Shown here: piece after piece, positions 1 to 64,000 of the stretch | Layout: every line of letters starts with the position of its first letter | Numbering within the stretch: position 1 is the first letter of the stretch | Assembly: GCA_036273515.1 (NCBI GenBank) | Contig: DASUHM010000049.1 | Location: 963-64,962 of the forward strand | Direction: 5' to 3' | DNA length: 64,000 nucleotides | DNA from: Gaiellales bacterium | Lineage (GTDB): Bacteria > Actinomycetota > Thermoleophilia > Gaiellales > JAICJC01 | Notes under the pieces: generated by a model | What the model was told of the DNA's origin: nothing | The model's database searches: none | The model's input: only the letters and a program-made list of their open reading frames with translations | Made by a program: the position numbers and the translations under genes

Positions 1-721
1 CGCGTGCGTGTGGATCGGCGACGGGAGCGCCGTCCGCGTGCTTCCCGACGCCTGCGTCGACATCGTGTGGACGCGCGGTGAGCTCGTGGTCGCCGGGCCG
101 GCCACCGGCCCCGACCTCGCCCCCGAGACGCCCGGCCAGGGCCGCTGCGGGGTGCGCTTCCGCGTCGGCGCCGCCGGGGCGGCGCTCGGGCTGCCGGCGT
201 CGGAGCTGCTCGACGAGCTCGTGCCGCTGGCCGAGATCTGGGGCGCCGAAGGCCGGCTGCTGGAAGACCGGGTCGCGCTCGCCGAGCGCCCTCTCGAGGC
301 ATTGGTGGCGGGCGTCTACGACCGCATCGCGGGAGGCGGAGACGACCTCGTGCGCGAGGCGGTGTTCCGGCTGCGCCGGGGCGAGGACAGCGTCGAGCGG
401 CTCGCCCGCGCGACCGCGGTCAGCGAGCGCCAGCTCCGCCGCCGGTTCGACTGCGGCGTGGGGTACGGGCCGCGCACGCTGCGGCGGGTGCTGCGCTTCC
501 AGCGCTTCCTCGGCCTCGCCCGCGGCGGCGGCTCGCTGGCCCGCCTGGCCGCCGACGCCGGGTATGCCGACCAGGCCCACCTGGCCCGCGACTGCCGCCG
601 GCTGGCCGCTGCGACGCCCCTGGAGCTGCTCGCCGGCGGCGCCGGCCCCGCGGGCGAGCGGGCCAACATGGCCGAAACGTTCAAGCTCGGCCCCGGCGGC
701 GCTGTGACACTCGTCGGATGA
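1..721 (+). CDS. AraC-family transcriptional regulator, 5' end probably cut by window edge
   Basis: C-terminal AraC-type HTH (ERQLRRRFDCGVGYGPRTLRRVLRFQRFLGLA...YADQAHLARDCRRLAAATPLELL). The N-terminal VLPDACVDIVW block is typical of this regulator class. The frame is open back to base 2. Confidence 0.7.
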   Translation, partial: ACVWIGDGSAVRVLPDACVDIVWTRGELVVAGPATGPDLAPETPGQGRCGVRFRVGAAGAALGLPASELLDELVPLAEIWGAEGRLLEDRVALAERPLEALVAGVYDRIAGGGDDLVREAVFRLRRGEDSVERLARATAVSERQLRRRFDCGVGYGPRTLRRVLRFQRFLGLARGGGSLARLAADAGYADQAHLARDCRRLAAATPLELLAGGAGPAGERANMAETFKLGPGGAVTLVG

Positions 722-1593
722 CCGACACAGTCGCCGCGCGACGCTTCGTCACGCTCCATGCCCGCCTGATCGACCGCCGCCGCATGGACGGCGATCCGGC
801 CCTGATCCGCTCCGCCCTGGCCGCCTACCGCAACCCCGACGGCGGTTTTGGGTACCTCGAGCCCGACCTGCCCGACCCCGGCAGCCAGCCGATCACGGCG
901 CTGGCCGCCCTCGAGCTGCTGCACGAGATCGAGGCGGCGCCCGACGATCCGCTGATGGTCGGCCTGGCCGGCTGGCTCGAGATCGTCACCCGTCCCGACG
1001 GCGGCCTCGACTTCGTCCTCCCGTATGACGCCGACGCGATTCCGCACGCGCCGTGGATGCAGCCGCCCGCCGAGCGGACGTCGTCGCTGCACATGACCGC
1101 CGCGGTGACGGCCGCCGCCCACCGCGCCGGGATGGGCGCCGGCCCGGGCCGGACATGGCTCGACCGTGCCTCCGCGTTCGTCTGGAGGCGGCTCGACCAC
1201 CTCGACCCACGGCCCGGCTACGAGTGGAAGTACGTGATCGACTTCATCGACGCCGTCGCCGACCGCGAGCGGGCCGAGCCCGTGCTCGACACGGTCGGAA
1301 GGACGCTCGCCGGCCGCGACTCGATCCCGGTCACCGGCGGCACCGAGGGCGAGGTCATCACCGCACTCACGGCGGCGCCGCGGCCCGATCATGTCGGCCG
1401 GCGCCTGTTCGATCCCGCGGCGATCGAGCGCCAGCTGGACGAGCTCGAGCGCGGCCAGCAGGCTGACGGCGGCTGGACGTTCGACTGGCTCCACTGGGAT
1501 GACGCCGTCGCCTGGGCGTGGCGGGGCAAGCTCACGGTCGACGCCTTGTACACGCTGGCCGCGAACGGCCGGCTGGATCCAACGCCCGCCTGA
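718..1593 (+). CDS. Hypothetical protein with terpene-cyclase/prenyltransferase-like QW repeats
   Basis: Repeated DGGFGY / PDGGLDF / QQADGGWTF motifs resemble QW motifs of alpha/alpha-toroid proteins. ATGA overlap with the upstream regulator. Confidence 0.4.
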   Translation: MTDTVAARRFVTLHARLIDRRRMDGDPALIRSALAAYRNPDGGFGYLEPDLPDPGSQPITALAALELLHEIEAAPDDPLMVGLAGWLEIVTRPDGGLDFVLPYDADAIPHAPWMQPPAERTSSLHMTAAVTAAAHRAGMGAGPGRTWLDRASAFVWRRLDHLDPRPGYEWKYVIDFIDAVADRERAEPVLDTVGRTLAGRDSIPVTGGTEGEVITALTAAPRPDHVGRRLFDPAAIERQLDELERGQQADGGWTFDWLHWDDAVAWAWRGKLTVDALYTLAANGRLDPTPA

Positions 1594-1606
1594 TAGGTTC
1601 CTGTTC

Positions 1607-2134
1607 GTGGTCCCCGAGAGTGGGTACGAGAAGGCGGAGAACGGGATCCTCCCCAAGGGCGAGGGCTGGTTCGTCGTCAACGCCCGCGAGGCCGCCTGGC
1701 GCGACAGCGACTTCGGCGCCTACACGCGCTTCGAGGGCGACGTCCATTTCCCCCAGATCGGGATCAACGTCAGCGTCCTCGCCCCAGGCCAGCCGTCCTG
1801 CATGTATCACGGGGAGGACGAGCAGGAGGACTTCCTCATCCTGTCCGGCGAATGCCTGCTCCTGGTCGAGGGCCAGGAGCGGCTCCTTCGGGCGTGGGAC
1901 TTCGTCCACTGCCCGGCCTGGACGGAGCACGTGTTCGTCGGCGCCGGCGACGGCCCCTGCACGCTGCTCGCGATCGGCGGCCGCAGCGACGGCGACGTCA
2001 TCTACCCGGAGGCCGAGGTGGCCCGCCGCCACGGCGCCGGCGTCGAGAAGACGACGAAGGAGCCGAAGGAGGCCTACGCAGGCTTCGGGCACGACGTCCC
2101 CACCGGATTCCGCAAGGAGTGGCTGCCGGGCTAG
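1607..2134 (+). CDS. Cupin domain protein
   Basis: In-frame GTG at 1607 just after the upstream stop. Cupin-like core GEDEQEDFLILSGECLLLVEGQERLLRAWDFVHCPAWTEHVFVGAG. Confidence 0.65.
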   Translation: MVPESGYEKAENGILPKGEGWFVVNAREAAWRDSDFGAYTRFEGDVHFPQIGINVSVLAPGQPSCMYHGEDEQEDFLILSGECLLLVEGQERLLRAWDFVHCPAWTEHVFVGAGDGPCTLLAIGGRSDGDVIYPEAEVARRHGAGVEKTTKEPKEAYAGFGHDVPTGFRKEWLPG

Positions 2135-2167
2135 CCCGGCCGGGGCTCCCCGCTTCGCCGCGGTCAG

Positions 2168-2374
2168 CTAGCGCGGCTCGACCGGGAACGCGATCTTCAC
2201 GAGCGCGTTCCAGCGGGCGATCTGGCCGTCCTCGACGTCGCACGTGATCGAGACGATGTCGACGTGGGAGATGCCGCGGATCGAGCGGCCGGCCGAGCTC
2301 ACCGCCTCGCGCACCGCGGCGTCCGCGCCGTCGGCGGAGCTGCCGATGACCTCGATGACCTTCGTGACCGGCAT
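2168..2374 (-). CDS. Dodecin family flavin-binding protein
   Basis: 68 aa. MPVTKVIEVIGSSADGADAAVREAV...SIRGISHVDIVSI...ARWNALVKIAF matches the dodecin size and pattern. Confidence 0.75.
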   Translation of the reverse strand: MPVTKVIEVIGSSADGADAAVREAVSSAGRSIRGISHVDIVSITCDVEDGQIARWNALVKIAFPVEPR

Positions 2375-2379
2375 GCCGG

Positions 2380-2973
2380 TCAGGCCCGCGAGGAGGGATT
2401 CGGCTCCTCGTGGGGCTCGGTGGCGCGGAAGAGGTCGCGGACGCCGGACTGGCGCGGCCGCTCGACCGTGACCTGGAGCGGCTGGTCGAGGCGGGCGGCG
2501 ACGCCGGTGACCGACGAGTTCATGCGCGAGATCGAGCCCGAGACGTCGGCGACGTCCTGGCGCAGGGCCGCCATCCCGCTCGAGATCAGGTCGACGAGGA
2601 GCTCGAGATCCTCGATCCGGCCCAGCCGCTCGGCCAGGAGATCGCGGTTCACCTGCTCCATCTGGCCGGCCAGCGACCGAACGAGCTCGCGCAGCTCGGC
2701 CAGCCGCCGCGGCGTGGCCCGCTCGTCCATGGAGCGCTCGACGGCCCGCTCGACCGCCTCGGGCAGCGACTGCTCGAGGGCGGCGGCGGTCTGGCGCAGC
2801 TCGCCGACGTTGGCCTCGGCACGGGCCAGGATGGTGCGCAGATCCGGCATCGCGGCCGGCGTGTCGCCGGGGCCGCCCGAGGGCCGCTCGGCCCGCGCGC
2901 GGGCCCGCAGCTCCTGGATGCGCCGGTAGAGCTGAGCCTCGGCCTCGGCCATCGGGTTCTGCTCCTCTTCCAT
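2380..2973 (-). CDS. Hypothetical coiled-coil protein
   Basis: 197 aa rich in heptad-like A/E/L/R segments. No recognised domain. Good GC3 coding bias. Confidence 0.5.
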   Translation of the reverse strand: MEEEQNPMAEAEAQLYRRIQELRARARAERPSGGPGDTPAAMPDLRTILARAEANVGELRQTAAALEQSLPEAVERAVERSMDERATPRRLAELRELVRSLAGQMEQVNRDLLAERLGRIEDLELLVDLISSGMAALRQDVADVSGSISRMNSSVTGVAARLDQPLQVTVERPRQSGVRDLFRATEPHEEPNPSSRA

Positions 2974-3050
2974 CAGCCCGTCAGTCTATCGGCCGTCCGC
3001 CCTCACTGCTAGGCTCGAACGGCGTATTTCTCCGCCATCCAGGAGCCGAG

Positions 3051-3446
3051 ATGGACGACGATCAGCCCAGCTTCACGCGCATCATCGAGCCGGCGGCCGC
3101 CGGAACCGCGCCGCAGCCGGTCTCCGCGGGCGAGCATCCGACCCTGGTGTGGCGGCCGAAGCTCGGCGACGAGCAGGCCTTCCCGCTCGAGCACCGCACC
3201 GCGACGATCGGCCGAAACGCCGAGAACGACATCGTCCTCGCCGGCCCGACCGTGTCGGCGCGGCACGCGACGGTGCGGCGCGAGTCCGTCGGCGTCGTGC
3301 TCGAAGACGAGGGCAGCCTGAACGGCACGTTCGTGAACGGGCAGCTCGTGCAGCAGCACCTGCTGGAGGCGGGCGATCAGATCCAGGTCGGCCCGCACCT
3401 GCTGGTGTACGTCCCGCCGGCCGGTGGTTCCGCGGGCGCCGCGTAG
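3051..3446 (+). CDS. FHA domain-containing protein
   Basis: TIGRNAENDIVLAGPTVSARHATVRRE...GSLNGTFVNGQLV is a canonical FHA core. Confidence 0.85.
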   Translation: MDDDQPSFTRIIEPAAAGTAPQPVSAGEHPTLVWRPKLGDEQAFPLEHRTATIGRNAENDIVLAGPTVSARHATVRRESVGVVLEDEGSLNGTFVNGQLVQQHLLEAGDQIQVGPHLLVYVPPAGGSAGAA

Positions 3447-3483
3447 CTGCCGCCCGGGCCGCCGCGTGGCCCGGCGCTGCGGG

Positions 3484-3966
3484 TCAGCCGGTGAACTGCA
3501 GCGGCGCCCAGCTCGGCACCGGTGCCACGTCGACGACCGGGGTCTGGTCGGTCGGCATCCGGTACGCGAACCGGCCCTGCCCCTCGTCGAATGTGACGTC
3601 GAGCTGGCCGGTCTTGAGCCGGTGGTCGAGCCAGGCGCCCCGGAAGACGAGCTTGCGCAGCCAGTAGGCGAGCGAGTCGCCGTGCAGGCTGTCGAGCAGC
3701 CCGGCGTTGGCGGCCAGATGGCGGCCGAACCGGCTGCGGGGGTGGTCGACGCGGCCGACGCTGGCGAGCTCGACCAGGTCGGCGGTCTCGTTGTCGGAGA
3801 GGTCGCGGGCGGGGACGAGCTCGAGCCGGACGGCCGCAGCGGTCACGCGCTGCTCGAAATCGGTGTGGGAGAACCCGTAGCGGTAGTCGAGGAACTCGAC
3901 CACATAGTCGTCCCCGGACACGTACTCGAACTCGGAATGCTCTGTGGGCGGCTCGGTGTGCCCCAT
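3484..3966 (-). CDS. Hypothetical protein
   Basis: 160-aa ORF with non-shadow amino-acid composition. No recognised motif. Confidence 0.45.
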   Translation of the reverse strand: MGHTEPPTEHSEFEYVSGDDYVVEFLDYRYGFSHTDFEQRVTAAAVRLELVPARDLSDNETADLVELASVGRVDHPRSRFGRHLAANAGLLDSLHGDSLAYWLRKLVFRGAWLDHRLKTGQLDVTFDEGQGRFAYRMPTDQTPVVDVAPVPSWAPLQFTG

Positions 3967-3974
3967 ATGAGGAC

Positions 3975-4322
3975 ATGGTAGTGGCCCGGATCCGATTGGA
4001 ACGCGGGCCGGTGGTGTGCGAGCGCGGCGAGCTGGCCACGTCGCTCTGGAGCCGCACCAGGGGATTGCTGGGTCGATCGGGCCTGGCGGACGACGAGGGC
4101 CTGTGGATCCCGACCAGCTCGATCCACATGTTCGGGATGCGGTTCGCCATCGACGTGGTCTACGCCGACCGCGAGGGCCGAGTCCTCAAGCTGGTGCGCG
4201 CCATCAAACCGTGGCGGGCGTCCTACTGCATGGGCGCCAAGGTGGCGCTCGAGCTCCCCGTCGGCTCGATCGACCGCGCCGGTGTCGAGGTGGGCGACCA
4301 CCTCGTCATCGAGCACACGTAG
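3975..4322 (+). CDS. DUF192 domain protein
   Basis: GLLGRSGLADDEGLWIP..SIHMFGMRFAIDVVYADREGRVLKLV...ALELPVG fits the DUF192 pattern. Confidence 0.7.
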   Translation: MVVARIRLERGPVVCERGELATSLWSRTRGLLGRSGLADDEGLWIPTSSIHMFGMRFAIDVVYADREGRVLKLVRAIKPWRASYCMGAKVALELPVGSIDRAGVEVGDHLVIEHT

Positions 4323-4416
4323 GCCTTCCCCCGCGCGAATTCCGGCCTATCGGCAGGGGTGATGCCGAATTTACCCGATCAAGTGATTCGATTGTCTTGT
4401 CGACATAGTAATCTAG

Positions 4417-5484
4417 ATGTTCGGCAAGTACGCCCTAACGCTTGGCCTCGCCATCACCGCCGCAGCGGTCCTCGGCGGGTGGTTCGGCGGCGCCGCCTCC
4501 GCGGCGCCGGCTCCGCGCGTCGCCCACCCCGCCGTCTTCAACCGCACCTCGGCGAGCGAGGCGCCCCAGCTCGGGGCGGCGGTGAACGACGTGATGCTGG
4601 CCAACGCCGGCCCGCGCTACGTCCGTACGCTGCTCGCGCACTACCGCTCGATCACGCCCGAGTGGGAGATGGAGATGAGCCAGCTCGAGCCGTCCCGCGG
4701 CCGCTTCACGTTCGCGAGGGCCGACGGGATCGTCGCCTTCGCCAACCGCCACAACATGCCCGTCCGCGGCCACACGCTGGTCTGGGACGAGATGGTGCCG
4801 AGCTGGGTGCTGCACGGCGACTGGACGCGGGCGCAGCTCGAGAGCGTCCTCCACACCTACATCACCACGGTCGTCTCGCACTACCGCGGCAAGGTGGAGG
4901 AGTGGGACGTCGTGAACGAGCCGCTCACCACCGACGGCCACATGCGCCAGAGCATCTGGGAGCGCGTGATCGGCCCCGGCTACGTTGCGCTCGCGTTCAG
5001 GTGGGCGCACGCGGCCGACCCGAACGCGCGGCTCTTCCTGAACGAGTACGGCGCCGAGTGGAACGACCCCAAGGAGCACGCGCTCTTCCAGCTCGTGTCC
5101 GGCCTGAAGGCGGCGGGCGTCCCCATCGGCGGCGTCGGCTTCCAGGCCCACCTGCTCCTCGACGCGCATCCGCCCCAGGCCGAGCTGACCGGTGTCCTGC
5201 GCCAGTTCGCCGCGCTTCGGCTGCGGCTCGAGATCACCGAGCTCGACGTCCGCGCCGGCGGCTCGGCGCCGCTCGCCACGCGGATGGCCGAGGAGGCCGC
5301 GATCTACAGGACCGTCGCCGCCTCGTGCGCCGCCGTGCGCGCCTGCGCCCGGGTGACGACCTGGGGCATCACCGACGCCGCCACCTGGATCGGGACGGCC
5401 AACCGGCCGCTCCCGTTCGACGCGCACTACCAGCCGAAGCAGGCCTGGTACGCGCTGCGCGCCGGCCTCACTCCTCGCGGCTGA
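4417..5484 (+). CDS. Secreted glycoside hydrolase family 10 endo-1,4-beta-xylanase
   Basis: N-terminal signal peptide. GH10 acid/base motif WDVVNEP and nucleophile motif ITELDV. Confidence 0.85.
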   Translation: MFGKYALTLGLAITAAAVLGGWFGGAASAAPAPRVAHPAVFNRTSASEAPQLGAAVNDVMLANAGPRYVRTLLAHYRSITPEWEMEMSQLEPSRGRFTFARADGIVAFANRHNMPVRGHTLVWDEMVPSWVLHGDWTRAQLESVLHTYITTVVSHYRGKVEEWDVVNEPLTTDGHMRQSIWERVIGPGYVALAFRWAHAADPNARLFLNEYGAEWNDPKEHALFQLVSGLKAAGVPIGGVGFQAHLLLDAHPPQAELTGVLRQFAALRLRLEITELDVRAGGSAPLATRMAEEAAIYRTVAASCAAVRACARVTTWGITDAATWIGTANRPLPFDAHYQPKQAWYALRAGLTPRG

Positions 5485-6895
5485 CGACGTCGCGCACCAG
5501 CTCGTGGATGGCGTCCGTCTTCTCGGTGCGCTCCCACACCCGGCCGCCGTCGCGGAAGTACATCCACGTGCCGACGGCGATCGGCACCGACCACCACAGC
5601 CAGTACACCCACAGGAAGACCGGGTTCACGCGCAGCATGTAGTGCAGCCGGTCGCGGCGGTGCTCGAGGACGAGCGCCGTTCGCCGCCAGGTCGACGCGT
5701 AGGTGATCGACATGCTGATGCAGTAGAGGACGATCGTCGAGGCCGCGAGCAGGATCAGCCCGACCGGCAGCGGGCTCGTGCCCTCGTACCACACCCACAG
5801 CGCCCAGATGCCGATCGGCACGCCGAATGGGTTCACGGCCAGCGACAGGCAGGGCAGGAAGTTCGTCCACGCCCGGATGCGGTCGCGCCGGCGCATGCCC
5901 ATCAGCCGCAGGCACGAGCCGAGCGACTGGTAGAAGCCGCAGATCCAGCGCTTGCGCTGGGTGAGGCCGCGGTGCAGGGTGAGCGGCACCTCCTCGATCA
6001 GCGGGCTCGCGATCACGCCCAGGCGGCGGCCGTTCACCCACAGGCGCATGCCCACCTCGGGATCCTCGATCGTCACCCAGGGGTTGAAGCTGCCCATCGC
6101 GATCAGGTCGGGGGCGTGGTAGAAGAGCCCCTTGCCGAGCACCCAGTAGGGGTGGCGGCCGCGGGCGCTCAGGTGCGGGTAGCGCATCCCGTCCCAGCAC
6201 ATGTGGTCCATCGCGTGCCATGACGCGGGCCAGGTGTCGAGCAGGTTGCCGGCGACGTTCGTGCTCTGGATGACGTCGAAGTGCGGGGCGCCGGCCGCGC
6301 CGGCGAGCAGGTGGTCGTGCGGCGGCACGCTGTCGGCGTCGATGTAGTTCAGGAGCCAGTCGTCCTCGGTCTCTTCGGCGTCGAGCGTATAGAGCGCATA
6401 GACCAGCTGGCGGGTCTTCTTCGGCGGCAGGTCGCGGTCGCCGGCGGTGGCGCCGACGTGCCACCAGTACGCCTGCTGCGTCCGATCCCAGCTCTCCCAC
6501 ACCGGGTCCCACCCGGGGTCGGTGGTGGGGGGGACGACCAGGATCTCGAGCCACGCGAACTCGTCCTGCAGCTCCTCGAGCGCGGTGATCGTCGCGTGGT
6601 CGTCGTGGTTGGGGATGGCGACGATCCGGTAGCGGTCGCGCTCGTATTCGAGCTCGTCCAGGCCCACGAAGGTGGTGCGCATCGTCTCCGGCGGCTCGCG
6701 CAGCACCGGGTAGAGCAGCACGACCTTCGGGAGGGGGCCGGCCTCCCAGACGGCCTCCTCGTCGAGCTCCACCCAGTCGACCTTGCGGGACAGCATGTAG
6801 AGGTCGTGAACCAGCGTGATCAGGTAGAGAGCTTGAGTGACCACGAACACCACCGTCAGGACGACGGCGGTGATCGACACCGCCAGGATGGTCAC
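5468..6895 (-). CDS. Membrane-embedded family 2 glycosyltransferase (processive synthase type)
   Basis: N-terminal TM segment, GT2 core with DADS, QRKRW (QxxRW) motif, then several C-terminal TM helices. Confidence 0.8.
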   Translation of the reverse strand: MTILAVSITAVVLTVVFVVTQALYLITLVHDLYMLSRKVDWVELDEEAVWEAGPLPKVVLLYPVLREPPETMRTTFVGLDELEYERDRYRIVAIPNHDDHATITALEELQDEFAWLEILVVPPTTDPGWDPVWESWDRTQQAYWWHVGATAGDRDLPPKKTRQLVYALYTLDAEETEDDWLLNYIDADSVPPHDHLLAGAAGAPHFDVIQSTNVAGNLLDTWPASWHAMDHMCWDGMRYPHLSARGRHPYWVLGKGLFYHAPDLIAMGSFNPWVTIEDPEVGMRLWVNGRRLGVIASPLIEEVPLTLHRGLTQRKRWICGFYQSLGSCLRLMGMRRRDRIRAWTNFLPCLSLAVNPFGVPIGIWALWVWYEGTSPLPVGLILLAASTIVLYCISMSITYASTWRRTALVLEHRRDRLHYMLRVNPVFLWVYWLWWSVPIAVGTWMYFRDGGRVWERTEKTDAIHELVRDVVSREE

Positions 6896-6905
6896 GTAGG
6901 CAGCG

Positions 6906-8021
6906 TCACCGAGCGAGGCCGCGCTGCGCCAGCTCGGCGTGCGCGGCTTCGGACCGGTCGTCGGCCTCCTGCTTCCGTACCCATGCGACCAACTCTCTCA
7001 TGCCCTCGCCGAAGTCGACAGCTGCGTCGAACCCGAGCAGCTCCCGTGCCTTCGAGACGTCCGCCCAGCAGTGGCGGATGTCGCCGGAGCGCGAGGTCGC
7101 GCTGATCCGGGCCGGCAGCTCGACGCCGATGTGCTCGGCCAGCACCTCGGCCACCTCGAGCACCGACACCGGCCGGCCGGTGCCGATGTTGATCGCCTCG
7201 CCGACCGCCGCCTGCGAGGTGAGGGCGAGGACGGTGGCGCGGGCGACGTCGTGCACGTGAACGAAGTCGCGCAGCTGCAGGCCGTCCTCGAAAACGAGCG
7301 GCGGCTGGCTGTTGATGAGCCGCGAGCTGAAGATGGCGGCGACGCCGGTGTAGGGGTTCGAGAGCGCCTGCCGCGGCCCGTAGGTGTTGAAGTAGCGCAG
7401 CGCGACGACGCCGATGTCGTAGGCACGGCCGACGGCCAGGCACATGAGCTCCTGGTCGAGCTTGGAGATCGCGTAGATCGAGGCGGGCGCGATCGGGGTC
7501 GTCTCGCTCGTCGGCACCGGGATCGCGTGGGCGCCGCAGGTCGGGCAGCGCATCTCCCAGTCGCGCCGGCCGAGCTGGGCGTCGTCGCGCACGAGCGGAT
7601 GGACGATCCCGTGGTCCTCGCACCGGTAGGCGCCCTCGCCGTAGACCGACATCGACGAGGCGACGACGATCCGCCTGACTGTGTGGGGCTCGTTCGCGAG
7701 CAGCTCGAGCAGGACGCCCGTGCCGCTCGTGTTCCCGTCGACGTAGCGGGTGATCTGGTACATCGACTGGCCGACCCCGACCTCGGCGGCGTGGTGGACG
7801 ATCGCGTCGACGCCCTTCAGGGCCTTGCGGAGGGCCGCCGCGTCGCGCACGTCGGCGTGGATGAACTCGGCGTCCGTGGGGACGTGGCGGGGGCCATGGC
7901 CGTTGTGCACCTGCTCGACGAGGCGGTCGTACACGCGCACCTCGTGACCCTGATCGAGCAGGAGGTCGGCGACGTGCGACCCGATGAACCCGGCGCCGCC
8001 GGTGATGAGCACGCGTGCCAC
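6906..8021 (-). CDS. NAD-dependent nucleotide-sugar epimerase/dehydratase
   Basis: GTG at 8021 preceded by GGAG. N-terminal Rossmann motif LITGGAGFIGSH and a YxxxK-type core (YAISK). Carries a CPTCG zinc-ribbon-like insertion. The longer ORF-track version (to 8171) lacks an RBS. Confidence 0.8.
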   Translation of the reverse strand: MARVLITGGAGFIGSHVADLLLDQGHEVRVYDRLVEQVHNGHGPRHVPTDAEFIHADVRDAAALRKALKGVDAIVHHAAEVGVGQSMYQITRYVDGNTSGTGVLLELLANEPHTVRRIVVASSMSVYGEGAYRCEDHGIVHPLVRDDAQLGRRDWEMRCPTCGAHAIPVPTSETTPIAPASIYAISKLDQELMCLAVGRAYDIGVVALRYFNTYGPRQALSNPYTGVAAIFSSRLINSQPPLVFEDGLQLRDFVHVHDVARATVLALTSQAAVGEAINIGTGRPVSVLEVAEVLAEHIGVELPARISATSRSGDIRHCWADVSKARELLGFDAAVDFGEGMRELVAWVRKQEADDRSEAAHAELAQRGLAR

Positions 8022-8158
8022 AAATCTCCGTTCTGTCGAAGACCACGTGAAACCCGGCCCTGCGTCGTCACGCGACGGCCGATTGCCCTTTGCCGGAGTG
8101 ACCCACCGGACGACATCCCTGTCATGCCCATCCGGCACCGGAATGGTTACCTGCGCAA

Positions 8159-9094
8159 TTGGTTCTGTCAAGGAGAAGCGTTTCCCTCCTGGCCGCCTGC
8201 AAGAATCCGCCCGTGGAAACGGTCTCCGAGGCTGGCGCGGTCGAGGTGCTCCTGCGTCCCCGCGGGCCCTACTCGCTGGCCGACTCGGCCGGCCGCCCCG
8301 ATCCCACCCGCCGCTACCGCGGCGGCGTGCTCGACCTGGTGCTGGCCACGCCGGCCGGCCCGGCCCGGGCGCGGGTCTGGCAGCGGCCGGGCGGCGAGCT
8401 CGGCGCCCGGATCGCCGCGCCCGATACGGCCGCCGCCCACGACGCGCTCGCCTTCGTGCTCGCGCTCGACGTCGACCACTCGCCGTTCCTGCGCATGGCC
8501 GAGCGCGACCAACTGATCGGCGCCGTCGTGCGCCGCCGCCGCGGCGCCCGCCCGGCCCGGCTGGGCACGGTCGTCCACGCGCTCGTGCGGGCGGTGTGCG
8601 GCCAGCTGATCACCTCGCGCGAGGCGATGGAGATCGAGCGCCGCCTGATCTGGTCCACCTGCCCCCGCGAGGGCGACCTGCGCATCCCGCCGGGGCCGTC
8701 CGAAATCGGCCGCCTGAGCGCCGCATCGGCCGAGCGGGCCGGGCTCTCGCCGCGCCGGGCCGCGGCGCTCGTGCGGGTGGCCCGCACGCTCGACCTCGAG
8801 CGGCTGCGCGGCGTGCCCGCCCAGGCCGCGGTCGACCGCCTGTGTGCCGAGCCGGCGCTGGGGCCGTGGTCGGCCGGCGTGATCGCGCGAGACGGCCTCG
8901 GCTCCTACGCACACGGCCCGGTTGGCGACCTGGGCCTGATCAAGCTCTGCTCGGCGCTCCTCGGCCGTCGCGCGGACGTCGCCGACACGGCGGAGCTGCT
9001 CGGCCGCTACGGCGAGTGGGCCGGCCTGGCCGCCGCCCACCTGCTCCGCCACCCCCTGGCGCACGCCCGCTGGGCGGTCGCCCGGGCGGGCTGA
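8159..9094 (+). CDS. HhH-GPD DNA glycosylase (AlkA-like 3-methyladenine glycosylase II)
   Basis: Helix-hairpin-helix segment LGPWSAGVIARDGLG followed by the catalytic-Asp region PVGDLGL. The exact start is uncertain. Confidence 0.65.
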   Translation: MVLSRRSVSLLAACKNPPVETVSEAGAVEVLLRPRGPYSLADSAGRPDPTRRYRGGVLDLVLATPAGPARARVWQRPGGELGARIAAPDTAAAHDALAFVLALDVDHSPFLRMAERDQLIGAVVRRRRGARPARLGTVVHALVRAVCGQLITSREAMEIERRLIWSTCPREGDLRIPPGPSEIGRLSAASAERAGLSPRRAAALVRVARTLDLERLRGVPAQAAVDRLCAEPALGPWSAGVIARDGLGSYAHGPVGDLGLIKLCSALLGRRADVADTAELLGRYGEWAGLAAAHLLRHPLAHARWAVARAG

Positions 9095-9511
9095 TCAGTC
9101 CCAGACGGCGGGCTCTGCGCCGGCGGCGGCGAGCGCCTCGGCGCGGGTCAGGTAGTCCTGCATCTGCGTGATCATCCCGTCGCGCAGGGTGAAGACGATC
9201 GACGCCTGGCCGCGCATCGGCGAGTCGTCGTCGAGCGGCATGCCGACGGAGGGGGCGCGCACCGAGAGGACGACGTGGTCGCCTGCCGCGACCAGCTCGA
9301 TCGCGCCGACGTCGGGGAGCTCCTCCGAGCGGTTGCGGGCGTTCGCCAGCACCGACTCGCGGTCGGGGCAGATCATGTCGGGGCGCACGCCGCGGTGGCT
9401 GACCTCGGGCGCGAGCCGCGAGGCGAGGGCGTCCATGTCTCCCCGTCGCATCGCATCGAGCCAGTCGCTCCAGATGATCTCGATGTTCGAGGTGGGGCGG
9501 ATGGTCGCCAT
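9095..9511 (-). CDS. NTF2/SnoaL-like fold protein
   Basis: About 138 aa with the typical WSDWLDAMRRGDMDALASRLAPEV opening. Start taken at the internal ATG (MATIRP). Confidence 0.5.
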   Translation of the reverse strand: MATIRPTSNIEIIWSDWLDAMRRGDMDALASRLAPEVSHRGVRPDMICPDRESVLANARNRSEELPDVGAIELVAAGDHVVLSVRAPSVGMPLDDDSPMRGQASIVFTLRDGMITQMQDYLTRAEALAAAGAEPAVWD

Positions 9512-9608
9512 CCGGGTGCTCCTTTCGGCAGATCCTGCCACCGAAAGAGTAGGCGACGAGGGCGGCGGCGGGGAGGCGTGATCCCCACCGCCGCCGTCGC
9601 CGGGCCGG

Positions 9609-10010
9609 CTAGAAGCGGCCCTTCGCGACCGCCGCGCCCGCGGCGGTGTGGACGCTCACGCCGGTGCCAGCGGTGACCTTCGGCACCGCCTGGCCGCGCT
9701 GCGTCGAGCGGTCGAGGCGGGCGTTTCCGAGCTGTCCGACGACCATCGTGCCGATCTGCCTGCCGCCGACGAAGACCGTCAGCCGCTTGCCGTGCAGGGA
9801 CTTGGCGTGCTCGATCTCGACCTCGAGCTCACGCTGCCCGGACTCGCGCTTGAAGGTCGCCTTGCCGCTCACACCCGGGAAGGCCTTCGTCCCGGTCAGC
9901 TTCGCGGTGAGCTTGGTGCCGCCGCCCTGGGCCTCGGCCGCGGGCGTCAGGGCCGCCGCCAGCGCGGCGACCAGGGTAAGCGCGACGAGCGCGCGGGAGA
10001 GCCGTGTCAT
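9609..10010 (-). CDS. Secreted hypothetical protein
   Basis: Clear signal peptide (MTRLSRALVALTLVAALAAALTPAAEA), then a beta-rich body. Its start overlaps the upstream stop by 1 nt (TGATG). Confidence 0.6.
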   Translation of the reverse strand: MTRLSRALVALTLVAALAAALTPAAEAQGGGTKLTAKLTGTKAFPGVSGKATFKRESGQRELEVEIEHAKSLHGKRLTVFVGGRQIGTMVVGQLGNARLDRSTQRGQAVPKVTAGTGVSVHTAAGAAVAKGRF

Positions 10011-10411
10011 CAGTCGTCACCTCCATCGTGACCCGAGCCGTCGTGGCCGGAGTCGTCATTGCCGGGGCCGGAGTTGGAGCCGCCCCGATGGTCACCGCGG
10101 TCGTCGCCGCGGTCGTGCCGGCGCTGGTCGCCGCGATCCTCACGGCGGTTCTGGCCACGGTCGTCGCCGGGCTCGCGCTCCTGGCCGCGGACGTCCTCGC
10201 CGGGCTCGTTGGCCCGGCCGCGGCGGTCGCCGGGCTCGACGTGGCGGCCGTGGTGGTGCGCCCCGACGACCGCCGGCCTGACCGACTGGTGCACGGCCTC
10301 CGGGGCGGACGTCGCGGCGGTGGCCGCCGAGGCGATCAGCGCCGCCGCCGCGGCGGCGGCGGGCAGGCCGGCCGCGAGGGCGATCCGGCGTGTACGGGTG
10401 TTCCTGGCCAT
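10010..10411 (-). CDS. Signal-bearing His/Arg/Asp/Gly-rich low-complexity protein
   Basis: RR-containing signal-like N-terminus, HHHGRH block, DRGD repeats, C-terminal SGHDGSGHDGGDD. Confidence 0.5.
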   Translation of the reverse strand: MARNTRTRRIALAAGLPAAAAAAALIASAATAATSAPEAVHQSVRPAVVGAHHHGRHVEPGDRRGRANEPGEDVRGQEREPGDDRGQNRREDRGDQRRHDRGDDRGDHRGGSNSGPGNDDSGHDGSGHDGGDD

Positions 10412-10525
10412 GTGGCGTCTCCTTCGAATGTCGGTTGCCAGTGGACTGGACTCACCGTAGGAGAGGCCGGGTTAGGCCCGGGCTATGGCACGGAACGGGA
10501 TGGTTAAGCGGTTGGTAACGGCGAA

Positions 10526-10909
10526 CTAACTGTCGCCGCCGCCGTCGTCACTGCCGTGGCCGCCTCCGCCGGAGGTGCTTCCGGAGCCGCCGCTCGAGCC
10601 GCTGCCGGAGCTGCCCGATCCGCCCGGAGATCGCCCGCTGGTGGAGCCGCCGCGGTCGTCCGTCCCGAAGGTCGTCACCACGCCCGTGGAGCCACCGGAA
10701 TCGCGGTGCCTCCGGTGGTGGTGCTCGGTCTCGCTCGTCGTCGGCGGCACGGTGGTGATCGGCTGGACGTTCGGCCCGAACTGCGGGGTGACGCCGCCGG
10801 GCGTGTCGCCGATCGCCTGGTCGGAGGCGTAGAAGACGGCCACGGCCATGCCCGCCGGGAGAGCGATCGCGGCGAAGACGAGGAGGACGGTGGTGGCTCG
10901 CGCGCGCAT
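10526..10909 (-). CDS. Membrane-anchored His/Gly/Ser-rich low-complexity protein
   Basis: Start taken at the internal ATG (MRARATTVLLVFAAIALPAG, a TM/signal segment). HHHRRH block, GS-rich tail ending HGSDDGGGDS. Lies directly downstream of the histidine kinase. Confidence 0.5.
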   Translation of the reverse strand: MRARATTVLLVFAAIALPAGMAVAVFYASDQAIGDTPGGVTPQFGPNVQPITTVPPTTSETEHHHRRHRDSGGSTGVVTTFGTDDRGGSTSGRSPGGSGSSGSGSSGGSGSTSGGGGHGSDDGGGDS

Positions 10910-10955
10910 GACCCCAGGATAGGTAGGGGCCCGGAAGCGGCGGGTTCGGGGGAGG

Positions 10956-12344
10956 TTAGGGCTTGGCAACGTCGCCCTCCTGCGCGGGCGGGAAGCGCAC
11001 CGCGATGCAGGTGCCGGAGCCCCCCGGCTCGAGCTCCGCGGCGCCGCCCCAGCGGGCCGCCAGGTCGCGCACGATGGCCAGGCCCAGCCCGGTGCCGGGC
11101 GTCTCCCTGCCCGCGCTGCCCCGGTAGAAGCGGTCGAACACGCGCGCCGCCTCGGCCGGGCCGATGCCCGGGCCGTCGTCCCGCACGCGCACGACGCCTT
11201 CGGCGGCCACCGAGACGGCGACGGCGCCGCCGTCTGGGCCGTAGGCGATCGCGTTCTCGATCAGGTTGTCGAGCACGCCGGCGACGTCGCCCGCGTCGGC
11301 GGCGATCGCGACCGGGCCGGCCGGCTCCTCCAGGGTGACCGTGCCGGCGTGCTCTGCGGCGACGGGCCGCCAGCGGTCGGCGGCCGCCCGCGCCTCCTGG
11401 CGCAGGTCGCAGGCCGCCGCGGCCGGGGGCGGAACGCCGGCGCGGGCGAGCACGAGCAGATCGGAGACGAGCTCGGACAGGCGGTCGACCTCGCGCAGCC
11501 CGGCCTGGGCGTCGGCGCTCTCCGGCCCGGTCGAGAGCGATTCCAGCCGCAGTCGCAGGCCGGTCAGCGGCGTTCGCAGCTGGTGCGAGGCGTTGGCGAC
11601 GAACTCGCGCTGCGACTCGATCAGCCCCACCAGCTCGTCCGCCATCCTGTTGAGCGCACGGGCCACGTCGGCGACGTCGGTCGGGCCGGTCTCCGGCGCC
11701 CGCGCGTCCAGGTCGCCGCGGCCGAGCCGCCCGGCCGTCGCCTCGACCGCCTGGATGGGGCGGGCCAGCGAGCTCGCGAGCACCCACGCGACGGCCATCC
11801 CGACCACGCCGACGACCGCCGCGACGACGGCGATCGCGATCCAGCTCCGGTGCACGCGCGCGGCGACCGCCGCGATCGGCTGCGAGAGCCGCACCGCGCC
11901 GACGATCCGGCCCTGGTCGAGGACGGGGTAGGCGACGACGAGCAGGTCGCCGCCGAGGTCCGAGCTGTGCCGGATGATGCGGATGCCGCGGCCGGAGAGG
12001 GCCGTTGAGATCTCGGGACGGCCCGCCGTCGCGAAGCCGACCCGGGCCGGGTTCGGGCGCGTCGAGTCGGCCAGCAGCAGGCCGCGGCCGTTCGTGACGA
12101 CGACGCGGGCGTCGGTCTCGCGGCCGTACCGGGCGACCGCCCGGCGCACGCCGGTCAGCGTGCCGCCGGGGGCGGGGGAGCCGCCGAGCGAGGCGGCGAT
12201 CACCTGCGTCTGCGAGTCGATCCCGGCGTAGAAGGCGTCCTTCGCCCGCCGGTCGACGTTCACGGCCAGCGGCACCGCCAGCGCGACCACCGTGAGCACG
12301 AGCAGGTATGCGAACGCCGCCAGCAGGCGGCCGCGCAGCGTCAC
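10956..12344 (-). CDS. Sensor histidine kinase (two TM helices, HAMP, HisKA, HATPase_c)
   Basis: Two TM helices flank a roughly 140-aa extracytoplasmic loop. H-box ASHQLRTPL. N and G boxes (NLIENAIAY, GTGLGLAIV). Confidence 0.9.
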   Translation of the reverse strand: MTLRGRLLAAFAYLLVLTVVALAVPLAVNVDRRAKDAFYAGIDSQTQVIAASLGGSPAPGGTLTGVRRAVARYGRETDARVVVTNGRGLLLADSTRPNPARVGFATAGRPEISTALSGRGIRIIRHSSDLGGDLLVVAYPVLDQGRIVGAVRLSQPIAAVAARVHRSWIAIAVVAAVVGVVGMAVAWVLASSLARPIQAVEATAGRLGRGDLDARAPETGPTDVADVARALNRMADELVGLIESQREFVANASHQLRTPLTGLRLRLESLSTGPESADAQAGLREVDRLSELVSDLLVLARAGVPPPAAAACDLRQEARAAADRWRPVAAEHAGTVTLEEPAGPVAIAADAGDVAGVLDNLIENAIAYGPDGGAVAVSVAAEGVVRVRDDGPGIGPAEAARVFDRFYRGSAGRETPGTGLGLAIVRDLAARWGGAAELEPGGSGTCIAVRFPPAQEGDVAKP

Positions 12345-13084
12345 CCGGCGAGCTCCGCGGGGGAGGCGAACCGGAAGCCGACGCCGCGCACGGTGTGGAT
12401 GTAGCGGGGCTCGTGGGCGTCATCGCCGAGCCGGCGGCGCAGGCCGGCAATGTGCACGTCGAGCGTCTTCGTCGACCCGAACCAGTCGACGCCCCACACG
12501 TCGTCCATCAGCTTGTTGCGCGCGAGCACGGTGCCGGCGTGGGCCATCAGCATGTGCAGCAGGTCGAACTCGCGCCGGGGCAGGTCGAGGGTCGAGCCGG
12601 CGTGGGTGGCGACATGGGTGGCCGGGTCGATCGAGACGTCGCCGATCTCGATTGCGGTGGGGGTGGCGGCGGCGGCCGGCGCGGCGCGCTCTCCGGTGCG
12701 GCGCAGCACGGCGCGGATGCGGGCGATCAGCTCGGCCATGCTGAACGGCTTGACGAGGTAGTCGTCGGCGCCGAGCTCGAGGCCGACGACGCGGTCGGTC
12801 TCGAGGCCGCGGGCTGTGAGCATGATGATCGGCACGTCCGAGGTCTGGCGGATCGCCCGGCATACGTCGCGGCCGTCGAGATCGGGCAGGTTCAGGTCGA
12901 GCAGGACGATGTCGGGCTCGCCCCGCCGCACCGACTCGAGCCCGCCGTTCCCGGTCGGCTCGACCGAGACGGCGTAGCCCTCGCGCTCGAGCGCCGAGCG
13001 GAGCGGATCCGAGATGGACGCCTCGTCCTCGATGACCGTCACATGGCCGCGAGTCGCCGCCGGTCGCTGCCCGCCTGCCTCCAT
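12341..13084 (-). CDS. OmpR/PhoB-family response regulator
   Basis: Receiver domain (IVLLDLNLPDLDG, ADDYLVKPF) plus winged-helix output (TVRGVGFRF). 4-nt overlap with the kinase. Start at ATG 13084. Confidence 0.9.
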   Translation of the reverse strand: MEAGGQRPAATRGHVTVIEDEASISDPLRSALEREGYAVSVEPTGNGGLESVRRGEPDIVLLDLNLPDLDGRDVCRAIRQTSDVPIIMLTARGLETDRVVGLELGADDYLVKPFSMAELIARIRAVLRRTGERAAPAAAATPTAIEIGDVSIDPATHVATHAGSTLDLPRREFDLLHMLMAHAGTVLARNKLMDDVWGVDWFGSTKTLDVHIAGLRRRLGDDAHEPRYIHTVRGVGFRFASPAELAG

Positions 13085-13133
13085 GCGGGCGAAGTCTAGG
13101 TGGGGCGTTCCGGAAGCGCTGTGGCCGCGGAAA

Positions 13134-13200
13134 CCGGGGTCTGACCCCGAACGGAACTGCAACGGAAGCGTCACGGCCGCCGTTCGGGGTCTGACCCCGG
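13134..13200. repeat. Inverted repeat: two 21-nt arms built on GGGGTCTGACCCCGAACGG, 25-nt spacer
   Basis: Arm 13134-13154 is CCGGGGTCTGACCCCGAACGG. Arm 13180-13200 is CCGTTCGGGGTCTGACCCCGG. They are complementary except at the central base. The same core recurs at 46282 and 58204. Confidence 0.8.
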
Positions 13201-13523
13201 TATGCAGTCAGCGGCGCCGAATACCGCGCTGGCATAACGATCCATGACCAAGAACTTCCGAGAGCAGCGTGACCGGTATCTGTCGACACTGCGAAGCCAT
13301 GTCGCTGCGCTGGATGGCGAGCTCGAGGTCGTCGCGGGTGTTCGGCGACGACGAGATTCGGATCCGCCTGGGCGAGCTCGAACCCGAACCCGAGCCCGCC
13401 TGACACCCAAACGCGGGAGATACCCGGGCCGATCAGGGCGATGCCGGTAGCGAGCGATCGCCGGTCCGGGGGAGTTCGTACCGCCGACGGAATTACCGCA
13501 ACCTGACGATTCGACTCACGGAA

Positions 13524-13576
13524 ATGCAACAGTTGCCGTTGCATATCTTCACGTTGGCGATCTCGTCGTATACGTT
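13524..13576 (+). promoter_or_regulatory. Candidate operator (ATGCAAC-N7-GTTGCAT) plus candidate promoter TTCACG-17-TACGTT upstream of the Tad-linked TCS
   Basis: Perfect 7-bp inverted repeat at 13524-13544. -35-like hexamer at 13548-13553 and -10-like TANNNT at 13571-13576, in an AT-richer stretch about 110 nt before the regulator's start codon. Confidence 0.3.
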
Positions 13577-13686
13577 GAGAGCGCATCTCCGAGGCGGCCC
13601 GGAGAGCACGACATCGCAATCGGTGCCACGCCGCCCGTACGTCCCCATCCGGCGTGGCCCACGACCCCGAAAGAGGCCCGCTTCAG

Positions 13687-14394
13687 ATGGCAGGATCCAC
13701 CGTGCTCGTCGTCGACGATGAACCCCGCATCGTCGAGTTCCTCACCGAGAACCTCCGCGACGACGACTTCACCGTTCTCACCGCCGCGACCGGCGCAGAG
13801 GCGATCGAGCTTCTCGGTCGCGCCCGTCCCGACCTCGTGCTTCTCGACGTCGTGCTCCCCGACATGAGCGGCTACGAGATCTGCCGCACCGTGCGTGCCG
13901 GCGACGGGATCAACGACCCCTGGGATCCCGATCTCCCGATCATCATGCTGAGCGCGAAGGCCGAGCATGTCGACCGCGTCCGCGGCCTGGTGCGCGGGGC
14001 GGATGACTACGTCACGAAGCCTTTCCACTATCCGGAGCTGCTCGCTCGGATCGGCGCGATTCTCGCGCGGGTGTCCCGCTCGCGCGACCGTGAGGTCATC
14101 CGCCACGGCGACCTGTCCGTGAACACGCTCTCGCGCGAGGTCACGGTCGGCGGCATCAAGGTCGACCTCTCGGCCAAGGAGTACCAGCTCCTGACGACGC
14201 TCGCCTCCGAGCCCGGCCGGGTCTTCACGAAGGCCGAGCTGCTCGAGTCGGTGTGGGGGTTCCGGTCGCAGGGACGCACGCGCACGCTCGACTCGCACGC
14301 GAGCCGGCTGCGCCAGAAGCTCCGCGTCCACTCGGGCTCCGGCTGGCTCGCCAACGAGTGGGGCGTCGGCTACCGCCTGTGCAGGCCGGAGTGA
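13687..14394 (+). CDS. OmpR/PhoB-family response regulator (first gene of the Tad operon)
   Basis: Receiver domain (VLVVDDEPRI, LVLLDVVLPDMSG, ADDYVTKPF) and winged helix (LSAKEYQLL...GVGYRL). Confidence 0.9.
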   Translation: MAGSTVLVVDDEPRIVEFLTENLRDDDFTVLTAATGAEAIELLGRARPDLVLLDVVLPDMSGYEICRTVRAGDGINDPWDPDLPIIMLSAKAEHVDRVRGLVRGADDYVTKPFHYPELLARIGAILARVSRSRDREVIRHGDLSVNTLSREVTVGGIKVDLSAKEYQLLTTLASEPGRVFTKAELLESVWGFRSQGRTRTLDSHASRLRQKLRVHSGSGWLANEWGVGYRLCRPE

Positions 14395-15161
14395 TCCGCG
14401 TCCCGCTGCGCCGGCGCCGGACAGGCGTCGACGGCCGTCTCCACGCCTCGGTCGAGGAGCTCGCGACCCTGCTCGCCCGCGAGGAGCGGGCCCGTGCCGA
14501 GTTCATCGGCAAGGTCTCGCACGAGCTGCGCACGCCGCTCACGGTGATCAAGGGCTACGTCTATACGCTCCACCGATCGGAGCACGACCCGGGCAAGGCC
14601 GCCAAGCTCGACGTCATCGACGGCGAGTGCGAGCGGCTCGGCTATCTGATCGAAGACCTGCTCGAGCTCTCGCGCGCACGCGCGGGCGAGCTGCGCGTGA
14701 ACGACGAGGTCTTCCCGCTCGAGCCGTGCGTGAGCGAGGTCGCCGAGCGGCTCCAGACCGTCGCCGAGCAGGGTGGCGTGCGCGTGCGGCTGGACTGGAC
14801 GTGCAACGGCGGGCTCGTGCGCGGCGACCAGAACCGCGTCCGCCAGATCTTCGCCAACCTGATCACGAACGGCATCAAATACGCCCCGCCGGGCACGGAC
14901 GTAACCGTTCGGGGCCGCCGCGTCGAAGACGGGCTCGAGGTGGCGGTGGAGGACGCGGGCCGCGGCATCGCCGAGGCCGATCTGCCGTTCATCTTCGACG
15001 AGTTCTTCCAGGCGCGGCGGCCGGAGCCCGGTGCCGGGCTCGGCCTCGCCGTCGCCCGGGAGCTCACCGAGGCCCACGGCGGCTCGATCGCCGTGACCAG
15101 CGCCGTCGGGAGCGGCTCGCGCTTCGTCGTGACCCTTCCCTGTCTGGGCGATCACGCATGA
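14391..15161 (+). CDS. Cytoplasmic histidine kinase with no sensor or TM region (HisKA + HATPase_c only)
   Basis: GTG at 14391 overlaps the regulator's TGA. H-box VSHELRTPL begins about 45 aa from the start. N box NLITNGIKY, G box GAGLGLAVA. Confidence 0.85.
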   Translation: MIRVPLRRRRTGVDGRLHASVEELATLLAREERARAEFIGKVSHELRTPLTVIKGYVYTLHRSEHDPGKAAKLDVIDGECERLGYLIEDLLELSRARAGELRVNDEVFPLEPCVSEVAERLQTVAEQGGVRVRLDWTCNGGLVRGDQNRVRQIFANLITNGIKYAPPGTDVTVRGRRVEDGLEVAVEDAGRGIAEADLPFIFDEFFQARRPEPGAGLGLAVARELTEAHGGSIAVTSAVGSGSRFVVTLPCLGDHA

Positions 15162-15871
15162 CCGCGGATCCCGCCGGGATCCTGCGGCTGCTCGAGCCCC
15201 CCGCAGGGCCCGAGCCGGCGGCCGCCCGGCCGCTCCGGCTCATCTCGGCCCTCTCGGCCCATGGACGGGTCGCGAGGGCCGAGGGGCTCGCCGGCGCCGG
15301 CGCCGGCCACGAGCTACGCCTGCCCGGGATCGGCGGTCGCTACCTGGCCGGTCTCGCGACGCATGCGCACGAGCAGGGGTGGCACACGTCCGAGGTGGCG
15401 GCCCTGCTCGATGCCGTCGAGGACCGATCCTCGATGTGGATCGTGAGCCCGTCCGCCGCCTCGCTGTGCCGCGCCGGCCTGGCCGAGACGGGCGGAAGCC
15501 GGAAGGCGTGCGCGCGCTGGTCGGCCGGTCGCTGGATGCAGGTGCCGGTGGATCCGGATTCCCTCACGCGCGTGGCGGCCGCCGGGCGGGCCCGTGCGGT
15601 CTGCATCGCCGCGGTGTCGGGCACCGGCGCTCCGCGCAAGCTGGTCGCCGCCGTGGGTGCCGAGGGCGTCGAGCTGGGATGGCTCGACGGCGGCCTCGCG
15701 ACATCGCTCCGTGTGGCGTGGACGGTGGAGCTGCTCGTCGCGCCCGCCGTCCCGGCCGGGTCGCTGATGGCGCTCCGCGAGCGGATCGCCGCGGCGCCGC
15801 GCTGCAGCTGGTGCGGCGTCCCGACGCTGGGCACGGACTGCCCCCGCTGCTTGCCGGGAGCGCGGGCGTGA
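15158..15871 (+). CDS. Hypothetical protein with C-terminal CxxC...CxxC zinc ribbon
   Basis: ATGA overlap with the kinase. 237 aa ending CSWCGVPTLGTDCPRC. No other recognised domain. Confidence 0.6.
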   Translation: MTADPAGILRLLEPPAGPEPAAARPLRLISALSAHGRVARAEGLAGAGAGHELRLPGIGGRYLAGLATHAHEQGWHTSEVAALLDAVEDRSSMWIVSPSAASLCRAGLAETGGSRKACARWSAGRWMQVPVDPDSLTRVAAAGRARAVCIAAVSGTGAPRKLVAAVGAEGVELGWLDGGLATSLRVAWTVELLVAPAVPAGSLMALRERIAAAPRCSWCGVPTLGTDCPRCLPGARA

Positions 15872-16464
15872 GCCGTCACCGCCGTCGCAGTCTCGTCCTC
15901 GCGCTTGTGGGCGTCGTGCTTGCGGTGCTCGGGCTCTCCCGGCTCGGCGCCGGCGCAGACGGACGCGGGCCGACGGGCCGGCGCGTCATTCGCGTCGTCG
16001 CCCTCCGGCCGGTTGCACAGGGCGCCCGGATCGCGGCGGCGGATCTCGGCACCGTGCGGCTTCCGGCGGCGTGGGCGTCGCCGCACCAGCTGGCCGATCC
16101 AGCCGACGCGGTCGGCCGGCGCGCCGCCGTCGCGCTCGTCGCCGGCGCGCCGGTGATGGACGCGGAGGTGTCGGCATCGACGGCGCCCGAAGACGCGCGC
16201 GAGCTGGCACTCCGGCTCGACGAGGCCGCCGGAGTCCCGGCGGGAGATCTCGCGGACGTTCGCGGCGACGTCTACCTCACGACTCCCGGGCGGCGAGGCC
16301 GCACGCGGCTCGTGCTCGCGAACGTGCTCGTGGTGTCGGCGCGGCGCGACGACTCCGGCTCGGTCGCCACGCTCCTCTTGCCGCCAGCGGCCGTGCCGCA
16401 TGCGATCGCGGCGGAGGGCGAGGGCTCCCTGCGGCTGGTGGTGCGCGGAGACGGGGCCGAATGA
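15868..16464 (+). CDS. cpaB: Flp pilus assembly protein CpaB/RcpC
   Basis: GTGA overlap. N-terminal TM anchor, then SAF-like and RcpC-like regions. Position immediately before tadZ. Confidence 0.65.
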   Translation: MSRHRRRSLVLALVGVVLAVLGLSRLGAGADGRGPTGRRVIRVVALRPVAQGARIAAADLGTVRLPAAWASPHQLADPADAVGRRAAVALVAGAPVMDAEVSASTAPEDARELALRLDEAAGVPAGDLADVRGDVYLTTPGRRGRTRLVLANVLVVSARRDDSGSVATLLLPPAAVPHAIAAEGEGSLRLVVRGDGAE

Positions 16465-17540
16465 TCGCGCCGGTCGTCCGCTGCCTCGTCGTCGCCTCCG
16501 ACCCGCTTCTCGGAGCCGAGATGACGGCGCTCGCGGACGACCTGCCCGGCGTCCAGCTCGTCGGCGTGATCGCGCCGCTTCGCGCCGTCGCCGGTCGGCT
16601 GCCACCGTGCGACGTTGCCCTCCTCGCCGACCCGGGCGAGCGCGGTGCGCCTGCCCTGCGCCAGCTCGTCGCCGGGTGCGGCCGGCCCGCCGTCGTGCTG
16701 GCCCGGTCGGCCGGCGTCGACACCTACCGGCGCGCGCTCGCCGCCGGCGCCCGCGCCGTGCTGCCGCTCCCCGCCGTACCTGGGGCCCTCGGCGACGCGC
16801 TCGTCGAAGCGGCGGTCACGCCCGGTCGACCGCCGTCTCCGCCGAGCGGGCGCGTCACGGCGATCCTCGGCGCCAAGGGCGGCACGGGCGCAACCTCGAT
16901 CGCGCTCGCGCTCGCCCGTCTCTCCGGCGCGGCGCTCGTGGACATGTCCGGATCCTGGTCCGGCCTCGGCTCGCTGCTGGGCTGCCAGACCGAGCGCTCG
17001 CTGGCCGATCTCGCCCACGTCGGCGACGGGCTTGCCGCCGCGGTGGCAAGCGCCGCCGTCCAGCACCCGTGCGGGCTGCGGCTGGTGCCCGGCCCGGCCG
17101 GTCCCGAGATCGCCGCGGCGCTTCCCGGCGGGTTCGCCGCCGCGCTCGTGCGCGACCTGCGCGCCGGCGGCCCGGCGGTCGTCGACGCGGGCTGCGGCGC
17201 GTTCACGGCCTCCCGCGAAGCCGCCGTCGCCGCCGATCGCGCGCTCGTCGTCGTGACGCCGGACGCGCCGGCCGCGGTGGGCGGGCGCGAGCTCGTGACG
17301 ACGCTCGCCCGGGCCGGCGCCGCGGACGGCATCCGGGTGGTCGTGAACCGCTGGAGCCGCCGCTCCGAGCTCTCGCTGCGCGGCATCGCCCGGACGGTCG
17401 GCGTCCCCGTCGGCGCGGTCGTCCGCGCCGATGCCGAGTCGCTGGACGCCCTCGCGGACGGCCGCGCCCGGCTCGAGCGGTGGCCCGGCCGCAGGCACGC
17501 CGTGGCGCTGCGCGAGCTGGCCGCGGAGGTGTCGGCGTGA
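16461..17540 (+). CDS. tadZ: TadZ/CpaE ParA/MinD-like pilus localisation ATPase
   Basis: ATGA overlap. N-terminal receiver-like domain, then a deviant Walker A GAKGGTGATSIALALA. Confidence 0.75.
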   Translation: MIAPVVRCLVVASDPLLGAEMTALADDLPGVQLVGVIAPLRAVAGRLPPCDVALLADPGERGAPALRQLVAGCGRPAVVLARSAGVDTYRRALAAGARAVLPLPAVPGALGDALVEAAVTPGRPPSPPSGRVTAILGAKGGTGATSIALALARLSGAALVDMSGSWSGLGSLLGCQTERSLADLAHVGDGLAAAVASAAVQHPCGLRLVPGPAGPEIAAALPGGFAAALVRDLRAGGPAVVDAGCGAFTASREAAVAADRALVVVTPDAPAAVGGRELVTTLARAGAADGIRVVVNRWSRRSELSLRGIARTVGVPVGAVVRADAESLDALADGRARLERWPGRRHAVALRELAAEVSA

Positions 17541-18694
17541 CCGATGCGATCGCCGGCCTCGCGGAGGGCTACCGGGAGCGGCTCCGGCGCGAGCTGCTCG
17601 ACCGGCCGCCGGGCGGCGACCTGCGCGTCGCCGCCGAGCGGGTGGCGTGGGAGCTGCTCCACGGCGATCGCGTCGCGCTCGACCCGGCGGACGCCCGCCG
17701 GCTCGTGGCCGGGATCGTCGACGACACGGTCGGCCTCGGGCCGCTCGACCCGCTGCTGCGCGACCGCGGCGTGACCGAGGTGATCGCGAACGGCCCGGGC
17801 CGGGTCTATGCCGAGCGGTCGGGCCGGCTCGTGCGTGAGTCGGTCGCGTTTCGCGACGAGGAGCACCTGCGCCAGGTGATCGATCGCGTCGTCAGCTCCG
17901 TCGGCCGGCGCGTCGACGAGTCCAGTCCGATGGTCGATGCCCGCCTTCCGGACGGGAGCCGGGTGAACGCGGTGCTTCCCCCGATCGCCCTCGACGGCCC
18001 GCTGCTCACGATTCGGAAGTTCGCGCGGGCGCCGTTCCGGGTCGACGACCTGGTCGCGGCGGGCAGCCTCACCCCCGGGCAGGCGGATCTGCTCGAGCGC
18101 TGCGTCCGCGGGCGGCTGAACGTCGTCGTCTCGGGCGGCACCGGGACCGGGAAGACGACGCTCCTGAACGCGCTCGCTGGCTTCATCGACCCGGCCGAGC
18201 GGATCGTCACCGTCGAGGACGCCGCCGAGCTGCGGCTGCCGCAGCCCCACGTCGCCCGGCTCGAGAGCCGGCCGCCGAACGTCGAGGGCCGCGGCGAGGT
18301 GACGCTCCGCGCCCTCGTGCGCAACGCGCTTCGGATGCGCCCGGATCGGATCGTCGTCGGCGAGGTGCGCGGCGGCGAGGCGCTCGACATGCTCCAGGCG
18401 ATGAACACCGGGCACGACGGCTCGCTCACCACCGTCCATGCGAGCTCGCCGGGCGACGCCGTGCGCCGGATCGAGACGATGGCGCTCATGGCCGGGCTCG
18501 ACCTCCCGCACGTCGCCGTGCGCGAGCAGGTTGTCTCGGCGGTGGACGTGATCGTCCACCTGGTCCGCGACGGCGACGGCTCGCGGCGGGTGCGGTTCGT
18601 CGACGCCCGCGGCCGCGACGGCCAGCTGCACATGCTGGACCCGCGGCTCCTGAGCGAGCTCGAGGAGCGCCGATGCGCCTACGGCGGTCCCTGA
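17537..18694 (+). CDS. tadA: TadA/CpaF secretion ATPase
   Basis: GTGA overlap. Walker A GGTGTGKTT, Asp box, Walker B RIVVGEVRGGEA, His box TGHDGSLTTVHA. Confidence 0.9.
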   Translation: MTDAIAGLAEGYRERLRRELLDRPPGGDLRVAAERVAWELLHGDRVALDPADARRLVAGIVDDTVGLGPLDPLLRDRGVTEVIANGPGRVYAERSGRLVRESVAFRDEEHLRQVIDRVVSSVGRRVDESSPMVDARLPDGSRVNAVLPPIALDGPLLTIRKFARAPFRVDDLVAAGSLTPGQADLLERCVRGRLNVVVSGGTGTGKTTLLNALAGFIDPAERIVTVEDAAELRLPQPHVARLESRPPNVEGRGEVTLRALVRNALRMRPDRIVVGEVRGGEALDMLQAMNTGHDGSLTTVHASSPGDAVRRIETMALMAGLDLPHVAVREQVVSAVDVIVHLVRDGDGSRRVRFVDARGRDGQLHMLDPRLLSELEERRCAYGGP

Positions 18695-19227
18695 GCGCGC
18701 AGGCGCAGGCGGCTCAGCTGGCGCTGGTCGTCGAGATCCTCGCGGCCCACGTTCGCGCCGGCCGGTCGCTCTCGCAGGCGCTCGTGGATGCGGTCGAGGA
18801 TGCGCCCGAGCCGATCGACGCGCGTGTCGGGGCCGCCGCAGCGGCCGCGGCGTTGGGAACGCCGGTCGCCGATGCACTCGGAATGCTCGGCGACAGCCCC
18901 GACGTGGCATACCTCGCCGCCGCGGTGCGCCTGCAGATACGCGCGGGCGGCGATCTCGCGCTCCTGCTCGAACGCACCGCCGAGCTCCTGCACGAGCGCC
19001 GCGCCCAGCGCCGGGCGGCCGAGGTGGCGACTGCACAGGCCCGGGCGACCGGCCGGATCGTCAGCGGGATGCCGGGCCTCGGGGTGGCGGCGCTCTACCT
19101 GGCCGATCGGCCCGGGTTCGACCTGCTCGTGCGCGCGCCGCTCGGATGGGTGGCCCTGGCGATGTCGGCCGGCCTGGCAGCGCTCGGCCACGTGTTGATC
19201 CGGCGGCTGTCCGAGGTCGACCCGTGA
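18673..19227 (+). CDS. tadB: TadB-like type II secretion system F-domain protein
   Basis: T2SSF-type region with a C-terminal TM pair. Follows tadA with a 22-nt overlap. Confidence 0.65.
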   Translation: MRLRRSLSAQAQAAQLALVVEILAAHVRAGRSLSQALVDAVEDAPEPIDARVGAAAAAAALGTPVADALGMLGDSPDVAYLAAAVRLQIRAGGDLALLLERTAELLHERRAQRRAAEVATAQARATGRIVSGMPGLGVAALYLADRPGFDLLVRAPLGWVALAMSAGLAALGHVLIRRLSEVDP

Positions 19228-20021
19228 TCGCCTGGCTACTGCTCCTCGCGGCGGCCTTCACGCTGTCCGAAGCTCGTCGCGCCGCCGTCCGCGACCGCCG
19301 CCTGAACCCGCCTGAACGGGCTCGCGGCGGAAGCCCGTCGGTGCGTCTGCTCGAGGCGGCCGGGCGCGCGCCGGCGGCGCTGCTCGCGACGCGTGGGGTG
19401 GATGTGCCGCCGTTCCGGGCCGGCGCGGTGGCGGTCGCGGGCGGACTCGCCGTCCTCGCGCTCACGGCCATCGGCGGAGTGACCGGGATCCTGGCGGCGC
19501 TCGCGGTGGCCGGCTTCGGCGCCGCCTATCCGGCGTTGTGGATGCGCGCCGCTGCGGCCCGCCGCGCGGAGCGGATCGAGCGGCGGGTTCCGGAGCTCGT
19601 CGAGCTGGTCGCGAGCGCCGTCGCCGCGGGCGTCGGCCTGGACGCGTCCCTGCGCGGGGCGGGGGAGGCGGTCGGCGGTGAGCTGGGCGCCGAGCTCGAC
19701 CTCGCGTACGCCAACATCGGCCTCGGCCGGCCGCGCGCGGACGAGCTGCGCGACCTGGCCGCCCGGACGGGGTCGCCGTCGCTGGCGCGGCTGGCGCTCA
19801 CGCTGCGGCTGAGCGACCGCCTCGGCGTCCCGTTGGCGGAGTCTCTGCGCCGCCAGGCCGATCGCGCGAGGACGCAGCGCGCCCGCGCGGTCCAGGAGCG
19901 GGCGGCGAAGGCCGGGCCGCGGGTGCTCGTCGTCGTGGTGTTCGTGCTCGTGCCGGCGGCGCTCCTCCCGCTCGTGGCCGCCGTGCTCCTGACTGTCGCG
20001 GGCTCGTTGTCGGGTTTCTGA
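19224..20021 (+). CDS. tadC: TadC-like type II secretion system F-domain protein
   Basis: GTGA overlap. N-terminal TM helices, T2SSF-type central region, C-terminal TM pair. Confidence 0.65.
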   Translation: MIAWLLLLAAAFTLSEARRAAVRDRRLNPPERARGGSPSVRLLEAAGRAPAALLATRGVDVPPFRAGAVAVAGGLAVLALTAIGGVTGILAALAVAGFGAAYPALWMRAAAARRAERIERRVPELVELVASAVAAGVGLDASLRGAGEAVGGELGAELDLAYANIGLGRPRADELRDLAARTGSPSLARLALTLRLSDRLGVPLAESLRRQADRARTQRARAVQERAAKAGPRVLVVVVFVLVPAALLPLVAAVLLTVAGSLSGF

Positions 20022-20077
20022 CGAAAGCCGCACACGTCGTCACCCACACGTGACGCTTGCATCTCTAGCCTCGAACC

Positions 20078-20332
20078 ATGCATCGCGGTCAGGCCACCAT
20101 CGAGTACGTCCTCCTGCTGACGGCGCTCATGGTGGGCCTGTGCGTGCTCGTGCGCTACGAGACCCCGGTGCGCTGGTTGGCGCGCGCGATCACCCACGCG
20201 CTCCCGCATCGGCAGGGTGGCGGAGGTGGCGGCGGCCACGGCCACGGGCCCGAGCACCGCCGGCCGTATCCGTGTGTGTGTCCGCAACCCGAGGAGGTGG
20301 GCCGGTTGACGTCGCCGTCACCAGGGGATTAA
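20078..20332 (+). CDS. flp: Flp-family type IVb pilin precursor
   Basis: Class III leader and Flp motif MHRG|QATIEYVLLLTALMVGL (G-x4-EY). Unusual Gly/His-rich C-terminal tail. Confidence 0.65.
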   Translation: MHRGQATIEYVLLLTALMVGLCVLVRYETPVRWLARAITHALPHRQGGGGGGGHGHGPEHRRPYPCVCPQPEEVGRLTSPSPGD

Positions 20333-20387
20333 TCTGTGTCCGCATCGGCCAGGTCGTGGGGAGGTCGGGCATCGTGAGGCGGTTCGC

Positions 20388-21749
20388 GTGAGCGGCCATG
20401 GGCGAGTGAAGGACGGGAGCACACCGTCGCCAACGCCGCTGGTCCCGCTCGAGCCGGACGTCGTGGGGGCGCCGCCGTCCGGACCCGGATACCGCATTCC
20501 GAGCAAGCGCCGGCGCCGCCGCTGGCTGATGGCCTTCCTGGTGGTCTGGACGCTCATCACCGTCGGAGTGGGCCTCGCCTGGTACCAGTACGGGCGCCTC
20601 TCGCACGAGCTGCGGGTCTCGAACGGCCGCGTCGGCGGGCCGCTCAAGCACGCGCTCACGCCGGCGCCGGCCGGGGCGCCGCGGCAGACGACGCTCGTCG
20701 CCGGGATGGGCTCGAACGGCCATCTCGCCGGTGCGGTGATCCTGACGCGGATCGACTCGACGAGGCACGCCGTCGAGATCCTCACCGTGCCCTCCACCGT
20801 TCTGCTCGACGGTTCGCAACAGGTGGGCGACGTGGTGCGCGCGGAAGGCGTCCCTGGCGTCATCGGGCTGCTCGAGCACAACCTGGGCCTGCCGGTCAAC
20901 CATGTCCTCCTGATGCAGCTCGCCCAGGCGGGGTCGATCGTGCGCTCGCTGGGCGGGATCGAGATCACGAACCCGGCCCCGGTGCCCTACGATGTGAGCG
21001 GCGGCCGCGGCGTGTTCCCGGCCGGTCGCGTTGCGCTCACCGGCCGCACGGTGCAGTGGTACCTCGATCCGACCGAGCGTCCGGTCACGACCGCCCCGGA
21101 CGTCCGCCAGGCGGCGGTGGCCCGGGGCGTGACGGACAAGCTGGTGCACCTGACCACGCCGTCGGCGATCACGGCGGTGGGGCACACGATCTCGCGCAAC
21201 TTCACGACCGACCTCTCCACCGACCCGGTGCTCGGGCTGGTCGCCGGCCGGCTGCGTGCGCACCGGCTCGTCGAGTGCCGCCTCGGCGCGGGCGCCGACC
21301 TCACGCAAGGCTCGCGGCTGCCGGCGATCGCCGGCTTCGAGACGGCGGCTCCCGGGGCATCGTGCTCGTCGGTCCCTCTGCAGACGAAGCTTCCGGCGGC
21401 AGGTGTGGCCGCCACCATCATCGCGACACTCGTCACCCACGGCGGGTCACGCGCGCTCTACTGGCTCGTCGTCGCCACGATCGCGATCTGGGGCATCGCG
21501 GCGTGCGCCTGGATCCTGATGCTTCCGGCCGTCCGCGGCGTGCGCCGGCTGCCGCGCCGGTCGCTGCCGCCGCGAGGGAGCAGGCGCCCGCACCTCGCGC
21601 TGCCCCACGTCAGGCTGCCGGAGCGTCCGCCCCGGGCCTACGGGCGCCTCCGCCGCAGCCGCCGGCACATCGCCGTGACGGGGCTTCGCGTGCTCTCGGT
21701 GCCCGTCTCGATCGGCCTCGGCATGCTGATCGCCTATCTGCTCTACTGA
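20388..21749 (+). CDS. LytR-CpsA-Psr (LCP) family protein with extra C-terminal TM helices
   Basis: Cytoplasmic N-terminus, TM anchor, then an LCP-like core (TTLVAGMG...AVILTRIDSTRHAVEILTVPSTVLL...NHVLLMQL). Confidence 0.55.
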   Translation: MSGHGRVKDGSTPSPTPLVPLEPDVVGAPPSGPGYRIPSKRRRRRWLMAFLVVWTLITVGVGLAWYQYGRLSHELRVSNGRVGGPLKHALTPAPAGAPRQTTLVAGMGSNGHLAGAVILTRIDSTRHAVEILTVPSTVLLDGSQQVGDVVRAEGVPGVIGLLEHNLGLPVNHVLLMQLAQAGSIVRSLGGIEITNPAPVPYDVSGGRGVFPAGRVALTGRTVQWYLDPTERPVTTAPDVRQAAVARGVTDKLVHLTTPSAITAVGHTISRNFTTDLSTDPVLGLVAGRLRAHRLVECRLGAGADLTQGSRLPAIAGFETAAPGASCSSVPLQTKLPAAGVAATIIATLVTHGGSRALYWLVVATIAIWGIAACAWILMLPAVRGVRRLPRRSLPPRGSRRPHLALPHVRLPERPPRAYGRLRRSRRHIAVTGLRVLSVPVSIGLGMLIAYLLY

Positions 21750-21818
21750 TCGGCGGGTGGCGATCGGCGCGGTGGCGCTCTTCAGGTTCTCTTAGCCCGC
21801 CCAACTAGTCTTTGATAC

Positions 21819-22703
21819 ATGGCGGACCAAAAGACGCGCCAGCATCGCCGTGCCGCCGAGCGCGAGCGCGGCGAGCGGCTCACATCGAAACCGACGCAGG
21901 CGAAGGGGCGGAACCCGATGCTGCTCGCGATCGGCGGGATCGTCGGCCTGCTCGTCGTGATCGCGGCCCTCGTCGGCGCGAAGCTGCTCCAGAGCTCGCC
22001 CGCGCCGGCCAAGCGCACCGGCCTCGCGCCCGCCTCGGTCGTCCACGACGTCTCGACGGTGCCCGCCTCGACGTTCAACACGATCGGCGCGGTCAAGGGC
22101 ATCGGCGGGATGAGCAAGATCGGCGGGACGCCGCTCGAGCAGGACGGAAAGCCGGTCGTGCTCTACATCGGCGCCGAGTATTGCCCGTTCTGCGCGGCCG
22201 AGCGCTGGCCGCTCGTGGCGGCGCTCGCGCGCTTCGGCACCTTCACGAATCTGGGCGCGACCCACTCGGCGACGAACGACGTCTACCCGAACACGCCCAC
22301 CTTCTCGTTCAAGAACGCGAAGTATGCGAGCAAGTACCTGGCGCTACAGACCGTCGAGCTCTACGGCAATCGCCCGGTGAACGGCAAATACCCCCCGCTC
22401 CAGCGGCCGACCGCGCAGCAGAACGCGCTCATCCAGAAGCACGACTCCCATGGCACGATCCCGTTCATCTACATGGGCAACTACCTGCAGCTGGACGCGA
22501 GCTACAACCCGCAGATCCTGGCCGGGATGTCGATGCAGCAGGTGGCGCACGCGATGCGTGACACGAACACCGACCAGAGCATCGCCATCCTCGGCACCGC
22601 GAACCAGATCACGGCCGCCCTGTGCGCGCAGACCGGCGGGCAGCCCGGGAACGTGTGCTCGACGCCCGGCGTGACCGCGGCGGCGGCGCACCTGCCGAAG
22701 TGA
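21819..22703 (+). CDS. DUF929 thioredoxin-like membrane-anchored protein
   Basis: TM anchor plus the signature YIGAEYCPFCAAERWPLVAAL. Confidence 0.75.
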   Translation: MADQKTRQHRRAAERERGERLTSKPTQAKGRNPMLLAIGGIVGLLVVIAALVGAKLLQSSPAPAKRTGLAPASVVHDVSTVPASTFNTIGAVKGIGGMSKIGGTPLEQDGKPVVLYIGAEYCPFCAAERWPLVAALARFGTFTNLGATHSATNDVYPNTPTFSFKNAKYASKYLALQTVELYGNRPVNGKYPPLQRPTAQQNALIQKHDSHGTIPFIYMGNYLQLDASYNPQILAGMSMQQVAHAMRDTNTDQSIAILGTANQITAALCAQTGGQPGNVCSTPGVTAAAAHLPK

Positions 22704-23203
22704 TCGCGGCGTCGGCGAGCGACGCAGGCCGCTCGGCCGGCCGGCCGGTGCCTGGATGGGTGATCGCCGCCTCGGCGATCCTCGTGCTGATCGGCCTGGC
22801 CGACGCCGTCTACCTGACGATCACGCACTTCACGACCACCGTGCACCTGGCCTGCTCGGGCAGCGGCACGATCAATTGCGAGAAGGTGACGACGAGCCCG
22901 CAGTCCTACATCCTCGGCATCCCGGTGGCGGTGCTCGGCCTCGTCTTCTTCGTCGTCTACGCCGGCCTGTGTGCGCCGGCCGCCTGGCGCACGCCGGAGC
23001 CGCTCCTGCGCTACGCCCGCCTGGCGTGGGCCATCGGCGGTGTGGTCACGGTCGTCTACCTGATCTACGCCGAGCTCTTCGAGATCGACGCCATCTGCCT
23101 GTGGTGCTCGCTCGTGCACGTCGTGACGATCGCGCTCTTCACCGTGGTGGTCGTGGGGGAGGCGCTGATCGAAGGCGCCCCGTCCAGCGCCCCGGCCGGG
23201 TAA
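22700..23203 (+). CDS. Vitamin K epoxide reductase (VKOR) family protein
   Basis: GTGA overlap with DUF929. Loop cysteine pair CSGSGTINC and active-site CLWC in a TM helix. Confidence 0.8.
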   Translation: MIAASASDAGRSAGRPVPGWVIAASAILVLIGLADAVYLTITHFTTTVHLACSGSGTINCEKVTTSPQSYILGIPVAVLGLVFFVVYAGLCAPAAWRTPEPLLRYARLAWAIGGVVTVVYLIYAELFEIDAICLWCSLVHVVTIALFTVVVVGEALIEGAPSSAPAG

Positions 23204-23214
23204 CATCCGCGCCC

Positions 23215-23313
23215 ATGACGAGCCCTCCGACTTCGACGTCGCGCTGGTGGGTGCTGGTGATGACGCTGGCGCTCGTGGGGGTGCTGGTGCTGATCGTCTA
23301 CGTGAGCAAGTAG
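23215..23313 (+). CDS. Possible 32-aa single-pass membrane peptide
   Basis: ATG at 23215. MTSPPTSTSRWWVLVMTLALVGVLVLIVYVSK. Short, so speculative. Confidence 0.3.
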   Translation: MTSPPTSTSRWWVLVMTLALVGVLVLIVYVSK

Positions 23314-23318
23314 CCGCC

Positions 23319-24722
23319 GTGGCCGCGGCCGCACCCTCCGCAGACATCGTCAGCGAGAACCCCGCCGACCCGGCCGACCGCATCGGGACGTTCGTGCCCG
23401 GCGGCGGCATCGACGTCGACCGGGCTGTCTCCGCCGCGGCCGCCGCCGCGCCCGGCTACGCGGCCCAGCCGGCGCAGGCCCGCGCCGACGCCCTGAACCG
23501 GGCCGCGGCCCGCGTCGAGGCGCGGGCGGCGGAGCTGGCAGAGCTGATCCGCCGCGAGGTGGGGAAGCCCGTGCTCGAGGCCCGCGGCGAGGTTGCCCGC
23601 ACCGCCGCCATCCTGCGCTACCACGCCCAGGCCGCCCTCGACCCCGACGGCGACACGTTCCCGTCCGGCGACGGCCGCTCGCTGCTCATGGCCCGGCGCC
23701 GCCCCCGCGGCGTCGTCGGCCTGATCACGCCCTGGAACTTCCCCATCGCCATCCCGGCCTGGAAGCTCGCGCCCGCGCTCGCCTACGGCAACGCGTGCGT
23801 GTGGAAGCCCTCGCCGTTCTCGCCCGCCTGCGCCGCGGCGCTGCTCGAGTGCCTCGCGCCCGAGCTGCCGGCGGAGGTCGTCCACATGGTGCAGGGCCGC
23901 GCCGACGCCGGCGCCGCCCTCGTCGGCCATCCCGGCGTGCACGCGATCTCGTTCACCGGCTCGGTCGCGACCGGGAACACCGTCGCCCGGATGGCGGTCG
24001 AGCGCGGCGCGGCCGCCCAGTGCGAGATGGGCGGGCAGAACGCCTCGATCGTGCTCGCCGACGCCGACCTCGAGGCGGCCGCCGCCACGATCGCGACCGC
24101 TGCGATGGGCTACGCCGGCCAGAAGTGCACCGCCACCAGCCGCGTCATCTGCGACGGCGCGATCGCCGCAGGGATGCGTGAGGCCCTGGTGGCCGCGGTC
24201 GAGGGCCTCGCCATCGAGGATCCGGCCGACGAGGCCTGCCGGGTCGGGCCGCTGATCTCGGCCGACGCCCGCGACGCCGCCGCCGCGGCGGTGAAGCGCG
24301 GGGTGGAGGCGGGCGGGAAGCTGCTCGCCGGCGGCGCGGCGCTCGACGCTCCCGGCAACTACCTGGCGCCGGCCCTGGTCGAGGTCGACGACCGGTCCGC
24401 CGAGCTGGCCCAGGAGGAGATCTTCGCGCCGGTCTGCGCCCTCATGCGCGTCGACGGGGCGGACGCGGCCGTCGAGCTCGCAAACGGCGTCCGCCACGGC
24501 CTCGTCACCGCCGTCTTCACGCGCGACCTCGACCGCGCGCTCGACCTGGCCAACCGGCTCGACACCGGCCTCGTGCGCATCAACCAGCCCACGTCTGGCG
24601 TCGACCTGCACACGCCGTTCGGCGGCGAGAAGGCATCCGGCCTCGGCCCGCGCGAGCAGGGCAAGGCCGCGCGCGAGTTCTACACCAGCCTGCGCACGGT
24701 GTTGATCTCACCCTCGTGCTAG
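23319..24722 (+). CDS. NAD(P)-dependent aldehyde dehydrogenase
   Basis: Start at in-frame GTG 23319. Catalytic Glu (CEMGGQNA) and Cys (GQKCTATSR) motifs, plus FTGS. Confidence 0.85.
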   Translation: MAAAAPSADIVSENPADPADRIGTFVPGGGIDVDRAVSAAAAAAPGYAAQPAQARADALNRAAARVEARAAELAELIRREVGKPVLEARGEVARTAAILRYHAQAALDPDGDTFPSGDGRSLLMARRRPRGVVGLITPWNFPIAIPAWKLAPALAYGNACVWKPSPFSPACAAALLECLAPELPAEVVHMVQGRADAGAALVGHPGVHAISFTGSVATGNTVARMAVERGAAAQCEMGGQNASIVLADADLEAAAATIATAAMGYAGQKCTATSRVICDGAIAAGMREALVAAVEGLAIEDPADEACRVGPLISADARDAAAAAVKRGVEAGGKLLAGGAALDAPGNYLAPALVEVDDRSAELAQEEIFAPVCALMRVDGADAAVELANGVRHGLVTAVFTRDLDRALDLANRLDTGLVRINQPTSGVDLHTPFGGEKASGLGPREQGKAAREFYTSLRTVLISPSC

Positions 24723-24742
24723 GGTAGTCACGAGGTCTATAA

Positions 24743-25441
24743 GTGGCCGAGGCCCAACATCCGCGCGTCGCCGCAGATGTCGCCGTGTTCGCCTTCCTGG
24801 ACGGCGCCATGAACGTCCTTCTCGTCCGCCGTCGCTACGAGCCGTACGAGAGCTACTGGGCGCTGCCCGGCGGCCTGCTCGAGCCGGACGAGACGCTCGA
24901 GGAGGCGGCCGAGCGCGAGCTGCGCGAGGAGACTGGCGTCACCGACACCTACATGGAGCAGCTCGCCACCTTCTCGCAGGTCGACCGCGACCCGCGCGGG
25001 CGGGTGATCTCGTGCTGCTACCTGGCCCTCGTCGACGGCGGCCGGGTACGGCTGCGGCCGGGGTCGGACGCCCGCGAGGCGGCCTGGCGGCCGCTCGAGG
25101 CGCTGCTGCGCGAGACCGACGAGGGCACCGTGCTCGCCTTCGACCACGACCGCATCCTGGCGTACGCCCGCCAGCGGCTGGCCTACAAGCTCGAATACCA
25201 GAACGTGGCCTGGAGCCTCCTGCCCGAGACGTTCACGCTCTCGGAGCTGCGGCGCGTCTACGAGGCCGGCATCGGCCGGGCGTTCGAGCCGAACAACTTC
25301 CGCCGCATCGCCCTCGGCTGGGGCGTCCTGGCCGAGTCGGGCGAGCGGCCCACCGGCGGCCGCCCGGCCGCGACCTACCGCTTCGCCGACACGCGGCCGC
25401 TGATCCTGGCCCAGAGCGCCCGCTACCGGAGGTCGGGATGA
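24743..25441 (+). CDS. nrtR: NrtR-type Nudix-related transcriptional regulator
   Basis: Nudix box GGLLEPDETLEEAAERELREETGV, then a C-terminal winged-helix segment LLPETFTLSELRRVYEAGIGRAFEPNNFRR. Sits before NAD salvage genes. Confidence 0.75.
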   Translation: MAEAQHPRVAADVAVFAFLDGAMNVLLVRRRYEPYESYWALPGGLLEPDETLEEAAERELREETGVTDTYMEQLATFSQVDRDPRGRVISCCYLALVDGGRVRLRPGSDAREAAWRPLEALLRETDEGTVLAFDHDRILAYARQRLAYKLEYQNVAWSLLPETFTLSELRRVYEAGIGRAFEPNNFRRIALGWGVLAESGERPTGGRPAATYRFADTRPLILAQSARYRRSG

Positions 25442-26742
25442 TCGCCTGGCCGCCCGTCGAGCTCATGACCGACGAGTACCAGCTGGCGATGGCCGACTCG
25501 TACCTGGCCCAGGGCAAGGCCGAGGGCGAGGTCGCGTTCGAGCTCTTCGTGCGGGCCATGCCGCCCGACCGCGGCTTCCTGGTGGCGGCCGGCCTCGAGC
25601 GCGTGTGCGAGTACCTGACGACCTTCCGCTTTGGAACGGAGGCGGTGGACTACCTGCGCCGCTCGCGGACGGTCAGCGACCCGCTGCTGCGCCATCTGGC
25701 GTCCCTGCGGTTCGAGGGCGGCGTCGACGCCGTCCCCGAGGGCACGGTCGTCCACGCCGGCGAGCCGCTCGTGCGGGTCGAGGGCGGCCGCCTCGTCTGC
25801 CAGCTGGCCGAGACGTTCCTGCTGAACCAGGTGAACTTCCAGACCATGATCGCGACGAAGGCGGCCCGCATCGTCGGCGCCGCCGGCTGGCGGCCGGTGA
25901 TCGACTTCGGCTTCCGCCGCGCCCACGGCGCCGACGCGGGGCTGCTGGCGGCCCGCTCGGCCTACATCGGCGGCTGCTCGGCCACCGCCACCGTCGCGGC
26001 CGGCTACCTGTGGGGCATCCCGACGTCGGGGACGATGGCGCACAGCTACGTGCTCTCGTTCCCGACCGACGTCGAGGCGTTCTGCGCGTTCATGCGCGAC
26101 CACCCCCACCGCTCGACGCTCCTGATCGACACCCACGACGCCCTCACCGGCGCCCGCGCCGCCTGCCAGGCGGCCCAAATCACCGGGATCGTGCCCCAGG
26201 CGGTGCGGCTCGACTCCGGCGACCTGGTCGAGATGACGACCGCGGTGCGCGGGATCCTGGACCGGGGCGGCTGCACGGAGACGAAGATCGTGTGCTCCGG
26301 CGACCTCGACGAGTACCGCATCGCCAAGCTGCTCGCCGCCGGTGCGCCGATTGACGGGTTCGGCGTCGGCACGGCGCTCACGACGTCGAACGACGCGGCC
26401 GCGCTCGGCGGCGTCTACAAGCTCGTCGAGAGCGACGGCCGGCCGGTGATGAAGGCGGCCGGGACGAAGTCGAACCTGCCCGGCCGCCATCAGGTATTCC
26501 GCACGGTGGCGGGCGACACCATCGGCCTGGTGGGCGAGGAGGTCGTCGGCCAGCCGCTGCTCCAGCCCGTCATCCGCGACGGCGCGCTGATCGAGCCGCT
26601 GCCATCGCTGGGCGAGATCCGCGACCGCGCCGCCGCCCAGGTCGCCGCGCTGCCCGAACGGGTACGGGCACTGCGCGACCCCGACACCCAGCCGCCGGTG
26701 CACTCGCCCCGGCTTGCAGCCCTCGAGGAGGAACTCTCATGA
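25438..26742 (+). CDS. pncB: Nicotinate phosphoribosyltransferase
   Basis: ATGA overlap. N-terminus LMTDEYQLAMADSYL. Length and motifs fit the NAPRTase family. Confidence 0.85.
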   Translation: MIAWPPVELMTDEYQLAMADSYLAQGKAEGEVAFELFVRAMPPDRGFLVAAGLERVCEYLTTFRFGTEAVDYLRRSRTVSDPLLRHLASLRFEGGVDAVPEGTVVHAGEPLVRVEGGRLVCQLAETFLLNQVNFQTMIATKAARIVGAAGWRPVIDFGFRRAHGADAGLLAARSAYIGGCSATATVAAGYLWGIPTSGTMAHSYVLSFPTDVEAFCAFMRDHPHRSTLLIDTHDALTGARAACQAAQITGIVPQAVRLDSGDLVEMTTAVRGILDRGGCTETKIVCSGDLDEYRIAKLLAAGAPIDGFGVGTALTTSNDAAALGGVYKLVESDGRPVMKAAGTKSNLPGRHQVFRTVAGDTIGLVGEEVVGQPLLQPVIRDGALIEPLPSLGEIRDRAAAQVAALPERVRALRDPDTQPPVHSPRLAALEEELS

Positions 26743-28079
26743 CCGGCTCCGACGCGACCACCGCGCTGATCGTGGTCGACATGCAGAACGACTTCTGCCC
26801 CGGCGGCGCCCTGGGAGTGGCCGGGGGCGACCTGCTCGCGCCCGCGCTCGCGCGCGCCGCCGAGGGCGCCGGCACGGTCGTCGCGACCCGCGACCGTCAC
26901 CCGGCCGACCACATCTCGTTCACCGACCGGGGCGGCCCGTGGCCGCCGCACTGCGTCGTCGGGACGCCCGGCGCCGAGTTCCACGCGTCGGTCGCCGGCA
27001 TGCACTTCGACCGCGTCCAGGACAAGAGCAGCGACCCCGACCAGGAGACGTACTCGGGCTTCGACGGCACCGGCCTCGGCGACTACCTGCGCGAGCGCGG
27101 GGTGACGCGGGTCGTGATCGGCGGCCTCGCCACCGACTACTGCGTGCGGGCGACGGCCCTGGCTGCCATCGAGGAGGGGTTCGAGACGACGGTGCTGACC
27201 GACGCGATCGCGGCCGTCGAGGTCGCGCCCGGCGACGGCCGCCGCGCCCTGGCCGAGATCGCGGCGGCGGGCGGCACGCTCGACCGGCTCGACCTCCTCC
27301 GCGACGAGGCGACGCTCGAGCCGATCCTCGAGCGCAAGGCCGAGCGCCTGCGCGAGGTGCTGGACGCGGCAGGGCGGGGGAAGCTCGTGATCGGCCTCTC
27401 CGGCGGCATCGACTCGGCGGTGGCGATGGCCTTCGCGGCCCGCACGATCGGCCCCGAGCACGTCGTCGCCGTGCGGCTGCCGTCGCGGCACACCGAGCAG
27501 GTGCACGTCGACGACGCCGCCGCCTCGGCGGTCGCGGCCGGCCTGCCCGGGGAGAACCTGCTGACCGTCTCGATCGACCCGATGGTCGAGGCGCTGGCCT
27601 CGGCCCGCCCGACGCTGCACGAGTCCGACATCCGCGAGGGCAATGCCAGCGCCCGGGCGCGCATGATCGTGATCTACGACCTCGCCCAGGAGCTGCACGC
27701 GCTCGTCATCGGCACCGAGAACCGCACCGAGAACCTGCTCGGCTACTTCACCCGCTTCGGCGACGCGGCCTCGGACATCGAGCCGATCACCGACCTCTAC
27801 AAGACCGAGGTGCGGGCGGCGGCGCGCGTGCTGGGGCAGCCGCAGGCGGTGCTCGACAAGCACCCGACGGCCGGCCTCTGGGGTGGGCAGACCGACGAGG
27901 ACGAGCTCGGCTTCACCTACGCCGAGGCCGATCGCGCGCTCGTCGCCATGTACGACCTGGGCCTGTCGCCCGAGGCCGCGGCGCGGCGCGCGGGCGTCGA
28001 CCTGGACGTCGTGCGGCGGGTGAAGGCGCGGGCCGAGTCTGTCGCGTGGAAGCACGCCGTGCCCTACCCGCTGGCATGA
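26739..28079 (+). CDS. Bifunctional nicotinamidase (PncA) / NH3-dependent NAD+ synthetase (NadE) fusion
   Basis: The N-terminal 190 aa are isochorismatase-like (VVDMQNDF, ATDYCV). The C-terminal half is NadE with PP-loop GLSGGIDSAV. Confidence 0.8.
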   Translation: MTGSDATTALIVVDMQNDFCPGGALGVAGGDLLAPALARAAEGAGTVVATRDRHPADHISFTDRGGPWPPHCVVGTPGAEFHASVAGMHFDRVQDKSSDPDQETYSGFDGTGLGDYLRERGVTRVVIGGLATDYCVRATALAAIEEGFETTVLTDAIAAVEVAPGDGRRALAEIAAAGGTLDRLDLLRDEATLEPILERKAERLREVLDAAGRGKLVIGLSGGIDSAVAMAFAARTIGPEHVVAVRLPSRHTEQVHVDDAAASAVAAGLPGENLLTVSIDPMVEALASARPTLHESDIREGNASARARMIVIYDLAQELHALVIGTENRTENLLGYFTRFGDAASDIEPITDLYKTEVRAAARVLGQPQAVLDKHPTAGLWGGQTDEDELGFTYAEADRALVAMYDLGLSPEAAARRAGVDLDVVRRVKARAESVAWKHAVPYPLA

Positions 28080-28083
28080 AAAA

Positions 28084-28119
28084 GGGGCCTGGCCCCGCCT
28101 CGCGGCAGGGCCAGGCCCA
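28084..28119. terminator. Bidirectional stem-loop between convergent nadE-fusion and sigma genes
   Basis: GGGCCTGGCCC (28085-28095) pairs perfectly with GGGCCAGGCCC (28108-28118) across a 12-nt loop. An A-run lies upstream. Confidence 0.6.
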
Positions 28120-28133
28120 GGTCGTTCCGGCCG

Positions 28134-29177
28134 CTAGGCCGCGCGCAGCGGCTGCATGTCGGCCGATGCGGCCAGCTCCCGCAGCGCCTCGGCCTCCAGC
28201 TGGCGGACGCGCTCGCGCGTCAGCCCGACGATGCGGCCGATCTCCTCGAGGTTGCGCGGGTCCTGGCCGTCGAGCCCGAAGCGCAGCTCGAGGATCAGGC
28301 GCTTGCGCTCGCCGAGGCGGGCGAGGCCCTCGCGCAGCCGCTCGTGCCGCAGGTGCGTCTCGGCCAGCTCCTCCGGGTTGCCGGCGTCGGGGTCGGCGAT
28401 CATGTCGCCGAGCTCCGAGTCGCCGTCCTCGCCGACCGGCTCGTGCAGCGACACCGTCTTTCGGGCCAGGCCGAGCGTCTCGGACACGGCGTCCGACGTC
28501 AGCTCGGCGGCACGCGCGATCTCGTCCTCGGACGGCTCGCGGCCCAGGCTGGCCTCCAGCGAGCGCCGCGCCCGCTCGATCGCCCGCAGGCGGTCGGAGA
28601 CGTGCACGGGCAGCCGGATCGTCCGGCCGCTGTTCGCGATCGAGCGCTGGACGGCCTGGCGGATCCACCAGGTCGCGTATGTCGAGAACTTGAGGTCGCG
28701 GCGCCAGTCGAACTTCTCGACGGCGCGGTTCAGCCCCAGCACGCCCTCCTGGATCAGATCGAGGAAGGGCACGCCCTGGCCGCGGTACTGCTTCGCGATC
28801 GAGACCACCAGGCGCAGGTTCGACTCGATCATGCGCCGCTTCGCGACGGGGTCGCCGGCCTCGATGCGCTTCGCCAGCATGACCTCCTCGTCCTTCGTCA
28901 GCAGCGGATAGCGGCCCGCCTGGCGCAGGAAGAGGTCAAGGCTGTTCGTCGTCGCGATCTCGACCTCGACGACCTCGATGCGCTCCTCAGGCGCGGGCGG
29001 GTCGACGATGTCCACGCCGAGCTGCGCCAGCTCGTCACGCAGTGCCTGCACGTCGTCGGCCTCGAGATCGAGCTCGAGTGCGAGACCCTGGAGCTCGTCC
29101 TCGTATACGAGACCCCGCTCCTGTCCAAGCTCCACCAAGAGCCGCGCTTCGGGCTCAATGACGAGCTGGTCAGTCAT
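28134..29177 (-). CDS. RpoD/SigA-family (principal-type) RNA polymerase sigma factor
   Basis: Regions 1.2 through 4.2 are recognisable ([46 protein letters not shown]). Acidic N-terminus. Confidence 0.9.
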
Positions 29178-29459
29178 TCCTCATCAACTCCTCAGACTCC
29201 CTGAAGGTTCCCTGGATCCGTCGTCTGCATAACGTTCGTCGCAGACAGGCTATTCCCCGCCTGACGCTTTCTCTACGCCACGCTCGTTGATTGCGGATTG
29301 GCACCGCACTGATCTCTCCCCGGTCGGTGACCCCAACCGCCGGCGACCTTCACGCCGCCATCTCCACATACCTCGAACCCGAGGGCACACATCGTGTGAC
29401 GATGACCGCAGGCCCACTATACCCGTGTCCCCGGGCGCTGGATACCCCAACCGTCGCGG

Positions 29460-30596
29460 TCAGCCGGTGACCCGGACCGCGCCCTGGTACTCGGCCGAGT
29501 ACCACGCGTCGGACAGGCTCGAGATCTGGACGACCGTGCCGGTGTGCGGGGCGTGGATGAACTCGTTGTTGCCGATGTAGATGCCGACGTGGCCGATGCC
29601 CGGCTCGAAGAAGACGAGGTCGCCGGGCGCGAGGTCGCTCTCCGCCACGTGCGGGCCGGCGTTGAACTGCGACACGGTGTAGTGGTCGAGGTGGATGCCG
29701 AGCTGGGCGTAGACCCACATCGTCAGCCCGGAGCAGTCGAAGCCGGACGGGCTGGCGCCGCCCCAGACGTAGGGCACGCCGAGCTCGCCCATCGCGATCT
29801 GCACGGCCTGCTCGCCGAGCGAGTTGGCCGGCGGGGCGGGCGCACCCGACGTGGGGGAGACCGGCGCGGCCGTGGTCGTGGTCGGCGCGGGGGTCTGGGC
29901 GGCGGCGGCCGCGCGGGCTGCGGCGCGACGGGCGGCGGCCTCGCGGGCCAGCCGGGCCTTGCGCTCGCCGATGAGCTGGTTGATCTGCGCGTGCAGCTGG
30001 GAGATCTTCGCCTGCTCGCTGGAGATCAGGGCGGCCGCCTGTTTCTTGGCGGCATCGGCCCTCTTGACGAGCTTGCGCGCCTGGCCCTGCTGCTTCTTCA
30101 GCAGCGCCTGGCGGGCGGCGACCTCACGCTCGGCCACAGTGACGCGGTGCAGGATCGCCGACTCGTCGTGCGACGTCCGGTTCAGGACGTCGACGCGGTC
30201 GACGAGGTCGGTGAACGACTGCGCGGCGAGCACGTACATGGCCGCGTCGGGATCCCCGCCCTTGTAGGCGGAGACGACGAGCTGGGCGAGCTGCGCGCGG
30301 GCCGCCGCGAGGTTCTTCTTCGCGAGCGCGAGCTGGTTCGTGTTCACGAGGATGGCGTGGTTGACGGCGTCGAGCTTCGAGTGGGCCCTGTCGTACGCCT
30401 CGACGGCCTTGTCCTCGCGCGCGTAGAGCTCGTTCAGCTGCTTCTCGGCGAATGCGGCCTCGTCCTGCTTCTGCTTGATCTGATCCGCGCCGGCGGTTCC
30501 GGCCGCGGAGAGGGTGGCGAGCGCTGCCACGAGGACGACGGCGGCGACGACCGGCGCGAGCCGGCGCCGGTGCCGCTGCGGAGGCGGGCTCGACAT
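29460..30596 (-). CDS. RipA-like secreted NlpC/P60 peptidoglycan endopeptidase with coiled-coil N-domain
   Basis: Start at the internal ATG (MSSPPPQRHRRRLAPVVAAVVLVA signal). Long coiled coil. C-terminal NlpC/P60 domain (FDCSGL...GHVGIYIG...HAP). Confidence 0.85.
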   Translation of the reverse strand: MSSPPPQRHRRRLAPVVAAVVLVAALATLSAAGTAGADQIKQKQDEAAFAEKQLNELYAREDKAVEAYDRAHSKLDAVNHAILVNTNQLALAKKNLAAARAQLAQLVVSAYKGGDPDAAMYVLAAQSFTDLVDRVDVLNRTSHDESAILHRVTVAEREVAARQALLKKQQGQARKLVKRADAAKKQAAALISSEQAKISQLHAQINQLIGERKARLAREAAARRAAARAAAAAQTPAPTTTTAAPVSPTSGAPAPPANSLGEQAVQIAMGELGVPYVWGGASPSGFDCSGLTMWVYAQLGIHLDHYTVSQFNAGPHVAESDLAPGDLVFFEPGIGHVGIYIGNNEFIHAPHTGTVVQISSLSDAWYSAEYQGAVRVTG

Positions 30597-30733
30597 GGCC
30601 GCGGACTTTACCACTCGGAAAGCCCCGCAAACGCAGGTGTTTTTGTAAGGATTTTCCGCCAGCAACGGTCGGGCACCCGGGGCCGGCGCAATCGCGATCC
30701 GAGCGTTTCGGCCCTCGTGGTGGACCGGATGCG

Positions 30734-30770
30734 TTGCGAAGTGGTGCAAAGTGGGGTATTGTGGGGCGGA
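30734..30770 (+). promoter_or_regulatory. Candidate Pmra promoter (TTGCGA-17-TATTGT) overlapped by three 10-bp-phased GTGGKG MraZ-type boxes
   Basis: -35 at 30734-30739 and -10 at 30757-30762. Boxes GTGGTG 30741, GTGGGG 30751 and GTGGGG 30761. GGGAGG RBS at 30773, then TTG at 30787. Confidence 0.55.
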
Positions 30771-30786
30771 ATGGGAGGCCGCACCG

Positions 30787-31215
30787 TTGCTGCTCGGCGA
30801 ATCTGTCCAAAAGCTCGATGCCAAGAACCGCGTGACGCTTCCGGCGAAGCTGCGCCAGCACTTCGCCGACGGCGTGATCGTCGCGAAGGGCGTCGACAGG
30901 TGCCTGTCGGTCTACACGCCGGTCGGGTTCGAGGCGTTCGTCGACCGGCAGCTGGGGTCGCTCTCGCCGTTCAGCCGTCAGGCGCGGGCCATGAGCCGGC
31001 ACCTGTACGCGGGCGCGTCGGAGACCGAGCTCGACCGGCAGGGGCGCATCATGCTGCCGCCGGCCCAGCTGGCGCACGCGGGGCTCGAGCGGGACATCGT
31101 GGTGGCGGGGCTGCGGGACATGCTGGAGATCTGGGATCTCGCCACCTGGCGCAGGACGCAGGCCGAATCCGAGGGGAGCATTGAGGATGTTGCCGAATCT
31201 CTCTCACAGCAGTAG
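30787..31215 (+). CDS. mraZ: Transcriptional regulator MraZ
   Basis: A TTG start gives MLLGESVQKLDAKNRVTLPAKLRQHF, matching the canonical MraZ N-terminus. Second SpoVT/AbrB-like repeat ELDRQGRIMLP. Confidence 0.85.
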   Translation: MLLGESVQKLDAKNRVTLPAKLRQHFADGVIVAKGVDRCLSVYTPVGFEAFVDRQLGSLSPFSRQARAMSRHLYAGASETELDRQGRIMLPPAQLAHAGLERDIVVAGLRDMLEIWDLATWRRTQAESEGSIEDVAESLSQQ

Positions 31216-32158
31216 CCCGGGCGTGGAGCACGTCCCCGTCATGGCGCCGGAAGTGGCCGAGCTGCTCGAGCCCCGGCCCGGCGACACCGTCGTCGACTGC
31301 ACGTTCGGCGCGGGCGGCCACGCGGCCGTCCTCGAGCCGCACCTGCGGGGCAGCGGCACGTACATCGGCATCGACCGCGACCACGAGGCGGAGCCGTTCT
31401 TCGCCCGGTTCGCGGCCGACGCGACCAGCCAGACCCGGTTCCTCCACGGCGACTTCGCGCTCGTGCTGCGGAACATGGTCGCGAGCGGCACGCGCGTCCA
31501 GGCGATCCTGATGGACCTGGGCGTCTCGTCGATGCAGATCGACCGCCCGCACCGCGGCTTCAGCTACGCGAACGACGCGCCGCTCGACATGCGTATGGAC
31601 GCGACCGCCGACCTGACGGCAGCCGAGATCGTGAACACATGGGACGAGCGCGACCTGGCCGGCGTGCTGCGCACATACGGCGAGGAGCGCTACTCGTTCC
31701 AGATCGCCCGCGCGATCGTGCGCCGCCGAAAGCTCGAGCCGTTCGAGCGCAGCGGCGACCTGGTCGAGGTGATCAAGTCGGCCATCCCGACGCCGGCCCG
31801 GTTCGGCCAGGGCCATCCGGCCAGGCGCGTCTTCCAGGCGCTTCGCATCGCCACCAACGGCGAGCTCGATTCGCTGCGCGAGGGCCTCGAGCTGGCCGTC
31901 GACCTGCTCGCTCCGGGCGGGCGGCTGGCCGTCATCAGCTTCCACTCGCTCGAGGACCGGATCGCCAAGCAGTTCATCCGCGACCAGGCCCGCGGCTGCT
32001 CCTGCCCGCCGGACTTCCCGGTGTGCGTCTGCGGGCACGAGCCGCGGCTGCGCAGCCTCACCCGGCGCGCGGTGGTGGCGAGCGTCGACGAGCGCTGCAC
32101 CAACCCGCGCTCGTCGTCGGCCCGGCTGCGGGCCGCCGAGAGGACGCCCGCGCCGTGA
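31181..32158 (+). CDS. rsmH: 16S rRNA (cytosine1402-N4)-methyltransferase
   Basis: HVPVMAPEV, DCTFGAGGH, DLGVSSMQID, SFHSLEDR motifs. The exact start is ambiguous (31181 or 31187). Confidence 0.9.
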   Translation: MRMLPNLSHSSSPGVEHVPVMAPEVAELLEPRPGDTVVDCTFGAGGHAAVLEPHLRGSGTYIGIDRDHEAEPFFARFAADATSQTRFLHGDFALVLRNMVASGTRVQAILMDLGVSSMQIDRPHRGFSYANDAPLDMRMDATADLTAAEIVNTWDERDLAGVLRTYGEERYSFQIARAIVRRRKLEPFERSGDLVEVIKSAIPTPARFGQGHPARRVFQALRIATNGELDSLREGLELAVDLLAPGGRLAVISFHSLEDRIAKQFIRDQARGCSCPPDFPVCVCGHEPRLRSLTRRAVVASVDERCTNPRSSSARLRAAERTPAP

Positions 32159-32547
32159 GCGTCGCCGTCTCGGCTCGGGCGCCCGCCCGCTCGCGCACCG
32201 CGCCCGAGCCCGCCGCCCCGCGGGCGGTTCCGCGCCGGCGCGTCCGCCCCCGGCGGATGACCGCGGGCGGCGCCGTGTGGGTCGTGATCCTGGCGACGCT
32301 GCTCGGCGGCATCGTGGCGCTGAACGTCGCCGCGCTCCGCGACAGCATCGAGGTGAACAAGCTCCAGGCGCGCGCCCAGCAGCTGCAGGACGAGAACCGC
32401 CTGCTGCGAAACGACGCCACCAACCTGTCGTCGCCGAGCGCCATCGGCATGGCCGCCGCCAAGCTCGGCATGGTGCCGGCAGACCCCAACACGACGCACT
32501 ACGTCCGCCTCCACCGGCCCCGCCCGAAGGTGCAGACCCGGCCGTGA
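32155..32547 (+). CDS. ftsL: FtsL-like cell division protein
   Basis: GTGA overlap. Basic N-terminus, single TM helix, short coiled coil. Conserved position between rsmH and ftsI. Confidence 0.6.
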   Translation: MSVAVSARAPARSRTAPEPAAPRAVPRRRVRPRRMTAGGAVWVVILATLLGGIVALNVAALRDSIEVNKLQARAQQLQDENRLLRNDATNLSSPSAIGMAAAKLGMVPADPNTTHYVRLHRPRPKVQTRP

Positions 32548-34346
32548 GGCGCATGTCCGACCACCGCCTCCGGCTGATGCTGGCCGTGTCGATGGGGGCG
32601 TTCGTGATCGTGATCGGGCGGGCGGTGCAGATCCAGGGCGTCGACGCGGCCAGCCTCTCCAAGAAGGCCGTGTCGCAGCAGCGCGGCGAGACGACCCTGC
32701 CCGGGCTGCGCGGCACGATCATGAGCGCCGACGGCCAGGTGCTGGCACAGACGCAGCCGTCCAAGACGATCGTCTCCGACCCCAAGCGGGTCAAGAGCGT
32801 GTCGCTGACGGCGACGGTCATCGCCCGGGCAATGGGCTTCCACCCGTTCAAGCACGTCGGCCACCACCATGCGCAGCAGGCGCAGACGCAGCAGGCGAAG
32901 ACGGCGAAGACGTCGGGTCAGGGCCACGCGGCCAAGAAGCCGAAGCTGCGTCCGAACCCGGCCTGGGCGGCAGAGCTGACGGCGCTCGAGGCGGCGATCC
33001 GCAACGGCGGCTACGTCGTCCGCCAGCTCCCGATCGACGTCGCCGCGAAGATCATGCGTCATCACCTGCCGGGGATCTCGACCTTCCCCGAGATGCAGCG
33101 CTGGTACCCGGACGGCGCCGTCGCGTCGCAGCTGCTCGGCTTCACCGGCATCGAGGGCAGCGCCGGCGCGGGCGAGGGGGCCGGGCTCGAGCACCAGTAC
33201 AACCACGTCCTCGCCGGCCGGCCGGGCAAGCAGGTCACGATCACCGACCCGGGCGGCATGGTGCTCGACACCGTCGACGTGCAGAAGCCCGAGAACGGCC
33301 GCAACATCACGCTCACGCTGAGCGCCGCGACGCAGGCCAAGGTGCAGGACGTGCTCGCGGCGACGGTGCGCACCACGCGGGCGAAGTGGGCGACGGGCAT
33401 CGTCATGGATCCGCGGACGGGCGCGATCATCGCCATGGCGACGGCCCCGGGCTACGACAACAACCAGGCCCACCTGGCCAAGAACCAGCAGCACTGGAGC
33501 AACCAGGCGCTGCAGACGGTGTACGAGCCGGGGTCGACGTTCAAGGTCGTCACCTTCTCGGCCGCGCTCACCGCCGGCCTCGTGTGGCCAGGCGAGGTGC
33601 TGCACAACGTCCCCGACCACCTCGCCTTCGGCAACAAGATCATCCGCGACGACATCCCGCACAAGCCGTGGGACATCTCGGTGCGCCACATCCTCAAGAT
33701 CTCGTCCAACATCGGCACCGACGAGATCGCGCAGATGGTTGGCAGGGACGACCTGATGCGGTGGATCCGCCGGTACGGCTTCGGCAAGAAGACCGCGCTC
33801 GACTTCCCCGGCGAGGCCAGCGGCATCGTCCTGCCCGGGCGCAGCTGGACGACGTCCTCGATCGGCACGATCCCGATCGGTCAGGGCATCGGCGTGACCG
33901 CCATGCAGATGGCCTCGATGTACCAGGCGATCGCGAACGGCGGCGTCATGCGCCAGCCGCATCTGGTGTCGCGCATCCAGGGCCAGAAGGTGCCGGCCCC
34001 GTGGGCGCGGCGGATCCTCTCGCCGGGCGTCGACAGCCAGATGGTCTCGATGCTCGAGGGCGTCGTCGACGGCGGCACCGGCGTCCAGGCGACCATCCCC
34101 GGCTACACGGTGGCCGGCAAGACGGGCACCGCCCAGAAGCCGAAGGACGGCGGCTACTCGAACCAGTACGACGCCTCGTTCGTCGGCTTCCTGCCGGCCG
34201 AGAATCCCCAGGTGGAGATCATGATCGTGGTCGACTCGCCGCAGACGAGCCACTTCGGCGGCGACGTCGCCGCGCCGGCCTTCGAGCAGATCGGCTCGTG
34301 GTACGCGAACCACGCGGGTATCCGGCCCGACCGTCCAGTTCAGTAG
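32544..34346 (+). CDS. ftsI: Class B penicillin-binding protein (FtsI-type transpeptidase)
   Basis: TM anchor. Motifs STFK, SSN and KTGT. GTG at 32544 overlaps the ftsL stop (alternative ATG at 32553). Confidence 0.9.
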   Translation: MRRMSDHRLRLMLAVSMGAFVIVIGRAVQIQGVDAASLSKKAVSQQRGETTLPGLRGTIMSADGQVLAQTQPSKTIVSDPKRVKSVSLTATVIARAMGFHPFKHVGHHHAQQAQTQQAKTAKTSGQGHAAKKPKLRPNPAWAAELTALEAAIRNGGYVVRQLPIDVAAKIMRHHLPGISTFPEMQRWYPDGAVASQLLGFTGIEGSAGAGEGAGLEHQYNHVLAGRPGKQVTITDPGGMVLDTVDVQKPENGRNITLTLSAATQAKVQDVLAATVRTTRAKWATGIVMDPRTGAIIAMATAPGYDNNQAHLAKNQQHWSNQALQTVYEPGSTFKVVTFSAALTAGLVWPGEVLHNVPDHLAFGNKIIRDDIPHKPWDISVRHILKISSNIGTDEIAQMVGRDDLMRWIRRYGFGKKTALDFPGEASGIVLPGRSWTTSSIGTIPIGQGIGVTAMQMASMYQAIANGGVMRQPHLVSRIQGQKVPAPWARRILSPGVDSQMVSMLEGVVDGGTGVQATIPGYTVAGKTGTAQKPKDGGYSNQYDASFVGFLPAENPQVEIMIVVDSPQTSHFGGDVAAPAFEQIGSWYANHAGIRPDRPVQ

Positions 34347-34359
34347 CCTTCGCGCGAGC

Positions 34360-35799
34360 ATGGAGCTCTCGACGCTGATCGAGGCAGTCGGGCCACGCTC
34401 GGTGCGCGGCCGGGCCGACACCGACATCACCGCCGTCACCTACCGCGCGGAGGCCGTCGTCCCCGGCGCGCTGCACGTGTGCGTGCCCGGATTCACCGCC
34501 GACGGCCACGACTTCGCCGGCGCCGCCGTGGCGAACGGCGCCGCCGCGCTCGTCGTCGAGCGCGAGCTCGGCTTCGACGTGCCCCAGCTGGTCGTCGCTT
34601 CCTCGCGCGCGGCCATGGCGGCCGCCGCGGCCGCGTTCTACGGCCATCCCAGCCGCGACCTCGACGTGGTCGGCATCACCGGCACGAACGGCAAGACGAC
34701 GACGGCCTTCCTGATGCACGCGGTGCTCGAGGCGGCGGTCGGGCAGGCCGGGCTGCTGGGGACGATCGAGTCGCGCATCGGCGGCGTCGTCGAGCAGGTG
34801 GCGCGGACGACTCCGGAGAGCGTCGACCTGCAGGCGATCCTGCGGCGGATGGCCGACGCCGGCGACCGGGCGTGCGCGATGGAGGTCTCGTCCCACGCCC
34901 TCGAGCTCGAGCGGGTGGCGGGCGTGCGCTTCGCCGCGGCCGGGTTCACGAACCTGACCCAGGACCATCTCGACTTCCACCCCGACATGGAGGCGTACTT
35001 CGCCGCCAAGGCGCGGCTCTTCCGCGAGGCGCCGGGGGCGATCAACGTGGGGGACGAGTACGGCCGCCGGCTGGCCGGGATGGCGGGCGGGCCCGTGCTC
35101 ACCTACGCGGCCCGGCCGGACGCCGACGCCGACGTGCGCCCGCACGCGGTGGAGGTGGGGGCGGGCGGCGCGATCGCCCTGATCGTCTCGACGCCGCGGG
35201 GACCGATCCCGCTCGACGTACGGCTGCGCGGCGGCTTCAACGTCGAGAACGTGCTCTGCGCCGTGACGCTCTCGGAGCTGCTCGACCTGCCGCACGCCGC
35301 CGTGCGCGCCGGGATCTCCGCCGTGCCGGGGGTGCCCGGCCGCTTCGAAGCGGTCGAGGCCGGCCAGCCGTTCACGGTGCTCGTCGACTACGCGCACACG
35401 CCCGACGGTCTCGAGAACGTGCTCCGCTCGGCGCGCGAGATCACGGTGGGGCGGCTGATCTGCGTGTTCGGGTGCGGCGGCGACCGCGACCGGGGTAAGC
35501 GGCCGCTGATGGGCCGGGTGGCGCGGCGGCTGGCCGACGTCGCCCTGGTCACCTCCGACAACCCCCGCAGCGAGGATCCCGAGGCGATCATCGCCGAGAT
35601 CATGGACGGCATCCCGATGGAATCCGACGCCGACCGCCGGGCCGCGATCGAGCGCGCCGTCGGCCTGGCCCGGCCCGGCGACGTCGTCGTGATCGCGGGC
35701 AAGGGCCACGAGCAGGGCCAGCAGTTCGCCGACCGCACGCTCCCCTTCGACGACCGCACGGTGGCGCGCGAGGCGCTGGCCGGGCTGCCGGCCGCATGA
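34360..35799 (+). CDS. murE: UDP-MurNAc-L-Ala-D-Glu:meso-diaminopimelate ligase
   Basis: GITGTNGKTTT P-loop. The DNPR motif indicates DAP specificity. Confidence 0.9.
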   Translation: MELSTLIEAVGPRSVRGRADTDITAVTYRAEAVVPGALHVCVPGFTADGHDFAGAAVANGAAALVVERELGFDVPQLVVASSRAAMAAAAAAFYGHPSRDLDVVGITGTNGKTTTAFLMHAVLEAAVGQAGLLGTIESRIGGVVEQVARTTPESVDLQAILRRMADAGDRACAMEVSSHALELERVAGVRFAAAGFTNLTQDHLDFHPDMEAYFAAKARLFREAPGAINVGDEYGRRLAGMAGGPVLTYAARPDADADVRPHAVEVGAGGAIALIVSTPRGPIPLDVRLRGGFNVENVLCAVTLSELLDLPHAAVRAGISAVPGVPGRFEAVEAGQPFTVLVDYAHTPDGLENVLRSAREITVGRLICVFGCGGDRDRGKRPLMGRVARRLADVALVTSDNPRSEDPEAIIAEIMDGIPMESDADRRAAIERAVGLARPGDVVVIAGKGHEQGQQFADRTLPFDDRTVAREALAGLPAA

Positions 35800-37118
35800 T
35801 CGCGCTCTCGGCGGGCGAGATCGCGCAGGCCTGCGGGGGGCGCACGGAGTCGGGGGCGACCATCACCGGGGTCACGACCGACTCGCGGGCGGTGGCGCAG
35901 GGCGACCTCTTCGTCGCCCTGCCCGGCGAGCGCACCGACGGCGCCCGCTACGCCGCCGCCGCCCTCGACGCCGGCGCGGCCGCGGTGATGGTCGCCGCGA
36001 CGCCGGGCCAGCCGCCGCCGGACGACCGCACCATCGCCGTCCCCGACCCGCTGATCGGCCTCGGCCGGCTGGCCGCCGAGGTGCGCCGCCGCTCAGGCGC
36101 CCGCGTCGTCGGCATCACCGGCTCGACCGGGAAGACGTCGACCAAGGACCTGCTCGCCGCGCTGCTGCGCCGGCGCCTGCGCACGGTCGCGAGCCACGCC
36201 AACTTCAACACCGAAATCGGCCTGCCGCTCACGCTCTGCCGGATCGAGGACGACACCGAGGCCGTCGTCTGCGAGCTGGCGATGCGGGGGATGGGCCAGG
36301 TCAGCTACCTGGCCGAGATCGCCCGGCCCGACGTCGCGGTCATCACGTCGGTCGGCCCCGTCCACCTCGAGCAGGTGGGGAGCATCGAGGGCGTCGCCGA
36401 GGCCAAGGCCGAGATCCTCGAGCCGCTCGGGCCGCGCGAGACGGCCGTCGTCCCGTACGCCGAGCCGCTGCTCGCCCCCTATCTGGATATCTCCCGCGCG
36501 CGCGTGAGCACCTTCGGGGAGGCGGAGGGGGCCGACGTGCGCCTGGCCGGCTTCACGGCGGGCAGGGCGGAGATCACGGTCGATGGTCGAACCATCACGG
36601 TGCCGGTGAACTTCGATCAGCACCACAACGGCCTCAACCTGACGGCCGCCGTCGCGGCCTGCGCCGCGCTCGGCCTCGACCCGGCCGATCCGGAGCTCCT
36701 GGCCGGTGCCGCCGAGGTCGAGTTCTCGCGCTGGCGGGGCGAGCGGATCGCGCTTCCCGGCGACGGCTTCGTGATCGCCGACTGCTACAACGCGAACCCG
36801 GTCTCGATGCGGGCGGCGCTGCGCCACCTGGCCTCCGCCGCCGGCAGCCGCCGCACCGTGGCGGTGATGGGCGAGATGGCCGAGCTCGGGCCGGCCGGGC
36901 CGGCGCTGCACGAGGAGATCGGCCGGGCTGCCGCGGAGATCGGCGTCGACCTGGTCGTCGCCGTCGGCCCGCTCAGCCGCGCGTACGGCGGGGAGTGGTT
37001 CGCCGACGCGGCCGCCGCGGCGGCCGCCGTGCCGGGCCTCCTCGAGCCGGGCGACGCGGTGCTCGTCAAGGGCAGCCGGTCGGCGGGCCTCGAGGCGGTC
37101 GTCGAGGCGCTCACGTGA
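35796..37118 (+). CDS. murF: UDP-MurNAc-tripeptide:D-Ala-D-Ala ligase
   Basis: ATGA overlap. GITGSTGKTSTK P-loop. Position after murE. Confidence 0.9.
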   Translation: MIALSAGEIAQACGGRTESGATITGVTTDSRAVAQGDLFVALPGERTDGARYAAAALDAGAAAVMVAATPGQPPPDDRTIAVPDPLIGLGRLAAEVRRRSGARVVGITGSTGKTSTKDLLAALLRRRLRTVASHANFNTEIGLPLTLCRIEDDTEAVVCELAMRGMGQVSYLAEIARPDVAVITSVGPVHLEQVGSIEGVAEAKAEILEPLGPRETAVVPYAEPLLAPYLDISRARVSTFGEAEGADVRLAGFTAGRAEITVDGRTITVPVNFDQHHNGLNLTAAVAACAALGLDPADPELLAGAAEVEFSRWRGERIALPGDGFVIADCYNANPVSMRAALRHLASAAGSRRTVAVMGEMAELGPAGPALHEEIGRAAAEIGVDLVVAVGPLSRAYGGEWFADAAAAAAAVPGLLEPGDAVLVKGSRSAGLEAVVEALT

Positions 37119-38149
37119 AGCTCGTCCTCGCCTCGGGCGTCGTCGCCATGCTGCTCGGGATCGTGTCGGGGCCGGCGTTGATCGCCTTCCTGCGCCGGCA
37201 CGAGTTCGGGCAGCACATCCGCGAGGACGGCCCGGCCGGCCACGCCTCCAAGCAGGGCACGCCCACCATGGGCGGCCTGGGCATGCTCGGGTGCGCGCTG
37301 CTGGCCTTCCTGATCTTCACCGAGCACACCGGGCCCGGCCTGGCCGTCGCCGGGACGGCGCTCGCGTGCGCCGGGATCGGGTTCCTCGACGACTACCTGA
37401 AGCTGACGCGGAAGCGGTCGCTGGGCCTGTCGGGGCGATGGAAGCTCTTGCTGCTGGCGGCGGTCGTCGCCGGGGTGGGCGTCGTGGCGCACCGCGAGCA
37501 CCTCTCGACCGACCTCTACCTGCCGCTCTTGAACACCTACATCGCGCTCGGGCCGTTCTACTACGTGTTCATCTTCCTGGTCGTCGCCGGGGCGGCGAAC
37601 GCGGTCAACCTGACCGACGGGCTCGACGGTCTGGCGGCCGGCACCGTGACGATCGCCGCGCTCACGTATGCGGCGATGATGGTGGTCGCGTTCCTGGCCC
37701 ACAACGGCGTCTACCCGGGCCACACCATCGACGGCGTCTACGTGGGGAACCCCCGCGCCCTCGACCTCGCGATCATCGCGGCGGCGCTCGTCGGCGGCTG
37801 CGTGGGCTTCCTCTGGTACAACGCCTACCCGGCCGACGTGTTCATGGGCGACACGGGGTCGTTCGGGCTGGGCGGCGGCCTGGCGGCGCTCGCGATCTTC
37901 ACGAAGACGGAGGCGCTGCTCGTGGTCGTCGGCGGCGTGTTCGTGATCGAGGCGCTCTCGGTCGCGATCCAGGTCGTGTCGTTCCGGGTCTTCGGGAAGC
38001 GGGTGTTCCTGATGGCGCCGCTGCACCATCACTTCGAGATGATGGAGTGGACCGAGAACAAGATCATCGTCCGCTTCTGGATCACGGCGGCGATCTTCGG
38101 CGCGAGTGGCTTCGTCCTCTACTACCTCTTCTTCTCGAGCTACCGGTGA
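37115..38149 (+). CDS. mraY: Phospho-MurNAc-pentapeptide translocase
   Basis: GTGA overlap. Polytopic membrane protein. Motifs KQGTPTMGG, NAVNLTDGLDGLA, HHHFE. Confidence 0.9.
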   Translation: MKLVLASGVVAMLLGIVSGPALIAFLRRHEFGQHIREDGPAGHASKQGTPTMGGLGMLGCALLAFLIFTEHTGPGLAVAGTALACAGIGFLDDYLKLTRKRSLGLSGRWKLLLLAAVVAGVGVVAHREHLSTDLYLPLLNTYIALGPFYYVFIFLVVAGAANAVNLTDGLDGLAAGTVTIAALTYAAMMVVAFLAHNGVYPGHTIDGVYVGNPRALDLAIIAAALVGGCVGFLWYNAYPADVFMGDTGSFGLGGGLAALAIFTKTEALLVVVGGVFVIEALSVAIQVVSFRVFGKRVFLMAPLHHHFEMMEWTENKIIVRFWITAAIFGASGFVLYYLFFSSYR

Positions 38150-39426
38150 GCGGGCGCTACCTGGTCGTCGGGCTGCGCCGTTCGGGGATCGCGGCGTGCG
38201 AGGCGATCGCGCGGGTCTGGCCCGGTTCCGAGATCCTGGCGGCCGACCGCGGCACCGACCTCGACGTGTCGCGGCTCTCCGCGCTCGGGATCGAGCCGCG
38301 GCTGGGCGGCGAGCTCGCGCCCGTCGACGGCCTCACCGCGCTCGTGAAGAGCCCGGGCGTGCCCGGCGAGGCCCCCCAGGTGGCGGCGGCGCGGGCGGCC
38401 GGCGTGCCGGTGTGGAGCGAGGTCGAGCTGGCGGCGCGGATGATGCCGGAGAACCCGATCGCCGGGGTCACCGGGACGAACGGCAAGACGACGACCACGC
38501 ACCTGCTCGGCGCGATGCTGCGCGCCGGCGGGATCGAGGCGGAGGTGGCGGGCAACGTCGGCCGCGCGCTGACCGAGCTGCCCGGCCGCGTGGCGGCGGG
38601 GACGTGGATCGCCTGCGAGCTCTCGAGCTTCCAGCTCGAGGACATCCACCGCTTCCGCTGCCGGGTGGCGGTGATCCTGAACGTGACGCCCGACCACCTC
38701 GACCGCCACGGCAGCATGGAGGAGTACGTGCGCTGCAAGCTGCGCATCCTCGAGAACCAGGTCGCCGGCGACACCGCCGTCCTGAACGGCGACGACCCCG
38801 TGCTGCGGGCGGCCGACCTGCCGGGTGCCGGGACGCGCGAGTGGTTCGCGGCGAGCGAGCCGGGGCCGCTCGACTGGGAGCACGCCCGCCTGCGCGGGCA
38901 GCACAACCTCGAGAACGCGGTCGCCGCCGCGGCCGCCGCGCGCGCGGTTGGGGCGAGCGACGCGGCCGTGAACGCGGCACTGCGCGACTTCGATCCGCCG
39001 CCGCACCGGCTCCGGCCGGTCGCCGCGGCCCGGGGCGTCGAGTGGGTAGATGACTCGAAGGCCACGAACCCCGACGCGACGGTGAAGGCGCTGACGGCCT
39101 TCGACCACGGCGTCCACCTGATCCTGGGCGGCTCGCGCAAGGGCGGATCGTTCGCCGGGATGGCCGTGGCGATCGCGGCCGGGCCGGTGGCGCGCTCGTA
39201 CCTGATCGGCGCGTCCGCCGACGCGATCGCCGCAGCCCTGGACGCTACCGGCGCCGGCTACGTGCACTGCGGGACGCTCGAGCGGGCCGTGGCCGACGCC
39301 TCCGCCGCGGCCGCCGCCGGCGACACGGTCCTGCTCTCGCCGGCCTGCGCCAGCTTCGACCAGTTCCGCGACTACGAGCAGCGCGGCGAGCGCTTCGCCG
39401 AGCTCGCCCGCGCCGCCGCTGGATAA
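38146..39426 (+). CDS. murD: UDP-MurNAc-L-Ala:D-Glu ligase
   Basis: GTGA overlap. GVTGTNGKTTTT P-loop. Position after mraY. Confidence 0.9.
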   Translation: MSGRYLVVGLRRSGIAACEAIARVWPGSEILAADRGTDLDVSRLSALGIEPRLGGELAPVDGLTALVKSPGVPGEAPQVAAARAAGVPVWSEVELAARMMPENPIAGVTGTNGKTTTTHLLGAMLRAGGIEAEVAGNVGRALTELPGRVAAGTWIACELSSFQLEDIHRFRCRVAVILNVTPDHLDRHGSMEEYVRCKLRILENQVAGDTAVLNGDDPVLRAADLPGAGTREWFAASEPGPLDWEHARLRGQHNLENAVAAAAAARAVGASDAAVNAALRDFDPPPHRLRPVAAARGVEWVDDSKATNPDATVKALTAFDHGVHLILGGSRKGGSFAGMAVAIAAGPVARSYLIGASADAIAAALDATGAGYVHCGTLERAVADASAAAAAGDTVLLSPACASFDQFRDYEQRGERFAELARAAAG

Positions 39427-39478
39427 CCGGTGCCAGGCACCGCGATTTCATGCAGGTGACCGCGGCCGCGCGGCGAAC

Positions 39479-40825
39479 ATGTCCATGGGTTCCTTGGGGG
39501 TGCCTGTGGCGAGGTTGCACGCGATCAACGACAGCGGGGGGAGCGGAGAGGCCGCGGAACGGCGGGCGCAGGCCCGACGGCGCAGCTCGAGCTCCCACCA
39601 GATCGAGTACCACCTGCTGCTCCTGCTCACCCTCGGGCTGGTCGCCTTCGGCCTGATCATGGTCTACAGCGCGTCGAGCGGCATCGCCGTCGTGAACGGC
39701 GCCAACCCGCTCTCGCCGCTGATGCGCCAGGGGATCTACGCCGTGCTCGGCGTCGGCTGCATGGTCGGCGCCGCCCGGTTCCGCTACAAGCGCCTGCGGA
39801 TGCTGGCGCCCCTGCTCATGCTGATGGCGCTGATCGGGCTCGTGATGGTGAAGGTGCCGGGGATCGGCGTGCGCATCAACGGCGCCGAGCGCTGGATCGT
39901 CGCCGGGCCGCTGACGCTGCAGCCCTCGGAGTTCGCGAAGCTCGCGATGGTCGTCTTCTGCGCCGCCGTCCTCACCGCGCGGAAGCGCCCGCCCCGCACC
40001 ATCAAGGAGCTCGTGAACCCGGTCGGGCTGGCCGCCCTGATCGTGTGCGGCCTGGTCGCGCTCGAGCCCGATCTGGGCACGACGATCGCGATCGCCGTCA
40101 TGGTCACGGGCGTCCTGATCGTCGCCGGCACGCCGTTCCGGCTGCTCGTCGGCACGGCCGGGATCGTCTCGGCCGGCGCCGCGCTCGTCATCTCCCAGAA
40201 CGCCTACATGCACGCCCGCCTGCTCGCGTTCATGCACCCCTGGCAGGATGCCGGTGGCAGCGGCTACCAGAACGTGCAGGCCCTGCTCTCGCTCGGATCG
40301 GGCGGCATCTGGGGCAAGGGCCTCGGCCAGGGCACCGTCAAGAACGGGTACCTGCCGGAGGCGCCGAGCGACATGATCGCCGCCGTCATCGGCGAGGAGC
40401 TGGGCCTCATCGGGATCCTCGTCACCGTGCTCGCATTCGCCGCCTTCGCGGTGCTCGGCTTTCGGATCGCGATGCGCACGAAGGACCCGTTCGGCAAGTT
40501 TCTCGCCACCGGGATCACCTGCCTCGTCACCGGCCAGGCCGTCGTGAACCTGGGCGCCGTGCTCGGCTTCCTGCCTCTCACGGGCGTCCCGTTGCCGCTG
40601 ATAAGCTCAGGCGGATCCAGCCTGATCGTGTTCCTCACCCTGATCGGGACGCTCCTGAACGTCGCCGACAGCGAGCGGGCAGTCGCCCGCAAGGCAGTGC
40701 CCGCCGATGACACCGCCGCCAGCCGCAAGCGACCCCGGCCGCAGCCCGCGGGTGCTGATCGCCGCCGGAGGAACCGCAGGCCACGTCGTGCCGTCGCTGG
40801 CGGTGGCCGCCGAGCTCACGGCTAG
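39479..40825 (+). CDS. ftsW: FtsW/SEDS family peptidoglycan polymerase
   Basis: Polytopic SEDS pattern (GLGQG..K..YLPEAPSDMI, PLPLISSGGSS). The Arg-rich C-terminal tail overlaps murG. Confidence 0.85.
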   Translation: MSMGSLGVPVARLHAINDSGGSGEAAERRAQARRRSSSSHQIEYHLLLLLTLGLVAFGLIMVYSASSGIAVVNGANPLSPLMRQGIYAVLGVGCMVGAARFRYKRLRMLAPLLMLMALIGLVMVKVPGIGVRINGAERWIVAGPLTLQPSEFAKLAMVVFCAAVLTARKRPPRTIKELVNPVGLAALIVCGLVALEPDLGTTIAIAVMVTGVLIVAGTPFRLLVGTAGIVSAGAALVISQNAYMHARLLAFMHPWQDAGGSGYQNVQALLSLGSGGIWGKGLGQGTVKNGYLPEAPSDMIAAVIGEELGLIGILVTVLAFAAFAVLGFRIAMRTKDPFGKFLATGITCLVTGQAVVNLGAVLGFLPLTGVPLPLISSGGSSLIVFLTLIGTLLNVADSERAVARKAVPADDTAASRKRPRPQPAGADRRRRNRRPRRAVAGGGRRAHG

Positions 40826-41804
40826 GGGCGCCGATGTCGTGTTCGCCGGCACCCCCGAGCGGATCGAGTCCCGGCTCGTCCCCGCCGCCGGCTACCCGCT
40901 GCACACCTACCACGTCACCGGCTTCCCCCGGAAGCCGTCGCTCGGCCTCATCCGGGGGCTCGGCCTGGCGGCCGTCGCGCCGGCGGCGTGCACGCGCATC
41001 CTCCGCCGCGTGCGGCCGGACGTCGTCTTCGGCGGCGGGGGATACGTGGCGGGGCCGATGCTCGCCGCTGCCGCCGGCATGCGCATCCCTGCGGCGCTGA
41101 TGGAGGTGGACGCCCACCTCGGCCTCGCCAACCGGATGGCCGCCCCGTTCGCGCGGCGCGTGTTCCTCTCGTTCCCCATCGGCGACCTGGGCCCGCCCCG
41201 CTACCAGCTCACCGGCCGGCCCGTGCCGCGGGCGGTGCTCGACGCGACGGCCGAGCAGGGCCGGCGCGAGTTCGACCTGCCGGCCGACCGCCGGGTCGTG
41301 CTCGTCTTCGGCGGCAGCCTCGGCTCGACCACGCTGAACCGGGCCGCCACCGCCGCCTGGGCAGCCGACGACCCCGGCTTCACCGTCGTCCACATCACCG
41401 GCGAGCGCGAGTTCGCGCTCTCGTCCGGGCGGGCGGCGGCGCACTACCGCGTGCTGCCGTACACGGCGAGCCTGGGGCCGCTGCTGGCCGCCGCCGACCT
41501 GGTCGTCTCGCGGGCCGGTGGGTCGGTGTTCGAGATCGCCGCCGCCGGCCGGCCCGCGATCCTCGTGCCCTCGCCGAACGTGACCGCCGACCACCAGTCG
41601 CGGAACGCCGAATTCATCGCCGACGGCGGGGCCGCCATCGTCATCGGCGACAACGAGCTGACCGCCGTGCGGCTCGCCACCGAGGTCGACAAGCTGCTCG
41701 CAGACCCCGACCGGCTGACCGGAATGTCGGAGGCCGCCCGCCGGCTGGCGCGGCCTGACGCCGGCGAGCGGATCGCGACCGAGCTCCTGGCGCTGGCCCG
41801 ATGA
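40707..41804 (+). CDS. murG: Lipid I N-acetylglucosaminyltransferase
   Basis: AAGGTAGHVVPSLAVA N-terminal motif and GGS...SRAGGS..E C-terminal motif. Alternative GTG start at 40752. Confidence 0.9.
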   Translation: MTPPPAASDPGRSPRVLIAAGGTAGHVVPSLAVAAELTARGADVVFAGTPERIESRLVPAAGYPLHTYHVTGFPRKPSLGLIRGLGLAAVAPAACTRILRRVRPDVVFGGGGYVAGPMLAAAAGMRIPAALMEVDAHLGLANRMAAPFARRVFLSFPIGDLGPPRYQLTGRPVPRAVLDATAEQGRREFDLPADRRVVLVFGGSLGSTTLNRAATAAWAADDPGFTVVHITGEREFALSSGRAAAHYRVLPYTASLGPLLAAADLVVSRAGGSVFEIAAAGRPAILVPSPNVTADHQSRNAEFIADGGAAIVIGDNELTAVRLATEVDKLLADPDRLTGMSEAARRLARPDAGERIATELLALAR

Positions 41805-43147
41805 CGCTGGCCGACCGGAGGCTGCACATGATCGGGATCGGCGGCGCCGGCATGTCGGCGTTGGCCGTCGTCGCATACGCCTGGGGCGCCGACGTGTCGG
41901 GGTGCGACCGCACGCCGTCGGAGTACTCGCTGCGCCTGCGCCGGTTCGGCATCGACGTCTCGGAGGGGCACGATCGCGGCCACCTCGAGCCCGGCATGGA
42001 GGTGGTCGTCTCCTCGGCCGTGCCCGACGAGCTCGACGAGCTGGCCGCGGCGTCCGAGCTCGGGCTGCGCGTGCTGCACCGGGGCGAGCTGCTGGCCCAG
42101 CTGGTGGCCGAGCGGCGCTCGATCTGCGTCGCGGGCGCGCACGGGAAGACGACGACGACGGCGATGCTCGCCTTCGCGGCCGACCGGATCGGGCTCGATC
42201 CGACCTGGCTCGTCGGCGGCGAGGTGCCGCAGCTCGGCGGCAATGCCGGACCGGGCGGGGGAGACCTGCTGATCGCGGAGGGGGACGAGTCCGACGGCAG
42301 CTGCGCGCTCCTGCGCCCGCGCGTCGCCGTGATCACGAACGTCGACCTCGATCACCACGCTCGCTACGCGTCGGTGCACGACGTCGAGCGCCTGTTCGCC
42401 GAGTGGGTCGCGCACGTGCCCGCGGACGGGGCGGTGGTGCTCGGCGACGGCGTCGCCCTGCCGGCCGGGGCGGCGCCCGTTGTGCGGTTCGGCTTCGACG
42501 AGGGCGCCAATTGGCATATCAGCGGCTTCCACAGCGGCCCGGAGGGGTCGCGGTTCTGGCTCTCGGTGCCCGACGAGCTCCCGGTCGACGTCACCCTGCG
42601 GGTGCCCGGCGCCCACAACGCTCGCAATGCCGCCGGCGCGATCGCCGCCCTGGCCGCGGCCGGGGCGAGCGCGGCCGATGCGGCCGCGGCGCTCGCCGAG
42701 TTCACCGGCGTCGGCCGCCGTTTCGAGGTGCGCGGGCGGGTCGCCGGGGCGACCGTCGTCGACGACTACGCGCACAACCCGGCCAAGGTCGCCGCCGCCA
42801 TCGACGCCGCCCGCACGCACGCGCCGGCACGCGTGGTGGTCTGCTTCCAGCCCCACCTCTACTCACGCACGGCCGCGTCGGCGCACGAGTTCGGCGGCGC
42901 GCTGGCCGGCGCCGACGAGGTGGTCGTCACCGAGATCTACGCCGCCCGCGAGCGGCCCCAGCCGGGGGTGACCGCGAAGCTCGTCGTCGACGCCCTGGCG
43001 GAGCGGCGGCCGGGGATGCCGCTCGCCTACATGCCGGGACTGGGCGACGCCGCCGCCTACCTGCGCGGGCGCGTGCGCGAGGGCGACCTCGTCCTCACCG
43101 TCGGCGCGGGCGATGTCCGCAGCGTGGGCGACGAGCTGCTGCGATGA
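41801..43147 (+). CDS. murC: UDP-MurNAc:L-Ala ligase
   Basis: ATGA overlap. GIGGAGMSALA and AGAHGKTTTT motifs. Confidence 0.9.
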   Translation: MTLADRRLHMIGIGGAGMSALAVVAYAWGADVSGCDRTPSEYSLRLRRFGIDVSEGHDRGHLEPGMEVVVSSAVPDELDELAAASELGLRVLHRGELLAQLVAERRSICVAGAHGKTTTTAMLAFAADRIGLDPTWLVGGEVPQLGGNAGPGGGDLLIAEGDESDGSCALLRPRVAVITNVDLDHHARYASVHDVERLFAEWVAHVPADGAVVLGDGVALPAGAAPVVRFGFDEGANWHISGFHSGPEGSRFWLSVPDELPVDVTLRVPGAHNARNAAGAIAALAAAGASAADAAAALAEFTGVGRRFEVRGRVAGATVVDDYAHNPAKVAAAIDAARTHAPARVVVCFQPHLYSRTAASAHEFGGALAGADEVVVTEIYAARERPQPGVTAKLVVDALAERRPGMPLAYMPGLGDAAAYLRGRVREGDLVLTVGAGDVRSVGDELLR

Positions 43148-44037
43148 GCGCCGTTCCCGCCTGCGTCGAGCCGGACTACCCGGTGTCGCGGCTGACCACG
43201 GTCGGCACGGGCGGCCGGGCGCGCTTTCTTGCCCGGCCCGGCACCGGCGCCGAGCTGGCCGGGGTGCTGAGCTGGGCCGATGCGGGCGCGCTCGACGTGG
43301 CCGTGGTCGGGCTCGGCTCGAACCTGCTGGTCGCCGACGAGGGCTACGACGGCGTCGTCCTGCGCCTGGCCGGCGGCCTCGCCCGGATCGAGCGCGACGG
43401 CGAGCGGGTCGTGTGCGGCGGCGGCGCCTCGCTGGCCGCCGTCGTGAAGCGGGCGACCGGCTGGGGCCTCTCCGGCATCGAGTTCGGATGCGCCATCCCG
43501 GGCACGGCCGGCGGCGCGGTGCGGATGAACGCGGGCGCGTACGGCGGCGAGCTGCGTGACGTGCTCGACAGGGCGGTGGTGGTCGGCGCCGGCGGCGAGC
43601 GGGCCGGCGGGCCGGACGAGCTCGGCATGCGCTACCGGCACTCGAACGTCGGGCCGCGCGAGGTCGTCGCCGAGGCGGTGCTGCGGCTGCGGCCCGACGA
43701 CACGGAGCGGATCCGGGCGACCGTGGCCGACATGCAGCGGCGCCGGCGCGAGGCCCAGCCGGCCAAGGTGCGCACGTTCGGGTCGGTGTGGAAGAACCCG
43801 GGCGGCGACCTGTCCGCCGGGCGCATCCTCGAGGAGTGCGGGCTCAAGGGCTTCACGGCCGGCGGCGCCCGCATCTCGCCGGTGCACGCGAACTTCATCG
43901 AGAACACGGGCGATGCTCGCTCCGCCGACGTGATCGCGCTGATGCAGGAGGCGCGGCGGCGGGCCCGCGAGCGCTTCGGCGTGGAGCTCGAGCACGAGGT
44001 GCAGATGCTCGGGCCGATCGGGCTTTCAGATGGTTGA
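43144..44037 (+). CDS. murB: UDP-N-acetylenolpyruvoylglucosamine reductase
   Basis: ATGA overlap. FAD-binding GLGSNLLV. C-terminal MurB domain (GSVWKNP, ISPVHANF). The last codons and stop lie inside the repeat at 44028. Confidence 0.9.
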   Translation: MSAVPACVEPDYPVSRLTTVGTGGRARFLARPGTGAELAGVLSWADAGALDVAVVGLGSNLLVADEGYDGVVLRLAGGLARIERDGERVVCGGGASLAAVVKRATGWGLSGIEFGCAIPGTAGGAVRMNAGAYGGELRDVLDRAVVVGAGGERAGGPDELGMRYRHSNVGPREVVAEAVLRLRPDDTERIRATVADMQRRRREAQPAKVRTFGSVWKNPGGDLSAGRILEECGLKGFTAGGARISPVHANFIENTGDARSADVIALMQEARRRARERFGVELEHEVQMLGPIGLSDG

Positions 44038-44132
44038 TCGGCAGCTCCCGTGACAGCCGCAGCCCACGAGCGCCCCGAACGCCCGCCAACAGCCTGACGT
44101 CCGGGCGCGCGCGAGCTGCCGATCAACCATCT
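44028..44132 (-). mobile_element. 105-bp MITE-like element (truncated family member) between murB and ftsQ
   Basis: Perfect 20-bp terminal inverted repeats, AGATGGTTGATCGGCAGCTC (44028-44047) and its complement (44113-44132). The interior matches elements at 56915 and 51550 in reverse orientation, including an exact 17-mer at 44086-44102 = revcomp of 56944-56960. Confidence 0.6.
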
Positions 44133-44180
44133 TGGCGCCTGCCTGATCCGGCAGGATCCATCCGCCGTCCGGCGAACTGG

Positions 44181-44975
44181 ATGGACATGGCAGCTGCCCA
44201 CGTCGACCCTGCGCTGGTGCTGCGCCGGCGGGCGCTCCGCCGATCGGAAGGCCGCCGCCGGCTGGCGGTGCTGGTCGGGGTGATCGCGATCGTGCTGCTC
44301 CCGCTCGGCTGGTGGGTCCTCGAGAACTCGTCGATCTTCGCCGCCTCGCAGGTGGCCGTCACCGGGGCGACGCCCGAAGTGGACGCGCTCGTTCGCGCCG
44401 CGGTCGTCCACGACGTCGCCGGCAAGAGCCTCCTCAAGGTCGACGCCTCGTCGCTCGCGGCCCAGATCGAGGCCATCCCCGACGTGAAGAGCGCGAGCGT
44501 CGACCGCGCGTTCCCGCACACCGTCGCCGTGTCGATCGTCATGGAGCGGCCGGCCGCGCTCGTGCGCGCCGGCAAGGCGAGCTACGTCGTCTCCGTCGAC
44601 GGCCGCGTCCTGCGCGCCGCGAAGAAGGCCTCCGCCACCATGCCGCGGCTCGTGCTGCCGCCGAGCTCGCAGCCGGCCGCCGGGCGTACCGTCGACTCGG
44701 CCCAGATGCGGTCGGCCCTGCGTGTCCTCGCCGTCGCGCCGCACCGGTTCCCCGCGAGCATCGCGAGGCTCAAGAAGATCGTGGCGTCGCCGGGCGGCGT
44801 CGTGGCGGTGTTCGGCCACGGGCTGCAGGTGCGCCTGGGCACCGCGGGGTCGCTCGACCTGAAGCTCCACGTCGCCGCCCGCGTGCTCGTCCGGATGGGC
44901 GATTCGATCCGCCGCTCGGTGGCCTACGTCGACGTGTCGGCGCCGGCCCGGCCGGCCATCGGCTACAAGAAATGA
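44181..44975 (+). CDS. ftsQ: Cell division protein FtsQ/DivIB
   Basis: Basic N-terminus, TM helix, POTRA-like VAVTGA...V, FtsQ-type C-domain. Position before ftsZ. Confidence 0.75.
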   Translation: MDMAAAHVDPALVLRRRALRRSEGRRRLAVLVGVIAIVLLPLGWWVLENSSIFAASQVAVTGATPEVDALVRAAVVHDVAGKSLLKVDASSLAAQIEAIPDVKSASVDRAFPHTVAVSIVMERPAALVRAGKASYVVSVDGRVLRAAKKASATMPRLVLPPSSQPAAGRTVDSAQMRSALRVLAVAPHRFPASIARLKKIVASPGGVVAVFGHGLQVRLGTAGSLDLKLHVAARVLVRMGDSIRRSVAYVDVSAPARPAIGYKK

Positions 44976-45017
44976 CCCTCGAGTTGAGGTGGAGGGTTAG
45001 CCCTCCTAACCATCTGC

Positions 45018-45046
45018 TTGACACCGAGAGTCGAGGCGAGTACCCT
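45018..45046 (+). promoter_or_regulatory. Candidate ftsZ-proximal promoter TTGACA-17-TACCCT
   Basis: Consensus -35 at 45018-45023, 17-nt spacer, TANNNT-type -10 at 45041-45046. Preceded by a GGAGGG-TTAG-CCCTCC hairpin (44991-45006). Confidence 0.4.
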
Positions 45047-45152
45047 CCCCGAAGCGCCCGACCGGCAGCCTGGCTACGCTGTGCCCGCGGGGAGGGCAGT
45101 TCGCGCAGTCAGACTCGAACCCTCCAGTAGAGGTTCAGGTTAGGGGAGGCAG

Positions 45153-46256
45153 ATGAGAGATCCGAGTGGCAACTATCTGGCGGTCATCAAAGTCGTCGGC
45201 GTGGGCGGTGGCGGCACCAACGCCGTGAACCGCATGGTGGACGCCGGGCTGCGCGGCGTGGAGTTCATCGCCGTCAACACCGACGCCCAGGCGCTGCTCA
45301 TGTGCGACGCCGACGTGAAGATCCACATCGGCTCGAAGATCACGCGCGGCCTCGGTGCCGGCGCGGATCCGACGATCGGTCTCGAGGCTGCGACCGAGAG
45401 CCGCGACGAGCTGAAGGAGGCGCTGAAGGGCGCCGACATGGTCTTCGTCACGGCCGGTAAGGGCGGCGGCACCGGCACCGGTGCGGCGCCCGTGATCGCC
45501 GAGATCGCCCGCGAGCTGGGAGCGCTCACGGTCGGCGTCGTCACCCGCCCGTTCGGGTTCGAGGGACGCAAGCGCGCCGACCAGGCCGAGGGCGGCATCC
45601 GCCAGCTGCGCGACAAGGTCGACACGCTCATCATCATCCCCAACGATCGCCTCCTCCAGGTGGTCGAGAAGCGCACCTCGATCGTCGACGCGTTCCGGAT
45701 CGCCGACGACGTCCTGCGCCAGGGCGTCCAGGGCATCACCGACCTGATCACGGTCCCCGGCCTGATCAACCTCGACTTCGCCGACGTGCGCACGATCATG
45801 CGCCAGGCCGGGTCGGCGCTGATGGGCATCGGCGTGGCCGGCGGCGAGAACCGCGCCGCCGAGGCCGCCAAGGCGGCGATCTCCTCGCCGCTGCTCGAGG
45901 CCTCCGTCGAGGGCGCCACCGGCATCCTCCTGAACATCACCGGCGGGTCCGACATGGGCCTCTTCGAGGTGAACGAGGCGGCCGAGATCATCGGCAGCGC
46001 CGCCGACAGCGACGCGAACATCATCTTCGGCGCGGTCATCGACGAGCAGCTGGGCGACCAGGTGCGGGTGACGGTCATCGCCACGGGCTTCGACCGGAAC
46101 AGCCCCGACCGGCCCGCGGCGGCGTTCGCCGCCGGCGGCCGCCGCGAGCAGCAGCAGCCGCGCCGGCCCGAGCCTCCGGCCGACACGCGCGACACCGGGC
46201 AGTTCCAGATGCCGCCCGACGCGCTCGAGATCCCGTCGTTCCTGCGGGACGAGTAG
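45153..46256 (+). CDS. ftsZ: Cell division GTPase FtsZ
   Basis: Tubulin signature [29 protein letters not shown]-terminal LEIPSFLR peptide. Confidence 0.95.
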
Positions 46257-46271
46257 CGAGAACGCCGCACG

Positions 46272-46304
46272 CGCACCAAAAGGGGTCTGACCCCGGTTGG
46301 TGCG
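46272..46304. terminator. Bidirectional hairpin after ftsZ built around GGGGTCTGACCCC
   Basis: CGCACCAAAAGGGG-TCTGA-CCCCGGTTGGTGCG. The 14-position arms form 12 Watson-Crick pairs. Lies between convergent genes. Confidence 0.6.
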
Positions 46305-46305
46305 G

Positions 46306-46437
46306 CTAGCCGCGCGGCGGCTCGGACGTCGTCCGGCCGACGACGTGCGCGAAGAGCATCGCGGCGCCCAGCACGCCGCCGATCAGGAGCAGCAGGACGA
46401 GCACGATCGTCCACCCGATGCTGCGTCCGCCGTCCAC
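46306..46437 (-). CDS. Possible 43-aa single-pass membrane peptide
   Basis: A GTG start gives MDGGRSIGWTIVLVLLLLIGGVLGAAMLFAHVV.... Lies immediately downstream of the 46455-46880 gene. Confidence 0.3.
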   Translation of the reverse strand: MDGGRSIGWTIVLVLLLLIGGVLGAAMLFAHVVGRTTSEPPRG

Positions 46438-46454
46438 GCGGCGATGCAAGCGAA

Positions 46455-46880
46455 TCAGGCGGGGACGGTCTGCGCCGTGACGCTGCGCGTCGTCAGCGGC
46501 CGGCCCGGGGCGTCGACCGACGGGTGCGGCAGGAGCGACCGGCCCAGGTCGCGGATCACCGGGAGGCGGATGCTGCCCTCCGCGTAGGCCTCGCGCAGGA
46601 TGCGCCCGGCCCTCGGCGTGCCCGGCGGCGTGTAGAGGCTCGCGTCGATCAGCTCGATCCACGTCGCGACCCACTCGCGCTCGGCGATCACGGACGGCAG
46701 CCCGCGAACCTGCTGGCGCGCGCGCTTGATCCGGTTCGTGTCCTGGCGCCGTCGCGTGTACTTGTTTCCGGAGATGATGACGTGGCGCGCGTCCGCTGCC
46801 ACATCGTCGCGCTCATCGTGCCCGTCACCGTCGTCAGGGAAGATCTCGCTGAACGACGGAGAATCCGTGTATGCGCTCAT
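46455..46880 (-). CDS. Hypothetical protein
   Basis: 141 aa with protein-like composition (acidic N-terminus, basic KYTRRRQDTNRIKRARQQ patch). No recognised domain. Confidence 0.5.
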   Translation of the reverse strand: MSAYTDSPSFSEIFPDDGDGHDERDDVAADARHVIISGNKYTRRRQDTNRIKRARQQVRGLPSVIAEREWVATWIELIDASLYTPPGTPRAGRILREAYAEGSIRLPVIRDLGRSLLPHPSVDAPGRPLTTRSVTAQTVPA

Positions 46881-47313
46881 GGTGTGCCGATCCTTCGTGT
46901 CGAATCACGCCCGCAGCTGCCCGTGGCCCCACCGCACCGGTGCGTTTGCACCGGCGGACTCCCGGCGGGACTTGACGTTCTCCAAAGTATTGCACGCATC
47001 CTGCAGACCCCCTCGAATTTCCCCTGCTTCTTCACCAGATCCGAACAGTTGGCACACGATGCAAGGTGGTCAGAGCGGGTCGCCGGCGGGTTCCGCACGG
47101 GACGGGTGGGGTAGGGTGAACCCATGGCCCTGGAACGGGACGAGGTACGCCGCGAACGCCTGCTGAAGAGCGGGTGCTCGACACACATGACAGGTTCTGG
47201 GTGGTCGAAAAGGAGGATCTCGGCGCCGGCATCTGAGCCGGGGACGGCCGCCCGCGGCGGCGTGCACCATGCACCGTTTCGCGGCCGCGTAACCCGATAG
47301 ACTGCGCGCCCGG

Positions 47314-48381
47314 ATGCACGCGTCCGAGGGTCTCCGGCACACGCCGCTCCGCGACCGCCATGTGGCAGCGGGGGCGCGGATGGTTCCCTTCGCCGGGTGG
47401 GAGATGCCCGTCCAGTACCGGGGCGTCATCCCGGAGCACCAGGCCGTCCGCACCCATGCCGGCGTCTTCGACGTCTCGCACATGGGCCAGCTCGAGGTGC
47501 GCGGAGCGGGCGCGATCCCGTTCGTGCAGCGGATGCTCTCGAACGACATCGACCGGATCGAGGCCGGCAAGGCGCAGTACACGCTGCTCCTCGACGACCA
47601 CGGCTGCCCGATCGACGACCTGATCGCCTACCGCTTCGCCGACGACCACGTCCTGCTCGTCGTGAACGCCTCGCGGGTGGACGCCGATCGCGACTGGCTG
47701 GCCGCGCGCGTGCCGGACGACGCCGAGCTCGAGGACCTCTCGGAGGGGATCGCGATGCTCGCCCTGCAGGGGCCGGCCGCTCTCGGCCTGGTCGAGCTGC
47801 CGGAGCTGCCGCCGTTCGGGTTCGTCGACGCCGAGGTCTGCGGCGTTCGCGCGATCGTGGCCCGTACCGGCTACACCGGCGAGCCGGGCGTCGAGCTGAT
47901 GGCCGCCGCCGAGAAGGTCGGGCCGCTGTGGGACGCGATCGTCGCCGCCGGCGCCACGCCGGCCGGCCTGGGCGCGCGCGACACCCTCCGACTCGAGGTC
48001 TGCTATCCGCTCTACGGCAACGACCTGGACGACACCCATACCGCCCTGGAGGCGGGCCTCGGCTGGGTGTGCGCCCTCGATCGCAAGGACTTCGTCGGTG
48101 CCGACGCCCTGCGCGGGCAGAAGGAGGCCGGCGGCTACGACCGGCTCGTGGCGCTGCGGGTCGAGGGGCGCGGCATCCCCCGCCAGGGCATGCCCCTGCG
48201 GCCCGCCGGCAAGGTCACGAGCGGCACCATGTCGCCGTCGCTCGGGATCGGCATCGGCATGGGCTACGTCCCGGCCGAGCTGGCCGCGGAGGGCACGGAG
48301 ATCGAGATCGACGCCCGCGGCCGGCCTGTCGCCGCCCGCGTGGCCCCAAAGCCCCTGTACGTCAAGGAGACGCGCGAATGA
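47314..48381 (+). CDS. gcvT: Glycine cleavage system aminomethyltransferase (T protein)
   Basis: GWEMPVQY, HAGVFDVSHMG, RTGYTGEPG motifs. Confidence 0.9.
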   Translation: MHASEGLRHTPLRDRHVAAGARMVPFAGWEMPVQYRGVIPEHQAVRTHAGVFDVSHMGQLEVRGAGAIPFVQRMLSNDIDRIEAGKAQYTLLLDDHGCPIDDLIAYRFADDHVLLVVNASRVDADRDWLAARVPDDAELEDLSEGIAMLALQGPAALGLVELPELPPFGFVDAEVCGVRAIVARTGYTGEPGVELMAAAEKVGPLWDAIVAAGATPAGLGARDTLRLEVCYPLYGNDLDDTHTALEAGLGWVCALDRKDFVGADALRGQKEAGGYDRLVALRVEGRGIPRQGMPLRPAGKVTSGTMSPSLGIGIGMGYVPAELAAEGTEIEIDARGRPVAARVAPKPLYVKETRE

Positions 48382-48770
48382 GCGACGAGAGCTACCCCGA
48401 GGAGCTGCACTACCACGAGGCCCACGACTGGGTGAGGGTCGACGGTGACACCGCCACGTTCGGCATCACCTGGTACGCCCAGGACACCCTCGGCGAGGTC
48501 GTGTTCTACAGCCCGCCCGACGTGGGCGCGACCGTGTCGAAGGACGGCGACTACGGCGAGCTCGAGTCGACCAAGGCCGTGTCGGCGCTGGTGGCGCCGC
48601 TGTCCGGCGAGGTGGTCGAGGTGAACGGCACGCTGGAGGGGAACGAGAGCACCGTGAACGACGACCCCTACGGCGAGGGCTGGCTGGTGAAGGTGCGCAT
48701 GAGCGATCCCGGCGAGCTCGACGGGCTGATGAGCGCCGGCGCGTACCGCGAGCTGCTCGAGTCGCTGTGA
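48378..48770 (+). CDS. gcvH: Glycine cleavage system H protein
   Basis: ATGA overlap. HDWVRVDGDTATFGIT and lipoyl-lysine context ELESTKAVS. Confidence 0.9.
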   Translation: MSDESYPEELHYHEAHDWVRVDGDTATFGITWYAQDTLGEVVFYSPPDVGATVSKDGDYGELESTKAVSALVAPLSGEVVEVNGTLEGNESTVNDDPYGEGWLVKVRMSDPGELDGLMSAGAYRELLESL

Positions 48771-50104
48771 GCTTCACCTCGCTGACCGACGAGGACCGCG
48801 CGGCGATGCTGGCCGCGATCGGCGTCGAGTCGGTCGCAGACCTCTTCGCCGAGATCCCGGCCGCCGTCCGCCTCGACCGGCCGCTGCGGGTCGACCGGGC
48901 GCTGACCGAGGGCGAGCTGTGGGCGCATCTGTGCGAGCTGGCCGGACGCAACTCGGGCACGGGCAGCGAGCTCTCGTTCCTCGGCGCCGGGGTGTACGAC
49001 CACTACGTGCCGGCCGTCGTCGACGCGGTCATGCAGCGCGGCGAGCTGCTCACGGCCTACACGCCGTACCAGCCGGAGATGAGCCAGGGCACGCTGCAGG
49101 CGATCTTCGAGTATCAGACCGCGATCTGCGAGCTGACCGGGATGGACGTGTCGAACGCCTCCGGCTACGACGGGACGACCGTCGCCGCCGACGCCTGCTA
49201 CGTCGCCAAGCAGACGACCGGCCGGACGAAGGTCGTCGTCGCCCAGACGCTCAACCCGCAGGTGCGCCAGGTGGTGCGCACGTTCGCGCCCGGCTTCGGG
49301 ATGGAGGTCGTCGAGGTGCCGCACACCGGCGGGACCACCGATCCCGACCGCTTCGGCGCCGCCTGCGCCGACGCCGCCTGCGCGATCTTCCCGCAGCCGA
49401 ACTTCTTCGGCTGCCTCGAGCCGGCGCCGGAGCTGGCCGCCGCCGCGTCTGCCGCGGGCGCGCTCGCGATCGCGCACGTCGACCTGATGACGCTCGGCGT
49501 GCTCGAGGCGCCCGGCGCATACGGCTGTGCGCTCGCCATCGGCGAGGGCCAGTCGGCCGGGAACCACATGTCCTACGGCGGCCCGCACTTCGGCTTCCTC
49601 GCGGCCCGGTCGGACTACATCCGCAAGCTGCCGGGCAGGATCGTCGGCGAGACGCATGACCACGACGGCCGCCGCGGGTTCGTGCTCACGCTGCAGACGC
49701 GCGAGCAGCACATCCGCCGCGAGAAGGCGACGTCGAACATCACCACCAACCAGACGCTGCTGGCGGTGGCGGGCCTGATCTACCTGAGCTGGCTCGGCCC
49801 TCAGGGGCTGGGCGACGTCGGCCGGGCCTGCCTGTCGCTGACCGAGCATGCGAAGCGGCGGCTGGGGCTGCCGCTCGCGTTCGACCGGCCAACGTTCCAG
49901 GAGTTCGCCGTGCGCCTGAGCCGGCCGGCGCGCGACGTGATCCGCGACGCGCGCAAGCTGGGCGTCCACCCCGGCTACGCGCTCGGCCGCGAGTACGAGG
50001 GGATGGACGACGTCCTGCTCGTGTGCCTGACCGAGAAGCGCACGGCGGCCGACATCGACCGGCTTGCCGAGGTCTTACGCCAGGTGCAGGCGGTGGCGGC
50101 ATGA
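48767..50104 (+). CDS. gcvPA: Glycine dehydrogenase (decarboxylating) subunit 1
   Basis: GTGA overlap. [12 protein letters not shown] and [11 protein letters not shown] motifs of the split P protein. Confidence 0.9.
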
Positions 50105-51558
50105 AGCTCATCTACGAGAAGTCGCGCGCGGGCCGGCGGGCGGGCCGCATCCCCGATCCGGGCGTCCAGGTCGCCGAGGTGCCGGCGGAGCTGGCGCGCA
50201 CCACCCCGCCGCGGTTGCCGGAGCTGGCCGAGCCTGAGCTCGTGCGCCACTACACCGAGCTCTCGACGCGGACGTTCGGGATCGACACGGGCTTCTACCC
50301 GCTCGGCTCCTGCACGATGAAGTACAACCCGCGCATCAACGAGCGTGCGGTCGGCCTGCCCGGCTTCGCCGACCTGCACCCCCACCAGGAGGACGAGGGC
50401 GCCCAGGGCGCGCTCGAGCTGATGTGGCGGCTGCAGGAGATGCTGGCCGAGGTGGTCGGCCTCGATGCGGTCACGCTCCAGCCGGCAGCCGGGTCGCAGG
50501 GCGAGCTGACCGGCCTCACGCTCATGCGGGCCCACTTCGCGGACCGCGGCGAGGACCGCACGGAGGTGATCATCCCCGACACCGCCCACGGCACCAACCC
50601 GGCCAGCGTCGCGATGGCGGGCTACACGCTCGTGCGCGTGAAGACCGACGTGCGCGGCAACGTCGACGTCGACGACCTGCGCGGCAAGGTGGGGGAGCAC
50701 ACGGCGGGGCTCATGCTGACCAACCCGTCGACGCTCGGCCTGTTCGAGGAGCGGATCTCCGAGATCGCCGACATCTTCCACTCGGCCGGCGCGCTCCTCT
50801 ACTACGACGGCGCCAACCTGAACGCCGTGTGCGGCATCTCCCGGCCGGGCGACATGGGCTTCGACATCGTCCACTACAACCTGCACAAGACGTTCTCGCA
50901 GCCGCACGGCGGCGGCGGGCCGGGCGGCGGGCCGGTGGCAGTGCGGCGCGACCTCGAGCAGTTCCTGCCGGTGCCGGTGGTCGTCCGCGACGGCGACACT
51001 TTCCGGCTCGAGAGCGACCGGCCGAAGACGATCGGCAAGGTGCGCGGGTTCGGCGGGCCGTTCGGCGTCTTCGTGCGCGCCTACGCGTTCATGCGCATGT
51101 GGGGGCCGGGCCTGCGCGACATGTCCGAGGTGGCCGTCCTGAACGCGAACTACGTGCTGGCGCGGCTGAAGGGCGCATACGACCTGCCCGTCGACCGCCA
51201 CTGCATGCACGAGTTCGTCGTCTCGGCCCGCACCCTCAAACGCGAGCACGGGATCACGGCGCTCGACGTCGCCAAGCGGCTGATGGACCACGGGTTCCAC
51301 CCGCCCACGATCTACTTCCCCCTGATCGTGTCCGAGGCGCTCATGATCGAGCCGACCGAGACGGAGACGCGCGAGACGCTCGACGCGTTCTGCGAGGCGA
51401 TGCTCGCGATCGCGCAGGAGGCCGGCGACGATCCGCAGATGCTGAAGGACGCGCCGCACACGCGGCCGGTGACCCGGCTCGACGAGGCCGAGGCGGCCAA
51501 GCGCCTGCTCGTACGCTACGGGTTCGACGAGCACCCGACGTCCGGGCTAGATGAATGA
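50101..51558 (+). CDS. gcvPB: Glycine dehydrogenase (decarboxylating) subunit 2
   Basis: ATGA overlap. [11 protein letters not shown], and the PLP-lysine context [16 protein letters not shown]. The last codons and stop lie inside the repeat at 51550. Confidence 0.9.
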
Positions 51559-51748
51559 TCCCACACCTCTGCGCACCTGGGCGCCCGGCTGTGAGGGGTG
51601 TTCGGCGTGCTGGTGGGGCTGCGGCTGCGAACCGTCGCATCGCTGTGTCCTCGGTCGCGCCCATACAACCAGGTATGAGCGCTCCCTGCGTCCTCGCGCT
51701 GCCCGGTTCGCAGCCGCCCAGGACACACCGGGCGTGGAATCAGTCATC
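51550..51748 (+). mobile_element. 199-bp MITE-like element filling the gcvPB-HAD intergenic gap
   Basis: Terminal inverted repeats GATGAATGATCCCAC (51550-51564) and GTGGAATCAGTCATC (51734-51748), 13 of 15 complementary. Flanked by TA on both sides. Collinear similarity to 56915-57112. Confidence 0.6.
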
Positions 51749-51751
51749 TAG

Positions 51752-52477
51752 GTGCTGCGCGCCGCCGCGTTCGACTACCGCGACACGCTCGCGGAATTCC
51801 GCTGGGACGAACGCCTGTGGCGCCGCGGCGTCGAGGCGCTGGTCGTTGCGGCCGGCGGCGATGCGCGTGCGGCCGGCCGCGTCGGGGAGGGGCTGCGGCG
51901 CCGCTTCGCCCGCACGGACGGCGACCCGGTCGAGCTCGACTATCCCGCCGCGGTGGCGGCGGCGCTGCGCGACTTCGGGATCGACGCGGCGCCCGCCGCC
52001 GTGCGCCGCGGGATCGAGGCGGAGTACCGCATCTGGGCGCCGGCCCGGCACGTGCATCCGGACACGCCGGCCCTGCTCGACGGCGTGCGCGCGCTCGGCC
52101 TGCGATCGGCCGTCGCGGCGAACGCCTTCGACCCGCCCGGGCTCTTCCGCGCCGACCTCGCAGCGCAGGGGATCGGGGGCCGCGTCGACGCCGTCGTGCT
52201 CTCCTGCGAGGTGGGCGTGCGCAAGCCGGATCCGCGCTTCTTCGCGGCTGTCTCGAACGCGCTTGGCGTCGACCCGGGCGAGGCCGTGTTCGTGGGCGAC
52301 AGCGTGCGCGACGACGTGCTCGGGGCCGCCGCCGTGGGCATGCGGACCTGCCTCGCGACCTGGTACCGGCAGGATCCGGAAGCCGCGGGAAGGGGTGTGA
52401 CGACGGGCACAGAACCCCTGCAAGTGGTGGAGATTCTCGAGGGGATTGTCGAATCCGGACGGGCCGGTAAGATCTGA
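51752..52477 (+). CDS. HAD-superfamily hydrolase
   Basis: FDYRDTL (motif I region), S/T motif II, C-terminal K...GDS..DD motif (VFVGDSVRDDVLGA). Confidence 0.7.
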   Translation: MLRAAAFDYRDTLAEFRWDERLWRRGVEALVVAAGGDARAAGRVGEGLRRRFARTDGDPVELDYPAAVAAALRDFGIDAAPAAVRRGIEAEYRIWAPARHVHPDTPALLDGVRALGLRSAVAANAFDPPGLFRADLAAQGIGGRVDAVVLSCEVGVRKPDPRFFAAVSNALGVDPGEAVFVGDSVRDDVLGAAAVGMRTCLATWYRQDPEAAGRGVTTGTEPLQVVEILEGIVESGRAGKI

Positions 52478-52479
52478 CG

Positions 52480-52875
52480 ATGGGCCGTATCCGTCAGTCG
52501 CTGCCCGTCGCTCCGCCCGCGTCAGATGTGGAGTGCCGGCGCTGCGGGGTCGTGTGCCAGAAGGTCGTGCACCCGTCCCGCTGCCTCGAACAGCAGTGCC
52601 CCTTCCTCTACGCCTACGACGCCTTCGGGCGCACGTACGTCGGCTGCACGCAGGAGATCTTCGCCGCCGACATCGACCTCGAGGTGCTCGAGCGGGCGCG
52701 CCGCCGCCGCAACGGCTTCGGGTCGGTGCGGGCGGTGCGCGAGCCGCTGCCGATCTGCCCGGCCGACGTCGAGCGGGCCTACGAGAACCGCGAGGACCCG
52801 ATGGGCTGCATCAACCCCGAGTTCCACGAGCTGCCCGACCGGCCCAGCTTCCGCGTCATCCGCGGCGACGACTGA
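52480..52875 (+). CDS. Cysteine-rich hypothetical protein
   Basis: 131 aa. N-terminal cysteine cluster CRRCGVVCQKVVHPSRCLEQQCPF. No recognised family. Confidence 0.5.
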   Translation: MGRIRQSLPVAPPASDVECRRCGVVCQKVVHPSRCLEQQCPFLYAYDAFGRTYVGCTQEIFAADIDLEVLERARRRRNGFGSVRAVREPLPICPADVERAYENREDPMGCINPEFHELPDRPSFRVIRGDD

Positions 52876-52907
52876 CGGCGGCGTGAATATCCGGTGCCTG
52901 CCACCGG

Positions 52908-53630
52908 CTATTCATGGAACGCGAGGGTGCCGACGTCCACCGCGGTCATGCCGCCGTCCACGGTGAGCACGGCGCCCGAGACGTAGGACGCCTCGTCCGA
53001 GGCCAGGAAGAGCGCGGCGGCCGCGACCTCGTCCGGCTGCGCCGGCCGGCCCAGCGGGACGTGCCGGGTGACCTCGCGGTAGGCGGCCTCGGTGTCCGCG
53101 CCGAGCGCCGACATCTCCAGGTCCGCCATCGGCGTGCGCACCCAGCCGGGGCAGATCGCGTTGGCGCGCACGCCGCGTGGCCCGAGCGTCACCGCGAGCG
53201 ACTTCGTCAGCATCACCAGCGCCGCCTTCGAGACGGCGTACTGGGGCGCTCCGGGTCCCGCCACGAGCGCGGCCACCGAGGAGACGTTCACGATCGCGCC
53301 CCGGCGCGCGGCCAGCCCGTCGGCCGCCGCATCCGCCAGGCGATGGGCCGCGGTCAGGTTGACGGCGATGGTCGCGTCCCAGTCCGCGTCGCCCAGGCCG
53401 GCGTTGTTCACGAGCACGTCGAGCGGCCCGGTCTGCTCCAGCGCGCGGCGGCGGTCGTCCGCGTCGGCGATGTCGCCCGCGATCGGCTGCCCGCCGCTCG
53501 CCTCGAGCGCCTCCCGCCGGCGGCCCATCGCCCACACGGTCGCGCCCTCCGCGGCGAAGCGGCGCACGATGGCGGCGCCGATCCCGGTGCCGCCCCCGGT
53601 CACGAGCGCGGTGCGGCCCTCAAGCCGCAC
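52908..53630 (-). CDS. Short-chain dehydrogenase/reductase (SDR)
   Basis: TGGGTGIG cofactor motif, NNAG, catalytic YAVSK. Confidence 0.85.
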   Translation of the reverse strand: MRLEGRTALVTGGGTGIGAAIVRRFAAEGATVWAMGRRREALEASGGQPIAGDIADADDRRRALEQTGPLDVLVNNAGLGDADWDATIAVNLTAAHRLADAAADGLAARRGAIVNVSSVAALVAGPGAPQYAVSKAALVMLTKSLAVTLGPRGVRANAICPGWVRTPMADLEMSALGADTEAAYREVTRHVPLGRPAQPDEVAAAALFLASDEASYVSGAVLTVDGGMTAVDVGTLAFHE

Positions 53631-54072
53631 GGGTGGCCTCCGCGCGGTCGTCGGCGTCTGCGGGCGGGCGGCGCATCCGCTTGCGGGCGGCGTCGCGACG
53701 CTTGCGCTCGAGCCGCTCCTCCGTCGAGGCCCTCGTCGGCTTGCTGGGCCGGCGCGGCGGCGGCGGTGGGGCGAGCGCGTCGCGCATGAGCGCGCAGAAG
53801 CGCTCGGTGGCGAGGCGGCGGTTGCGATGCTGGCTGCGCTCGTCCTGGGCGACGACGCGCAGCCGGCCTTCGGCGTCGAGCCGCGAGCGCAGCCGCCGCC
53901 GGGCCAGCCCGCGCTCCGCCTCGGTCAGCGTGGGGCTCCCGGCGAGGTCGAACACGAGCTCGACCCGCGTCGACGACGTGTTCACGTGCTGGCCGCCGGG
54001 CCCGCCGCTGCGGGTGGCCCGGAATTCGAGCTCGGAGGTCGGGAGCGGCCGGGAGGCGCCGATGTCAAGCAC
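53620..54072 (-). CDS. arfB: Alternative ribosome-rescue factor ArfB (GGQ peptidyl-tRNA hydrolase)
   Basis: SGGPGGQHVNT GGQ motif, about 150 aa, basic C-terminal tail. Confidence 0.8.
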   Translation of the reverse strand: MLDIGASRPLPTSELEFRATRSGGPGGQHVNTSSTRVELVFDLAGSPTLTEAERGLARRRLRSRLDAEGRLRVVAQDERSQHRNRRLATERFCALMRDALAPPPPPRRPSKPTRASTEERLERKRRDAARKRMRRPPADADDRAEATRAA

Positions 54073-54946
54073 CGGTCCGCTCGGCTGCGCGCTTCACCCC
54101 GGCGCGGTGGAAGCGGCGCAGCGCCCGGATGCTGCGCGCGTACGGCTGCTCCTCGTCGTCGCCCGGAGTCTCCATGATCGCCGGGATCTCCTGCAGCGCC
54201 GGATGGCCGAGGATCACCGCCAGCTCGCGGCCGATCACGCCCTTGCCGACCTCGGCGTGACGGTCGCGCTGGGAGCCGAGGTCGACGGCGGCGTCGTTCA
54301 CGTGCAGGCAGGTGAGCCGGTCGAGGCCGAACCGCTCGTCCACCTCGGCCATGAGCGCGTCGACCCGGCCCGGGTCGGTGACGTCGACGCCGGACGCCCA
54401 CAGGTGGCAGGTGTCCAGGCACACCGCGACGCGCTCGGGGCGGCCGATGGCGTCCATGACCTGCTCGATCTCGTCCAGGCCGACGCCCATCGTCCCGCCC
54501 GCGCCGGCAGAGTTCTCGATGACGAGCCGGGTCGGCGAGTCAGGGTCGGCGTCAGCCAGCACCTCGGTGAGCGCCTCGGCCACCTGCGGCATGACGGCGT
54601 CGAGGCCGCGGCCGAGATGGCTGCCGAGGTGGAAGACGACCCCGTTGGCCCCGATCGCCTGCGCCGCCCGCATCGTGTTGTGGAGCGCTCCGACCGACTT
54701 CTCGTAGAGCTCGGGGTCGGACGCTCCCAGGTTGATCAGGTAGGTGGCATGGCAGACCACCGTCTGCACCTTCGCCGTCTTGCGCGCGGCCCGGAACCGC
54801 TCGGCCGCGTCGGGCTCGACGACGGGATGCCGCCACATGCGCGGGCTCTGCGTGAAGATCTGCAGCGACGTCGCGCCGATCGTGCGGGCGCGGTCGAGCG
54901 CCTTGTACGCGCCGCCGGCGACGCCGAGGTGAGCCCCGTACTGCAT
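54065..54946 (-). CDS. nfo: Deoxyribonuclease IV (endonuclease IV)
   Basis: TIM-barrel AP endonuclease motifs (HATYLINL, VFHLGSH, CLDTCH, HVND). Confidence 0.85.
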   Translation of the reverse strand: MQYGAHLGVAGGAYKALDRARTIGATSLQIFTQSPRMWRHPVVEPDAAERFRAARKTAKVQTVVCHATYLINLGASDPELYEKSVGALHNTMRAAQAIGANGVVFHLGSHLGRGLDAVMPQVAEALTEVLADADPDSPTRLVIENSAGAGGTMGVGLDEIEQVMDAIGRPERVAVCLDTCHLWASGVDVTDPGRVDALMAEVDERFGLDRLTCLHVNDAAVDLGSQRDRHAEVGKGVIGRELAVILGHPALQEIPAIMETPGDDEEQPYARSIRALRRFHRAGVKRAAERTGA

Positions 54947-54999
54947 GGAGCGATCGTAGTCGGCGGGCCTTCCCGGCGCGGCTGTGAGACACCCGTTAC

Positions 55000-55477
55000 G
55001 TGGACGTGACCTGGACGTCGCGGAACGGTCTGCACTGTGACCTGGAGAGCGTGTCCAGGACAGGCGCCGAGGCCAACCTGTACAGCTACGCCGCGGCTAT
55101 CAGCGCCGACGGCCGCTACGTGGTGTTCAACTCCGGCGCCACCAACCTGGTGCCCCACGACACCAACCCGCGCACCGACGCGTTCGTGCGCGACCGCCGC
55201 GCCGGGTGACGACTCGCATCAGCGTCTCCACGACCGGGGCCCAGGCGCAGGCGCGGTCGCCAGGCCAACGCGGAATGCAGCGCACCTCCGGCTGACCCGC
55301 CACGGCCGCGACGTCGTCTTCTCCTCGCCCGCCTCGACGCTGGTCTCCGGCGATACCAACGGCCAGACACCAGTCTTCTCCTCGTGGGCCGGCAACCTGG
55401 TGTCGAACGACCGCAGCCCGGGCCCGGAGGTGTTCGTGCGCGATCGGACCTGCCCTGAGGGATTCACTCTAGACTGA
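55000..55477 (+). pseudogene. Decayed PD40/TolB-like beta-propeller repeat gene remnant
   Basis: Repeat units ISADGRYVVFNSGATNLVPHDTNPRTDAFVRDR, TTRISVSTTGAQAQA, and GRDVVFSSPASTLVSGDTNGQ...VFVRDR occur in three different frames with stops between them. No signal peptide or credible start. Confidence 0.55.
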
Positions 55478-55483
55478 CCGGCC

Positions 55484-56923
55484 GTGTCGTCCCGTCCCGT
55501 CTGCGTCCGCATGCCGCCCAGCCCGACCGGGCTCTTCCACGTCGGCACGGTGCGCACGATGCTCTTCAACTGGCTCTTCGCCCGCGGCCGCGGCGGCAGG
55601 GTCGTGCTGCGGTTCGAGGACACGGACGTCGCCCGCTCCACCGAGGCCGCCGTCGAGCACGCCGAGGCGGTGCTGCGCTGGCTCGGGATCGACTGGGACG
55701 ACGGGCCCTACCGGCAGACGCAGCGCTACGACCTCTACCGGGCCGCCGCCGAGGACCTGATCGCGCACGGCAAGGCCTACCGCTGCTACTGCACCGAGGC
55801 CGAGCTGGCCGAGGAGCGAGCCCGCCGCCAGGCCGACGGCCGGCCGCTGATCTACAGCGGCCGCTGCCGGCACGCAGCGGCGGCCGAGCTCGAGGCGCTC
55901 GCCGCGGAGGGCCGGCCCGCGGTCGTGCGCCTGGCCCTGCCGGCGTCCGGCACCACCGTCATCGAGGACGTCGTCCACGGCACGGTCGAGTGGGACAACG
56001 CCCTCCAGGGCGACCACGTGATCCTGCGGTCGGACGGGTCGCCGACCTATCAGTTCGCGAACCCGTTCGACGACATCGCCATGGGCGTGACCTACGTGAT
56101 CCGCGGCGAGGACCTGATGCCGTCGACGCCGCGCCAGCTGGCGCTCTACCGCGCGCTCGACGCCCCGGAGCCGGTCTTCGCCCACCTGCCCATGGTGCTC
56201 GGGCCGGACAAGCGCAAGCTCTCGAAGCGGCACGGCGCGATCTCGGTCGAGGAATTCCGCGACGCGGGCGTGATCGCGGATGCGCTCGTGAACTACCTGG
56301 CGCTCGTCGGCTGGAGCTTCGACGACCACACGAACTTCATGACGCGGCCCGAGCTGATCGAGCGGTTCACGCTCGAGCGGGTGACCAAGAGCCCGGGCGT
56401 GTTCGACCCGGAGAAGCTCGAGTGGCTGAACGGCGAGCACCTGCGCGCGCTTGCGCCCGAGACGTTCGTGAAGGAGCTCCAGGACTACCTCGTCTCCGCG
56501 GCCTCGCCGCTGGCCGACCAGCCGGAGCAGGTTGCCGAGGCGGCGCCGCTCGTGCAGGAGAAGATGCGCGTGCTGGGCCAGTTCCCGCGCCTCGCCGGGT
56601 TCCTGTTCGGCCCGCCGGAGCGCGATCCGGCCGCCTGGGAGCGGGTGGGCAAGGACGAGCGCGCGCCGGCGTCCCTGCGGGCCGCCCGCGAGGCGCTCGC
56701 CGAGGTCGATCCGTGGACGGCCGAGGCGATCGAAGCGGCCCTGCACGCCGCCTGCGAGCGGCAGGGCGTGAAGCCGCGCGCGCTCTTCATGCCGGTGCGG
56801 GTCGCGCTCACCGGGAGCACCGTCTCGCCGGGGCTGTACGAGAGCCTGGAGCTGGTGGGCCGGGACGAATCGCTCGCCCGGCTCGACGCTGCGCTCGCCG
56901 ATCTCCCCGCCGTCGATGATTGA
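55484..56923 (+). CDS. gltX: Glutamate--tRNA ligase
   Basis: Class I motifs: a HIGH-type PSPTGLFHVG and a KMSKS-type KLSKRHG. The last codons and stop lie in the repeat at 56915. Confidence 0.9.
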   Translation: MSSRPVCVRMPPSPTGLFHVGTVRTMLFNWLFARGRGGRVVLRFEDTDVARSTEAAVEHAEAVLRWLGIDWDDGPYRQTQRYDLYRAAAEDLIAHGKAYRCYCTEAELAEERARRQADGRPLIYSGRCRHAAAAELEALAAEGRPAVVRLALPASGTTVIEDVVHGTVEWDNALQGDHVILRSDGSPTYQFANPFDDIAMGVTYVIRGEDLMPSTPRQLALYRALDAPEPVFAHLPMVLGPDKRKLSKRHGAISVEEFRDAGVIADALVNYLALVGWSFDDHTNFMTRPELIERFTLERVTKSPGVFDPEKLEWLNGEHLRALAPETFVKELQDYLVSAASPLADQPEQVAEAAPLVQEKMRVLGQFPRLAGFLFGPPERDPAAWERVGKDERAPASLRAAREALAEVDPWTAEAIEAALHAACERQGVKPRALFMPVRVALTGSTVSPGLYESLELVGRDESLARLDAALADLPAVDD

Positions 56924-57112
56924 TTCCACCTCCCCGCGAGCCTGGACGTCAGGCTGTTGGTGCGGGTTCGGACTGTTGGTTGGGGCTGCGCCTCAGCGTC
57001 TGCGTCATCGCAGACGCCTCGGACCGCGGTCAAGCGCATCCACGCTCCCTGCGTCCTTGCGCTGCTCGGTTCGCAACCGCCGAGACCGCACAGGGTCGTG
57101 GAATCGATCATC
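56915..57112 (+). mobile_element. 198-bp MITE-like element downstream of gltX
   Basis: Terminal inverted repeats GATGATTGATTCCAC (56915-56929) and GTGGAATCGATCATC (57098-57112). Internal 9-bp-stem hairpin at 56996-57017. Collinear with 51550-51748. Confidence 0.6.
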
Positions 57113-57164
57113 CAGTGAGTTTGCAGGAATCCGGCCGGGCCCGGCCGAAGGGGGAAGTCCGCCC

Positions 57165-57485
57165 GTGTACGGATCCCTGCATGTCTCCGAGTCGATCACG
57201 CGCCTCTCGGTCGCGGGCGTCGTCCTGTGGGTGAGCCTCACGGCCCTCGTCGCGACGGTCGTCGGCGTCGCCGCGTGGTCGGCCGGGAACGCCACCGCGA
57301 CGCGCTACACGCCTGCCGTCGTGCGCCAGATCCAGGGCCAGGCCTACGTCCGCGGGCTGGCCGCCGGGAGCGAGCGGACGAGCCATGCCGGGAACGGCCG
57401 CAAGCGGATCGACACGCTGCGCAGGAAGAGCTACGAGCGAGGATATTCGGCCGGCTACCGGGCCGGACAGGCGGCCGCACCCTGA
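57165..57485 (+). CDS. Hypothetical membrane-anchored protein
   Basis: GTG at 57165 preceded by GAAGGGGGAAG. One TM helix (LSVAGVVLWVSLTALVATVVGVAAW). Confidence 0.45.
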   Translation: MYGSLHVSESITRLSVAGVVLWVSLTALVATVVGVAAWSAGNATATRYTPAVVRQIQGQAYVRGLAAGSERTSHAGNGRKRIDTLRRKSYERGYSAGYRAGQAAAP

Positions 57486-57578
57486 CGCACTACCCGTTCG
57501 GGTGGGTTCGGGCCCGAAGCGAGGGGTGTTTCCCCCGACCCCGGGACTGGGGGCGCACGCGGAGGTAGAGTTGCGGAC

Positions 57579-57917
57579 GTGGGGGTCTACCTGCTGCAGC
57601 ATCTGGCCCAGTGGGCCGCAGCCACGGCGTTCCTCGCGACGCTGGGGTGTGTCATCGCCGCCGCGCTCGGCATCCAGATGTCTGCGTCGGCCCTGATGCC
57701 CGGCGACGCCGCCTTCGCGCTCGCGCGCACGATGGCGATCCTGGGCGGCTCCGCGGTGATCGTGGCGGGCTTCTCGAGCACCCTCTACTTCTGGCTGATC
57801 GGGGTCGCATCCGACCGCGCGGCGCTCACGGTCGGCGCCGGCACGCTGGCGGTCGGCCTCGTGTTCGTCGGCATGATCGGCATGCTGAACGAGCGCGGCC
57901 ACGCCGCCCACCGCTGA
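57579..57917 (+). CDS. Hypothetical polytopic membrane protein
   Basis: 112 aa with 3-4 hydrophobic helices. Confidence 0.45.
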   Translation: MGVYLLQHLAQWAAATAFLATLGCVIAAALGIQMSASALMPGDAAFALARTMAILGGSAVIVAGFSSTLYFWLIGVASDRAALTVGAGTLAVGLVFVGMIGMLNERGHAAHR

Positions 57918-57948
57918 TCCGGCAACCCCTCCCGGTACGCTTCCCGTC

Positions 57949-58194
57949 ATGCGCGAACGGCTGCGCAGCCGGGCGGTCCTGATCGCCGCGATCGCCGCGG
58001 TGGCGCTGGCCGTGCTCGGCACCTACACCTGGAACCAGACCGCGCCGACGCGCTGCCCGAAGGTGGGCGTGTGCCTGGAGGGCCAGACCCACAAGGTGCA
58101 CCCGCTGCGCGCCCGGATCGAGTGGGCGGCGGCCGTCGTGATGGTGGTGGGCGCCGCCAGCCTGGCGGTCACGGGCCGGCGCCGGCGGGAATAA
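57949..58194 (+). CDS. Hypothetical two-TM small protein
   Basis: 81 aa. TM helices at both ends around a C-x5-C loop (CPKVGVC). Confidence 0.4.
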   Translation: MRERLRSRAVLIAAIAAVALAVLGTYTWNQTAPTRCPKVGVCLEGQTHKVHPLRARIEWAAAVVMVVGAASLAVTGRRRRE

Positions 58195-58203
58195 CCGACA
58201 ATC

Positions 58204-58216
58204 GGGGTCAGACCCC
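58204..58216. repeat. GGGGTCAGACCCC palindromic motif copy (extends to CGGGGTCAGACCCCGAACGGG, 58203-58223)
   Basis: Same 19-20 nt as the arms at 13134 and 13180. Lies in a convergent intergenic gap. Followed by GTTGC-N5-GTTGC. Confidence 0.7.
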
Positions 58217-58256
58217 GAACGGGGGCTGTTGCACTCCTGTTGCGAAGTTGTGACGC

Positions 58257-61200
58257 CTACGCGGCCAGGCGCATGTCGGCGGCCGCCCAGGCCGCGAGCG
58301 CGGCGGCGTCGGCCGCGAGCACCGGCCGTCCGGCCGCCCGGGCGAGCCGCTCGTGGCCCGCGCAGCCGTCGTGCAGGGGCACGTAACCGTCGACGCCGGC
58401 GTGCAGACGCGGGCCGTCGGCGCCGGCCAGCGAGTGGGTGAGGATGACGATGTCGGCGCACTCGTCCAGGCTGACCCCGGCGTCGGCGGCCGCGTCGAGG
58501 ACGCGCTGGGTGCAGGCTTCCTCGCGGGGCGCGCTGCGCGGATCGGCGAGCAGGAAGAGGCACGCCCCCGTGCCGGGGCGCACCCCGCCGACCCAGGCGG
58601 CGAGCAGCTCGCCGAGGCGGTCGTCCCCGCGCCAGGCGGGCGTCGCCAGCAGGCGGATGCGGGCCGGGTCGAGCTCGAGCGGCGCCGGCTCCGGAAGGGC
58701 ATGCAGCGGCGGGCGGGCGGCCAGCGCGGCGATCCGCTCGCGGTAACTCTCGGCCACGACGGCCCATGAAAGCTTCTCCGCCGCCTCGCGGCCGGCGAGA
58801 CCGCGCGTCCCCCGACCGTCCGCGTCGGCGACGGCCGCGAGCAGCAGCTCGCGCAGGTGCCCGGGATCGGGCTCGAGCATCCACGGCCGGCCGGCGGTGA
58901 CCCACTTGCCGGCCCGGTCCTCGTCGTACTCGCGCCGCTCGGCCCGGATCCGCCAGCAGGCCTCGTCGGGGCAGAACTCGTCGGTGGGGCCGCCCGCGGT
59001 CACCACGACCGGCAGGCCGCACGCCATCGCCTCGAGCACGGGCATCCCGAAGCCCTCGCCGCGGTAGGGGTGCACGAGGACGTCGCAGGCGCGGTAGAGC
59101 GACGCCACCTCCTCGGTCGTCATGTCGCGGTGCAGGTAGACGATGCGCGGGCTCTGGCCGGACTCGGCGTAGTCGCGCAGGCGGCTGCGGTCGGACATCG
59201 GGTAGATGCCGTCCGCGCCGAAGTCCTTGACGATCAGGGTGACGTCGTCGCGGCCGGCGAAGACCTCGAGGAAGGCGGAGATGAGCAGGTCGGGGCCCTT
59301 GCGGTCGATCAGGCCGCCCACGAAGAGGATCCGCAACCCCGGCGCGTCGAGCTCCATGCGCGGGCCTTCGGGCGCGAACATCTCCAGGTCGACGCCGTTC
59401 GGGACGACGGCGACGCGGCCGGCCTCCACGCCGGAGGCGACGTACACGTCGCGGACGTGGGCGCTCGGCACCCACAGCTCGTCGACGTTCGCGTTGATGC
59501 CCTCGACCCACTCGACCGGGGCCGCGCCGAACTCCCACGGCTGGATCACCGCGAGCCGCCCCGACGCCGCCGGTCGCAGGTCGGGCGGGAACTGGTGCCG
59601 CACCTCGACCTGGGCCGGCAGCGGCAGCGCCGGGCCGCCGCCCTGGCCGGTGCGGGAGACGCGCTCGAGCGCAATCCCGTCGGCGGCCCCGAGCAGCTCG
59701 CACACGCTGCGGTTGACGCCGGCGAGGCTCTGGGTCGAGCCGTGGTCGCCCTGCCAGCGGACGCTGACCGGCGCGACGCCCGTGTGGTCGCGGCGCGGCC
59801 GCTCGCCGCGGTAGTAGGCCTCGAGCTCGTCGACGTGGGCGGCGAACGACCGCGGCGCGGCGATGTTCGCCTGGAGCCGCTCGAGCAGGCCCGGCTCGCT
59901 CGCCAGGCGGTCGAGCTGGCGGGCCAGGTCGGCGCCGTCGCGGCCGTCGAAGAGCAGGCCGTTCTCGCCGTCGGCGACGAAGTCGGGGATGCCGCCCATG
60001 CGGGCGGCCAGCACCGGCACGCGGCCGGCCAGGCACTCCGAGACCATCAGCGGCGCGCAGTCCCACCAGACCGACGGGATGACGGCGACATCGACAGAGG
60101 CGAGCAGCTCGGGCAGGTCGCCATGGCCGAACGTGCCGCAGATCTCGACCACGCCGCGGGCGTCGCGGGCCCGCAGGTCGGCGGCGAACCGCTCGGGCAC
60201 CTCGCCGTGGATGCGCACCCGAATGTTCGCCTCGGTGCGCTGGGCGGCGTCGATCAGGAGGCTCGGCCCCTTCTGCGGCAGCGCCGAGCCGAAGAAGCCG
60301 ACGACGAGCTCCTCGCCGATCCGGCCGGGAACGCGGTCACGGCCGAGCGCCGCCCAGATCGCCTCGTCCTCCGGCATCGCCTGCGGCACGACGTCGATCG
60401 CGTCGGCCGGGAACCCGGCGCCGGCGAGCGTGGCCCGCATCGCCTCGGACACCGCCAGGCACACGTCGATGCCGCGGCTGAAGCGGCCGCGGATCTCGCT
60501 CAGGCGGCGGCGGTAGGCGTCGGCGTCGAGGCTGCCGACGCAGGCGGCGCAGTCGCCGCCGCGGTCGCCGGGGCCGTGGCAGAGGTCGAGCGTGTCGGTG
60601 AACAGGTAGCCGCGCGGACAGGCCAGCCAGTAGTTGTGGGTCGTGAACAGCGACCGGATGCCGCGCACGGCGGCCTCGTCGATCAGCGCGGCGCCGAGGT
60701 TGTGCAAGTTGTGGAAGTGCACGGCGTCGGGGCGGACGCGGTCGAGCAGGTCGGCGAACGCGCGCGTGATCGGCGGGTCGTCGACCTCGCGGTCGGGATG
60801 GCCGAGGTCCATGAGGCCGTGGGGGCGGTTGAAGACGCCCACGAGGCGGACGCCGTCCTGCCACCACTCGCGCACCTGGTAGGGCTCTGCGGGCTCGATC
60901 CGGCCGACGGCGGCGTGGAACACGGTGACGTCGTAGCCGCGCCGGGCGAGCTCCTGCGACACCTGCCGGGGGACGATCGTGCCGCCGCCGGAGTCGTCGT
61001 AGCCGAAGGAGGTCATGACGATCCGGGGCCGAGCGGCCAGGCCGCGCTCGCGCAGGCGGGCGGCGAGCTCGGGCAGGGGCAGCGCGCGCCGCTCGAGCGC
61101 GTCGGCCAGGAGCACGAGCGCGCCCTGCTCGGTGGCCGCCTCGGGCGCCAGCACGCGCCAGTCCTCGCGCTCGATCGCGGCCTCGAGCGCGCGGGAGACC

Positions 61201-61874
61201 TCGTCGATCTCGCGGGCGCGGGCGGACTCGTCCGAGAAGTTGCCGCCGTGGCGGCGGTAGCGGATGAGCGGGCCCGGCCCGGTGTGGCGGAAGCGGAACC
61301 GCGGCGCCGCCCGCAGCCACAGGTCGAAGTCGTTGCACATCGGGTAGTCGGCGCTGTAGCCGCCCACCTCGGCGTGGACCCGGCGGTGGATCATCGTGGT
61401 CGGGTCGACCAGGTAGTTGTGGCGGCGCACGAGCATCTGCACCATGCCCTCCCGGTCGAACTCAGGGCACCGCCACTCGCCGACGACCTTGCCGGTGCCG
61501 TCGATCGTGACCGCGTCGCCGTGCACGATGGCCGTGTCCGCGTGGGCGTCGAACACGGCGACCTGGCGGCTGAGCCGGTCGGGCAGGGCGATGTCGTCGT
61601 GGCCGATGCGGGCGATCAGCTCGCCGCGGGCGTGCTCGACGATCGCGTTGTAGGCGGCGGCGATGCCGCGGTTCTCGGGGTGCGTGACGACGCGGACGCG
61701 CGGGTCGTCCGCGTAGCGCGCGATCACGTCGGGTGTCGAGTCGGTCGAGGCGTCGTCGACGATCAGGAGCTCGAAGTCGGCGTAGTCCTGGGCCAGGCAG
61801 CTCTCGATGGCCTCGGCCAGGTAGCGCTCGCCGTTGTAGGCGGCGATGGCGAACGTGACGCGGGGCGTGCTCAC
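58257..61874 (-). CDS. 1205-aa multi-domain glycosyltransferase (GT2 + two GT4/GT-B modules + C-terminal domain)
   Basis: aa 5-230 are GT2 (AAYNGERYL, LIVDDASTD, GHDD). aa about 285-660 are a GT-B module with a CHGPGDRGGDCAAC insert. aa about 760-1010 are a GT4 module (EGFGMPVLEAMACGLPVV). GTGA overlap with the upstream gene. Confidence 0.8.
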   Translation of the reverse strand: MSTPRVTFAIAAYNGERYLAEAIESCLAQDYADFELLIVDDASTDSTPDVIARYADDPRVRVVTHPENRGIAAAYNAIVEHARGELIARIGHDDIALPDRLSRQVAVFDAHADTAIVHGDAVTIDGTGKVVGEWRCPEFDREGMVQMLVRRHNYLVDPTTMIHRRVHAEVGGYSADYPMCNDFDLWLRAAPRFRFRHTGPGPLIRYRRHGGNFSDESARAREIDEVSRALEAAIEREDWRVLAPEAATEQGALVLLADALERRALPLPELAARLRERGLAARPRIVMTSFGYDDSGGGTIVPRQVSQELARRGYDVTVFHAAVGRIEPAEPYQVREWWQDGVRLVGVFNRPHGLMDLGHPDREVDDPPITRAFADLLDRVRPDAVHFHNLHNLGAALIDEAAVRGIRSLFTTHNYWLACPRGYLFTDTLDLCHGPGDRGGDCAACVGSLDADAYRRRLSEIRGRFSRGIDVCLAVSEAMRATLAGAGFPADAIDVVPQAMPEDEAIWAALGRDRVPGRIGEELVVGFFGSALPQKGPSLLIDAAQRTEANIRVRIHGEVPERFAADLRARDARGVVEICGTFGHGDLPELLASVDVAVIPSVWWDCAPLMVSECLAGRVPVLAARMGGIPDFVADGENGLLFDGRDGADLARQLDRLASEPGLLERLQANIAAPRSFAAHVDELEAYYRGERPRRDHTGVAPVSVRWQGDHGSTQSLAGVNRSVCELLGAADGIALERVSRTGQGGGPALPLPAQVEVRHQFPPDLRPAASGRLAVIQPWEFGAAPVEWVEGINANVDELWVPSAHVRDVYVASGVEAGRVAVVPNGVDLEMFAPEGPRMELDAPGLRILFVGGLIDRKGPDLLISAFLEVFAGRDDVTLIVKDFGADGIYPMSDRSRLRDYAESGQSPRIVYLHRDMTTEEVASLYRACDVLVHPYRGEGFGMPVLEAMACGLPVVVTAGGPTDEFCPDEACWRIRAERREYDEDRAGKWVTAGRPWMLEPDPGHLRELLLAAVADADGRGTRGLAGREAAEKLSWAVVAESYRERIAALAARPPLHALPEPAPLELDPARIRLLATPAWRGDDRLGELLAAWVGGVRPGTGACLFLLADPRSAPREEACTQRVLDAAADAGVSLDECADIVILTHSLAGADGPRLHAGVDGYVPLHDGCAGHERLARAAGRPVLAADAAALAAWAAADMRLAA

Positions 61875-64000
61875 GCGGCCCGCCGCGCGAGCAGGCCGCC
61901 GAGGATGCGTTCGAGGGCCGCCTCGCAGGCGCCCAGGCCGAGTGTCTCGGAGACGAGCTCGCGGCCGCCGGCCGAGAGCTTCGCCCAGAGGCCGTCGTCG
62001 GCCTCGAGCCGCATCATGGCGTCCGCGAACTCCGCGGCGGTGTCGGCTATCAGCATCCCGCGCTCGGGCCGGGCGAAGCCCTCGGCGGCGATGGTCGTGC
62101 CGACGACCGGGACGCCCGCGGCCAGCGACTCGCCCACCTTGCCCTTGAGGCCCGCGCCGAAGCGAAGCGGCGCGATCGAGATGCGCCGGGCGGCCAGCTC
62201 GGCGTCCATCGACGGCAGGAAGCCGCGCGGCTGGGCGCCGGCCGCGCTTGCGAGCGCGGCGAGGTCGTCGGGCATGTTCGCGCCGGCGACGACGACAGGG
62301 TTCTCATGGCCGGCGGCGTGGAGCAGGGGCATGACGTCCGCGCAGAGCCAGCGGACGGCGTCGGCGTTGGGCGCGTGGCCGTAGCTGCCGACGAACAGCG
62401 ACCCGCGCCGGCCGGCCAGCGGCGCCACCGTCTCGGCGACGCGGTGGACGTTCCCGAGCACCTGCACGTCGGCGCCGGGCAGGAGGCCGGCCAGCAGGGC
62501 CCGCTCGTCCTCCGTCACGGCGAGGACGACGTCGGCGGCGGCGTAGACGGCCAGCTCCTGGGCCCGGCCGTGGTCGGCGCGGACGACGGCGACCTGGTCG
62601 CCGGCGAGCTCGGCGGCCCGGCGCATGCGCACGAAGTGGACGTCGACCGAGTCGACGGCGATCCGGGTGCGCGGCGTGACGGCGCGCAGTACGGGGACGG
62701 CCCGTGCGGCAAGGGTGTGGAACGAGACGATGGCGGCGTCGAAGCCCCGCCGCAGCAGCGCGTCGAGGTCGTCGCCGCGGTCGGTCGCGGCCACCTCGAT
62801 CCCGCTGCCCGCGAACCGCTCGGCGGCGGCCTCGTAGCCGGTGGATGTTTCGCAGGCGAGGGTCGTGCGGTAGCCCAGGCGGCGAAGCGCGAAGGCGATC
62901 TCGGACGCCCGGGTATGGCCCGCGCTTCTGCTCGGCTCGGGCATGTCGGGGTAGAAGAACAGGACCGACTCGCGCTCGCCGGGCGGGCCGGAGCGGCGGG
63001 GGACGCGGCGCGCGGGCGGCGTCACCCGGCCGCGGGCGAGGTCAGAGCCCGGCGCCTCACGGGCGGCGCGCATCCCCAGGTCGACGGCCTGGCGGATCCG
63101 CGCCTCGAGCGGGATGTCGGCGGCCGAGATGGCGGCCAGCTGGTCGGCGGTCTCGCCGGCCAATTGGCATTCGTCGCGTGTGTCAATTGCGATGTCGGCC
63201 GGCGTTTGCTCGTAGCGCACCGTCTCGACGCCGTTTCGGAACGCGCGCAGCGCCATGTAGCCCTCGTCGACCTTGTCCGCCTCGATGCGGTGGCCGACGC
63301 CTGCGGCGGTCACATAGCGGCCGTCGCCCAGGCCGAGCCGGTGCACGTGGGTCGCGGCCATGAACTCCTCGCCGCCGAGGCTGCCGCCCTCGCCGGCGCC
63401 GAACTGGACGTCGAACCCGCCGACGGCGTCGAGGATCGCTCGGCGGACGCCCCAGTTGCCGCCGTACACCTCGGCGCGGCCGGGGAACTCGAAATCGGCG
63501 TCGCCCAGCGAGAGCCCGCCGAAGAAGGACTCGAGGCCGGCGGCAGGCCAGCCGGCGGGGCGCTCGGCCGGCCAGAGCGGGTAGATCGGGCCGCCGGCGA
63601 TCACGACCCGCGGGTCGCAGAACGCGTCGCGCAGGCTCTCGATCCAGCCCGGCGCCGGGCGGGCGTCGTCGTCGAGGTAGACGAGCAGGTCGTTCGCGGC
63701 CACACGAGCGCCGGCGTTCCGGGCCCGCGAGAGCCCGGCGATCGGCTCGCGCACCACGCGCACGTGCGGGCCCAGCTCGATCTCGAGCGGGGTCACGCCG
63801 TTGTCGACGACGACGATCTCGCCGCCGTCGGCGAGGACGCCGTGGGCGGTGCAGGCTGCGACGCACTCGGAGACCTCGTCCGGGCGGTCGCGGGTGCACA
63901 GGATCACGCTCGCGGCCGGCCCGCAGGAAGCCCGGCCGACCCGCGACTCGGCGACGACGGCCAGGCCCCCGCCGGCAGCAGCCGCGGTCAGAAGCTCATG
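61871..64000 (-). CDS. Multi-domain glycosyltransferase (GT2 + GT4-like), 5' end beyond the window
   Basis: GT2 core (VILCTRDRPDE, YLDDD) and C-terminal GT-B motif (GAGLKGKVGESLAAGVPVVGT). The frame stays open from 63907 to base 64000, so the ORF-track start is probably internal. Confidence 0.75.
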   Translation of the reverse strand, partial: HELLTAAAAGGGLAVVAESRVGRASCGPAASVILCTRDRPDEVSECVAACTAHGVLADGGEIVVVDNGVTPLEIELGPHVRVVREPIAGLSRARNAGARVAANDLLVYLDDDARPAPGWIESLRDAFCDPRVVIAGGPIYPLWPAERPAGWPAAGLESFFGGLSLGDADFEFPGRAEVYGGNWGVRRAILDAVGGFDVQFGAGEGGSLGGEEFMAATHVHRLGLGDGRYVTAAGVGHRIEADKVDEGYMALRAFRNGVETVRYEQTPADIAIDTRDECQLAGETADQLAAISAADIPLEARIRQAVDLGMRAAREAPGSDLARGRVTPPARRVPRRSGPPGERESVLFFYPDMPEPSRSAGHTRASEIAFALRRLGYRTTLACETSTGYEAAAERFAGSGIEVAATDRGDDLDALLRRGFDAAIVSFHTLAARAVPVLRAVTPRTRIAVDSVDVHFVRMRRAAELAGDQVAVVRADHGRAQELAVYAAADVVLAVTEDERALLAGLLPGADVQVLGNVHRVAETVAPLAGRRGSLFVGSYGHAPNADAVRWLCADVMPLLHAAGHENPVVVAGANMPDDLAALASAAGAQPRGFLPSMDAELAARRISIAPLRFGAGLKGKVGESLAAGVPVVGTTIAAEGFARPERGMLIADTAAEFADAMMRLEADDGLWAKLSAGGRELVSETLGLGACEAALERILGGLLARRAA

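What the first reader, a model, noticed from the sequence alone, without database searches (positions are those of the whole stretch)
13134..13200. Large hairpin-forming inverted repeat built from a recurrent GGGGTCWGACCCCGAACGG motif between two divergent TCS operons
Two 21-nt arms, CCGGGGTCTGACCCCGAACGG (13134-13154) and CCGTTCGGGGTCTGACCCCGG (13180-13200), are complementary except at the centre base. Each arm is itself a palindrome. A 25-nt spacer separates them.

The 13-mer core occurs at least four times in this window (13136, 13186, 46282, 58204). All four sites are intergenic. Three of them share the extended 19-20 nt form. A specific 13-mer is not expected to recur by chance in 64 kb. 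This behaves like a REP/BIME-type palindromic unit, or like a dimeric-protein binding site.
Basis: seen in the sequence. Interest (0 to 1): 0.55.

Follow-up and report, generated by a model that had tools for sequence, protein, structure and literature searches.

The report
REPIN mobile hairpin repeat, RAYT-linked
The 67-base hairpin between the two sensor-regulator operons is one copy of a small palindromic "REPIN" repeat scattered between genes in Gaiellales-type actinobacteria. In related genomes its core also brackets a dedicated tyrosine transposase gene, so it is a new member of a known class of mobile DNA, not a local regulatory site.

Summary
Arms 13133-13154 and 13180-13201 are complementary except at the centre base, with a 25-nt spacer. 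The 13-mer GGGGTCWGACCCC occurs exactly 4 times in the window, against fewer than 0.005 expected under Markov orders 1-5. All four copies are extragenic.

The element is a REPIN, that is, two inverted REP units. A profile built from 33 copies in related Gaiellales/Thermoleophilia MAGs matches 13131-13205 at 77 bits. It also finds a truncated copy at 58196-58245. The copy at 46282 belongs to a second subfamily.

- In 836 kb of high-GC DNA (related loci plus the window), 0 of 190 cores lie in coding sequence.
- Sites are enriched between convergent genes.
- Copies show no target-site duplication.
- Orthologous sites with and without the element exist.

In every related RAYT locus examined, a REP-associated tyrosine transposase gene is bracketed by the same core. 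That gene sits in a conserved slot between mreB and maf. The same core flanks RAYT homologues in Marinobacter.

The repeat lacks the classical GTAG tag. It fits the GGGGWSAS motif that Di Nocera et al. 2013 reported for TIRYT-type transposases.

The source genome's own RAYT and total copy number could not be checked.

Verdict: a new member of a known kind, of modest interest.

The parts
13131..13205 (+). Complete REPIN, two inverted REP units plus spacer. Orientation is defined by the asymmetric spacer.
   Evidence: An nhmmer profile of 33 related REPINs matches at 77.3 bits, E = 3e-23.
13133..13154 (+). Left REP arm, ACC-GGGGTCTGACCCC-GAACGG. The core palindrome is at 13136-13148.
13155..13179 (+). 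25-nt spacer AACTGCAACGGAAGCGTCACGGCCG, which forms the loop of the long hairpin. It contains two approximately 11-nt direct repeats (GGAAsTGYMAC) and is conserved across the family.
   Evidence: The family consensus is AAgTGCAACGGAAgTGTCACGGCCG.
13180..13201 (+). Right REP arm, CCGTTC-GGGGTCTGACCCC-GGT. The core palindrome is at 13186-13198.
58196..58245 (-). Truncated REPIN: one REP unit (core at 58204-58216) plus most of the spacer. The second arm is missing where the convergent glycosyltransferase gene ends.
   Evidence: nhmmer matches profile positions 32-81 at 35.8 bits, E = 2.7e-10. Sequence is and flanking genes.
46273..46303 (.). REP singlet of a second subfamily: core 46282-46294 inside the outer stem GCACCAA/TTGGTGC. 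It lies 25 nt downstream of the ftsZ stop codon, between convergent genes.
   Evidence: The same outer stem plus core occurs at non-orthologous sites in L046, L024 and L086.
13111..13128 (+). Spacer-like segment (CGGAAGCGCTGTGGCCGC, 78% identical to 13163-13180) just left of the REPIN. It may be a remnant of a former tandem unit, or a chance match.
   Evidence: family D1. This attribution is weak.

Best explanation
The 13134-13200 inverted repeat is a REPIN. It is a non-autonomous, roughly 70-nt palindromic element made of two inverted REP units (CCGTTC-GGGGTCWGACCCC-GGTT) around a 25-nt spacer. It belongs to a repeat family dispersed through the extragenic space of Gaiellales/Thermoleophilia-type actinobacteria.

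By analogy with characterised REP-RAYT systems, a single-copy HUH/Y1 'REP-associated tyrosine transposase' (RAYT) would mobilise it. On transiently single-stranded DNA, the REP folds into a hairpin. The RAYT recognises that hairpin, cleaves next to it and rejoins the strands, which copies or moves the element without a target-site duplication.

This copy landed in the 0.6-kb region between two divergent two-component-system operons. That is a minority location for the family. It most probably has no dedicated regulatory role there.

Shown here:
- membership of the repeat family;
- the extragenic bias;
- the absence of target-site duplication;
- presence/absence variation at orthologous sites;
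- physical linkage of the core to RAYT genes in related genomes.

Inferred:
- that a RAYT is present in this particular genome;
- that the RAYT actually cleaves and mobilises this sequence.
For: 1. Family membership. Most were Gaiellales/Thermoleophilia MAGs, with many loci per MAG.
- Thirty-three doublets show the identical 50-nt core-to-core offset.
- They give the consensus aacCGGGGTCAGACCCCGAACGGAAgTGCAACGGAAgTGTCACGGCCGcCGTTCGGGGTCtGACCCCGgTT.
- They occur in both orientations with unrelated outer flanks.
- The window copy matches this profile at 77 bits.

2. Extragenic location. 0 of 190 cores fall in the 69% of 836 kb that a conservative GC3 mask classifies as coding. Sites between convergent genes make up 42%, against about 14% of background gaps.

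3. RAYT linkage.
- L105 610-1173 encodes a protein scoring 86 bits against NCBIfam NF047646, REP-associated tyrosine transposase (cutoff 80). It also hits Pfam Y1_Tnp.
- Its only PDB relative is E. coli TnpA_REP (4ER8), with the HUH motif and the catalytic-Tyr region aligned.
- The gene is bracketed by the exact core at 577-589 and 1261-1273.
- Four further distinct family members, 60-69% identical to the L105 RAYT, are flanked the same way. One upstream copy carries a single mismatch. All lie between mreB and maf.
- L058 (48% identity) has core+GAACGG 32 nt upstream of its start codon.

4. Transposon-type behaviour.
- No target-site duplication was found at any boundary or length tested. This fits Y1/HUH chemistry.
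- Orthologous intergenic sites exist with and without the element: L002 versus L011, and Marinobacter L036 versus L054/L085.
- The stem is kept by sequence identity, not by compensatory change. That is expected for recently copied DNA.

5. The architecture matches the published REPIN definition: two inverted REPs, each with a roughly 14-bp palindrome, separated by a spacer, extragenic, and flanking a vertically inherited RAYT (bioRxiv 10.1101/2021.07.10.451892; PMC5581495).
Against: - The window contains no RAYT, mreB or maf.
- No empty-site allele was found for the 13134-13200 copy itself. The one near-identical strain contig that spans it (L141) carries it unchanged.
- The classical 5' GTAG tetranucleotide, which is important for cleavage in the characterised systems (PMC8266576), is absent.
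- RAYT-flanking copies carry CGTCC/GGACG next to the core, whereas dispersed copies carry CGTTC/GGTT. The exact substrate is therefore uncertain.
- Location between divergent genes is the minority class: 11 of 110 sites.
- No activity of any kind has been demonstrated for this RAYT clade.
Confidence: 0.85

Rival explanations
1. The palindrome pair is an operator for a dimeric transcription factor, for example one controlling the two divergent two-component operons. The other copies would be further members of that regulon.
For: Each core is a perfect 6+1+6 palindrome of the size typical for dimeric helix-turn-helix proteins. The main copy lies in a divergent promoter region 40-90 nt upstream of the left response-regulator start codon.
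Against: - The whole 70-nt unit, including its asymmetric spacer, recurs in both orientations at more than 100 unrelated sites.
- 42% of classified sites lie between convergent gene ends, where no promoter is expected.
- The flanking genes at the three window sites have nothing in common.
- The same core brackets a transposase gene.
- OmpR-type regulators normally bind direct repeats (general knowledge).
Confidence: 0.04
2. It is primarily a structured-RNA element: a transcription terminator, attenuator or mRNA-stabilising hairpin kept by selection for its fold.
For: - The predicted hairpin is very stable.
- The family is enriched at convergent 3' ends.
- At the ftsZ 3' site, close strains carry different but still hairpin-forming GC palindromes, GGGGTC/GACCCC versus GGGGGC/GCCCCC. 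This hints that a hairpin there is useful.
- REPs in E. coli are known to stabilise mRNA and terminate transcription (cited in PMC3733652).
Against: - No T-run follows the stem, and the terminator scan found none.
- The main copy sits between divergent genes, upstream of both.
- There is no covariation beyond shuffled controls in 33 copies. Fifteen of 23 pairs never vary, and the centre pair is non-complementary in 13 of 33 copies.
- Rfam gave only sub-threshold hits to plant miRNA hairpins.
- A secondary, exapted role at some 3'-end copies is not excluded.
Confidence: 0.06
3. It is a conventional MITE derived from a DDE-transposase insertion sequence. The 22-nt arms would be its terminal inverted repeats.
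For: It is short, has terminal inverted repeats, is non-coding and is dispersed.
Against: - No target-site duplication of 2-6 nt was found at any of nine boundary definitions.
- The arms themselves contain a self-palindrome.
- The only gene found bracketed by the same sequence is a Y1/HUH RAYT, not a DDE transposase.
- Singlets, tandem triplets and other subfamilies share only the 13-nt core.
Confidence: 0.03

Closest known systems
REPIN-RAYT systems (Bertels & Rainey 2011; Pseudomonas fluorescens SBW25, E. coli)
   Same: - Two inverted REPs, each built on a roughly 13-14-bp palindrome, are separated by a spacer and fold into one long hairpin.
- The elements are strictly extragenic, and singlets and clusters also occur.
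- The same sequence flanks a RAYT gene.
- The RAYT occupies a conserved chromosomal slot (here mreB-RAYT-maf) across genomes whose RAYTs are 60-70% identical. This indicates vertical inheritance.
   Different: - The host lineage is Actinomycetota (Gaiellales/Thermoleophilia), not Proteobacteria.
- The spacer is fairly conserved here, whereas it is described as highly variable in Pseudomonas.
- There is no GTAG tag.
- The sequence next to the core differs between RAYT-flanking copies (CGTCC) and dispersed copies (CGTTC).
TIRtrons / TIRYT tyrosine transposases flanked by repeats carrying the GGGGWSAS motif (Di Nocera, De Gregorio & Rocco 2013, PMC3733652)
   Same: - One strand of every core reads GGGGTCAG, which fits GGGGWSAS.
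- The repeats flank a RAYT-like Y1 transposase, lack GTAG, can be self-complementary and occur as dimers or clusters.
- A Kiritimatiellia homologue is flanked by separated inverted repeats AAGTGGGGTCAGA ... TCTGACCCTACTT.
   Different: - Here the two half-motifs are fused into a single 13-nt palindrome, and two such palindromes form a REPIN.
- The Gaiellales family itself does not appear in that paper's main text, where 'Actinobacteria' and 'GGGGTC' have zero occurrences. The figures could not be read.
E. coli REP/BIME and TnpA_REP (PDB 4ER8; Ton-Hoang 2012, Messing 2012, Corneloup 2021)
   Same: - The associated protein aligns with 4ER8 across the HUH motif and the catalytic-Tyr region.
- Related genomes contain BIME-like tandem arrays with regular 50-nt spacing (L008, L080).
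   Different: - Similarity to 4ER8 is weak (27 bits).
- E. coli REPs are imperfect palindromes with a bulge and an essential GTAG tag. This core is a perfect palindrome without GTAG.
CGTC-tagged REP superfamily (Di Nocera 2013)
   Same: An unpaired CGT(T)C-like motif lies directly 5' of the palindrome, and units are mostly arranged head-to-head.
   Different: - CGTC REPs have 8-9-bp stems that begin with A/T pairs, 4-5-nt loops and a CCA tail.
- They are not associated with any transposase.
- None of these features applies here.

Membership tests
REPIN (REP doublet) | Two REP units in inverted orientation, each containing a short (~14 bp) palindrome, separated by a spacer and able to form one long hairpin | tested here: met
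   The arms are 22 nt and 95% complementary, with a 25-nt spacer. Each arm holds a 13-nt palindrome. Fold z-scores are -5.4.
REPIN (REP doublet) | Member of a repeated family with many copies per genome | tested here: inconclusive
   The window has three sites (4 cores) in 64 kb. The additional-site density in related loci is about 23 per Mb. The genome-wide count for the source organism could not be obtained.
REPIN (REP doublet) | Confined to extragenic space | tested here: met
   0 of 190 cores lie in GC3-defined coding sequence, which covers 69% of 836 kb. All three window sites are intergenic.
REPIN (REP doublet) | The same repeat flanks a RAYT gene | tested here: met
   This was met in related genomes only: L105, L122-L135 and L058. 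It was also met in Marinobacter (L110, L146). It cannot be tested in the source genome, because the window holds no RAYT.
REPIN (REP doublet) | Cognate RAYT is single-copy, vertically inherited and in a conserved location | tested here: inconclusive
   The mreB-RAYT-maf arrangement is conserved in L105 and in the loci of the four other RAYT proteins looked up. Copy number per genome and congruence with the species tree were not tested.
Classical GTAG-tagged REP | Conserved GTAG tetranucleotide immediately 5' of the palindrome | tested here: not met
   The consensus 5' flank is CCGTTC in dispersed copies and CGTCC in RAYT-flanking copies. No GTAG is present.
TIRYT-associated repeats (GGGGWSAS class) | Repeat flanking a RAYT-like gene carries GGGGWSAS and lacks GTAG | tested here: met
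   Each core reads GGGGTCAG on one strand. The definition is taken from PMC3733652.
RAYT (NCBIfam NF047646 / Pfam PF01797) | Score at or above the curated cutoff, with the HUH motif and catalytic Tyr present | tested here: met
   Against a cutoff of 80 bits, L105 scores 86, L058 scores 85.7 and P0061 scores 90.4. P0006 scores 79.4 and the Marinobacter protein 70.1, both below the cutoff. NHYHL and YVVLNPV align with the HUH and Tyr regions of 4ER8.
Y1/HUH-type mobilisation (IS200/IS605-like) | No target-site duplication at insertion sites | tested here: met
   No excess of flanking direct repeats over expectation was found in 33 REPINs.
Y1/HUH-type mobilisation (IS200/IS605-like) | Transposase binds and cleaves the single-stranded hairpin substrate | not testable with these tools
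   This requires biochemistry.
BIME | Clusters of regularly spaced REPs in alternating orientation | tested here: not met
   The window copy is a single doublet. Triple arrays with 50-nt spacing exist in related genomes (L008, L080).
Intrinsic terminator | GC-rich hairpin followed by a T-run | tested here: not met
   The terminator scan found none in 12950-13750.
DDE-type MITE | Terminal inverted repeats plus a target-site duplication | tested here: not met
   No target-site duplication was found.

The most novel reading that the evidence does not exclude
The 13-nt palindrome GGGGTCWGACCCC may be a deeply conserved recognition module of one RAYT/TIRYT clade.

The same core brackets RAYT homologues that are only 38% identical to each other, in Actinomycetota (Gaiellales) and in Gammaproteobacteria (Marinobacter). 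It also forms abundant extragenic hairpins in Duganella and Parapusillimonas, and exact copies occur in loci from Arenimonas, Gemmatimonadaceae and other MAGs. In a Kiritimatiellia homologue it appears as separated half-sites.

If this reflects one protein-DNA recognition pair, then REP sequences are not always lineage-specific. The pair would have been retained across phyla, or moved between them by horizontal transfer. Either way, a RAYT recognition code could be read directly from these natural variants.
Probability: 0.3. Interest if true: 0.6.

Novelty: new member of a known kind. Interest (0 to 1): 0.35.

Why it matters
REPIN-RAYT systems have been studied almost entirely in Proteobacteria, and the REPIN papers I checked do not mention Actinobacteria. 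This finding documents a clear REPIN family, with a syntenic RAYT between mreB and maf, in the poorly known Gaiellales/Thermoleophilia actinobacteria.

The family lacks the GTAG tag that is important in the characterised systems. It therefore offers a second type of substrate for studying how RAYTs recognise DNA.

On the practical side, these repeats should be masked or annotated in such genomes. Otherwise they can be mistaken for operators or small RNAs, and one related metagenome contig ends exactly at the element's edge, which suggests they can break assemblies.

For the window itself, the result is deflationary. The striking hairpin between the two-component operons is most probably an inserted repeat, not a dedicated regulatory element.

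Tried and rejected
- **Rfam.** Nothing passed the gathering threshold anywhere in the window. At a permissive E-value only sub-threshold plant miRNA hairpin models matched. I treated those as generic-hairpin artefacts.
- **Promoter and terminator scans.** The sigma-70 promoter and intrinsic terminator scans of 12950-13750 found nothing.
- **Literature string search.** Searching for the 13-mer or 12-mer sequence returned only an unrelated meningioma paper.
- **RAYT in the window.** A regex search and a tblastn search for RAYT, mreB and maf in the window found nothing.
- **Source genome.** Exact-protein look-ups returned only short metagenome or Logan contigs (L121, L136-L142). No long contig and no empty-site allele for the main copy were found.
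- **Plasmids.** tblastn of the RAYT against plasmids gave only distant homologues, at most 43% identity, which were not informative.
- **Covariation.** The test for the long hairpin gave no signal beyond shuffles. I rejected the structured-RNA reading as the primary identity.
- **Target-site duplication.** The search was negative, so I rejected the DDE-MITE reading.
- **CGTC-REP membership.** I considered it because of the CGTTC flank. I rejected it after reading the family definition.
- **Nitrincola homologue.** Its RAYT homologue (L143) has no core in its flanks. The core-RAYT link is therefore not universal in the wider protein family.

Full report
**1. The observation**

The repeat finder reports arms at 13133-13154 and 13180-13201. 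They are 22 nt long, 95% complementary and 25 nt apart. The single mismatch is the centre T/T.

The region folds into one long hairpin.
- As RNA: -58.8 kcal/mol, z = -5.4 against 200 shuffles.
- As ssDNA: -30.4 kcal/mol, z = -5.45.

The core GGGGTCWGACCCC occurs exactly four times, at 13136, 13186, 46282 and 58204. No one-mismatch relatives exist.
- Expected from dinucleotide shuffles, allowing up to one mismatch: 0.21.
- Expected from Markov chains of order 1-5 trained on this 73% G+C window: 0.0004-0.005.

The other 13-mers that recur four or more times are low-complexity CGG-type coding words.

Pfam confirms the gene context.
- The main element lies between two divergent OmpR-type response-regulator/histidine-kinase operons.
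- 46282 lies 25 nt after the ftsZ stop codon.
- 58204 lies between a small ORF and a 1205-aa glycosyltransferase gene, which converge.

One detail needs correcting. Only the inner 15 nt of each arm is self-palindromic, not the full 21 nt.

**2. What it belongs to**

Most come from Gaiellales, Gaiellaceae, Thermoleophilia or 'Actinomycetes' MAGs, with many loci per MAG. The window shares 70-76% nucleotide identity with these MAGs in conserved genes.

The loci plus the window contain 261 exact cores. Successive cores have start-to-start offsets of exactly 50 nt in 33 cases and 51 nt in 11 cases.

I oriented the 33 offset-50 doublets by their spacer. They give this consensus:

aacCGGGGTCAGACCCCGAACGGAAgTGCAACGGAAgTGTCACGGCCGcCGTTCGGGGTCtGACCCCGgTT

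The spacer is asymmetric and conserved. It contains two roughly 11-nt direct repeats. Copies occur in both orientations, and the sequence outside the arms is unrelated between copies. They are therefore independent insertions, not segmental duplications.

An nhmmer profile built from these copies was run on the window.
- 13131-13205 matches at 77 bits.
- 58196-58245 on the minus strand matches at 36 bits. This copy has one REP plus most of the spacer, and the other arm is missing.
- The 46282 copy matches by its core only.

The 46282 copy belongs to a second subfamily, GCACCA-NNN-core-NNN-TGGTGC. That form also occurs at non-orthologous sites in L046, L024 and L086. A third subfamily, GAATAAAY-core-GTKTATTC, occurs in five MAG loci.

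**3.

I built a deliberately conservative coding mask from GC3/GC2 periodicity. It classifies 69% of 836 kb of high-G+C DNA (related loci plus the window) as coding. None of the 190 cores in that DNA falls within it.

I classified 110 sites by the strands of their neighbouring genes.

| Flanking gene arrangement | Sites |
|---|---|
| Convergent | 46 |
| Co-directional | 53 |
| Divergent | 11 |

Convergent gaps make up about 14% of background gaps and divergent gaps about 16%. The family therefore prefers 3' ends, as classical REPs do (PMC3733652 abstract). The window's main copy is in the minority class.

**4. Link to a transposase**

A motif search of six-frame translations, followed by tblastn, found RAYT-like ORFs in three loci.

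The L105 protein scores as follows.
- 86 bits against NCBIfam NF047646, 'REP-associated tyrosine transposase' (cutoff 80).
- E = 2.6e-9 against Pfam Y1_Tnp.
- Its only match among solved structures is E. coli TnpA_REP (4ER8). The HUH motif (NHYHL versus EHMHC) and the Tyr region (YVVLNPV versus YIYINPV) align.

The L105 gene is bracketed by exact cores. One lies about 20 nt after the stop codon and the other about 90 nt before the start codon.

A database search found 3234 relatives at E <= 1e-10. Many are named RayT, and some are labelled Gaiellaceae.

I fetched contigs for four of them, which are 60-69% identical to the L105 protein. The gene always lies between mreB (divergent) and maf (convergent). 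It is always flanked on both sides by the core, embedded as CGTCC-core-GGACG. In L125/L126 the upstream copy carries a single mismatch. L105 has the same neighbours.

L058, at 48% identity and 85.7 bits, has core+GAACGG 32 nt upstream of its start codon.

A conserved chromosomal slot and flanking repeats are the published hallmarks of domesticated RAYTs (PMC5581495; bioRxiv 10.1101/2021.07.10.451892).

**5. Behaviour as mobile DNA**

- No target-site duplication was found for any of nine boundary definitions and lengths of 2-6 nt. This is expected for HUH/Y1 chemistry and not for DDE-type MITEs.
- Orthologous intergenic regions exist with and without the element. Examples are L002 versus L011 in Gaiellales MAGs and L036 versus L054/L085 in Marinobacter.
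- In the 33-copy alignment, 89.5% of cells pair, but 15 of 23 pairs never vary. No measure exceeds the shuffled controls.
- The centre bases are complementary in only 20 of 33 doublets.

The hairpin is therefore maintained by recent common descent of the copies. It does not show the compensatory evolution expected of a long-lived structured RNA.

For the main copy itself no empty allele was found. The one near-identical strain contig that spans the region carries it unchanged. Another contig begins exactly at its right edge, which suggests an assembly break at a repeat.

**6. Mechanism**

The best-supported reading is a REPIN mobilised in trans by a RAYT. The REP folds on transiently single-stranded DNA. 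The RAYT recognises the hairpin and its 5' flank, cleaves through its catalytic tyrosine and rejoins the strands.

Shown here:
- family membership;
- extragenic bias;
- RAYT linkage in relatives;
- no target-site duplication;
- presence/absence variation.

Inferred:
- that this genome has the RAYT;
- that the RAYT acts on this sequence.

The element's position 40-90 nt upstream of the left response-regulator start codon could influence transcription. No promoter or terminator consensus overlaps it, and nothing indicates a dedicated role.

Some copies at 3' ends may have been co-opted as hairpins. At the ftsZ 3' site, strains with identical FtsZ carry four variants:
- the exact core;
- a degenerate core;
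- GGGGGCTGACCCC;
- GGGGGGCTGCCCCC, which looks like a compensatory pair of changes.

**7. Comparison with what is known**

The architecture matches the REPIN definition. It fails one feature of classical REPs, because there is no GTAG tag. It does not match the CGTC superfamily either.

It does match the class that Di Nocera et al. 2013 called TIRtrons/TIRYT. These are RAYT-like genes flanked by non-GTAG repeats sharing GGGGWSAS, which can be self-complementary and organised as dimers or clusters. One strand of every core reads GGGGTCAG.

Consistent with this, the core is not restricted to actinobacteria.
- Hairpins of the form core-NNNN-core (35 cases, 33 with complementary centres) occur mostly in non-actinobacterial loci: Marinobacter, Duganella, Parapusillimonas, Arenimonas and others.
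- Two Marinobacter RAYT homologues, one of them 38% identical to the Gaiellales protein, are bracketed by core doublets with a 40-nt offset.
- A Kiritimatiellia homologue has separated half-site repeats.
- A Nitrincola homologue has none.

**8. Verdict**

It is a new member of a known kind: a non-GTAG REPIN family with a syntenic RAYT in Gaiellales/Thermoleophilia.

Interest is modest. The most novel reading still open is that the 13-nt core is a RAYT recognition module conserved or exchanged across phyla.

The main limitation is that only 64 kb of the source genome was available. Its own RAYT and copy number remain unverified.

Noticed in passing
window 51550-51748 and 56915-57112: A second, unrelated repeat family. 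It is a MITE-like element of about 199 nt with terminal inverted repeats GATGAWTGATYCCAC ... GTGGAATCRNTCATC. It occurs twice in the window and is 82-87% identical to segments of L059, L034 and L024, all from a Thermoleophilia MAG. There is no tRNA or Rfam hit.
   Followed up: partly
window 46257-46306; L136-L140: Strains with identical FtsZ protein differ in the hairpin just after ftsZ. The variants are the exact REP core with outer stem (window, L140), a degenerate core (L138), GGGGGCTGACCCC (L136, L139) and GGGGGGCTGCCCCC (L137). The last looks like compensatory change that preserves a hairpin, and may indicate an exapted 3'-end structure.
   Followed up: partly
L122-L135, L105: In Gaiellaceae-type genomes the RAYT gene sits in a conserved slot: ndk - methyltransferase - maf (convergent) | RAYT | mreB - mreC (divergent). 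This holds across RAYT proteins that are only 60-70% identical.
   Followed up: yes
L110 6134-7013; L146 406-1259; L036; L093/L109/L119: The same 13-nt core builds abundant extragenic hairpins (core-NNNN-core) and 40-nt-offset doublets in Marinobacter, and hairpins in Parapusillimonas, Duganella and others. In Marinobacter the doublets bracket RAYT homologues on both sides.
   Followed up: partly
L144 ~400-560 and 1300-1330: A Kiritimatiellia RAYT homologue is flanked by separated inverted repeats, AAGTGGGGTCAGA (twice) upstream and TCTGACCCTACTT (twice) downstream. These are half-sites of the core and fit the GGGGWSAS type.
   Followed up: no
L028 3332, L030 2757, L061 2938, L068 6063, L103 2930; L046 and L024: Further core-bearing subfamilies exist. 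GAATAAAY-core-GTKTATTC forms a 29-nt palindrome with an AT-rich outer stem at non-orthologous sites. A separate palindrome, CCGGTGCCTGGCACCGG, lies next to subfamily-2 copies.
   Followed up: no
L142 position 1 (= window 13200): A metagenome contig from a near-identical strain starts exactly at the right edge of the REPIN. This suggests the repeat breaks short-read assemblies.
   Followed up: no
window 13244-13450: A 68-aa ORF lies in the 0.6-kb gap between the two operons. It has no Pfam match and is conserved nearly base-for-base in L141 and L142. Whether it is coding is unknown.
   Followed up: no

Follow-up and report, generated by a model that had tools for sequence, protein, structure and literature searches.

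The window, by which we mean the whole 64,000-nucleotide stretch of DNA analysed here, comes from a soil actinobacterium of the order Gaiellales. On its + strand, eight genes run from 13687 to 20021 with an overlap at each of their seven junctions, six of 4 nt and one of 22 nt; 56 nt after the end of tadC, at 20078, a pilin-like gene begins. The sequence-only reading had described the eight genes as linked by overlapping stop and start codons, and we found every junction, as well as the 56-nt gap, as claimed. The region contains the following features (RR, response regulator; HK, histidine kinase).

13525-13543, no strand: palindrome TGCAAC-N7-GTTGCA, candidate operator, 4 nt between its end and the -35 hexamer downstream
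13548-13576, +: putative operon promoter, -35 TTCACG (13548-13553), 17-nt spacer, -10 TACGTT (13571-13576)
13670-13676, +: RBS AAAGAGG, preceding the RR gene
13687-14394, +: OmpR/PhoB-family RR, 235 aa; Response_reg 3e-28, Trans_reg_C 2e-21 (Pfam, above curated cut-offs)
14391, +: RR/HK junction, GTGA
14391-15161, +: soluble sensor-less HK, 256 aa; HisKA 2.5e-16, HATPase_c 1.4e-28 (Pfam, above cut-offs)
15158, +: HK/hypothetical junction, ATGA
15158-15871, +: lineage-specific cytoplasmic protein, 237 aa; predicted alpha/beta domain, partial DegV/FakB-like fold, C-terminal CxxC...CxxC ribbon
15868, +: hypothetical/cpaB junction, GTGA
15868-16464, +: CpaB/RcpC-like protein, N-terminal membrane anchor followed by a SAF domain
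16461, +: cpaB/tadZ junction, ATGA
16461-17540, +: TadZ/CpaE/Ssd-like ParA-family ATPase, degenerate receiver-like N-terminal domain; CbiA 19 bits
17537, +: tadZ/tadA junction, GTGA
17537-18694, +: TadA/CpaF secretion ATPase, 385 aa; T2SSE 6.2e-67, above cut-off
18673-18694, +: tadA/tadB junction, 22-nt overlap
18673-19227, +: TadB-like platform protein, 184 aa; T2SSF 2.5e-12, above cut-off
19224, +: tadB/tadC junction, GTGA
19224-20021, +: TadC-like platform protein, 265 aa; T2SSF 1.1e-15, above cut-off
20066-20071, +: -10-like hexamer TAGCCT, separated by 6 nt from the pilin ATG, Shine-Dalgarno sequence absent
20078-20332, +: Flp-like (class III signal) pilin precursor, leader MHRG, mature N-terminus QATIEY

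GC3 is 0.84-0.95 across the nine + strand ORFs, taken at the coordinates first assigned to them. The start codons of the operon genes are supported because the orthologues align at them: at the position of the RR start ATG the relatives have ATGGC(C/T), with AAGGAG ahead of it, and the HK start aligns with GGAGTGATCCGC and GGCATGATCCGC, with a conserved N-terminus MIR..RRRR. A minus-strand ORF at 15340-16401 (Arg-rich, GC2 0.66) was rejected as an antisense artefact.

The assignments of RR, HK, TadA, TadB and TadC were upheld by Pfam and NCBIfam searches. The RR has D10/D11, D54, S89 and K111, and direct reading of the sequence indicates that the catalytic residues of both RR and HK are intact; the best NCBIfam matches of the RR are PhoB and MtrA, under their equivalog cut-offs. 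TadA reaches 352.8 bits against a cut-off of 373 for the TIGR03819 TadA family, and the TadB-like protein is short, without an N-terminal TM helix by hydropathy. The CpaB and TadZ assignments were borne out in part, with SAF above its cut-off (3.4e-8) and the curated CpaB and TadZ family cut-offs not reached: the CpaB-like protein scores below cut-off for RcpC (18.4 bits, Pfam) and for TIGR03177 pilus_cpaB (NCBIfam; E 9.6e-14, 51 bits versus 71), and the TadZ-like protein for TIGR03815 Ssd (NCBIfam; E 2.7e-15, 56 bits versus 154). TadZ orthologues weakly match PF26563 Rv3660c_N, and the TadZ-like protein aligns with a bona fide canonical Gaiellaceae TadZ (BLASTP E 2e-11) with a conserved Walker A motif, KGGTGAT.

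The HK consists of about 33 N-terminal residues, a DHp domain with H44 and the catalytic domain; hydropathy gave no hydrophobic or TM segment, and no Pfam domain was found N-terminal to HisKA. The orthologues in loci L082 and L085 are likewise of 256-257 aa. The HKs of L002, L087 and the P0132 contig have 319-330 aa with two TM helices and HAMP, the inter-helix loop in these outgroup-like loci being only about 5 residues long. Since the divergent relatives retain the two TM helices and HAMP, the short HK represents a derived loss of the membrane part.

Overlaps alone are no proof of special coupling, because 4-nt overlaps occur at 21 of the 49 same-strand junctions in the window and are the norm for this genome, not unusual at the tad operon. 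The seven successive overlapping junctions are the longest such run in the window. The two-component system (TCS) and the tad genes might thus be merely packed together in a compact genome in which tight packing is the default, with an unrelated TCS regulon and an adjacency of no regulatory meaning. Consistent with this, neither the palindrome nor any RR-type motif was found upstream of or near the pilin gene. We regard such packing as very improbable, because the order RR-HK-hypothetical-SAF-TadZ(-TadA-TadB-TadC) is kept on one strand, as far as the contigs reach, in all nine examined loci with the 237-aa family, and the overlapping genes leave no room for an intergenic promoter. The same order and 4-nt junctions recur in L002, L082/83, L084/85, L086, L087, L088, L089 and the P0132 contig, even where the proteins are only 40-70% identical (the L002 RR is 74% identical to that of the window). 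The flanking genes vary: the window has an insertion of about 9 kb upstream of the operon, and the genes inserted after tadC differ between L082 and L085. When the 80 nearest relatives of TadA in other lineages were compared, L002 alone showed the full arrangement; another of them, L069, has an HK-HK-RR array directly upstream of its TadA-family gene. The linkage is not a one-off, and such conservation amid rearranged flanks makes the arrangement a retained, clade-specific unit.

Conservation extends upstream of the RR gene. At no more than 2 mismatches, the palindrome has its sole match in the 64-kb window at this site and occurs once per locus in L002 and L082-L087, 139-166 nt upstream of the RR start. 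TTCCAG/TTCCAT/TTCCAA-N17-TACGTT/TAGGAT follows in L082, L085, L086 and L002, with the hexamers and the 17-nt spacing kept while the flanks diverge, and all loci with sequence there show the palindrome and the -35/N17/-10 elements in fixed geometry. Strict consensus scans for promoters and terminators between 12900 and 21000 detected nothing, the putative operon promoter included, which would give a 5' UTR of about 100 nt. Direct repeats are the usual targets of OmpR/PhoB-family regulators, whereas the palindrome is an inverted repeat and may therefore belong to a different regulator.

The pilin precursor comprises a 4-residue leader, a hydrophobic helix and a His/Arg/Pro/Gly-rich tail with a conserved CxC. 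The motif G|QA(T/S)(I/V)E(Y/V) is conserved in the orthologue alignment, and a six-frame motif scan identified only this one pilin-like N-terminus in the window. Pfam gave no Flp_Fap match; Class_IIIsignal was matched below threshold in three of the four orthologues tested, at E 0.02 here and at 3.7e-4 and 5e-3 in orthologues. The family comprises 46 clusters, from Gaiellales where named. TA(G/C)(C/G)(C/G)T lies 6-7 nt before the pilin start codon in five of five orthologous loci, even where inserted genes part the pilin gene from tadC, and a box CAC(A/C)CGT(G/C)AC, different from the palindrome upstream of the RR gene, is conserved nearby. Given the hexamer, the pilin gene is probably transcribed from a separate promoter into a leaderless mRNA. 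The gene earlier designated flp thus carries G|QATIEY but is not a member of Flp_Fap.

As the sequence-only reading had noted, the window appears to lack a prepilin peptidase and TadE/TadF pseudopilins: a Pfam search of about 50 of the roughly 65 gene calls identified no Peptidase_A24 and no TadE/F, and MraY, FtsW, VKOR and an LCP-like protein account for its multi-TM proteins. To call the locus incomplete or split was the right reading, given that prepilin peptidases are often common to several systems (PMC6668835) and that a Gaiellaceae genome (L072) has a canonical tad locus with Flp and TadE. The presence of that separate canonical locus in the order, together with a pilin outside Flp_Fap, could also suggest a Tad-like apparatus for DNA uptake or transfer instead of an adhesive Flp pilus, with the TCS as a competence-type switch. 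Flp-dependent competence in Micrococcus luteus, whose com genes and Flp pili are the subject of PMC8467076, offers a parallel, and nucleic acid or metal might be a ligand of the pilin tail, which is unusual and basic. For the ATPase, the top NCBIfam model bears the name 'TadA family conjugal transfer-associated ATPase', but the score lies under its cut-off and the role of the tail is conjecture. Neither the window nor the relatives have adjacent genes for ComEA, ComEC, a helicase or a relaxase, and we consider a DNA-transfer function distinctly unlikely.

The 237-aa protein had no sequence match in Pfam, NCBIfam or PDB and, on sequence comparison, is a narrow orphan family: 107-134 clusters, with Gaiellales in every source name given, and only 57 matches among 1.84 billion representatives. 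Identity among orthologues falls as low as 40%, with profile scores of about 57-97 bits, and the family has invariant motifs. Its AF2 model (pLDDT 83.7, pTM 0.80) partly resembles DegV/FakB, fatty-acid-binding proteins that are the only family among the top 45 Foldseek matches in the PDB (E 1e-6 to 4e-3, TM 0.36-0.45). The overlap is partial (about 150-165 columns at about 12% identity), there is no DegV Pfam match, and the Cys4 ribbon is extra. Instead of a signalling accessory, the protein might be a cytoplasmic pilus assembly factor that works with, for example, TadZ or TadA; the HK would then be constitutive or otherwise regulated, and the TCS would set the expression level only. In the window, its gene fits exactly between the HK gene and cpaB, overlapping each of them; it occupies this place in nine of nine loci, was found in no other context, co-occurs with tad as strictly as with the TCS, and is kept both with HKs having TM and HAMP input and with those lacking it. 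However, no known Tad component has this fold or belongs to this family, and the L072 canonical tad locus does without the gene, as would be expected if its function were confined to the version linked to the TCS. An assembly factor is, in our estimation, unlikely, if worth keeping in mind.

The TCS-tad layout, which the sequence-only reading did not recognise as standard, is uncommon but has precedent, in Pectobacterium (PMC3767616) and with PprA-PprB in P. aeruginosa. Passages of Nykyri et al. (2013, PMC3767616) describe an OmpR-type TCS (RR ECA0785, HK ECA0786) flanking the Pectobacterium flp/tad cluster, report that the RR activates flp, rcpA, rcpB and tadA, and mention no equivalent of the 237-aa protein. 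Both loci have an OmpR-family RR and a HisKA kinase directly adjoining flp/tad genes, but Pectobacterium, a diderm proteobacterium, has a secretin and a BaeS-like sensor kinase, whereas the window has a sensor-less kinase and overlaps at all junctions. PMC3510237 and PMC6821963 describe the P. aeruginosa PprA-PprB system as controlling type IVb/Flp pilus genes. A TCS is associated with Flp/tad pilus genes in both organisms. The PprA-PprB genes adjoin the P. aeruginosa tad locus, which consists of several separate transcription units, and the TCS stands outside the assembly operon; PprB, which is not known as an OmpR-type regulator, also has BapA and CupE in its regulon. With the Rv3654c-Rv3660c type of M. 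tuberculosis (Ssd/TadZ, TadA, TadB, TadC, Flp), the window shares a secretin-less monoderm Tad set, and the NCBIfam models made for that neighbourhood, TIGR03815 Ssd and TIGR03819, are the best matches of its TadZ and TadA, under the equivalog cut-offs. The M. tuberculosis locus has TadE/F-like genes and is not known to have a TCS or a DegV-like gene in the operon. The L072 Gaiellaceae MAG, from the same bacterial order, has the same CpaB, TadZ, TadA, TadB and TadC core, its TadA being about 60% identical to that of the window, but differs in a true Flp_Fap pilin, an upstream TadE, a VWA-TadB fusion, a longer TadA and the lack of the TCS and the 237-aa protein; on these comparisons the two systems appear to be paralogous. 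Archaeal class III signal peptide/Epd-like pilins, proposed as Tad ancestors (Denise et al. 2019, PMC6668835), share with the window pilin a very short basic leader whose last residue is G, Q at +1, E at +5 and a small overall length, whereas the machine is of the bacterial Tad type (TadA, TadZ, CpaB), and no archaeal-type peptidase was seen.

We consider it fairly probable that the locus is a Gaiellales-specific operon, in which a common transcript and translational coupling join a signalling module of OmpR-type RR, HK and the 237-aa protein as a dedicated cytoplasmic accessory to a Tad pilus machine of the monoderm type, made up of CpaB-like protein, TadZ, TadA, TadB and TadC. Transcription would begin about 100 nt ahead of the RR gene, at the conserved promoter, and give a single transcript. 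The HK of this sublineage has lost the membrane anchor and HAMP, so that its activity must be set from inside the cell, most likely by the DegV-like/Zn-ribbon protein, which is encoded by the gene overlapping the HK gene at its end and might interact with the HK. The pilin, probably transcribed apart just downstream as a leaderless mRNA, would be processed in trans by a prepilin peptidase whose gene lies elsewhere in the genome. The palindrome 4 nt upstream of the weak -35 hexamer may be the site of the phosphorylated RR, or possibly of another regulator; if the RR binds there, the module would regulate the production of its own proteins as well as of the pilus motor and platform.

The nine proposed genes on the plus strand, eight at 13687–20021 (response regulator (RR), histidine kinase (HK), a 237-aa hypothetical protein (Hyp, 15158–15871), cpaB, tadZ, tadA, tadB and tadC) and the pilin gene at 20078–20332, translate as uninterrupted open reading frames with a GC3 of 0.84–0.95 in a window of about 73% G+C. 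The frame plot agrees with the proposed frames across the entire region. Upon re-reading of the sequence, every junction claimed by the sequence-only reading was exact:

14391, plus strand, RR/HK junction, GTGA
15158, plus strand, HK/hyp junction, ATGA
15868, plus strand, hyp/cpaB junction, GTGA
16461, plus strand, cpaB/tadZ junction, ATGA
17537, plus strand, tadZ/tadA junction, GTGA
18673–18694, plus strand, tadA/tadB junction, 22-nt overlap
19224, plus strand, tadB/tadC junction, GTGA
before 20078, plus strand, tadC/pilin junction, 56-nt gap

Four-nucleotide overlaps per se are ordinary in the window, occurring at 21 of its 49 same-strand junctions, with the dcw and glycine-cleavage operons among the examples; the seven consecutive overlapping junctions of the operon are the longest such run. 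The RR start is backed by orthologues, which align with ATGGC(C/T) behind AAGGAG, and the HK start by an alignment with (G/A)TGATCCGC leading into the conserved N-terminus MIR..RRRR; the HK start of the related locus L085 is an unambiguous ATG. A minus-strand reading frame at 15340–16401, proposed by a crude gene caller, was rejected as antisense because of its GC2 of 0.66 and Arg-rich product, and also because the plus strand there carries a SAF match and has conserved homologues.

The linkage of the RR and HK genes to the tad genes, for which a synteny comparison had been suggested, recurs in every locus of the Hyp family that we retrieved (L002, L082/83, L084/85, L086, L087, L088, L089 and the P0132 contig). 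Within the reach of each contig, the gene order is identical and confined to a single strand, and the junction pattern is also preserved, while the flanks differ. These comparisons show a nine-gene unit that is conserved together with a putative promoter and a candidate operator. Of the 80 nearest TadA loci in GTDB species, L002 alone had the full arrangement, and many others show just the receiver-like N-terminus of TadZ. The best species-level genome match of TadA is a Gaiellales MAG (69% identity), homologues of the window proteins at 90% identity carry the label Gaiellales bacterium, and part of the locus recurs as an exact copy in one short ENA metagenome contig only; the organism is thus an uncultured representative of Gaiellales (Thermoleophilia, Actinomycetota). 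A dehydrogenase gene is inserted after tadC in L082. L086 and L088, both from long-read metagenome assemblies, contain many frameshifts in the operon that split the RR, HK and TadA calls; these are probably assembly errors rather than pseudogenes. In L069 (6426–11125), a comparison locus from Ornatilinea apprima (Chloroflexota), two HK genes and an OmpR-type RR gene lie directly 5′, on the same strand, of the gene for a 475-aa TadA-family ATPase, and tblastn found no TadZ, TadB or TadC there. In L069, a two-component system (TCS) may have been joined independently to a Tad-like ATPase.

Comparison of the related loci revealed, amid divergent sequence upstream of the RR gene, one conserved block comprising a palindrome and −35/−10 elements:

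13525–13543, palindrome TGCAAC-N7-GTTGCA
13544–13547, gap of 4 nt
13548–13553, −35 element of the putative promoter, TTCACG (TTCCAN in relatives)
13554–13570, spacer of exactly 17 nt
13571–13576, −10 element of the putative promoter, TACGTT

The putative promoter was found solely by this comparison; a consensus promoter and terminator scan of 12900–21000 returned zero sites, which is uninformative at 73% GC. The palindrome has its sole match in the 64-kb window at up to two mismatches, is single in each of the related loci L002 and L082–L087, always 139–166 nt 5′ of the RR start, and was not found near the pilin gene or elsewhere in the window and these loci. A second, conventional TCS is encoded divergently from the operon in the window:

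10956–13174, minus strand, second TCS
12341–13174, minus strand, its OmpR-type RR, with a weak GlnR_1st match
10956–12344, minus strand, its membrane HK, HAMP-containing, with a 4-nt overlap with its RR

In L084–L086, the orthologous pair is encoded on the opposite strand, about 7 kb downstream; in L082 and L002, it was not present within 10 kb. Even in relatives without an adjacent second TCS, the palindrome accompanies the RR operon, and so it belongs to the operon and not to the divergent TCS. A single, translationally coupled transcript would start at about 13583 and extend through tadC, and the RR might act at the palindrome to regulate its own operon, although OmpR-type regulators usually favour direct repeats. 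A riboswitch or leader in the 5′ UTR of about 100 nt was dropped as a candidate because the consensus fold reached −2.9 kcal/mol and covariation was not convincing; an Rfam scan of the region gave only a chance miRNA match (E 0.48). The 512-bp divergent intergenic region also contains a 68-codon plus-strand reading frame (13244–13450) without a Pfam match.

In the RR, Response_reg (98.6 bits) and Trans_reg_C (76.3 bits) exceed the curated Pfam cut-offs, and residues D10, D11, D54, S89 and K111 are present in the sequence; it has the receiver with a phospho-acceptor Asp and the winged-helix output of OmpR/PhoB regulators. The HK likewise matches HisKA (59.9 bits) and HATPase_c (99.9 bits) above their curated cut-offs and has H44 together with the N, G1, F and G2 boxes. 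No sensor or transmembrane input was found in the kinase, which has about 33 residues ahead of the HisKA/DHp domain and no hydrophobic segment. Orthologues from closer relatives are likewise 256–257 aa long, and those of the more divergent loci L002, L087 and the P0132 contig have 319–330 aa with two transmembrane helices and a HAMP domain; in L087, only about five residues form the loop joining the two helices. Judged from these comparisons, the simplest explanation of the soluble kinase is that an input of the intramembrane type was lost secondarily, making this form derived. The N-terminal domain of TadZ was considered as a second phospho-acceptor of the kinase and rejected, because direct reading found the conserved receiver Lys and the acidic pair missing. 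Across the comparisons, the RR and the kinase core prove intact, the kinase input domain is absent, and Hyp co-occurs obligately.

Hyp is the most distinctive component of the operon. It has no sequence match in Pfam, NCBIfam or the PDB, and its alignment used as a sequence profile against the PDB also returned nothing; a weak Pfam match to DUF2138 (E 0.053) was taken as noise. The family comprises 107–134 clusters at 90% identity, for which the source names, where given, are all Gaiellales, and only 57 proteins matched when 1.84 billion representatives were searched exhaustively with a profile. Among its invariant features are the LRLPGIGGRY motif, a number of Trp and Gly residues and, towards the C-terminus, CxxC...CxxC. 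The AlphaFold2 model calculated from 49 sequences is confident (pLDDT 83.7, pTM 0.80), and each of the top 45 Foldseek matches in the PDB is a fatty-acid-binding protein of the DegV/FakB type, with a partial overlap of about 150–165 columns (E 1e-6 to 4e-3, TM 0.36–0.45). The model resembles an alpha/beta ligand-binding fold. Hyp is not a member of the DegV/FakB family, as there is no sequence match and the full two-domain fold is not reached. Hyp would act as an accessory protein that sets the activity of the kinase.

The domain assignments of the sequence-only reading held above the cut-offs for the RR, the HK, TadA, TadB, TadC and the SAF domain of the CpaB-like protein; CpaB and TadZ as such are supported only by scores below the cut-offs. 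TadA matches T2SSE at 6.2e-67 (226 bits, cut-off 24.9) in Pfam and TIGR03819 in NCBIfam at 352.8 bits, slightly below the cut-off of 373. TadB and TadC carry one T2SSF domain each (47.3 and 58.2 bits, cut-off 25.2), giving the two separate single-domain platform proteins that characterize Tad systems. TadZ scores below the cut-offs of Pfam CbiA (19.3 against 25.4 bits) and NCBIfam TIGR03815 Ssd (56 against 154 bits), and its orthologues have weak Rv3660c_N matches. It aligns by BLASTP with the bona fide TadZ of a canonical Gaiellaceae locus (E 2e-11 over 263 aa), with Walker A conserved. The CpaB-like protein reaches 18.4 bits for RcpC (cut-off 28.8) and 51.2 bits for TIGR03177 (cut-off 71, E 9.6e-14), and its pairwise comparison with the CpaB of L072, the canonical tad locus of a Gaiellaceae MAG, was not significant. 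The locus has a complete set of ATPase and platform proteins together with a candidate pilin.

The gene proposed as flp does not encode a member of Flp_Fap: no match was found at E ≤ 0.1, whereas the Flp of L072 scores 33.8 bits, and the sole Pfam match is the archaeal Class_IIIsignal, below threshold. What held is the Flp-type G|XXXXEY signature, present as the N-terminus MHRG|QATIEY and followed by a hydrophobic helix; the family is conserved in relatives, and the motif is kept in the orthologues. The candidate pilin (20078–20332) and its orthologues have a tail dominated by His, Arg, Pro and Gly (in the window, GGGGGGGHGHGPEHRRP), with an invariant C-x-C-P at its end. Such a tail is unusual among Flp pilins, and its composition suggests metal or nucleic-acid binding. 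The hexamer TA(G/C)(C/G)(C/G)T is conserved 6–7 nt ahead of the pilin start codon in five loci, and no Shine–Dalgarno sequence was found upstream of the gene. The position of the hexamer and the missing Shine–Dalgarno sequence suggest a separate, leaderless pilin transcript, in keeping with relatives in which the gene is separated from tadC. About 11 nt 5′ of this −10-like hexamer, the five loci also share a box CAC(A/C)CGT(G/C)AC (window 20047–20054), which bears no relation to the palindrome found ahead of the RR gene. In L084/L085, a small LPFTG (sortase-type) protein with a signal peptide and a Gly-rich stretch is encoded between tadC and the pilin gene (15090–15365).

As originally noted, neither a prepilin peptidase nor TadE/TadF was found in the 64-kb window: there was no Peptidase_A24, the multi-transmembrane proteins are all otherwise assigned, no TadE match was obtained with Pfam, and a six-frame scan identified no second class III-type N-terminus. 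Six-frame scans of the orthologous loci also found no second class III-type N-terminus. In L072, unlike in the window, TadE is readily detected by Pfam, and the locus is organized canonically:

L072 6270–14032, tad locus with a Flp_Fap pilin, TadE, CpaB, TadZ, a 488-aa TadA, a 614-aa VWA-domain/TadB fusion and TadC

The machinery had been proposed to be either incomplete or split. Split is the likelier, because a separate canonical tad locus exists in a Gaiellaceae MAG and prepilin peptidases are sometimes common to several systems (Denise et al., PMC6668835). The pilin would then be cut after Gly4 by a peptidase encoded elsewhere. A five-transmembrane protein after tadC in the comparison locus L067 was rejected as a TadV candidate, as it is a PEMT/ICMT-type methyltransferase. 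At 57165–58194 of the window, there are three small membrane-protein reading frames; an archaeal Pilin_N match on the first (57165, 106 aa; E 0.0056, sub-threshold) was taken as noise and is probably due to chance.

FHA-domain and DUF192 genes are syntenic upstream neighbours of the operon in every relative examined:

window 3051–4322, FHA/DUF192 genes
L002 4159–5344, FHA/DUF192 genes
L082 1–1122, FHA/DUF192 genes
L084 1714–3104, FHA/DUF192 genes

The DUF192 gene of L002 stops about 600 bp short of the RR gene; the window has an insertion of about 9 kb between the two, encoding GH10, GT2, epimerase, SnoaL, small secreted proteins and the second TCS. A DUF192-like gene, recognized by eye, also flanks the tad locus of L072 (4139–4489, minus strand). 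A block of aldehyde dehydrogenase, NrtR-type NUDIX regulator, NAPRTase, isochorismatase-NAD synthase and sigma-70 factor genes is syntenic with L002 and L088, and the dcw cell-division cluster follows it, with MraY, FtsW, FtsQ and FtsZ verified by Pfam:

23319–29177, aldehyde dehydrogenase to sigma-70 factor block
30832–46256, dcw cluster

Regulation of tad genes by a dedicated TCS has precedents. In Pectobacterium, an OmpR-type TCS flanks flp/tad and activates it (PMC3767616), and the type IVb pili of P. aeruginosa are under PprAB control (PMC3510237, PMC6821963). A tad-dedicated TCS is therefore not new, and since Proteobacteria already provide examples of tad loci linked to a TCS, our finding is incremental for general Tad biology. 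A literature search combining Gaiellales, pili and tad found no papers. Four features, all conserved across this uncultured order, appear to be undescribed: a TCS fused into the assembly operon, a kinase lacking a sensor, Hyp as an orphan DegV-like/Zn-ribbon protein, and the atypical pilin. We regard as rather improbable the joint reading that an RR, a core-only kinase and an undescribed DegV-like/Zn-ribbon ligand sensor are hard-wired to a divergent Tad machine with an archaeal-like pilin bearing a His/Arg-rich, CxC-containing tail. Hyp would then be the cytoplasmic sensor of the kinase, responding perhaps to a lipid or to a signal derived from fatty acids. If true, this would imply both a new sensor family and a new Gaiellales-specific Tad subtype.

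Gaiellales are abundant soil actinobacteria, nearly all of them uncultured. The locus might offer a view of kinase evolution in which the membrane input was lost and a dedicated partner protein was kept; if Hyp is the sensor, it would define a new family of input modules. With one putative promoter, a candidate operator, an RR, a minimal kinase, the orphan Hyp and a complete Tad motor and platform, the locus is compact and conserved, and it constitutes a testable unit that could be transferred to a heterologous host for studying the switch that activates a monoderm Tad pilus.

Follow-up and report, generated by a model that had tools for sequence, protein, structure and literature searches.

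Bacterial MITEs typically carry terminal inverted repeats and TA termini (PMC2229807). In the case of RUP, mobilisation by IS630-Spn1 has been proposed, with insertions at TA-containing target sites, and the RNA stem-loops of Correia elements have been proposed as RNase III targets at which adjacent mRNAs are cleaved (PMC2229807). The repeat family described here, one copy of which lies between murB and ftsQ, resembles the Correia/NEMIS elements of Neisseria in several respects. Its members are short and non-coding, have terminal inverted repeats and TA flanks, occur in full-length and internally deleted forms, and lie beside genes with which they would be co-transcribed. However, the two share no sequence similarity, the host here belongs to an actinobacterial lineage of 73% G+C, and the IHF site and outward promoter of Correia/NEMIS elements were not recognised in the family. 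The 105-bp form at murB-ftsQ also differs from Correia/NEMIS short forms in being a one-off deletion and not a propagating size class.

The likeness to RUP of Streptococcus pneumoniae and to MITEs of the IS630/Tc1-mariner type, such as plant Stowaway, lies in the TA duplication, the terminal inverted repeats and the non-autonomous nature of the elements. A TA duplication with a preference for CTAG is the signature of IS630/Tc1-mariner transposases, and the frequent CTA/G…C/TAG context of the family (a slash marks the element boundary) recalls this IS630 preference. In contrast to RUP and IS630-type MITEs, no cognate transposase was found for the family in 0.97 Mb of fetched loci, and the outer 11 nt of its repeats are conserved whereas the inner 8-10 nt vary yet stay complementary. 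The usual MITE pattern is reversed, in that conservation is highest in the interior core.

The MIRUs of Mycobacterium tuberculosis, as reportedly described by Supply et al. in 1997, are intercistronic and have ends that overlap the flanking stop and start codons. Like them, members of the family are intercistronic within operons, and some class B and class D copies contain a stop-to-start open frame of 53-54 codons. MIRUs, however, are tandem minisatellites without terminal inverted repeats, and the open frame in the family does not encode a conserved peptide, and the murB-ftsQ copy lacks it. REP/BIME palindromes can protect upstream mRNA, and the family resembles REP/BIME and REPIN sequences as extragenic palindromes that lie just after genes and in which pairing matters more than sequence. 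REPs, however, are 20-40 nt long, RAYT-dependent and without target duplication, whereas the family measures about 200 bp and has TA flanks.

The window analysed here is a stretch of DNA of 64,000 nt with 73% G+C. It is highly probable that positions 44028-44132 are a dead, internally deleted copy of a non-coding MITE of about 205 bp, most likely a tolerated passenger.

Results

Structure of the 105-bp segment

The segment between murB and ftsQ was described in an earlier note as a 105-bp member of a repeat family with perfect 20-bp terminal inverted repeats, and this description was borne out. The left repeat, AGATGGTTGATCGGCAGCTC, occupies 44028-44047 on the plus strand and its exact complement occupies 44113-44132 (minus strand), with 0 mismatches, so that the two form the ends of the segment. 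A 20-nt terminal inverted repeat was recovered in 0/100 dinucleotide-preserving shuffles, and the arms reach 23 nt at 96% complementarity. RNA folding gave a hairpin of -67.7 kcal/mol (z=-6.3), which is far stronger than expected by chance.

The 64-kb window was searched with an HMM based on 54 full-length members of the family, and exactly three members were found. The copy at 44028..44132 lies on the minus strand by family convention (nhmmer E=4.5e-8, model positions 2-81), and its HMM match covers 44054-44132. The element proper extends from G44029 to C44131, with A44028 and T44132 as leftovers of the TA flanks. The other two members are full-length copies on the plus strand. One, the 51550 element (51548..51750 by the HMM; E=8e-52), is located between gcvPB and a HAD-hydrolase gene with its CTA/G...C/TAG flanks intact, and the other, the 56915 element (56914..57113 by the HMM, with the copy itself placed at 56915..57112; E=1.5e-35), is located directly 3' of gltX. 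These two are 71% identical to each other.

The interior of the 105-bp segment was said to match the left third of the 56915 element in reverse orientation, and complementarity and BLAST agree on this point. Complementarity between the 37-nt segment 44075-44111 and 56935-56971 is 86%, and BLAST aligned the interior in reverse orientation with both the 56915 and the 51550 element at 78% identity over 58-59 nt. The same relationship therefore holds for 51550, the interior on the minus strand corresponding to the left ~60 nt of both ~200-bp elements. The exact 17-mer at 44086-44102 (reverse complement of 56944-56960) and the GGGCTGCGGCTG block common to the segment and 51550 were both present on reading the sequence.

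Pfam searches confirmed the genes on either side, and the reported 143-nt gap with its long palindrome lies between them. The murB gene (43144..44037, plus strand; FAD_binding_4 and MurB_C) ends inside the element. Its TGA stop at 44035..44037 (plus strand) lies within the left terminal repeat at element position +6, one of two TGA stops in that repeat (+2 and +6), and its C-terminal codons, …S-D-G-stop, come from the junction and the terminal repeat. Downstream of the element the native murB-ftsQ spacer is kept at 44133..44180 (plus strand), as judged from alignment with L001, a contig from a sister population, and from comparison with relatives. This spacer includes a CGGCGAA motif (44170-44176) that is conserved upstream of ftsQ in relatives, and ftsQ itself follows at 44181..44975 (plus strand; POTRA_1 and FtsQ_DivIB_C). 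No terminator-like site was detected in 43700-44500, where the hairpin is followed by TTGGCGCC with no U/T tract, and no promoter-like site was detected in a scan of the murB-ftsQ locus. A true terminator or attenuator at 44028-44132 is unlikely.

The murB-ftsQ junction in distant relatives

Distant relatives were collected in a metagenome scan with MurB and covered 39-77% MurB identity, with Thermoleophilia-like sequences at 52-77%. In an HMM search, a family member at murB-ftsQ was absent from 31/31 of these relatives' loci. At about 22 of the readable junctions murB ends in TAG, and this TAG is followed by a spacer of 35-60 nt with the conserved CGGCGAA and then by ftsQ. In the case of L127, the closest empty relative, the text after the stop (TAGgccgcc) resembles the right flank of the element in the window, TTGGCGCC (T-T-GGCGCC). 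The empty sites, together with the TAG-plus-spacer junctions, indicate a lineage-specific insertion and not a conserved regulatory RNA. The proposal of an insertion into the dcw cluster between murB and ftsQ thus withstood the comparison, since the element does not recur at this junction over a wide range of lineages.

A conserved cis-regulatory RNA of the murB-ftsQ junction, in place of an insertion, would fit the position between two essential genes and the strong fold. This explanation is very improbable, however, given that all 31 loci (MurB <=77% identity) lack the element, that the same family is found at at least 120 unrelated loci and that there is no Rfam match. The empty sites effectively refute it.

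The comparison with relatives also bears on the compactness of the cluster. Nearly every other junction was described in the earlier note as a 4-nt overlap, which held for murG/murC and murC/murB (from called ORF ends) but not for ftsQ-ftsZ, where the gap is 177 nt. The implied break of tight coupling by the insertion was not supported, as the native murB-ftsQ junction in relatives is the 35-60-nt spacer. Because the ancestral junction was already spaced, the insertion did not disrupt a 4-nt coupled overlap.

Origin of the short form

The window FtsZ was looked up by exact sequence, which led to six JGI metagenome contigs. One of these, L005, matches the window at 99.8% identity and likewise has the element in its 105-bp form. 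Three others (L001, L002 and L006) share about 93.5% nucleotide identity with the window, and the proteins of this sister population are 96% (MurB), 90.5% (FtsQ) and 100% (FtsZ) identical to those of the window. L001 holds a full-length copy of about 205 bp at the identical murB-ftsQ junction (nhmmer E=8.5e-57), and contigs L002 and L006 start within the same element. Alignment of the window with L001 revealed a single clean gap of 101 nt in the window, with its junction at 44053/44054, that takes out the conserved core of the family and one side of the inner stem. The 105-bp copy of the window is an internally deleted remnant of a full-length copy resident at murB-ftsQ, as had been supposed from its appearance.

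The presence of the 105-bp form in an independent contig, L005, demonstrates that the short form is not an assembly artefact. Assemblers can collapse palindromes, but with an identical form in L005, no such repeat in 100 shuffles and clear homology to the family, the likelihood of a chance palindrome or an artefact is negligible. Further copies of about 105 bp were absent from about 1 Mb of fetched sequence, and the form is accordingly taken as a one-off deletion. Precise excision of a nested inner palindrome was considered as its source and rejected, since the deletion is asymmetric to the inner stem.

Outside the deletion, the two versions differ in their arms. Both arms of the window read CAGC where the arms of L001 read CAAC and CTAC, and the arms are perfectly paired in the window while those of L001 contain 2-3 mismatches. 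Over the retained parts of the element, the window and L001 share about 83% identity (a by-eye count on the alignment), compared with 93.5-94.5% over the flanks. The TA flanks have decayed in both, to cA…Tt in the window and gA…Ct in L001. As only remnants of TA are left at murB (cA/G…C/Tt), the TA duplication there is deduced from the TAG stop of the relatives and not seen directly. The left-junction codon in the L001 reading frame is GAG, at the position expected for TAG. MurB ends in …GPIGLSDG-stop in the window and in …GPIGLEMADRQLR-stop in L001, a difference between lineages that follows from the presence of the element.

The repeat family

A family census was performed by scanning 23 conserved core bases against one genome per GTDB species. 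The family occupies at least 120 loci, with at least 11 in one MAG, and the MAG labels among the matches listed were Gaiellales, Gaiellaceae, Gaiella, Thermoleophilaceae, Thermoleophilia and 'uncultured Actinomycetes'. Carriers of the family include OY969804.1, OY969568.1 and MFD02134.bin.2.215. Units are 105-210 bp long and have no coding capacity of their own. Class boundaries were drawn by mapping the outermost inverted repeats. Class A elements (~200 bp) have the termini (C)TA/GATGRTTGAT, followed by a variable stem of 8-10 nt; class B elements (162 bp) have the termini (C)TA/GTGGTCKCTCCGGG…; longer variants carry an extra palindrome; and class D elements, found inside ribosomal-protein operons, have no clean terminal repeats. 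A core of about 95 nt is common to all classes, and arm length over the family ranges from 18 to 27 nt.

Of 54 copies, 40 are flanked by TA on the left and 27 on the right, compared with a background frequency of 0.8% for TA. All 54 start with G and end with C (the inner G and C), whereas the outer context varies (e.g. ATA/G…C/TAT). CTAG can be read at the left end of 28/54 copies and at the right end of 22/54, and the window has roughly one tenth of the expected number of this tetranucleotide (15 vs 153). The combination of invariant inner G/C and variable outer bases favours a 2-bp TA duplication, often inside CTAG. A 4-bp CTAG duplication (IS5-like) was rejected, as the inner G and C never vary and the left and right ends have different outer bases.

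One MAG, MFD02416.bin.1.334, has four copies at separate loci that share 98.5-99.5% identity. In L077, which is syntenic with the window and about 85% identical to it, the insertion site of the 56915 element is empty. Conversely, L077 has a copy that is missing from the window, and the orthologous site in the window holds a TA without the element.

The 0.97 Mb of fetched loci yielded neither a transposase nor an autonomous element with termini like those of the family. Pairs of the terminal-repeat motif 60-4000 bp apart (L013, L046 and L032) were rejected as parent elements because they are chance matches, and the one striking hit of a scan for TA-flanked inverted repeats that enclose 0.7-3 kb, in L094, consists of two inverted MITEs around an aminotransferase gene. 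In some class B and class D copies an open frame bridges the flanking stop and start codons, with 54 codons in L092 and 53 codons in L031. A conserved element-encoded peptide was rejected, given that L092 and L031 use different frames in the right half of the core; read in reverse, L092 is interrupted by stops in the corresponding frame.

Rfam 15 at gathering score gave nothing in the window or in 8 loci, and permissive E-values gave only weak, generic hairpin or miRNA-like matches (E 0.004 to 6). BLAST with a full-length copy gave no match in plasmid and phage records, and a search for a published description of the family, or of Gaiella MITEs, found nothing specific. The family is apparently a new, uncatalogued MITE-like repeat of Gaiellales/Thermoleophilia MAGs. 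As an abundant repeat of uncultured soil Thermoleophilia, it is one that annotation pipelines will miss or mis-call.

Insertion at stop codons

Flanking genes were called by codon-position G+C. The 3' ends of 49 genes fall exactly on a TAG made up of TA and the first G of the element, and 12 further genes end on the +2 or +6 TGA inside GATGRTTGA. All three copies in the window end their upstream gene at the +6 TGA: murB, as described above, gcvPB at 51556-51558 of the 51550 element and gltX at 56921-56923 of the 56915 element. The family thus alters the C-termini of housekeeping proteins, for example MurB, GcvPB and GltX.

A genome of 73% G+C keeps TA, and especially CTAG, mostly in stop codons, so that a TA-targeting element is funnelled there. 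As the termini provide stops in all three frames, insertions are nearly harmless, and the element can sit in an essential operon. The family illustrates how, at 73% G+C, an element that targets TA is steered onto TAG stops, with three-frame stops as a safeguard.

Conserved core and covarying stems

Covariation was assessed in 54 aligned class A copies. Each of the inner eight pairs of the terminal stem has 14-25 double-sided changes and the apical hairpin covaries as well, while the core between the stems is almost invariant. Paired cells amount to 96.4%, compared with 86% in shuffles and 30-40% with slid partners, and double-sided changes number 243, compared with 71 in shuffles. Several different stems occur side by side in one genome. 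In the terminal stem, A·C mismatches (about 38) are more frequent than G·U (about 10), in counts that are non-independent, being inherited by subfamilies. The stem complementarity may be due to selection acting on a hairpin of DNA or RNA, or to template-switch correction of quasipalindromes. Template switching at quasipalindromes can yield matched arms without selection on RNA, and homogenisation of this kind is seen directly in the window copy, both arms of which read CAGC. This pattern of conservation, with an invariant core and inner repeats that vary and remain self-complementary, is atypical of MITEs and is a counterpoint to reading the family as one.

The stems bear on whether the family moves as a transposon at all. 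It might instead be a hairpin-recognised element (REP/REPIN-RAYT-like or IS200/IS605-like) or a spreading structured RNA gene, with the window copy as a core-less relic. Stem complementarity that is kept through double-sided changes, even within one genome, the near-invariant core common to classes with unrelated arms, and the lack of a transposase partner in the 0.97 Mb of fetched loci would each fit such an element. Nevertheless, the variable outer TA context with invariant inner G/C fits a 2-bp target duplication, the orthologous site without the element holds a TA, there is no Rfam match, and matched arms can arise from the template switching just mentioned. We regard this explanation as improbable and retain that of a TA-duplicating MITE.

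A copy at rplW-rplB is orthologous in three species, with 85-90% overall identity and a near-invariant core, where the flanking third codon positions are 70-81% identical. Copies between co-directional gene pairs show an orientation bias of 24:11, or 29:11 when five ribosomal-operon copies, all read in gene direction, are added. That the ~95-nt core is a functional intercistronic RNA or DNA module, repeatedly retained by hosts and more than part of a selfish MITE, is doubtful. It is kept in view because of the covarying stems, the at least three unrelated arm types (A, B and D) and the orientation bias, and because of the exact stop-codon docking and the orthologous ribosomal-operon copies. 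If so retained, it might serve to process or stabilise mRNA, or to bridge translational coupling. The murB-ftsQ copy, in the minority orientation and with its core deleted, would then be a failed or decayed instance of the module. A functional core would make the family a case of a mobile intercistronic RNA module.

Discussion

The comparisons above suggest a history for the murB-ftsQ copy. A full-length element would have entered the TA of the murB TAG in an ancestor shared by the window organism and the L001 population. The insertion point would be the start of the native spacer of about 50 nt, …GGG CTG TA/G GCG CC…, with duplication of the TA, so that …TA/G GCG… would have become …TA(G-element-C)TA G…, after which both TA copies decayed. 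Since the element starts with G, insertion would have regenerated the TAG, and GATGRTTGA would have added TGA stops in the other two frames. The junction TAG would have decayed later, moving the MurB stop a few codons on, to the +6 TGA in the window and to a TGA eight codons past the junction codon in L001. In the window lineage, a deletion of 101 nt would then have removed the core and left the two terminal repeats with one variable arm, and the two arms appear to have been homogenised to the perfect 20-bp match. With the core lost, the 105-bp copy is not expected to undergo the transposition that is typical of the family.

The element is presumably co-transcribed in the dcw mRNA, where it would fold, between murB and ftsQ, into a hairpin of very high stability (-68 kcal/mol). 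On balance, the 105-bp copy is probably a tolerated passenger. It is possible, though less probable, that the long perfect duplex is a substrate for a double-strand-specific RNase and parts the murB-proximal from the ftsQ-ftsZ transcript, an idea that rests on analogy with Correia elements.

Selection on the hairpin is the main alternative at this locus. The remnant of the transposon could have been co-opted as an intercistronic attenuator or as a processing or stability site, in which case the balance between murB-proximal and ftsQ-ftsZ expression would depend on it. The fold is very stable (z=-6.3), its 20-bp perfect duplex is enough for a double-strand-specific RNase, and Correia elements provide a precedent (PMC2229807). 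The element has also persisted in both lineages through about 6.5% nucleotide divergence, with arms that are perfectly matched in the window and not in L001, and the copies in ribosomal-protein operons are more conserved than flanking synonymous sites. Several observations argue against a selected role at murB-ftsQ, however. The two lineages have structurally different versions, of 205 bp and 105 bp, and so have no one structure in common; divergence is faster in the retained parts than in the flanks, and the core has been lost in one lineage; a U-tract, or any terminator-like or promoter-like site, is absent from the regions scanned; and all of the more distant relatives do without the element. 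Selection on the hairpin is thus rather unlikely.

Under the preferred reading, that of a tolerated passenger, the 143-nt gap in the compact dcw cluster is a transposon relic beside a pre-existing spacer and not a dedicated regulator. One observation on the arms provides a counterpoint to that reading: their perfect match in the window, as opposed to the mismatched arms of L001, could reflect selection for the hairpin.

Repeat termini and reading frames of neighboring genes

Each of the three reading frames meets a stop codon in the termini of the repeat family, (C)TA followed by GATGRTTGA. Over the family copies, the TAG at the junction ends 49 genes and the internal TGAs of the terminus end 12. 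In all three copies in the window, the upstream gene stops at the +6 TGA of the repeat: murB at 44035-44037, within the 105-bp copy at 44028-44132; gcvPB at 51556-51558, within the 51550 element; and gltX at 56921-56923, within the 56915 element.

Class B and class D copies located between tightly packed genes are traversed by an intact frame of 53-54 codons, as in L092 (794-961) and L031 (~4940-5106). The frame starts with a GTG that overlaps, or shortly follows, the stop codon of the upstream gene and ends with a stop codon overlapping or adjoining the start of the downstream gene, a placement similar to that of MIRUs. The class B element is 162 bp long, a multiple of three, in about 20 of 22 copies. 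A conserved peptide was ruled out because the frames differ between classes.

Family copies are also fixed within ribosomal-protein operons, at rplW-rplB (L007, ~1867-2021; L031, in the copy with the through-running frame; L087, ~809-975), rpsQ-rplN (L033) and rpsJ-rplC (L016). Copies at the orthologous rplW-rplB site of three species share 85-90% identity and have a near-invariant core, compared to 70-81% identity at flanking third codon positions. This sequence comparison suggests constraint or gene conversion.

The murB-ftsQ junction in relatives

In L157, the closest MurB relative (77% identical) without a family element, murB and ftsQ are separated by a different insert of ~376 nt (446-820), which seems to include a small ORF. 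Among relatives whose MurB is 52-77% identical (L127-L153), CGGCGAA is retained about 5-20 nt 5' of the ftsQ start codon; in the window this motif lies upstream of ftsQ at 44170-44176. In many relatives, an AGGAGG-like sequence overlaps the murB TAG. Such sequences could signal translation or regulation of ftsQ.

Target sites and arrangements of the family

CTAG is approximately ten-fold rarer across the whole window than expected from its base composition (15 sites vs about 153). The 51550 element accounts for two of the 15 sites, one at each end, and another, at the ftsW stop (40822-40825), is a potential unoccupied target for the family. In L077, a syntenic relative ~85% identical to the window, a family copy is present at 793-1009, whereas the corresponding window site (54965-55470) has no copy and holds about 500 bp of unrelated sequence in its place. 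Inside this segment, a direct repeat of ~250 bp (55123-55196 / 55373-55446) codes for PD40-like repeat fragments, and the same CTAGactgacc junction ends both the segment and the L077 site.

In L094, two inverted copies (5266-5473 and 6880-7079) enclose a 450-aa class-III aminotransferase gene, an arrangement like that of a composite transposon. In some copies (L026, L040, L049, L055, L060 and L102), the core is separated from the right terminal repeat by an additional palindrome of ~60 bp (for example, CATGAGCGACCTGCTGGGTAGCAGGTCGCTCATG then accgcggcaagc), which could be another small element nested within the first.

In the terminal stem of alignment A3 (columns 13-30 / 214-231), A·C mismatches are more frequent on the core strand (about 38 cells) than G·U (about 10). 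The pairing of a left GATGA with a right CCATC, seen in many copies, accounts for most of this difference. The excess may reflect inherited subfamily asymmetry rather than a strand-specific RNA signal.
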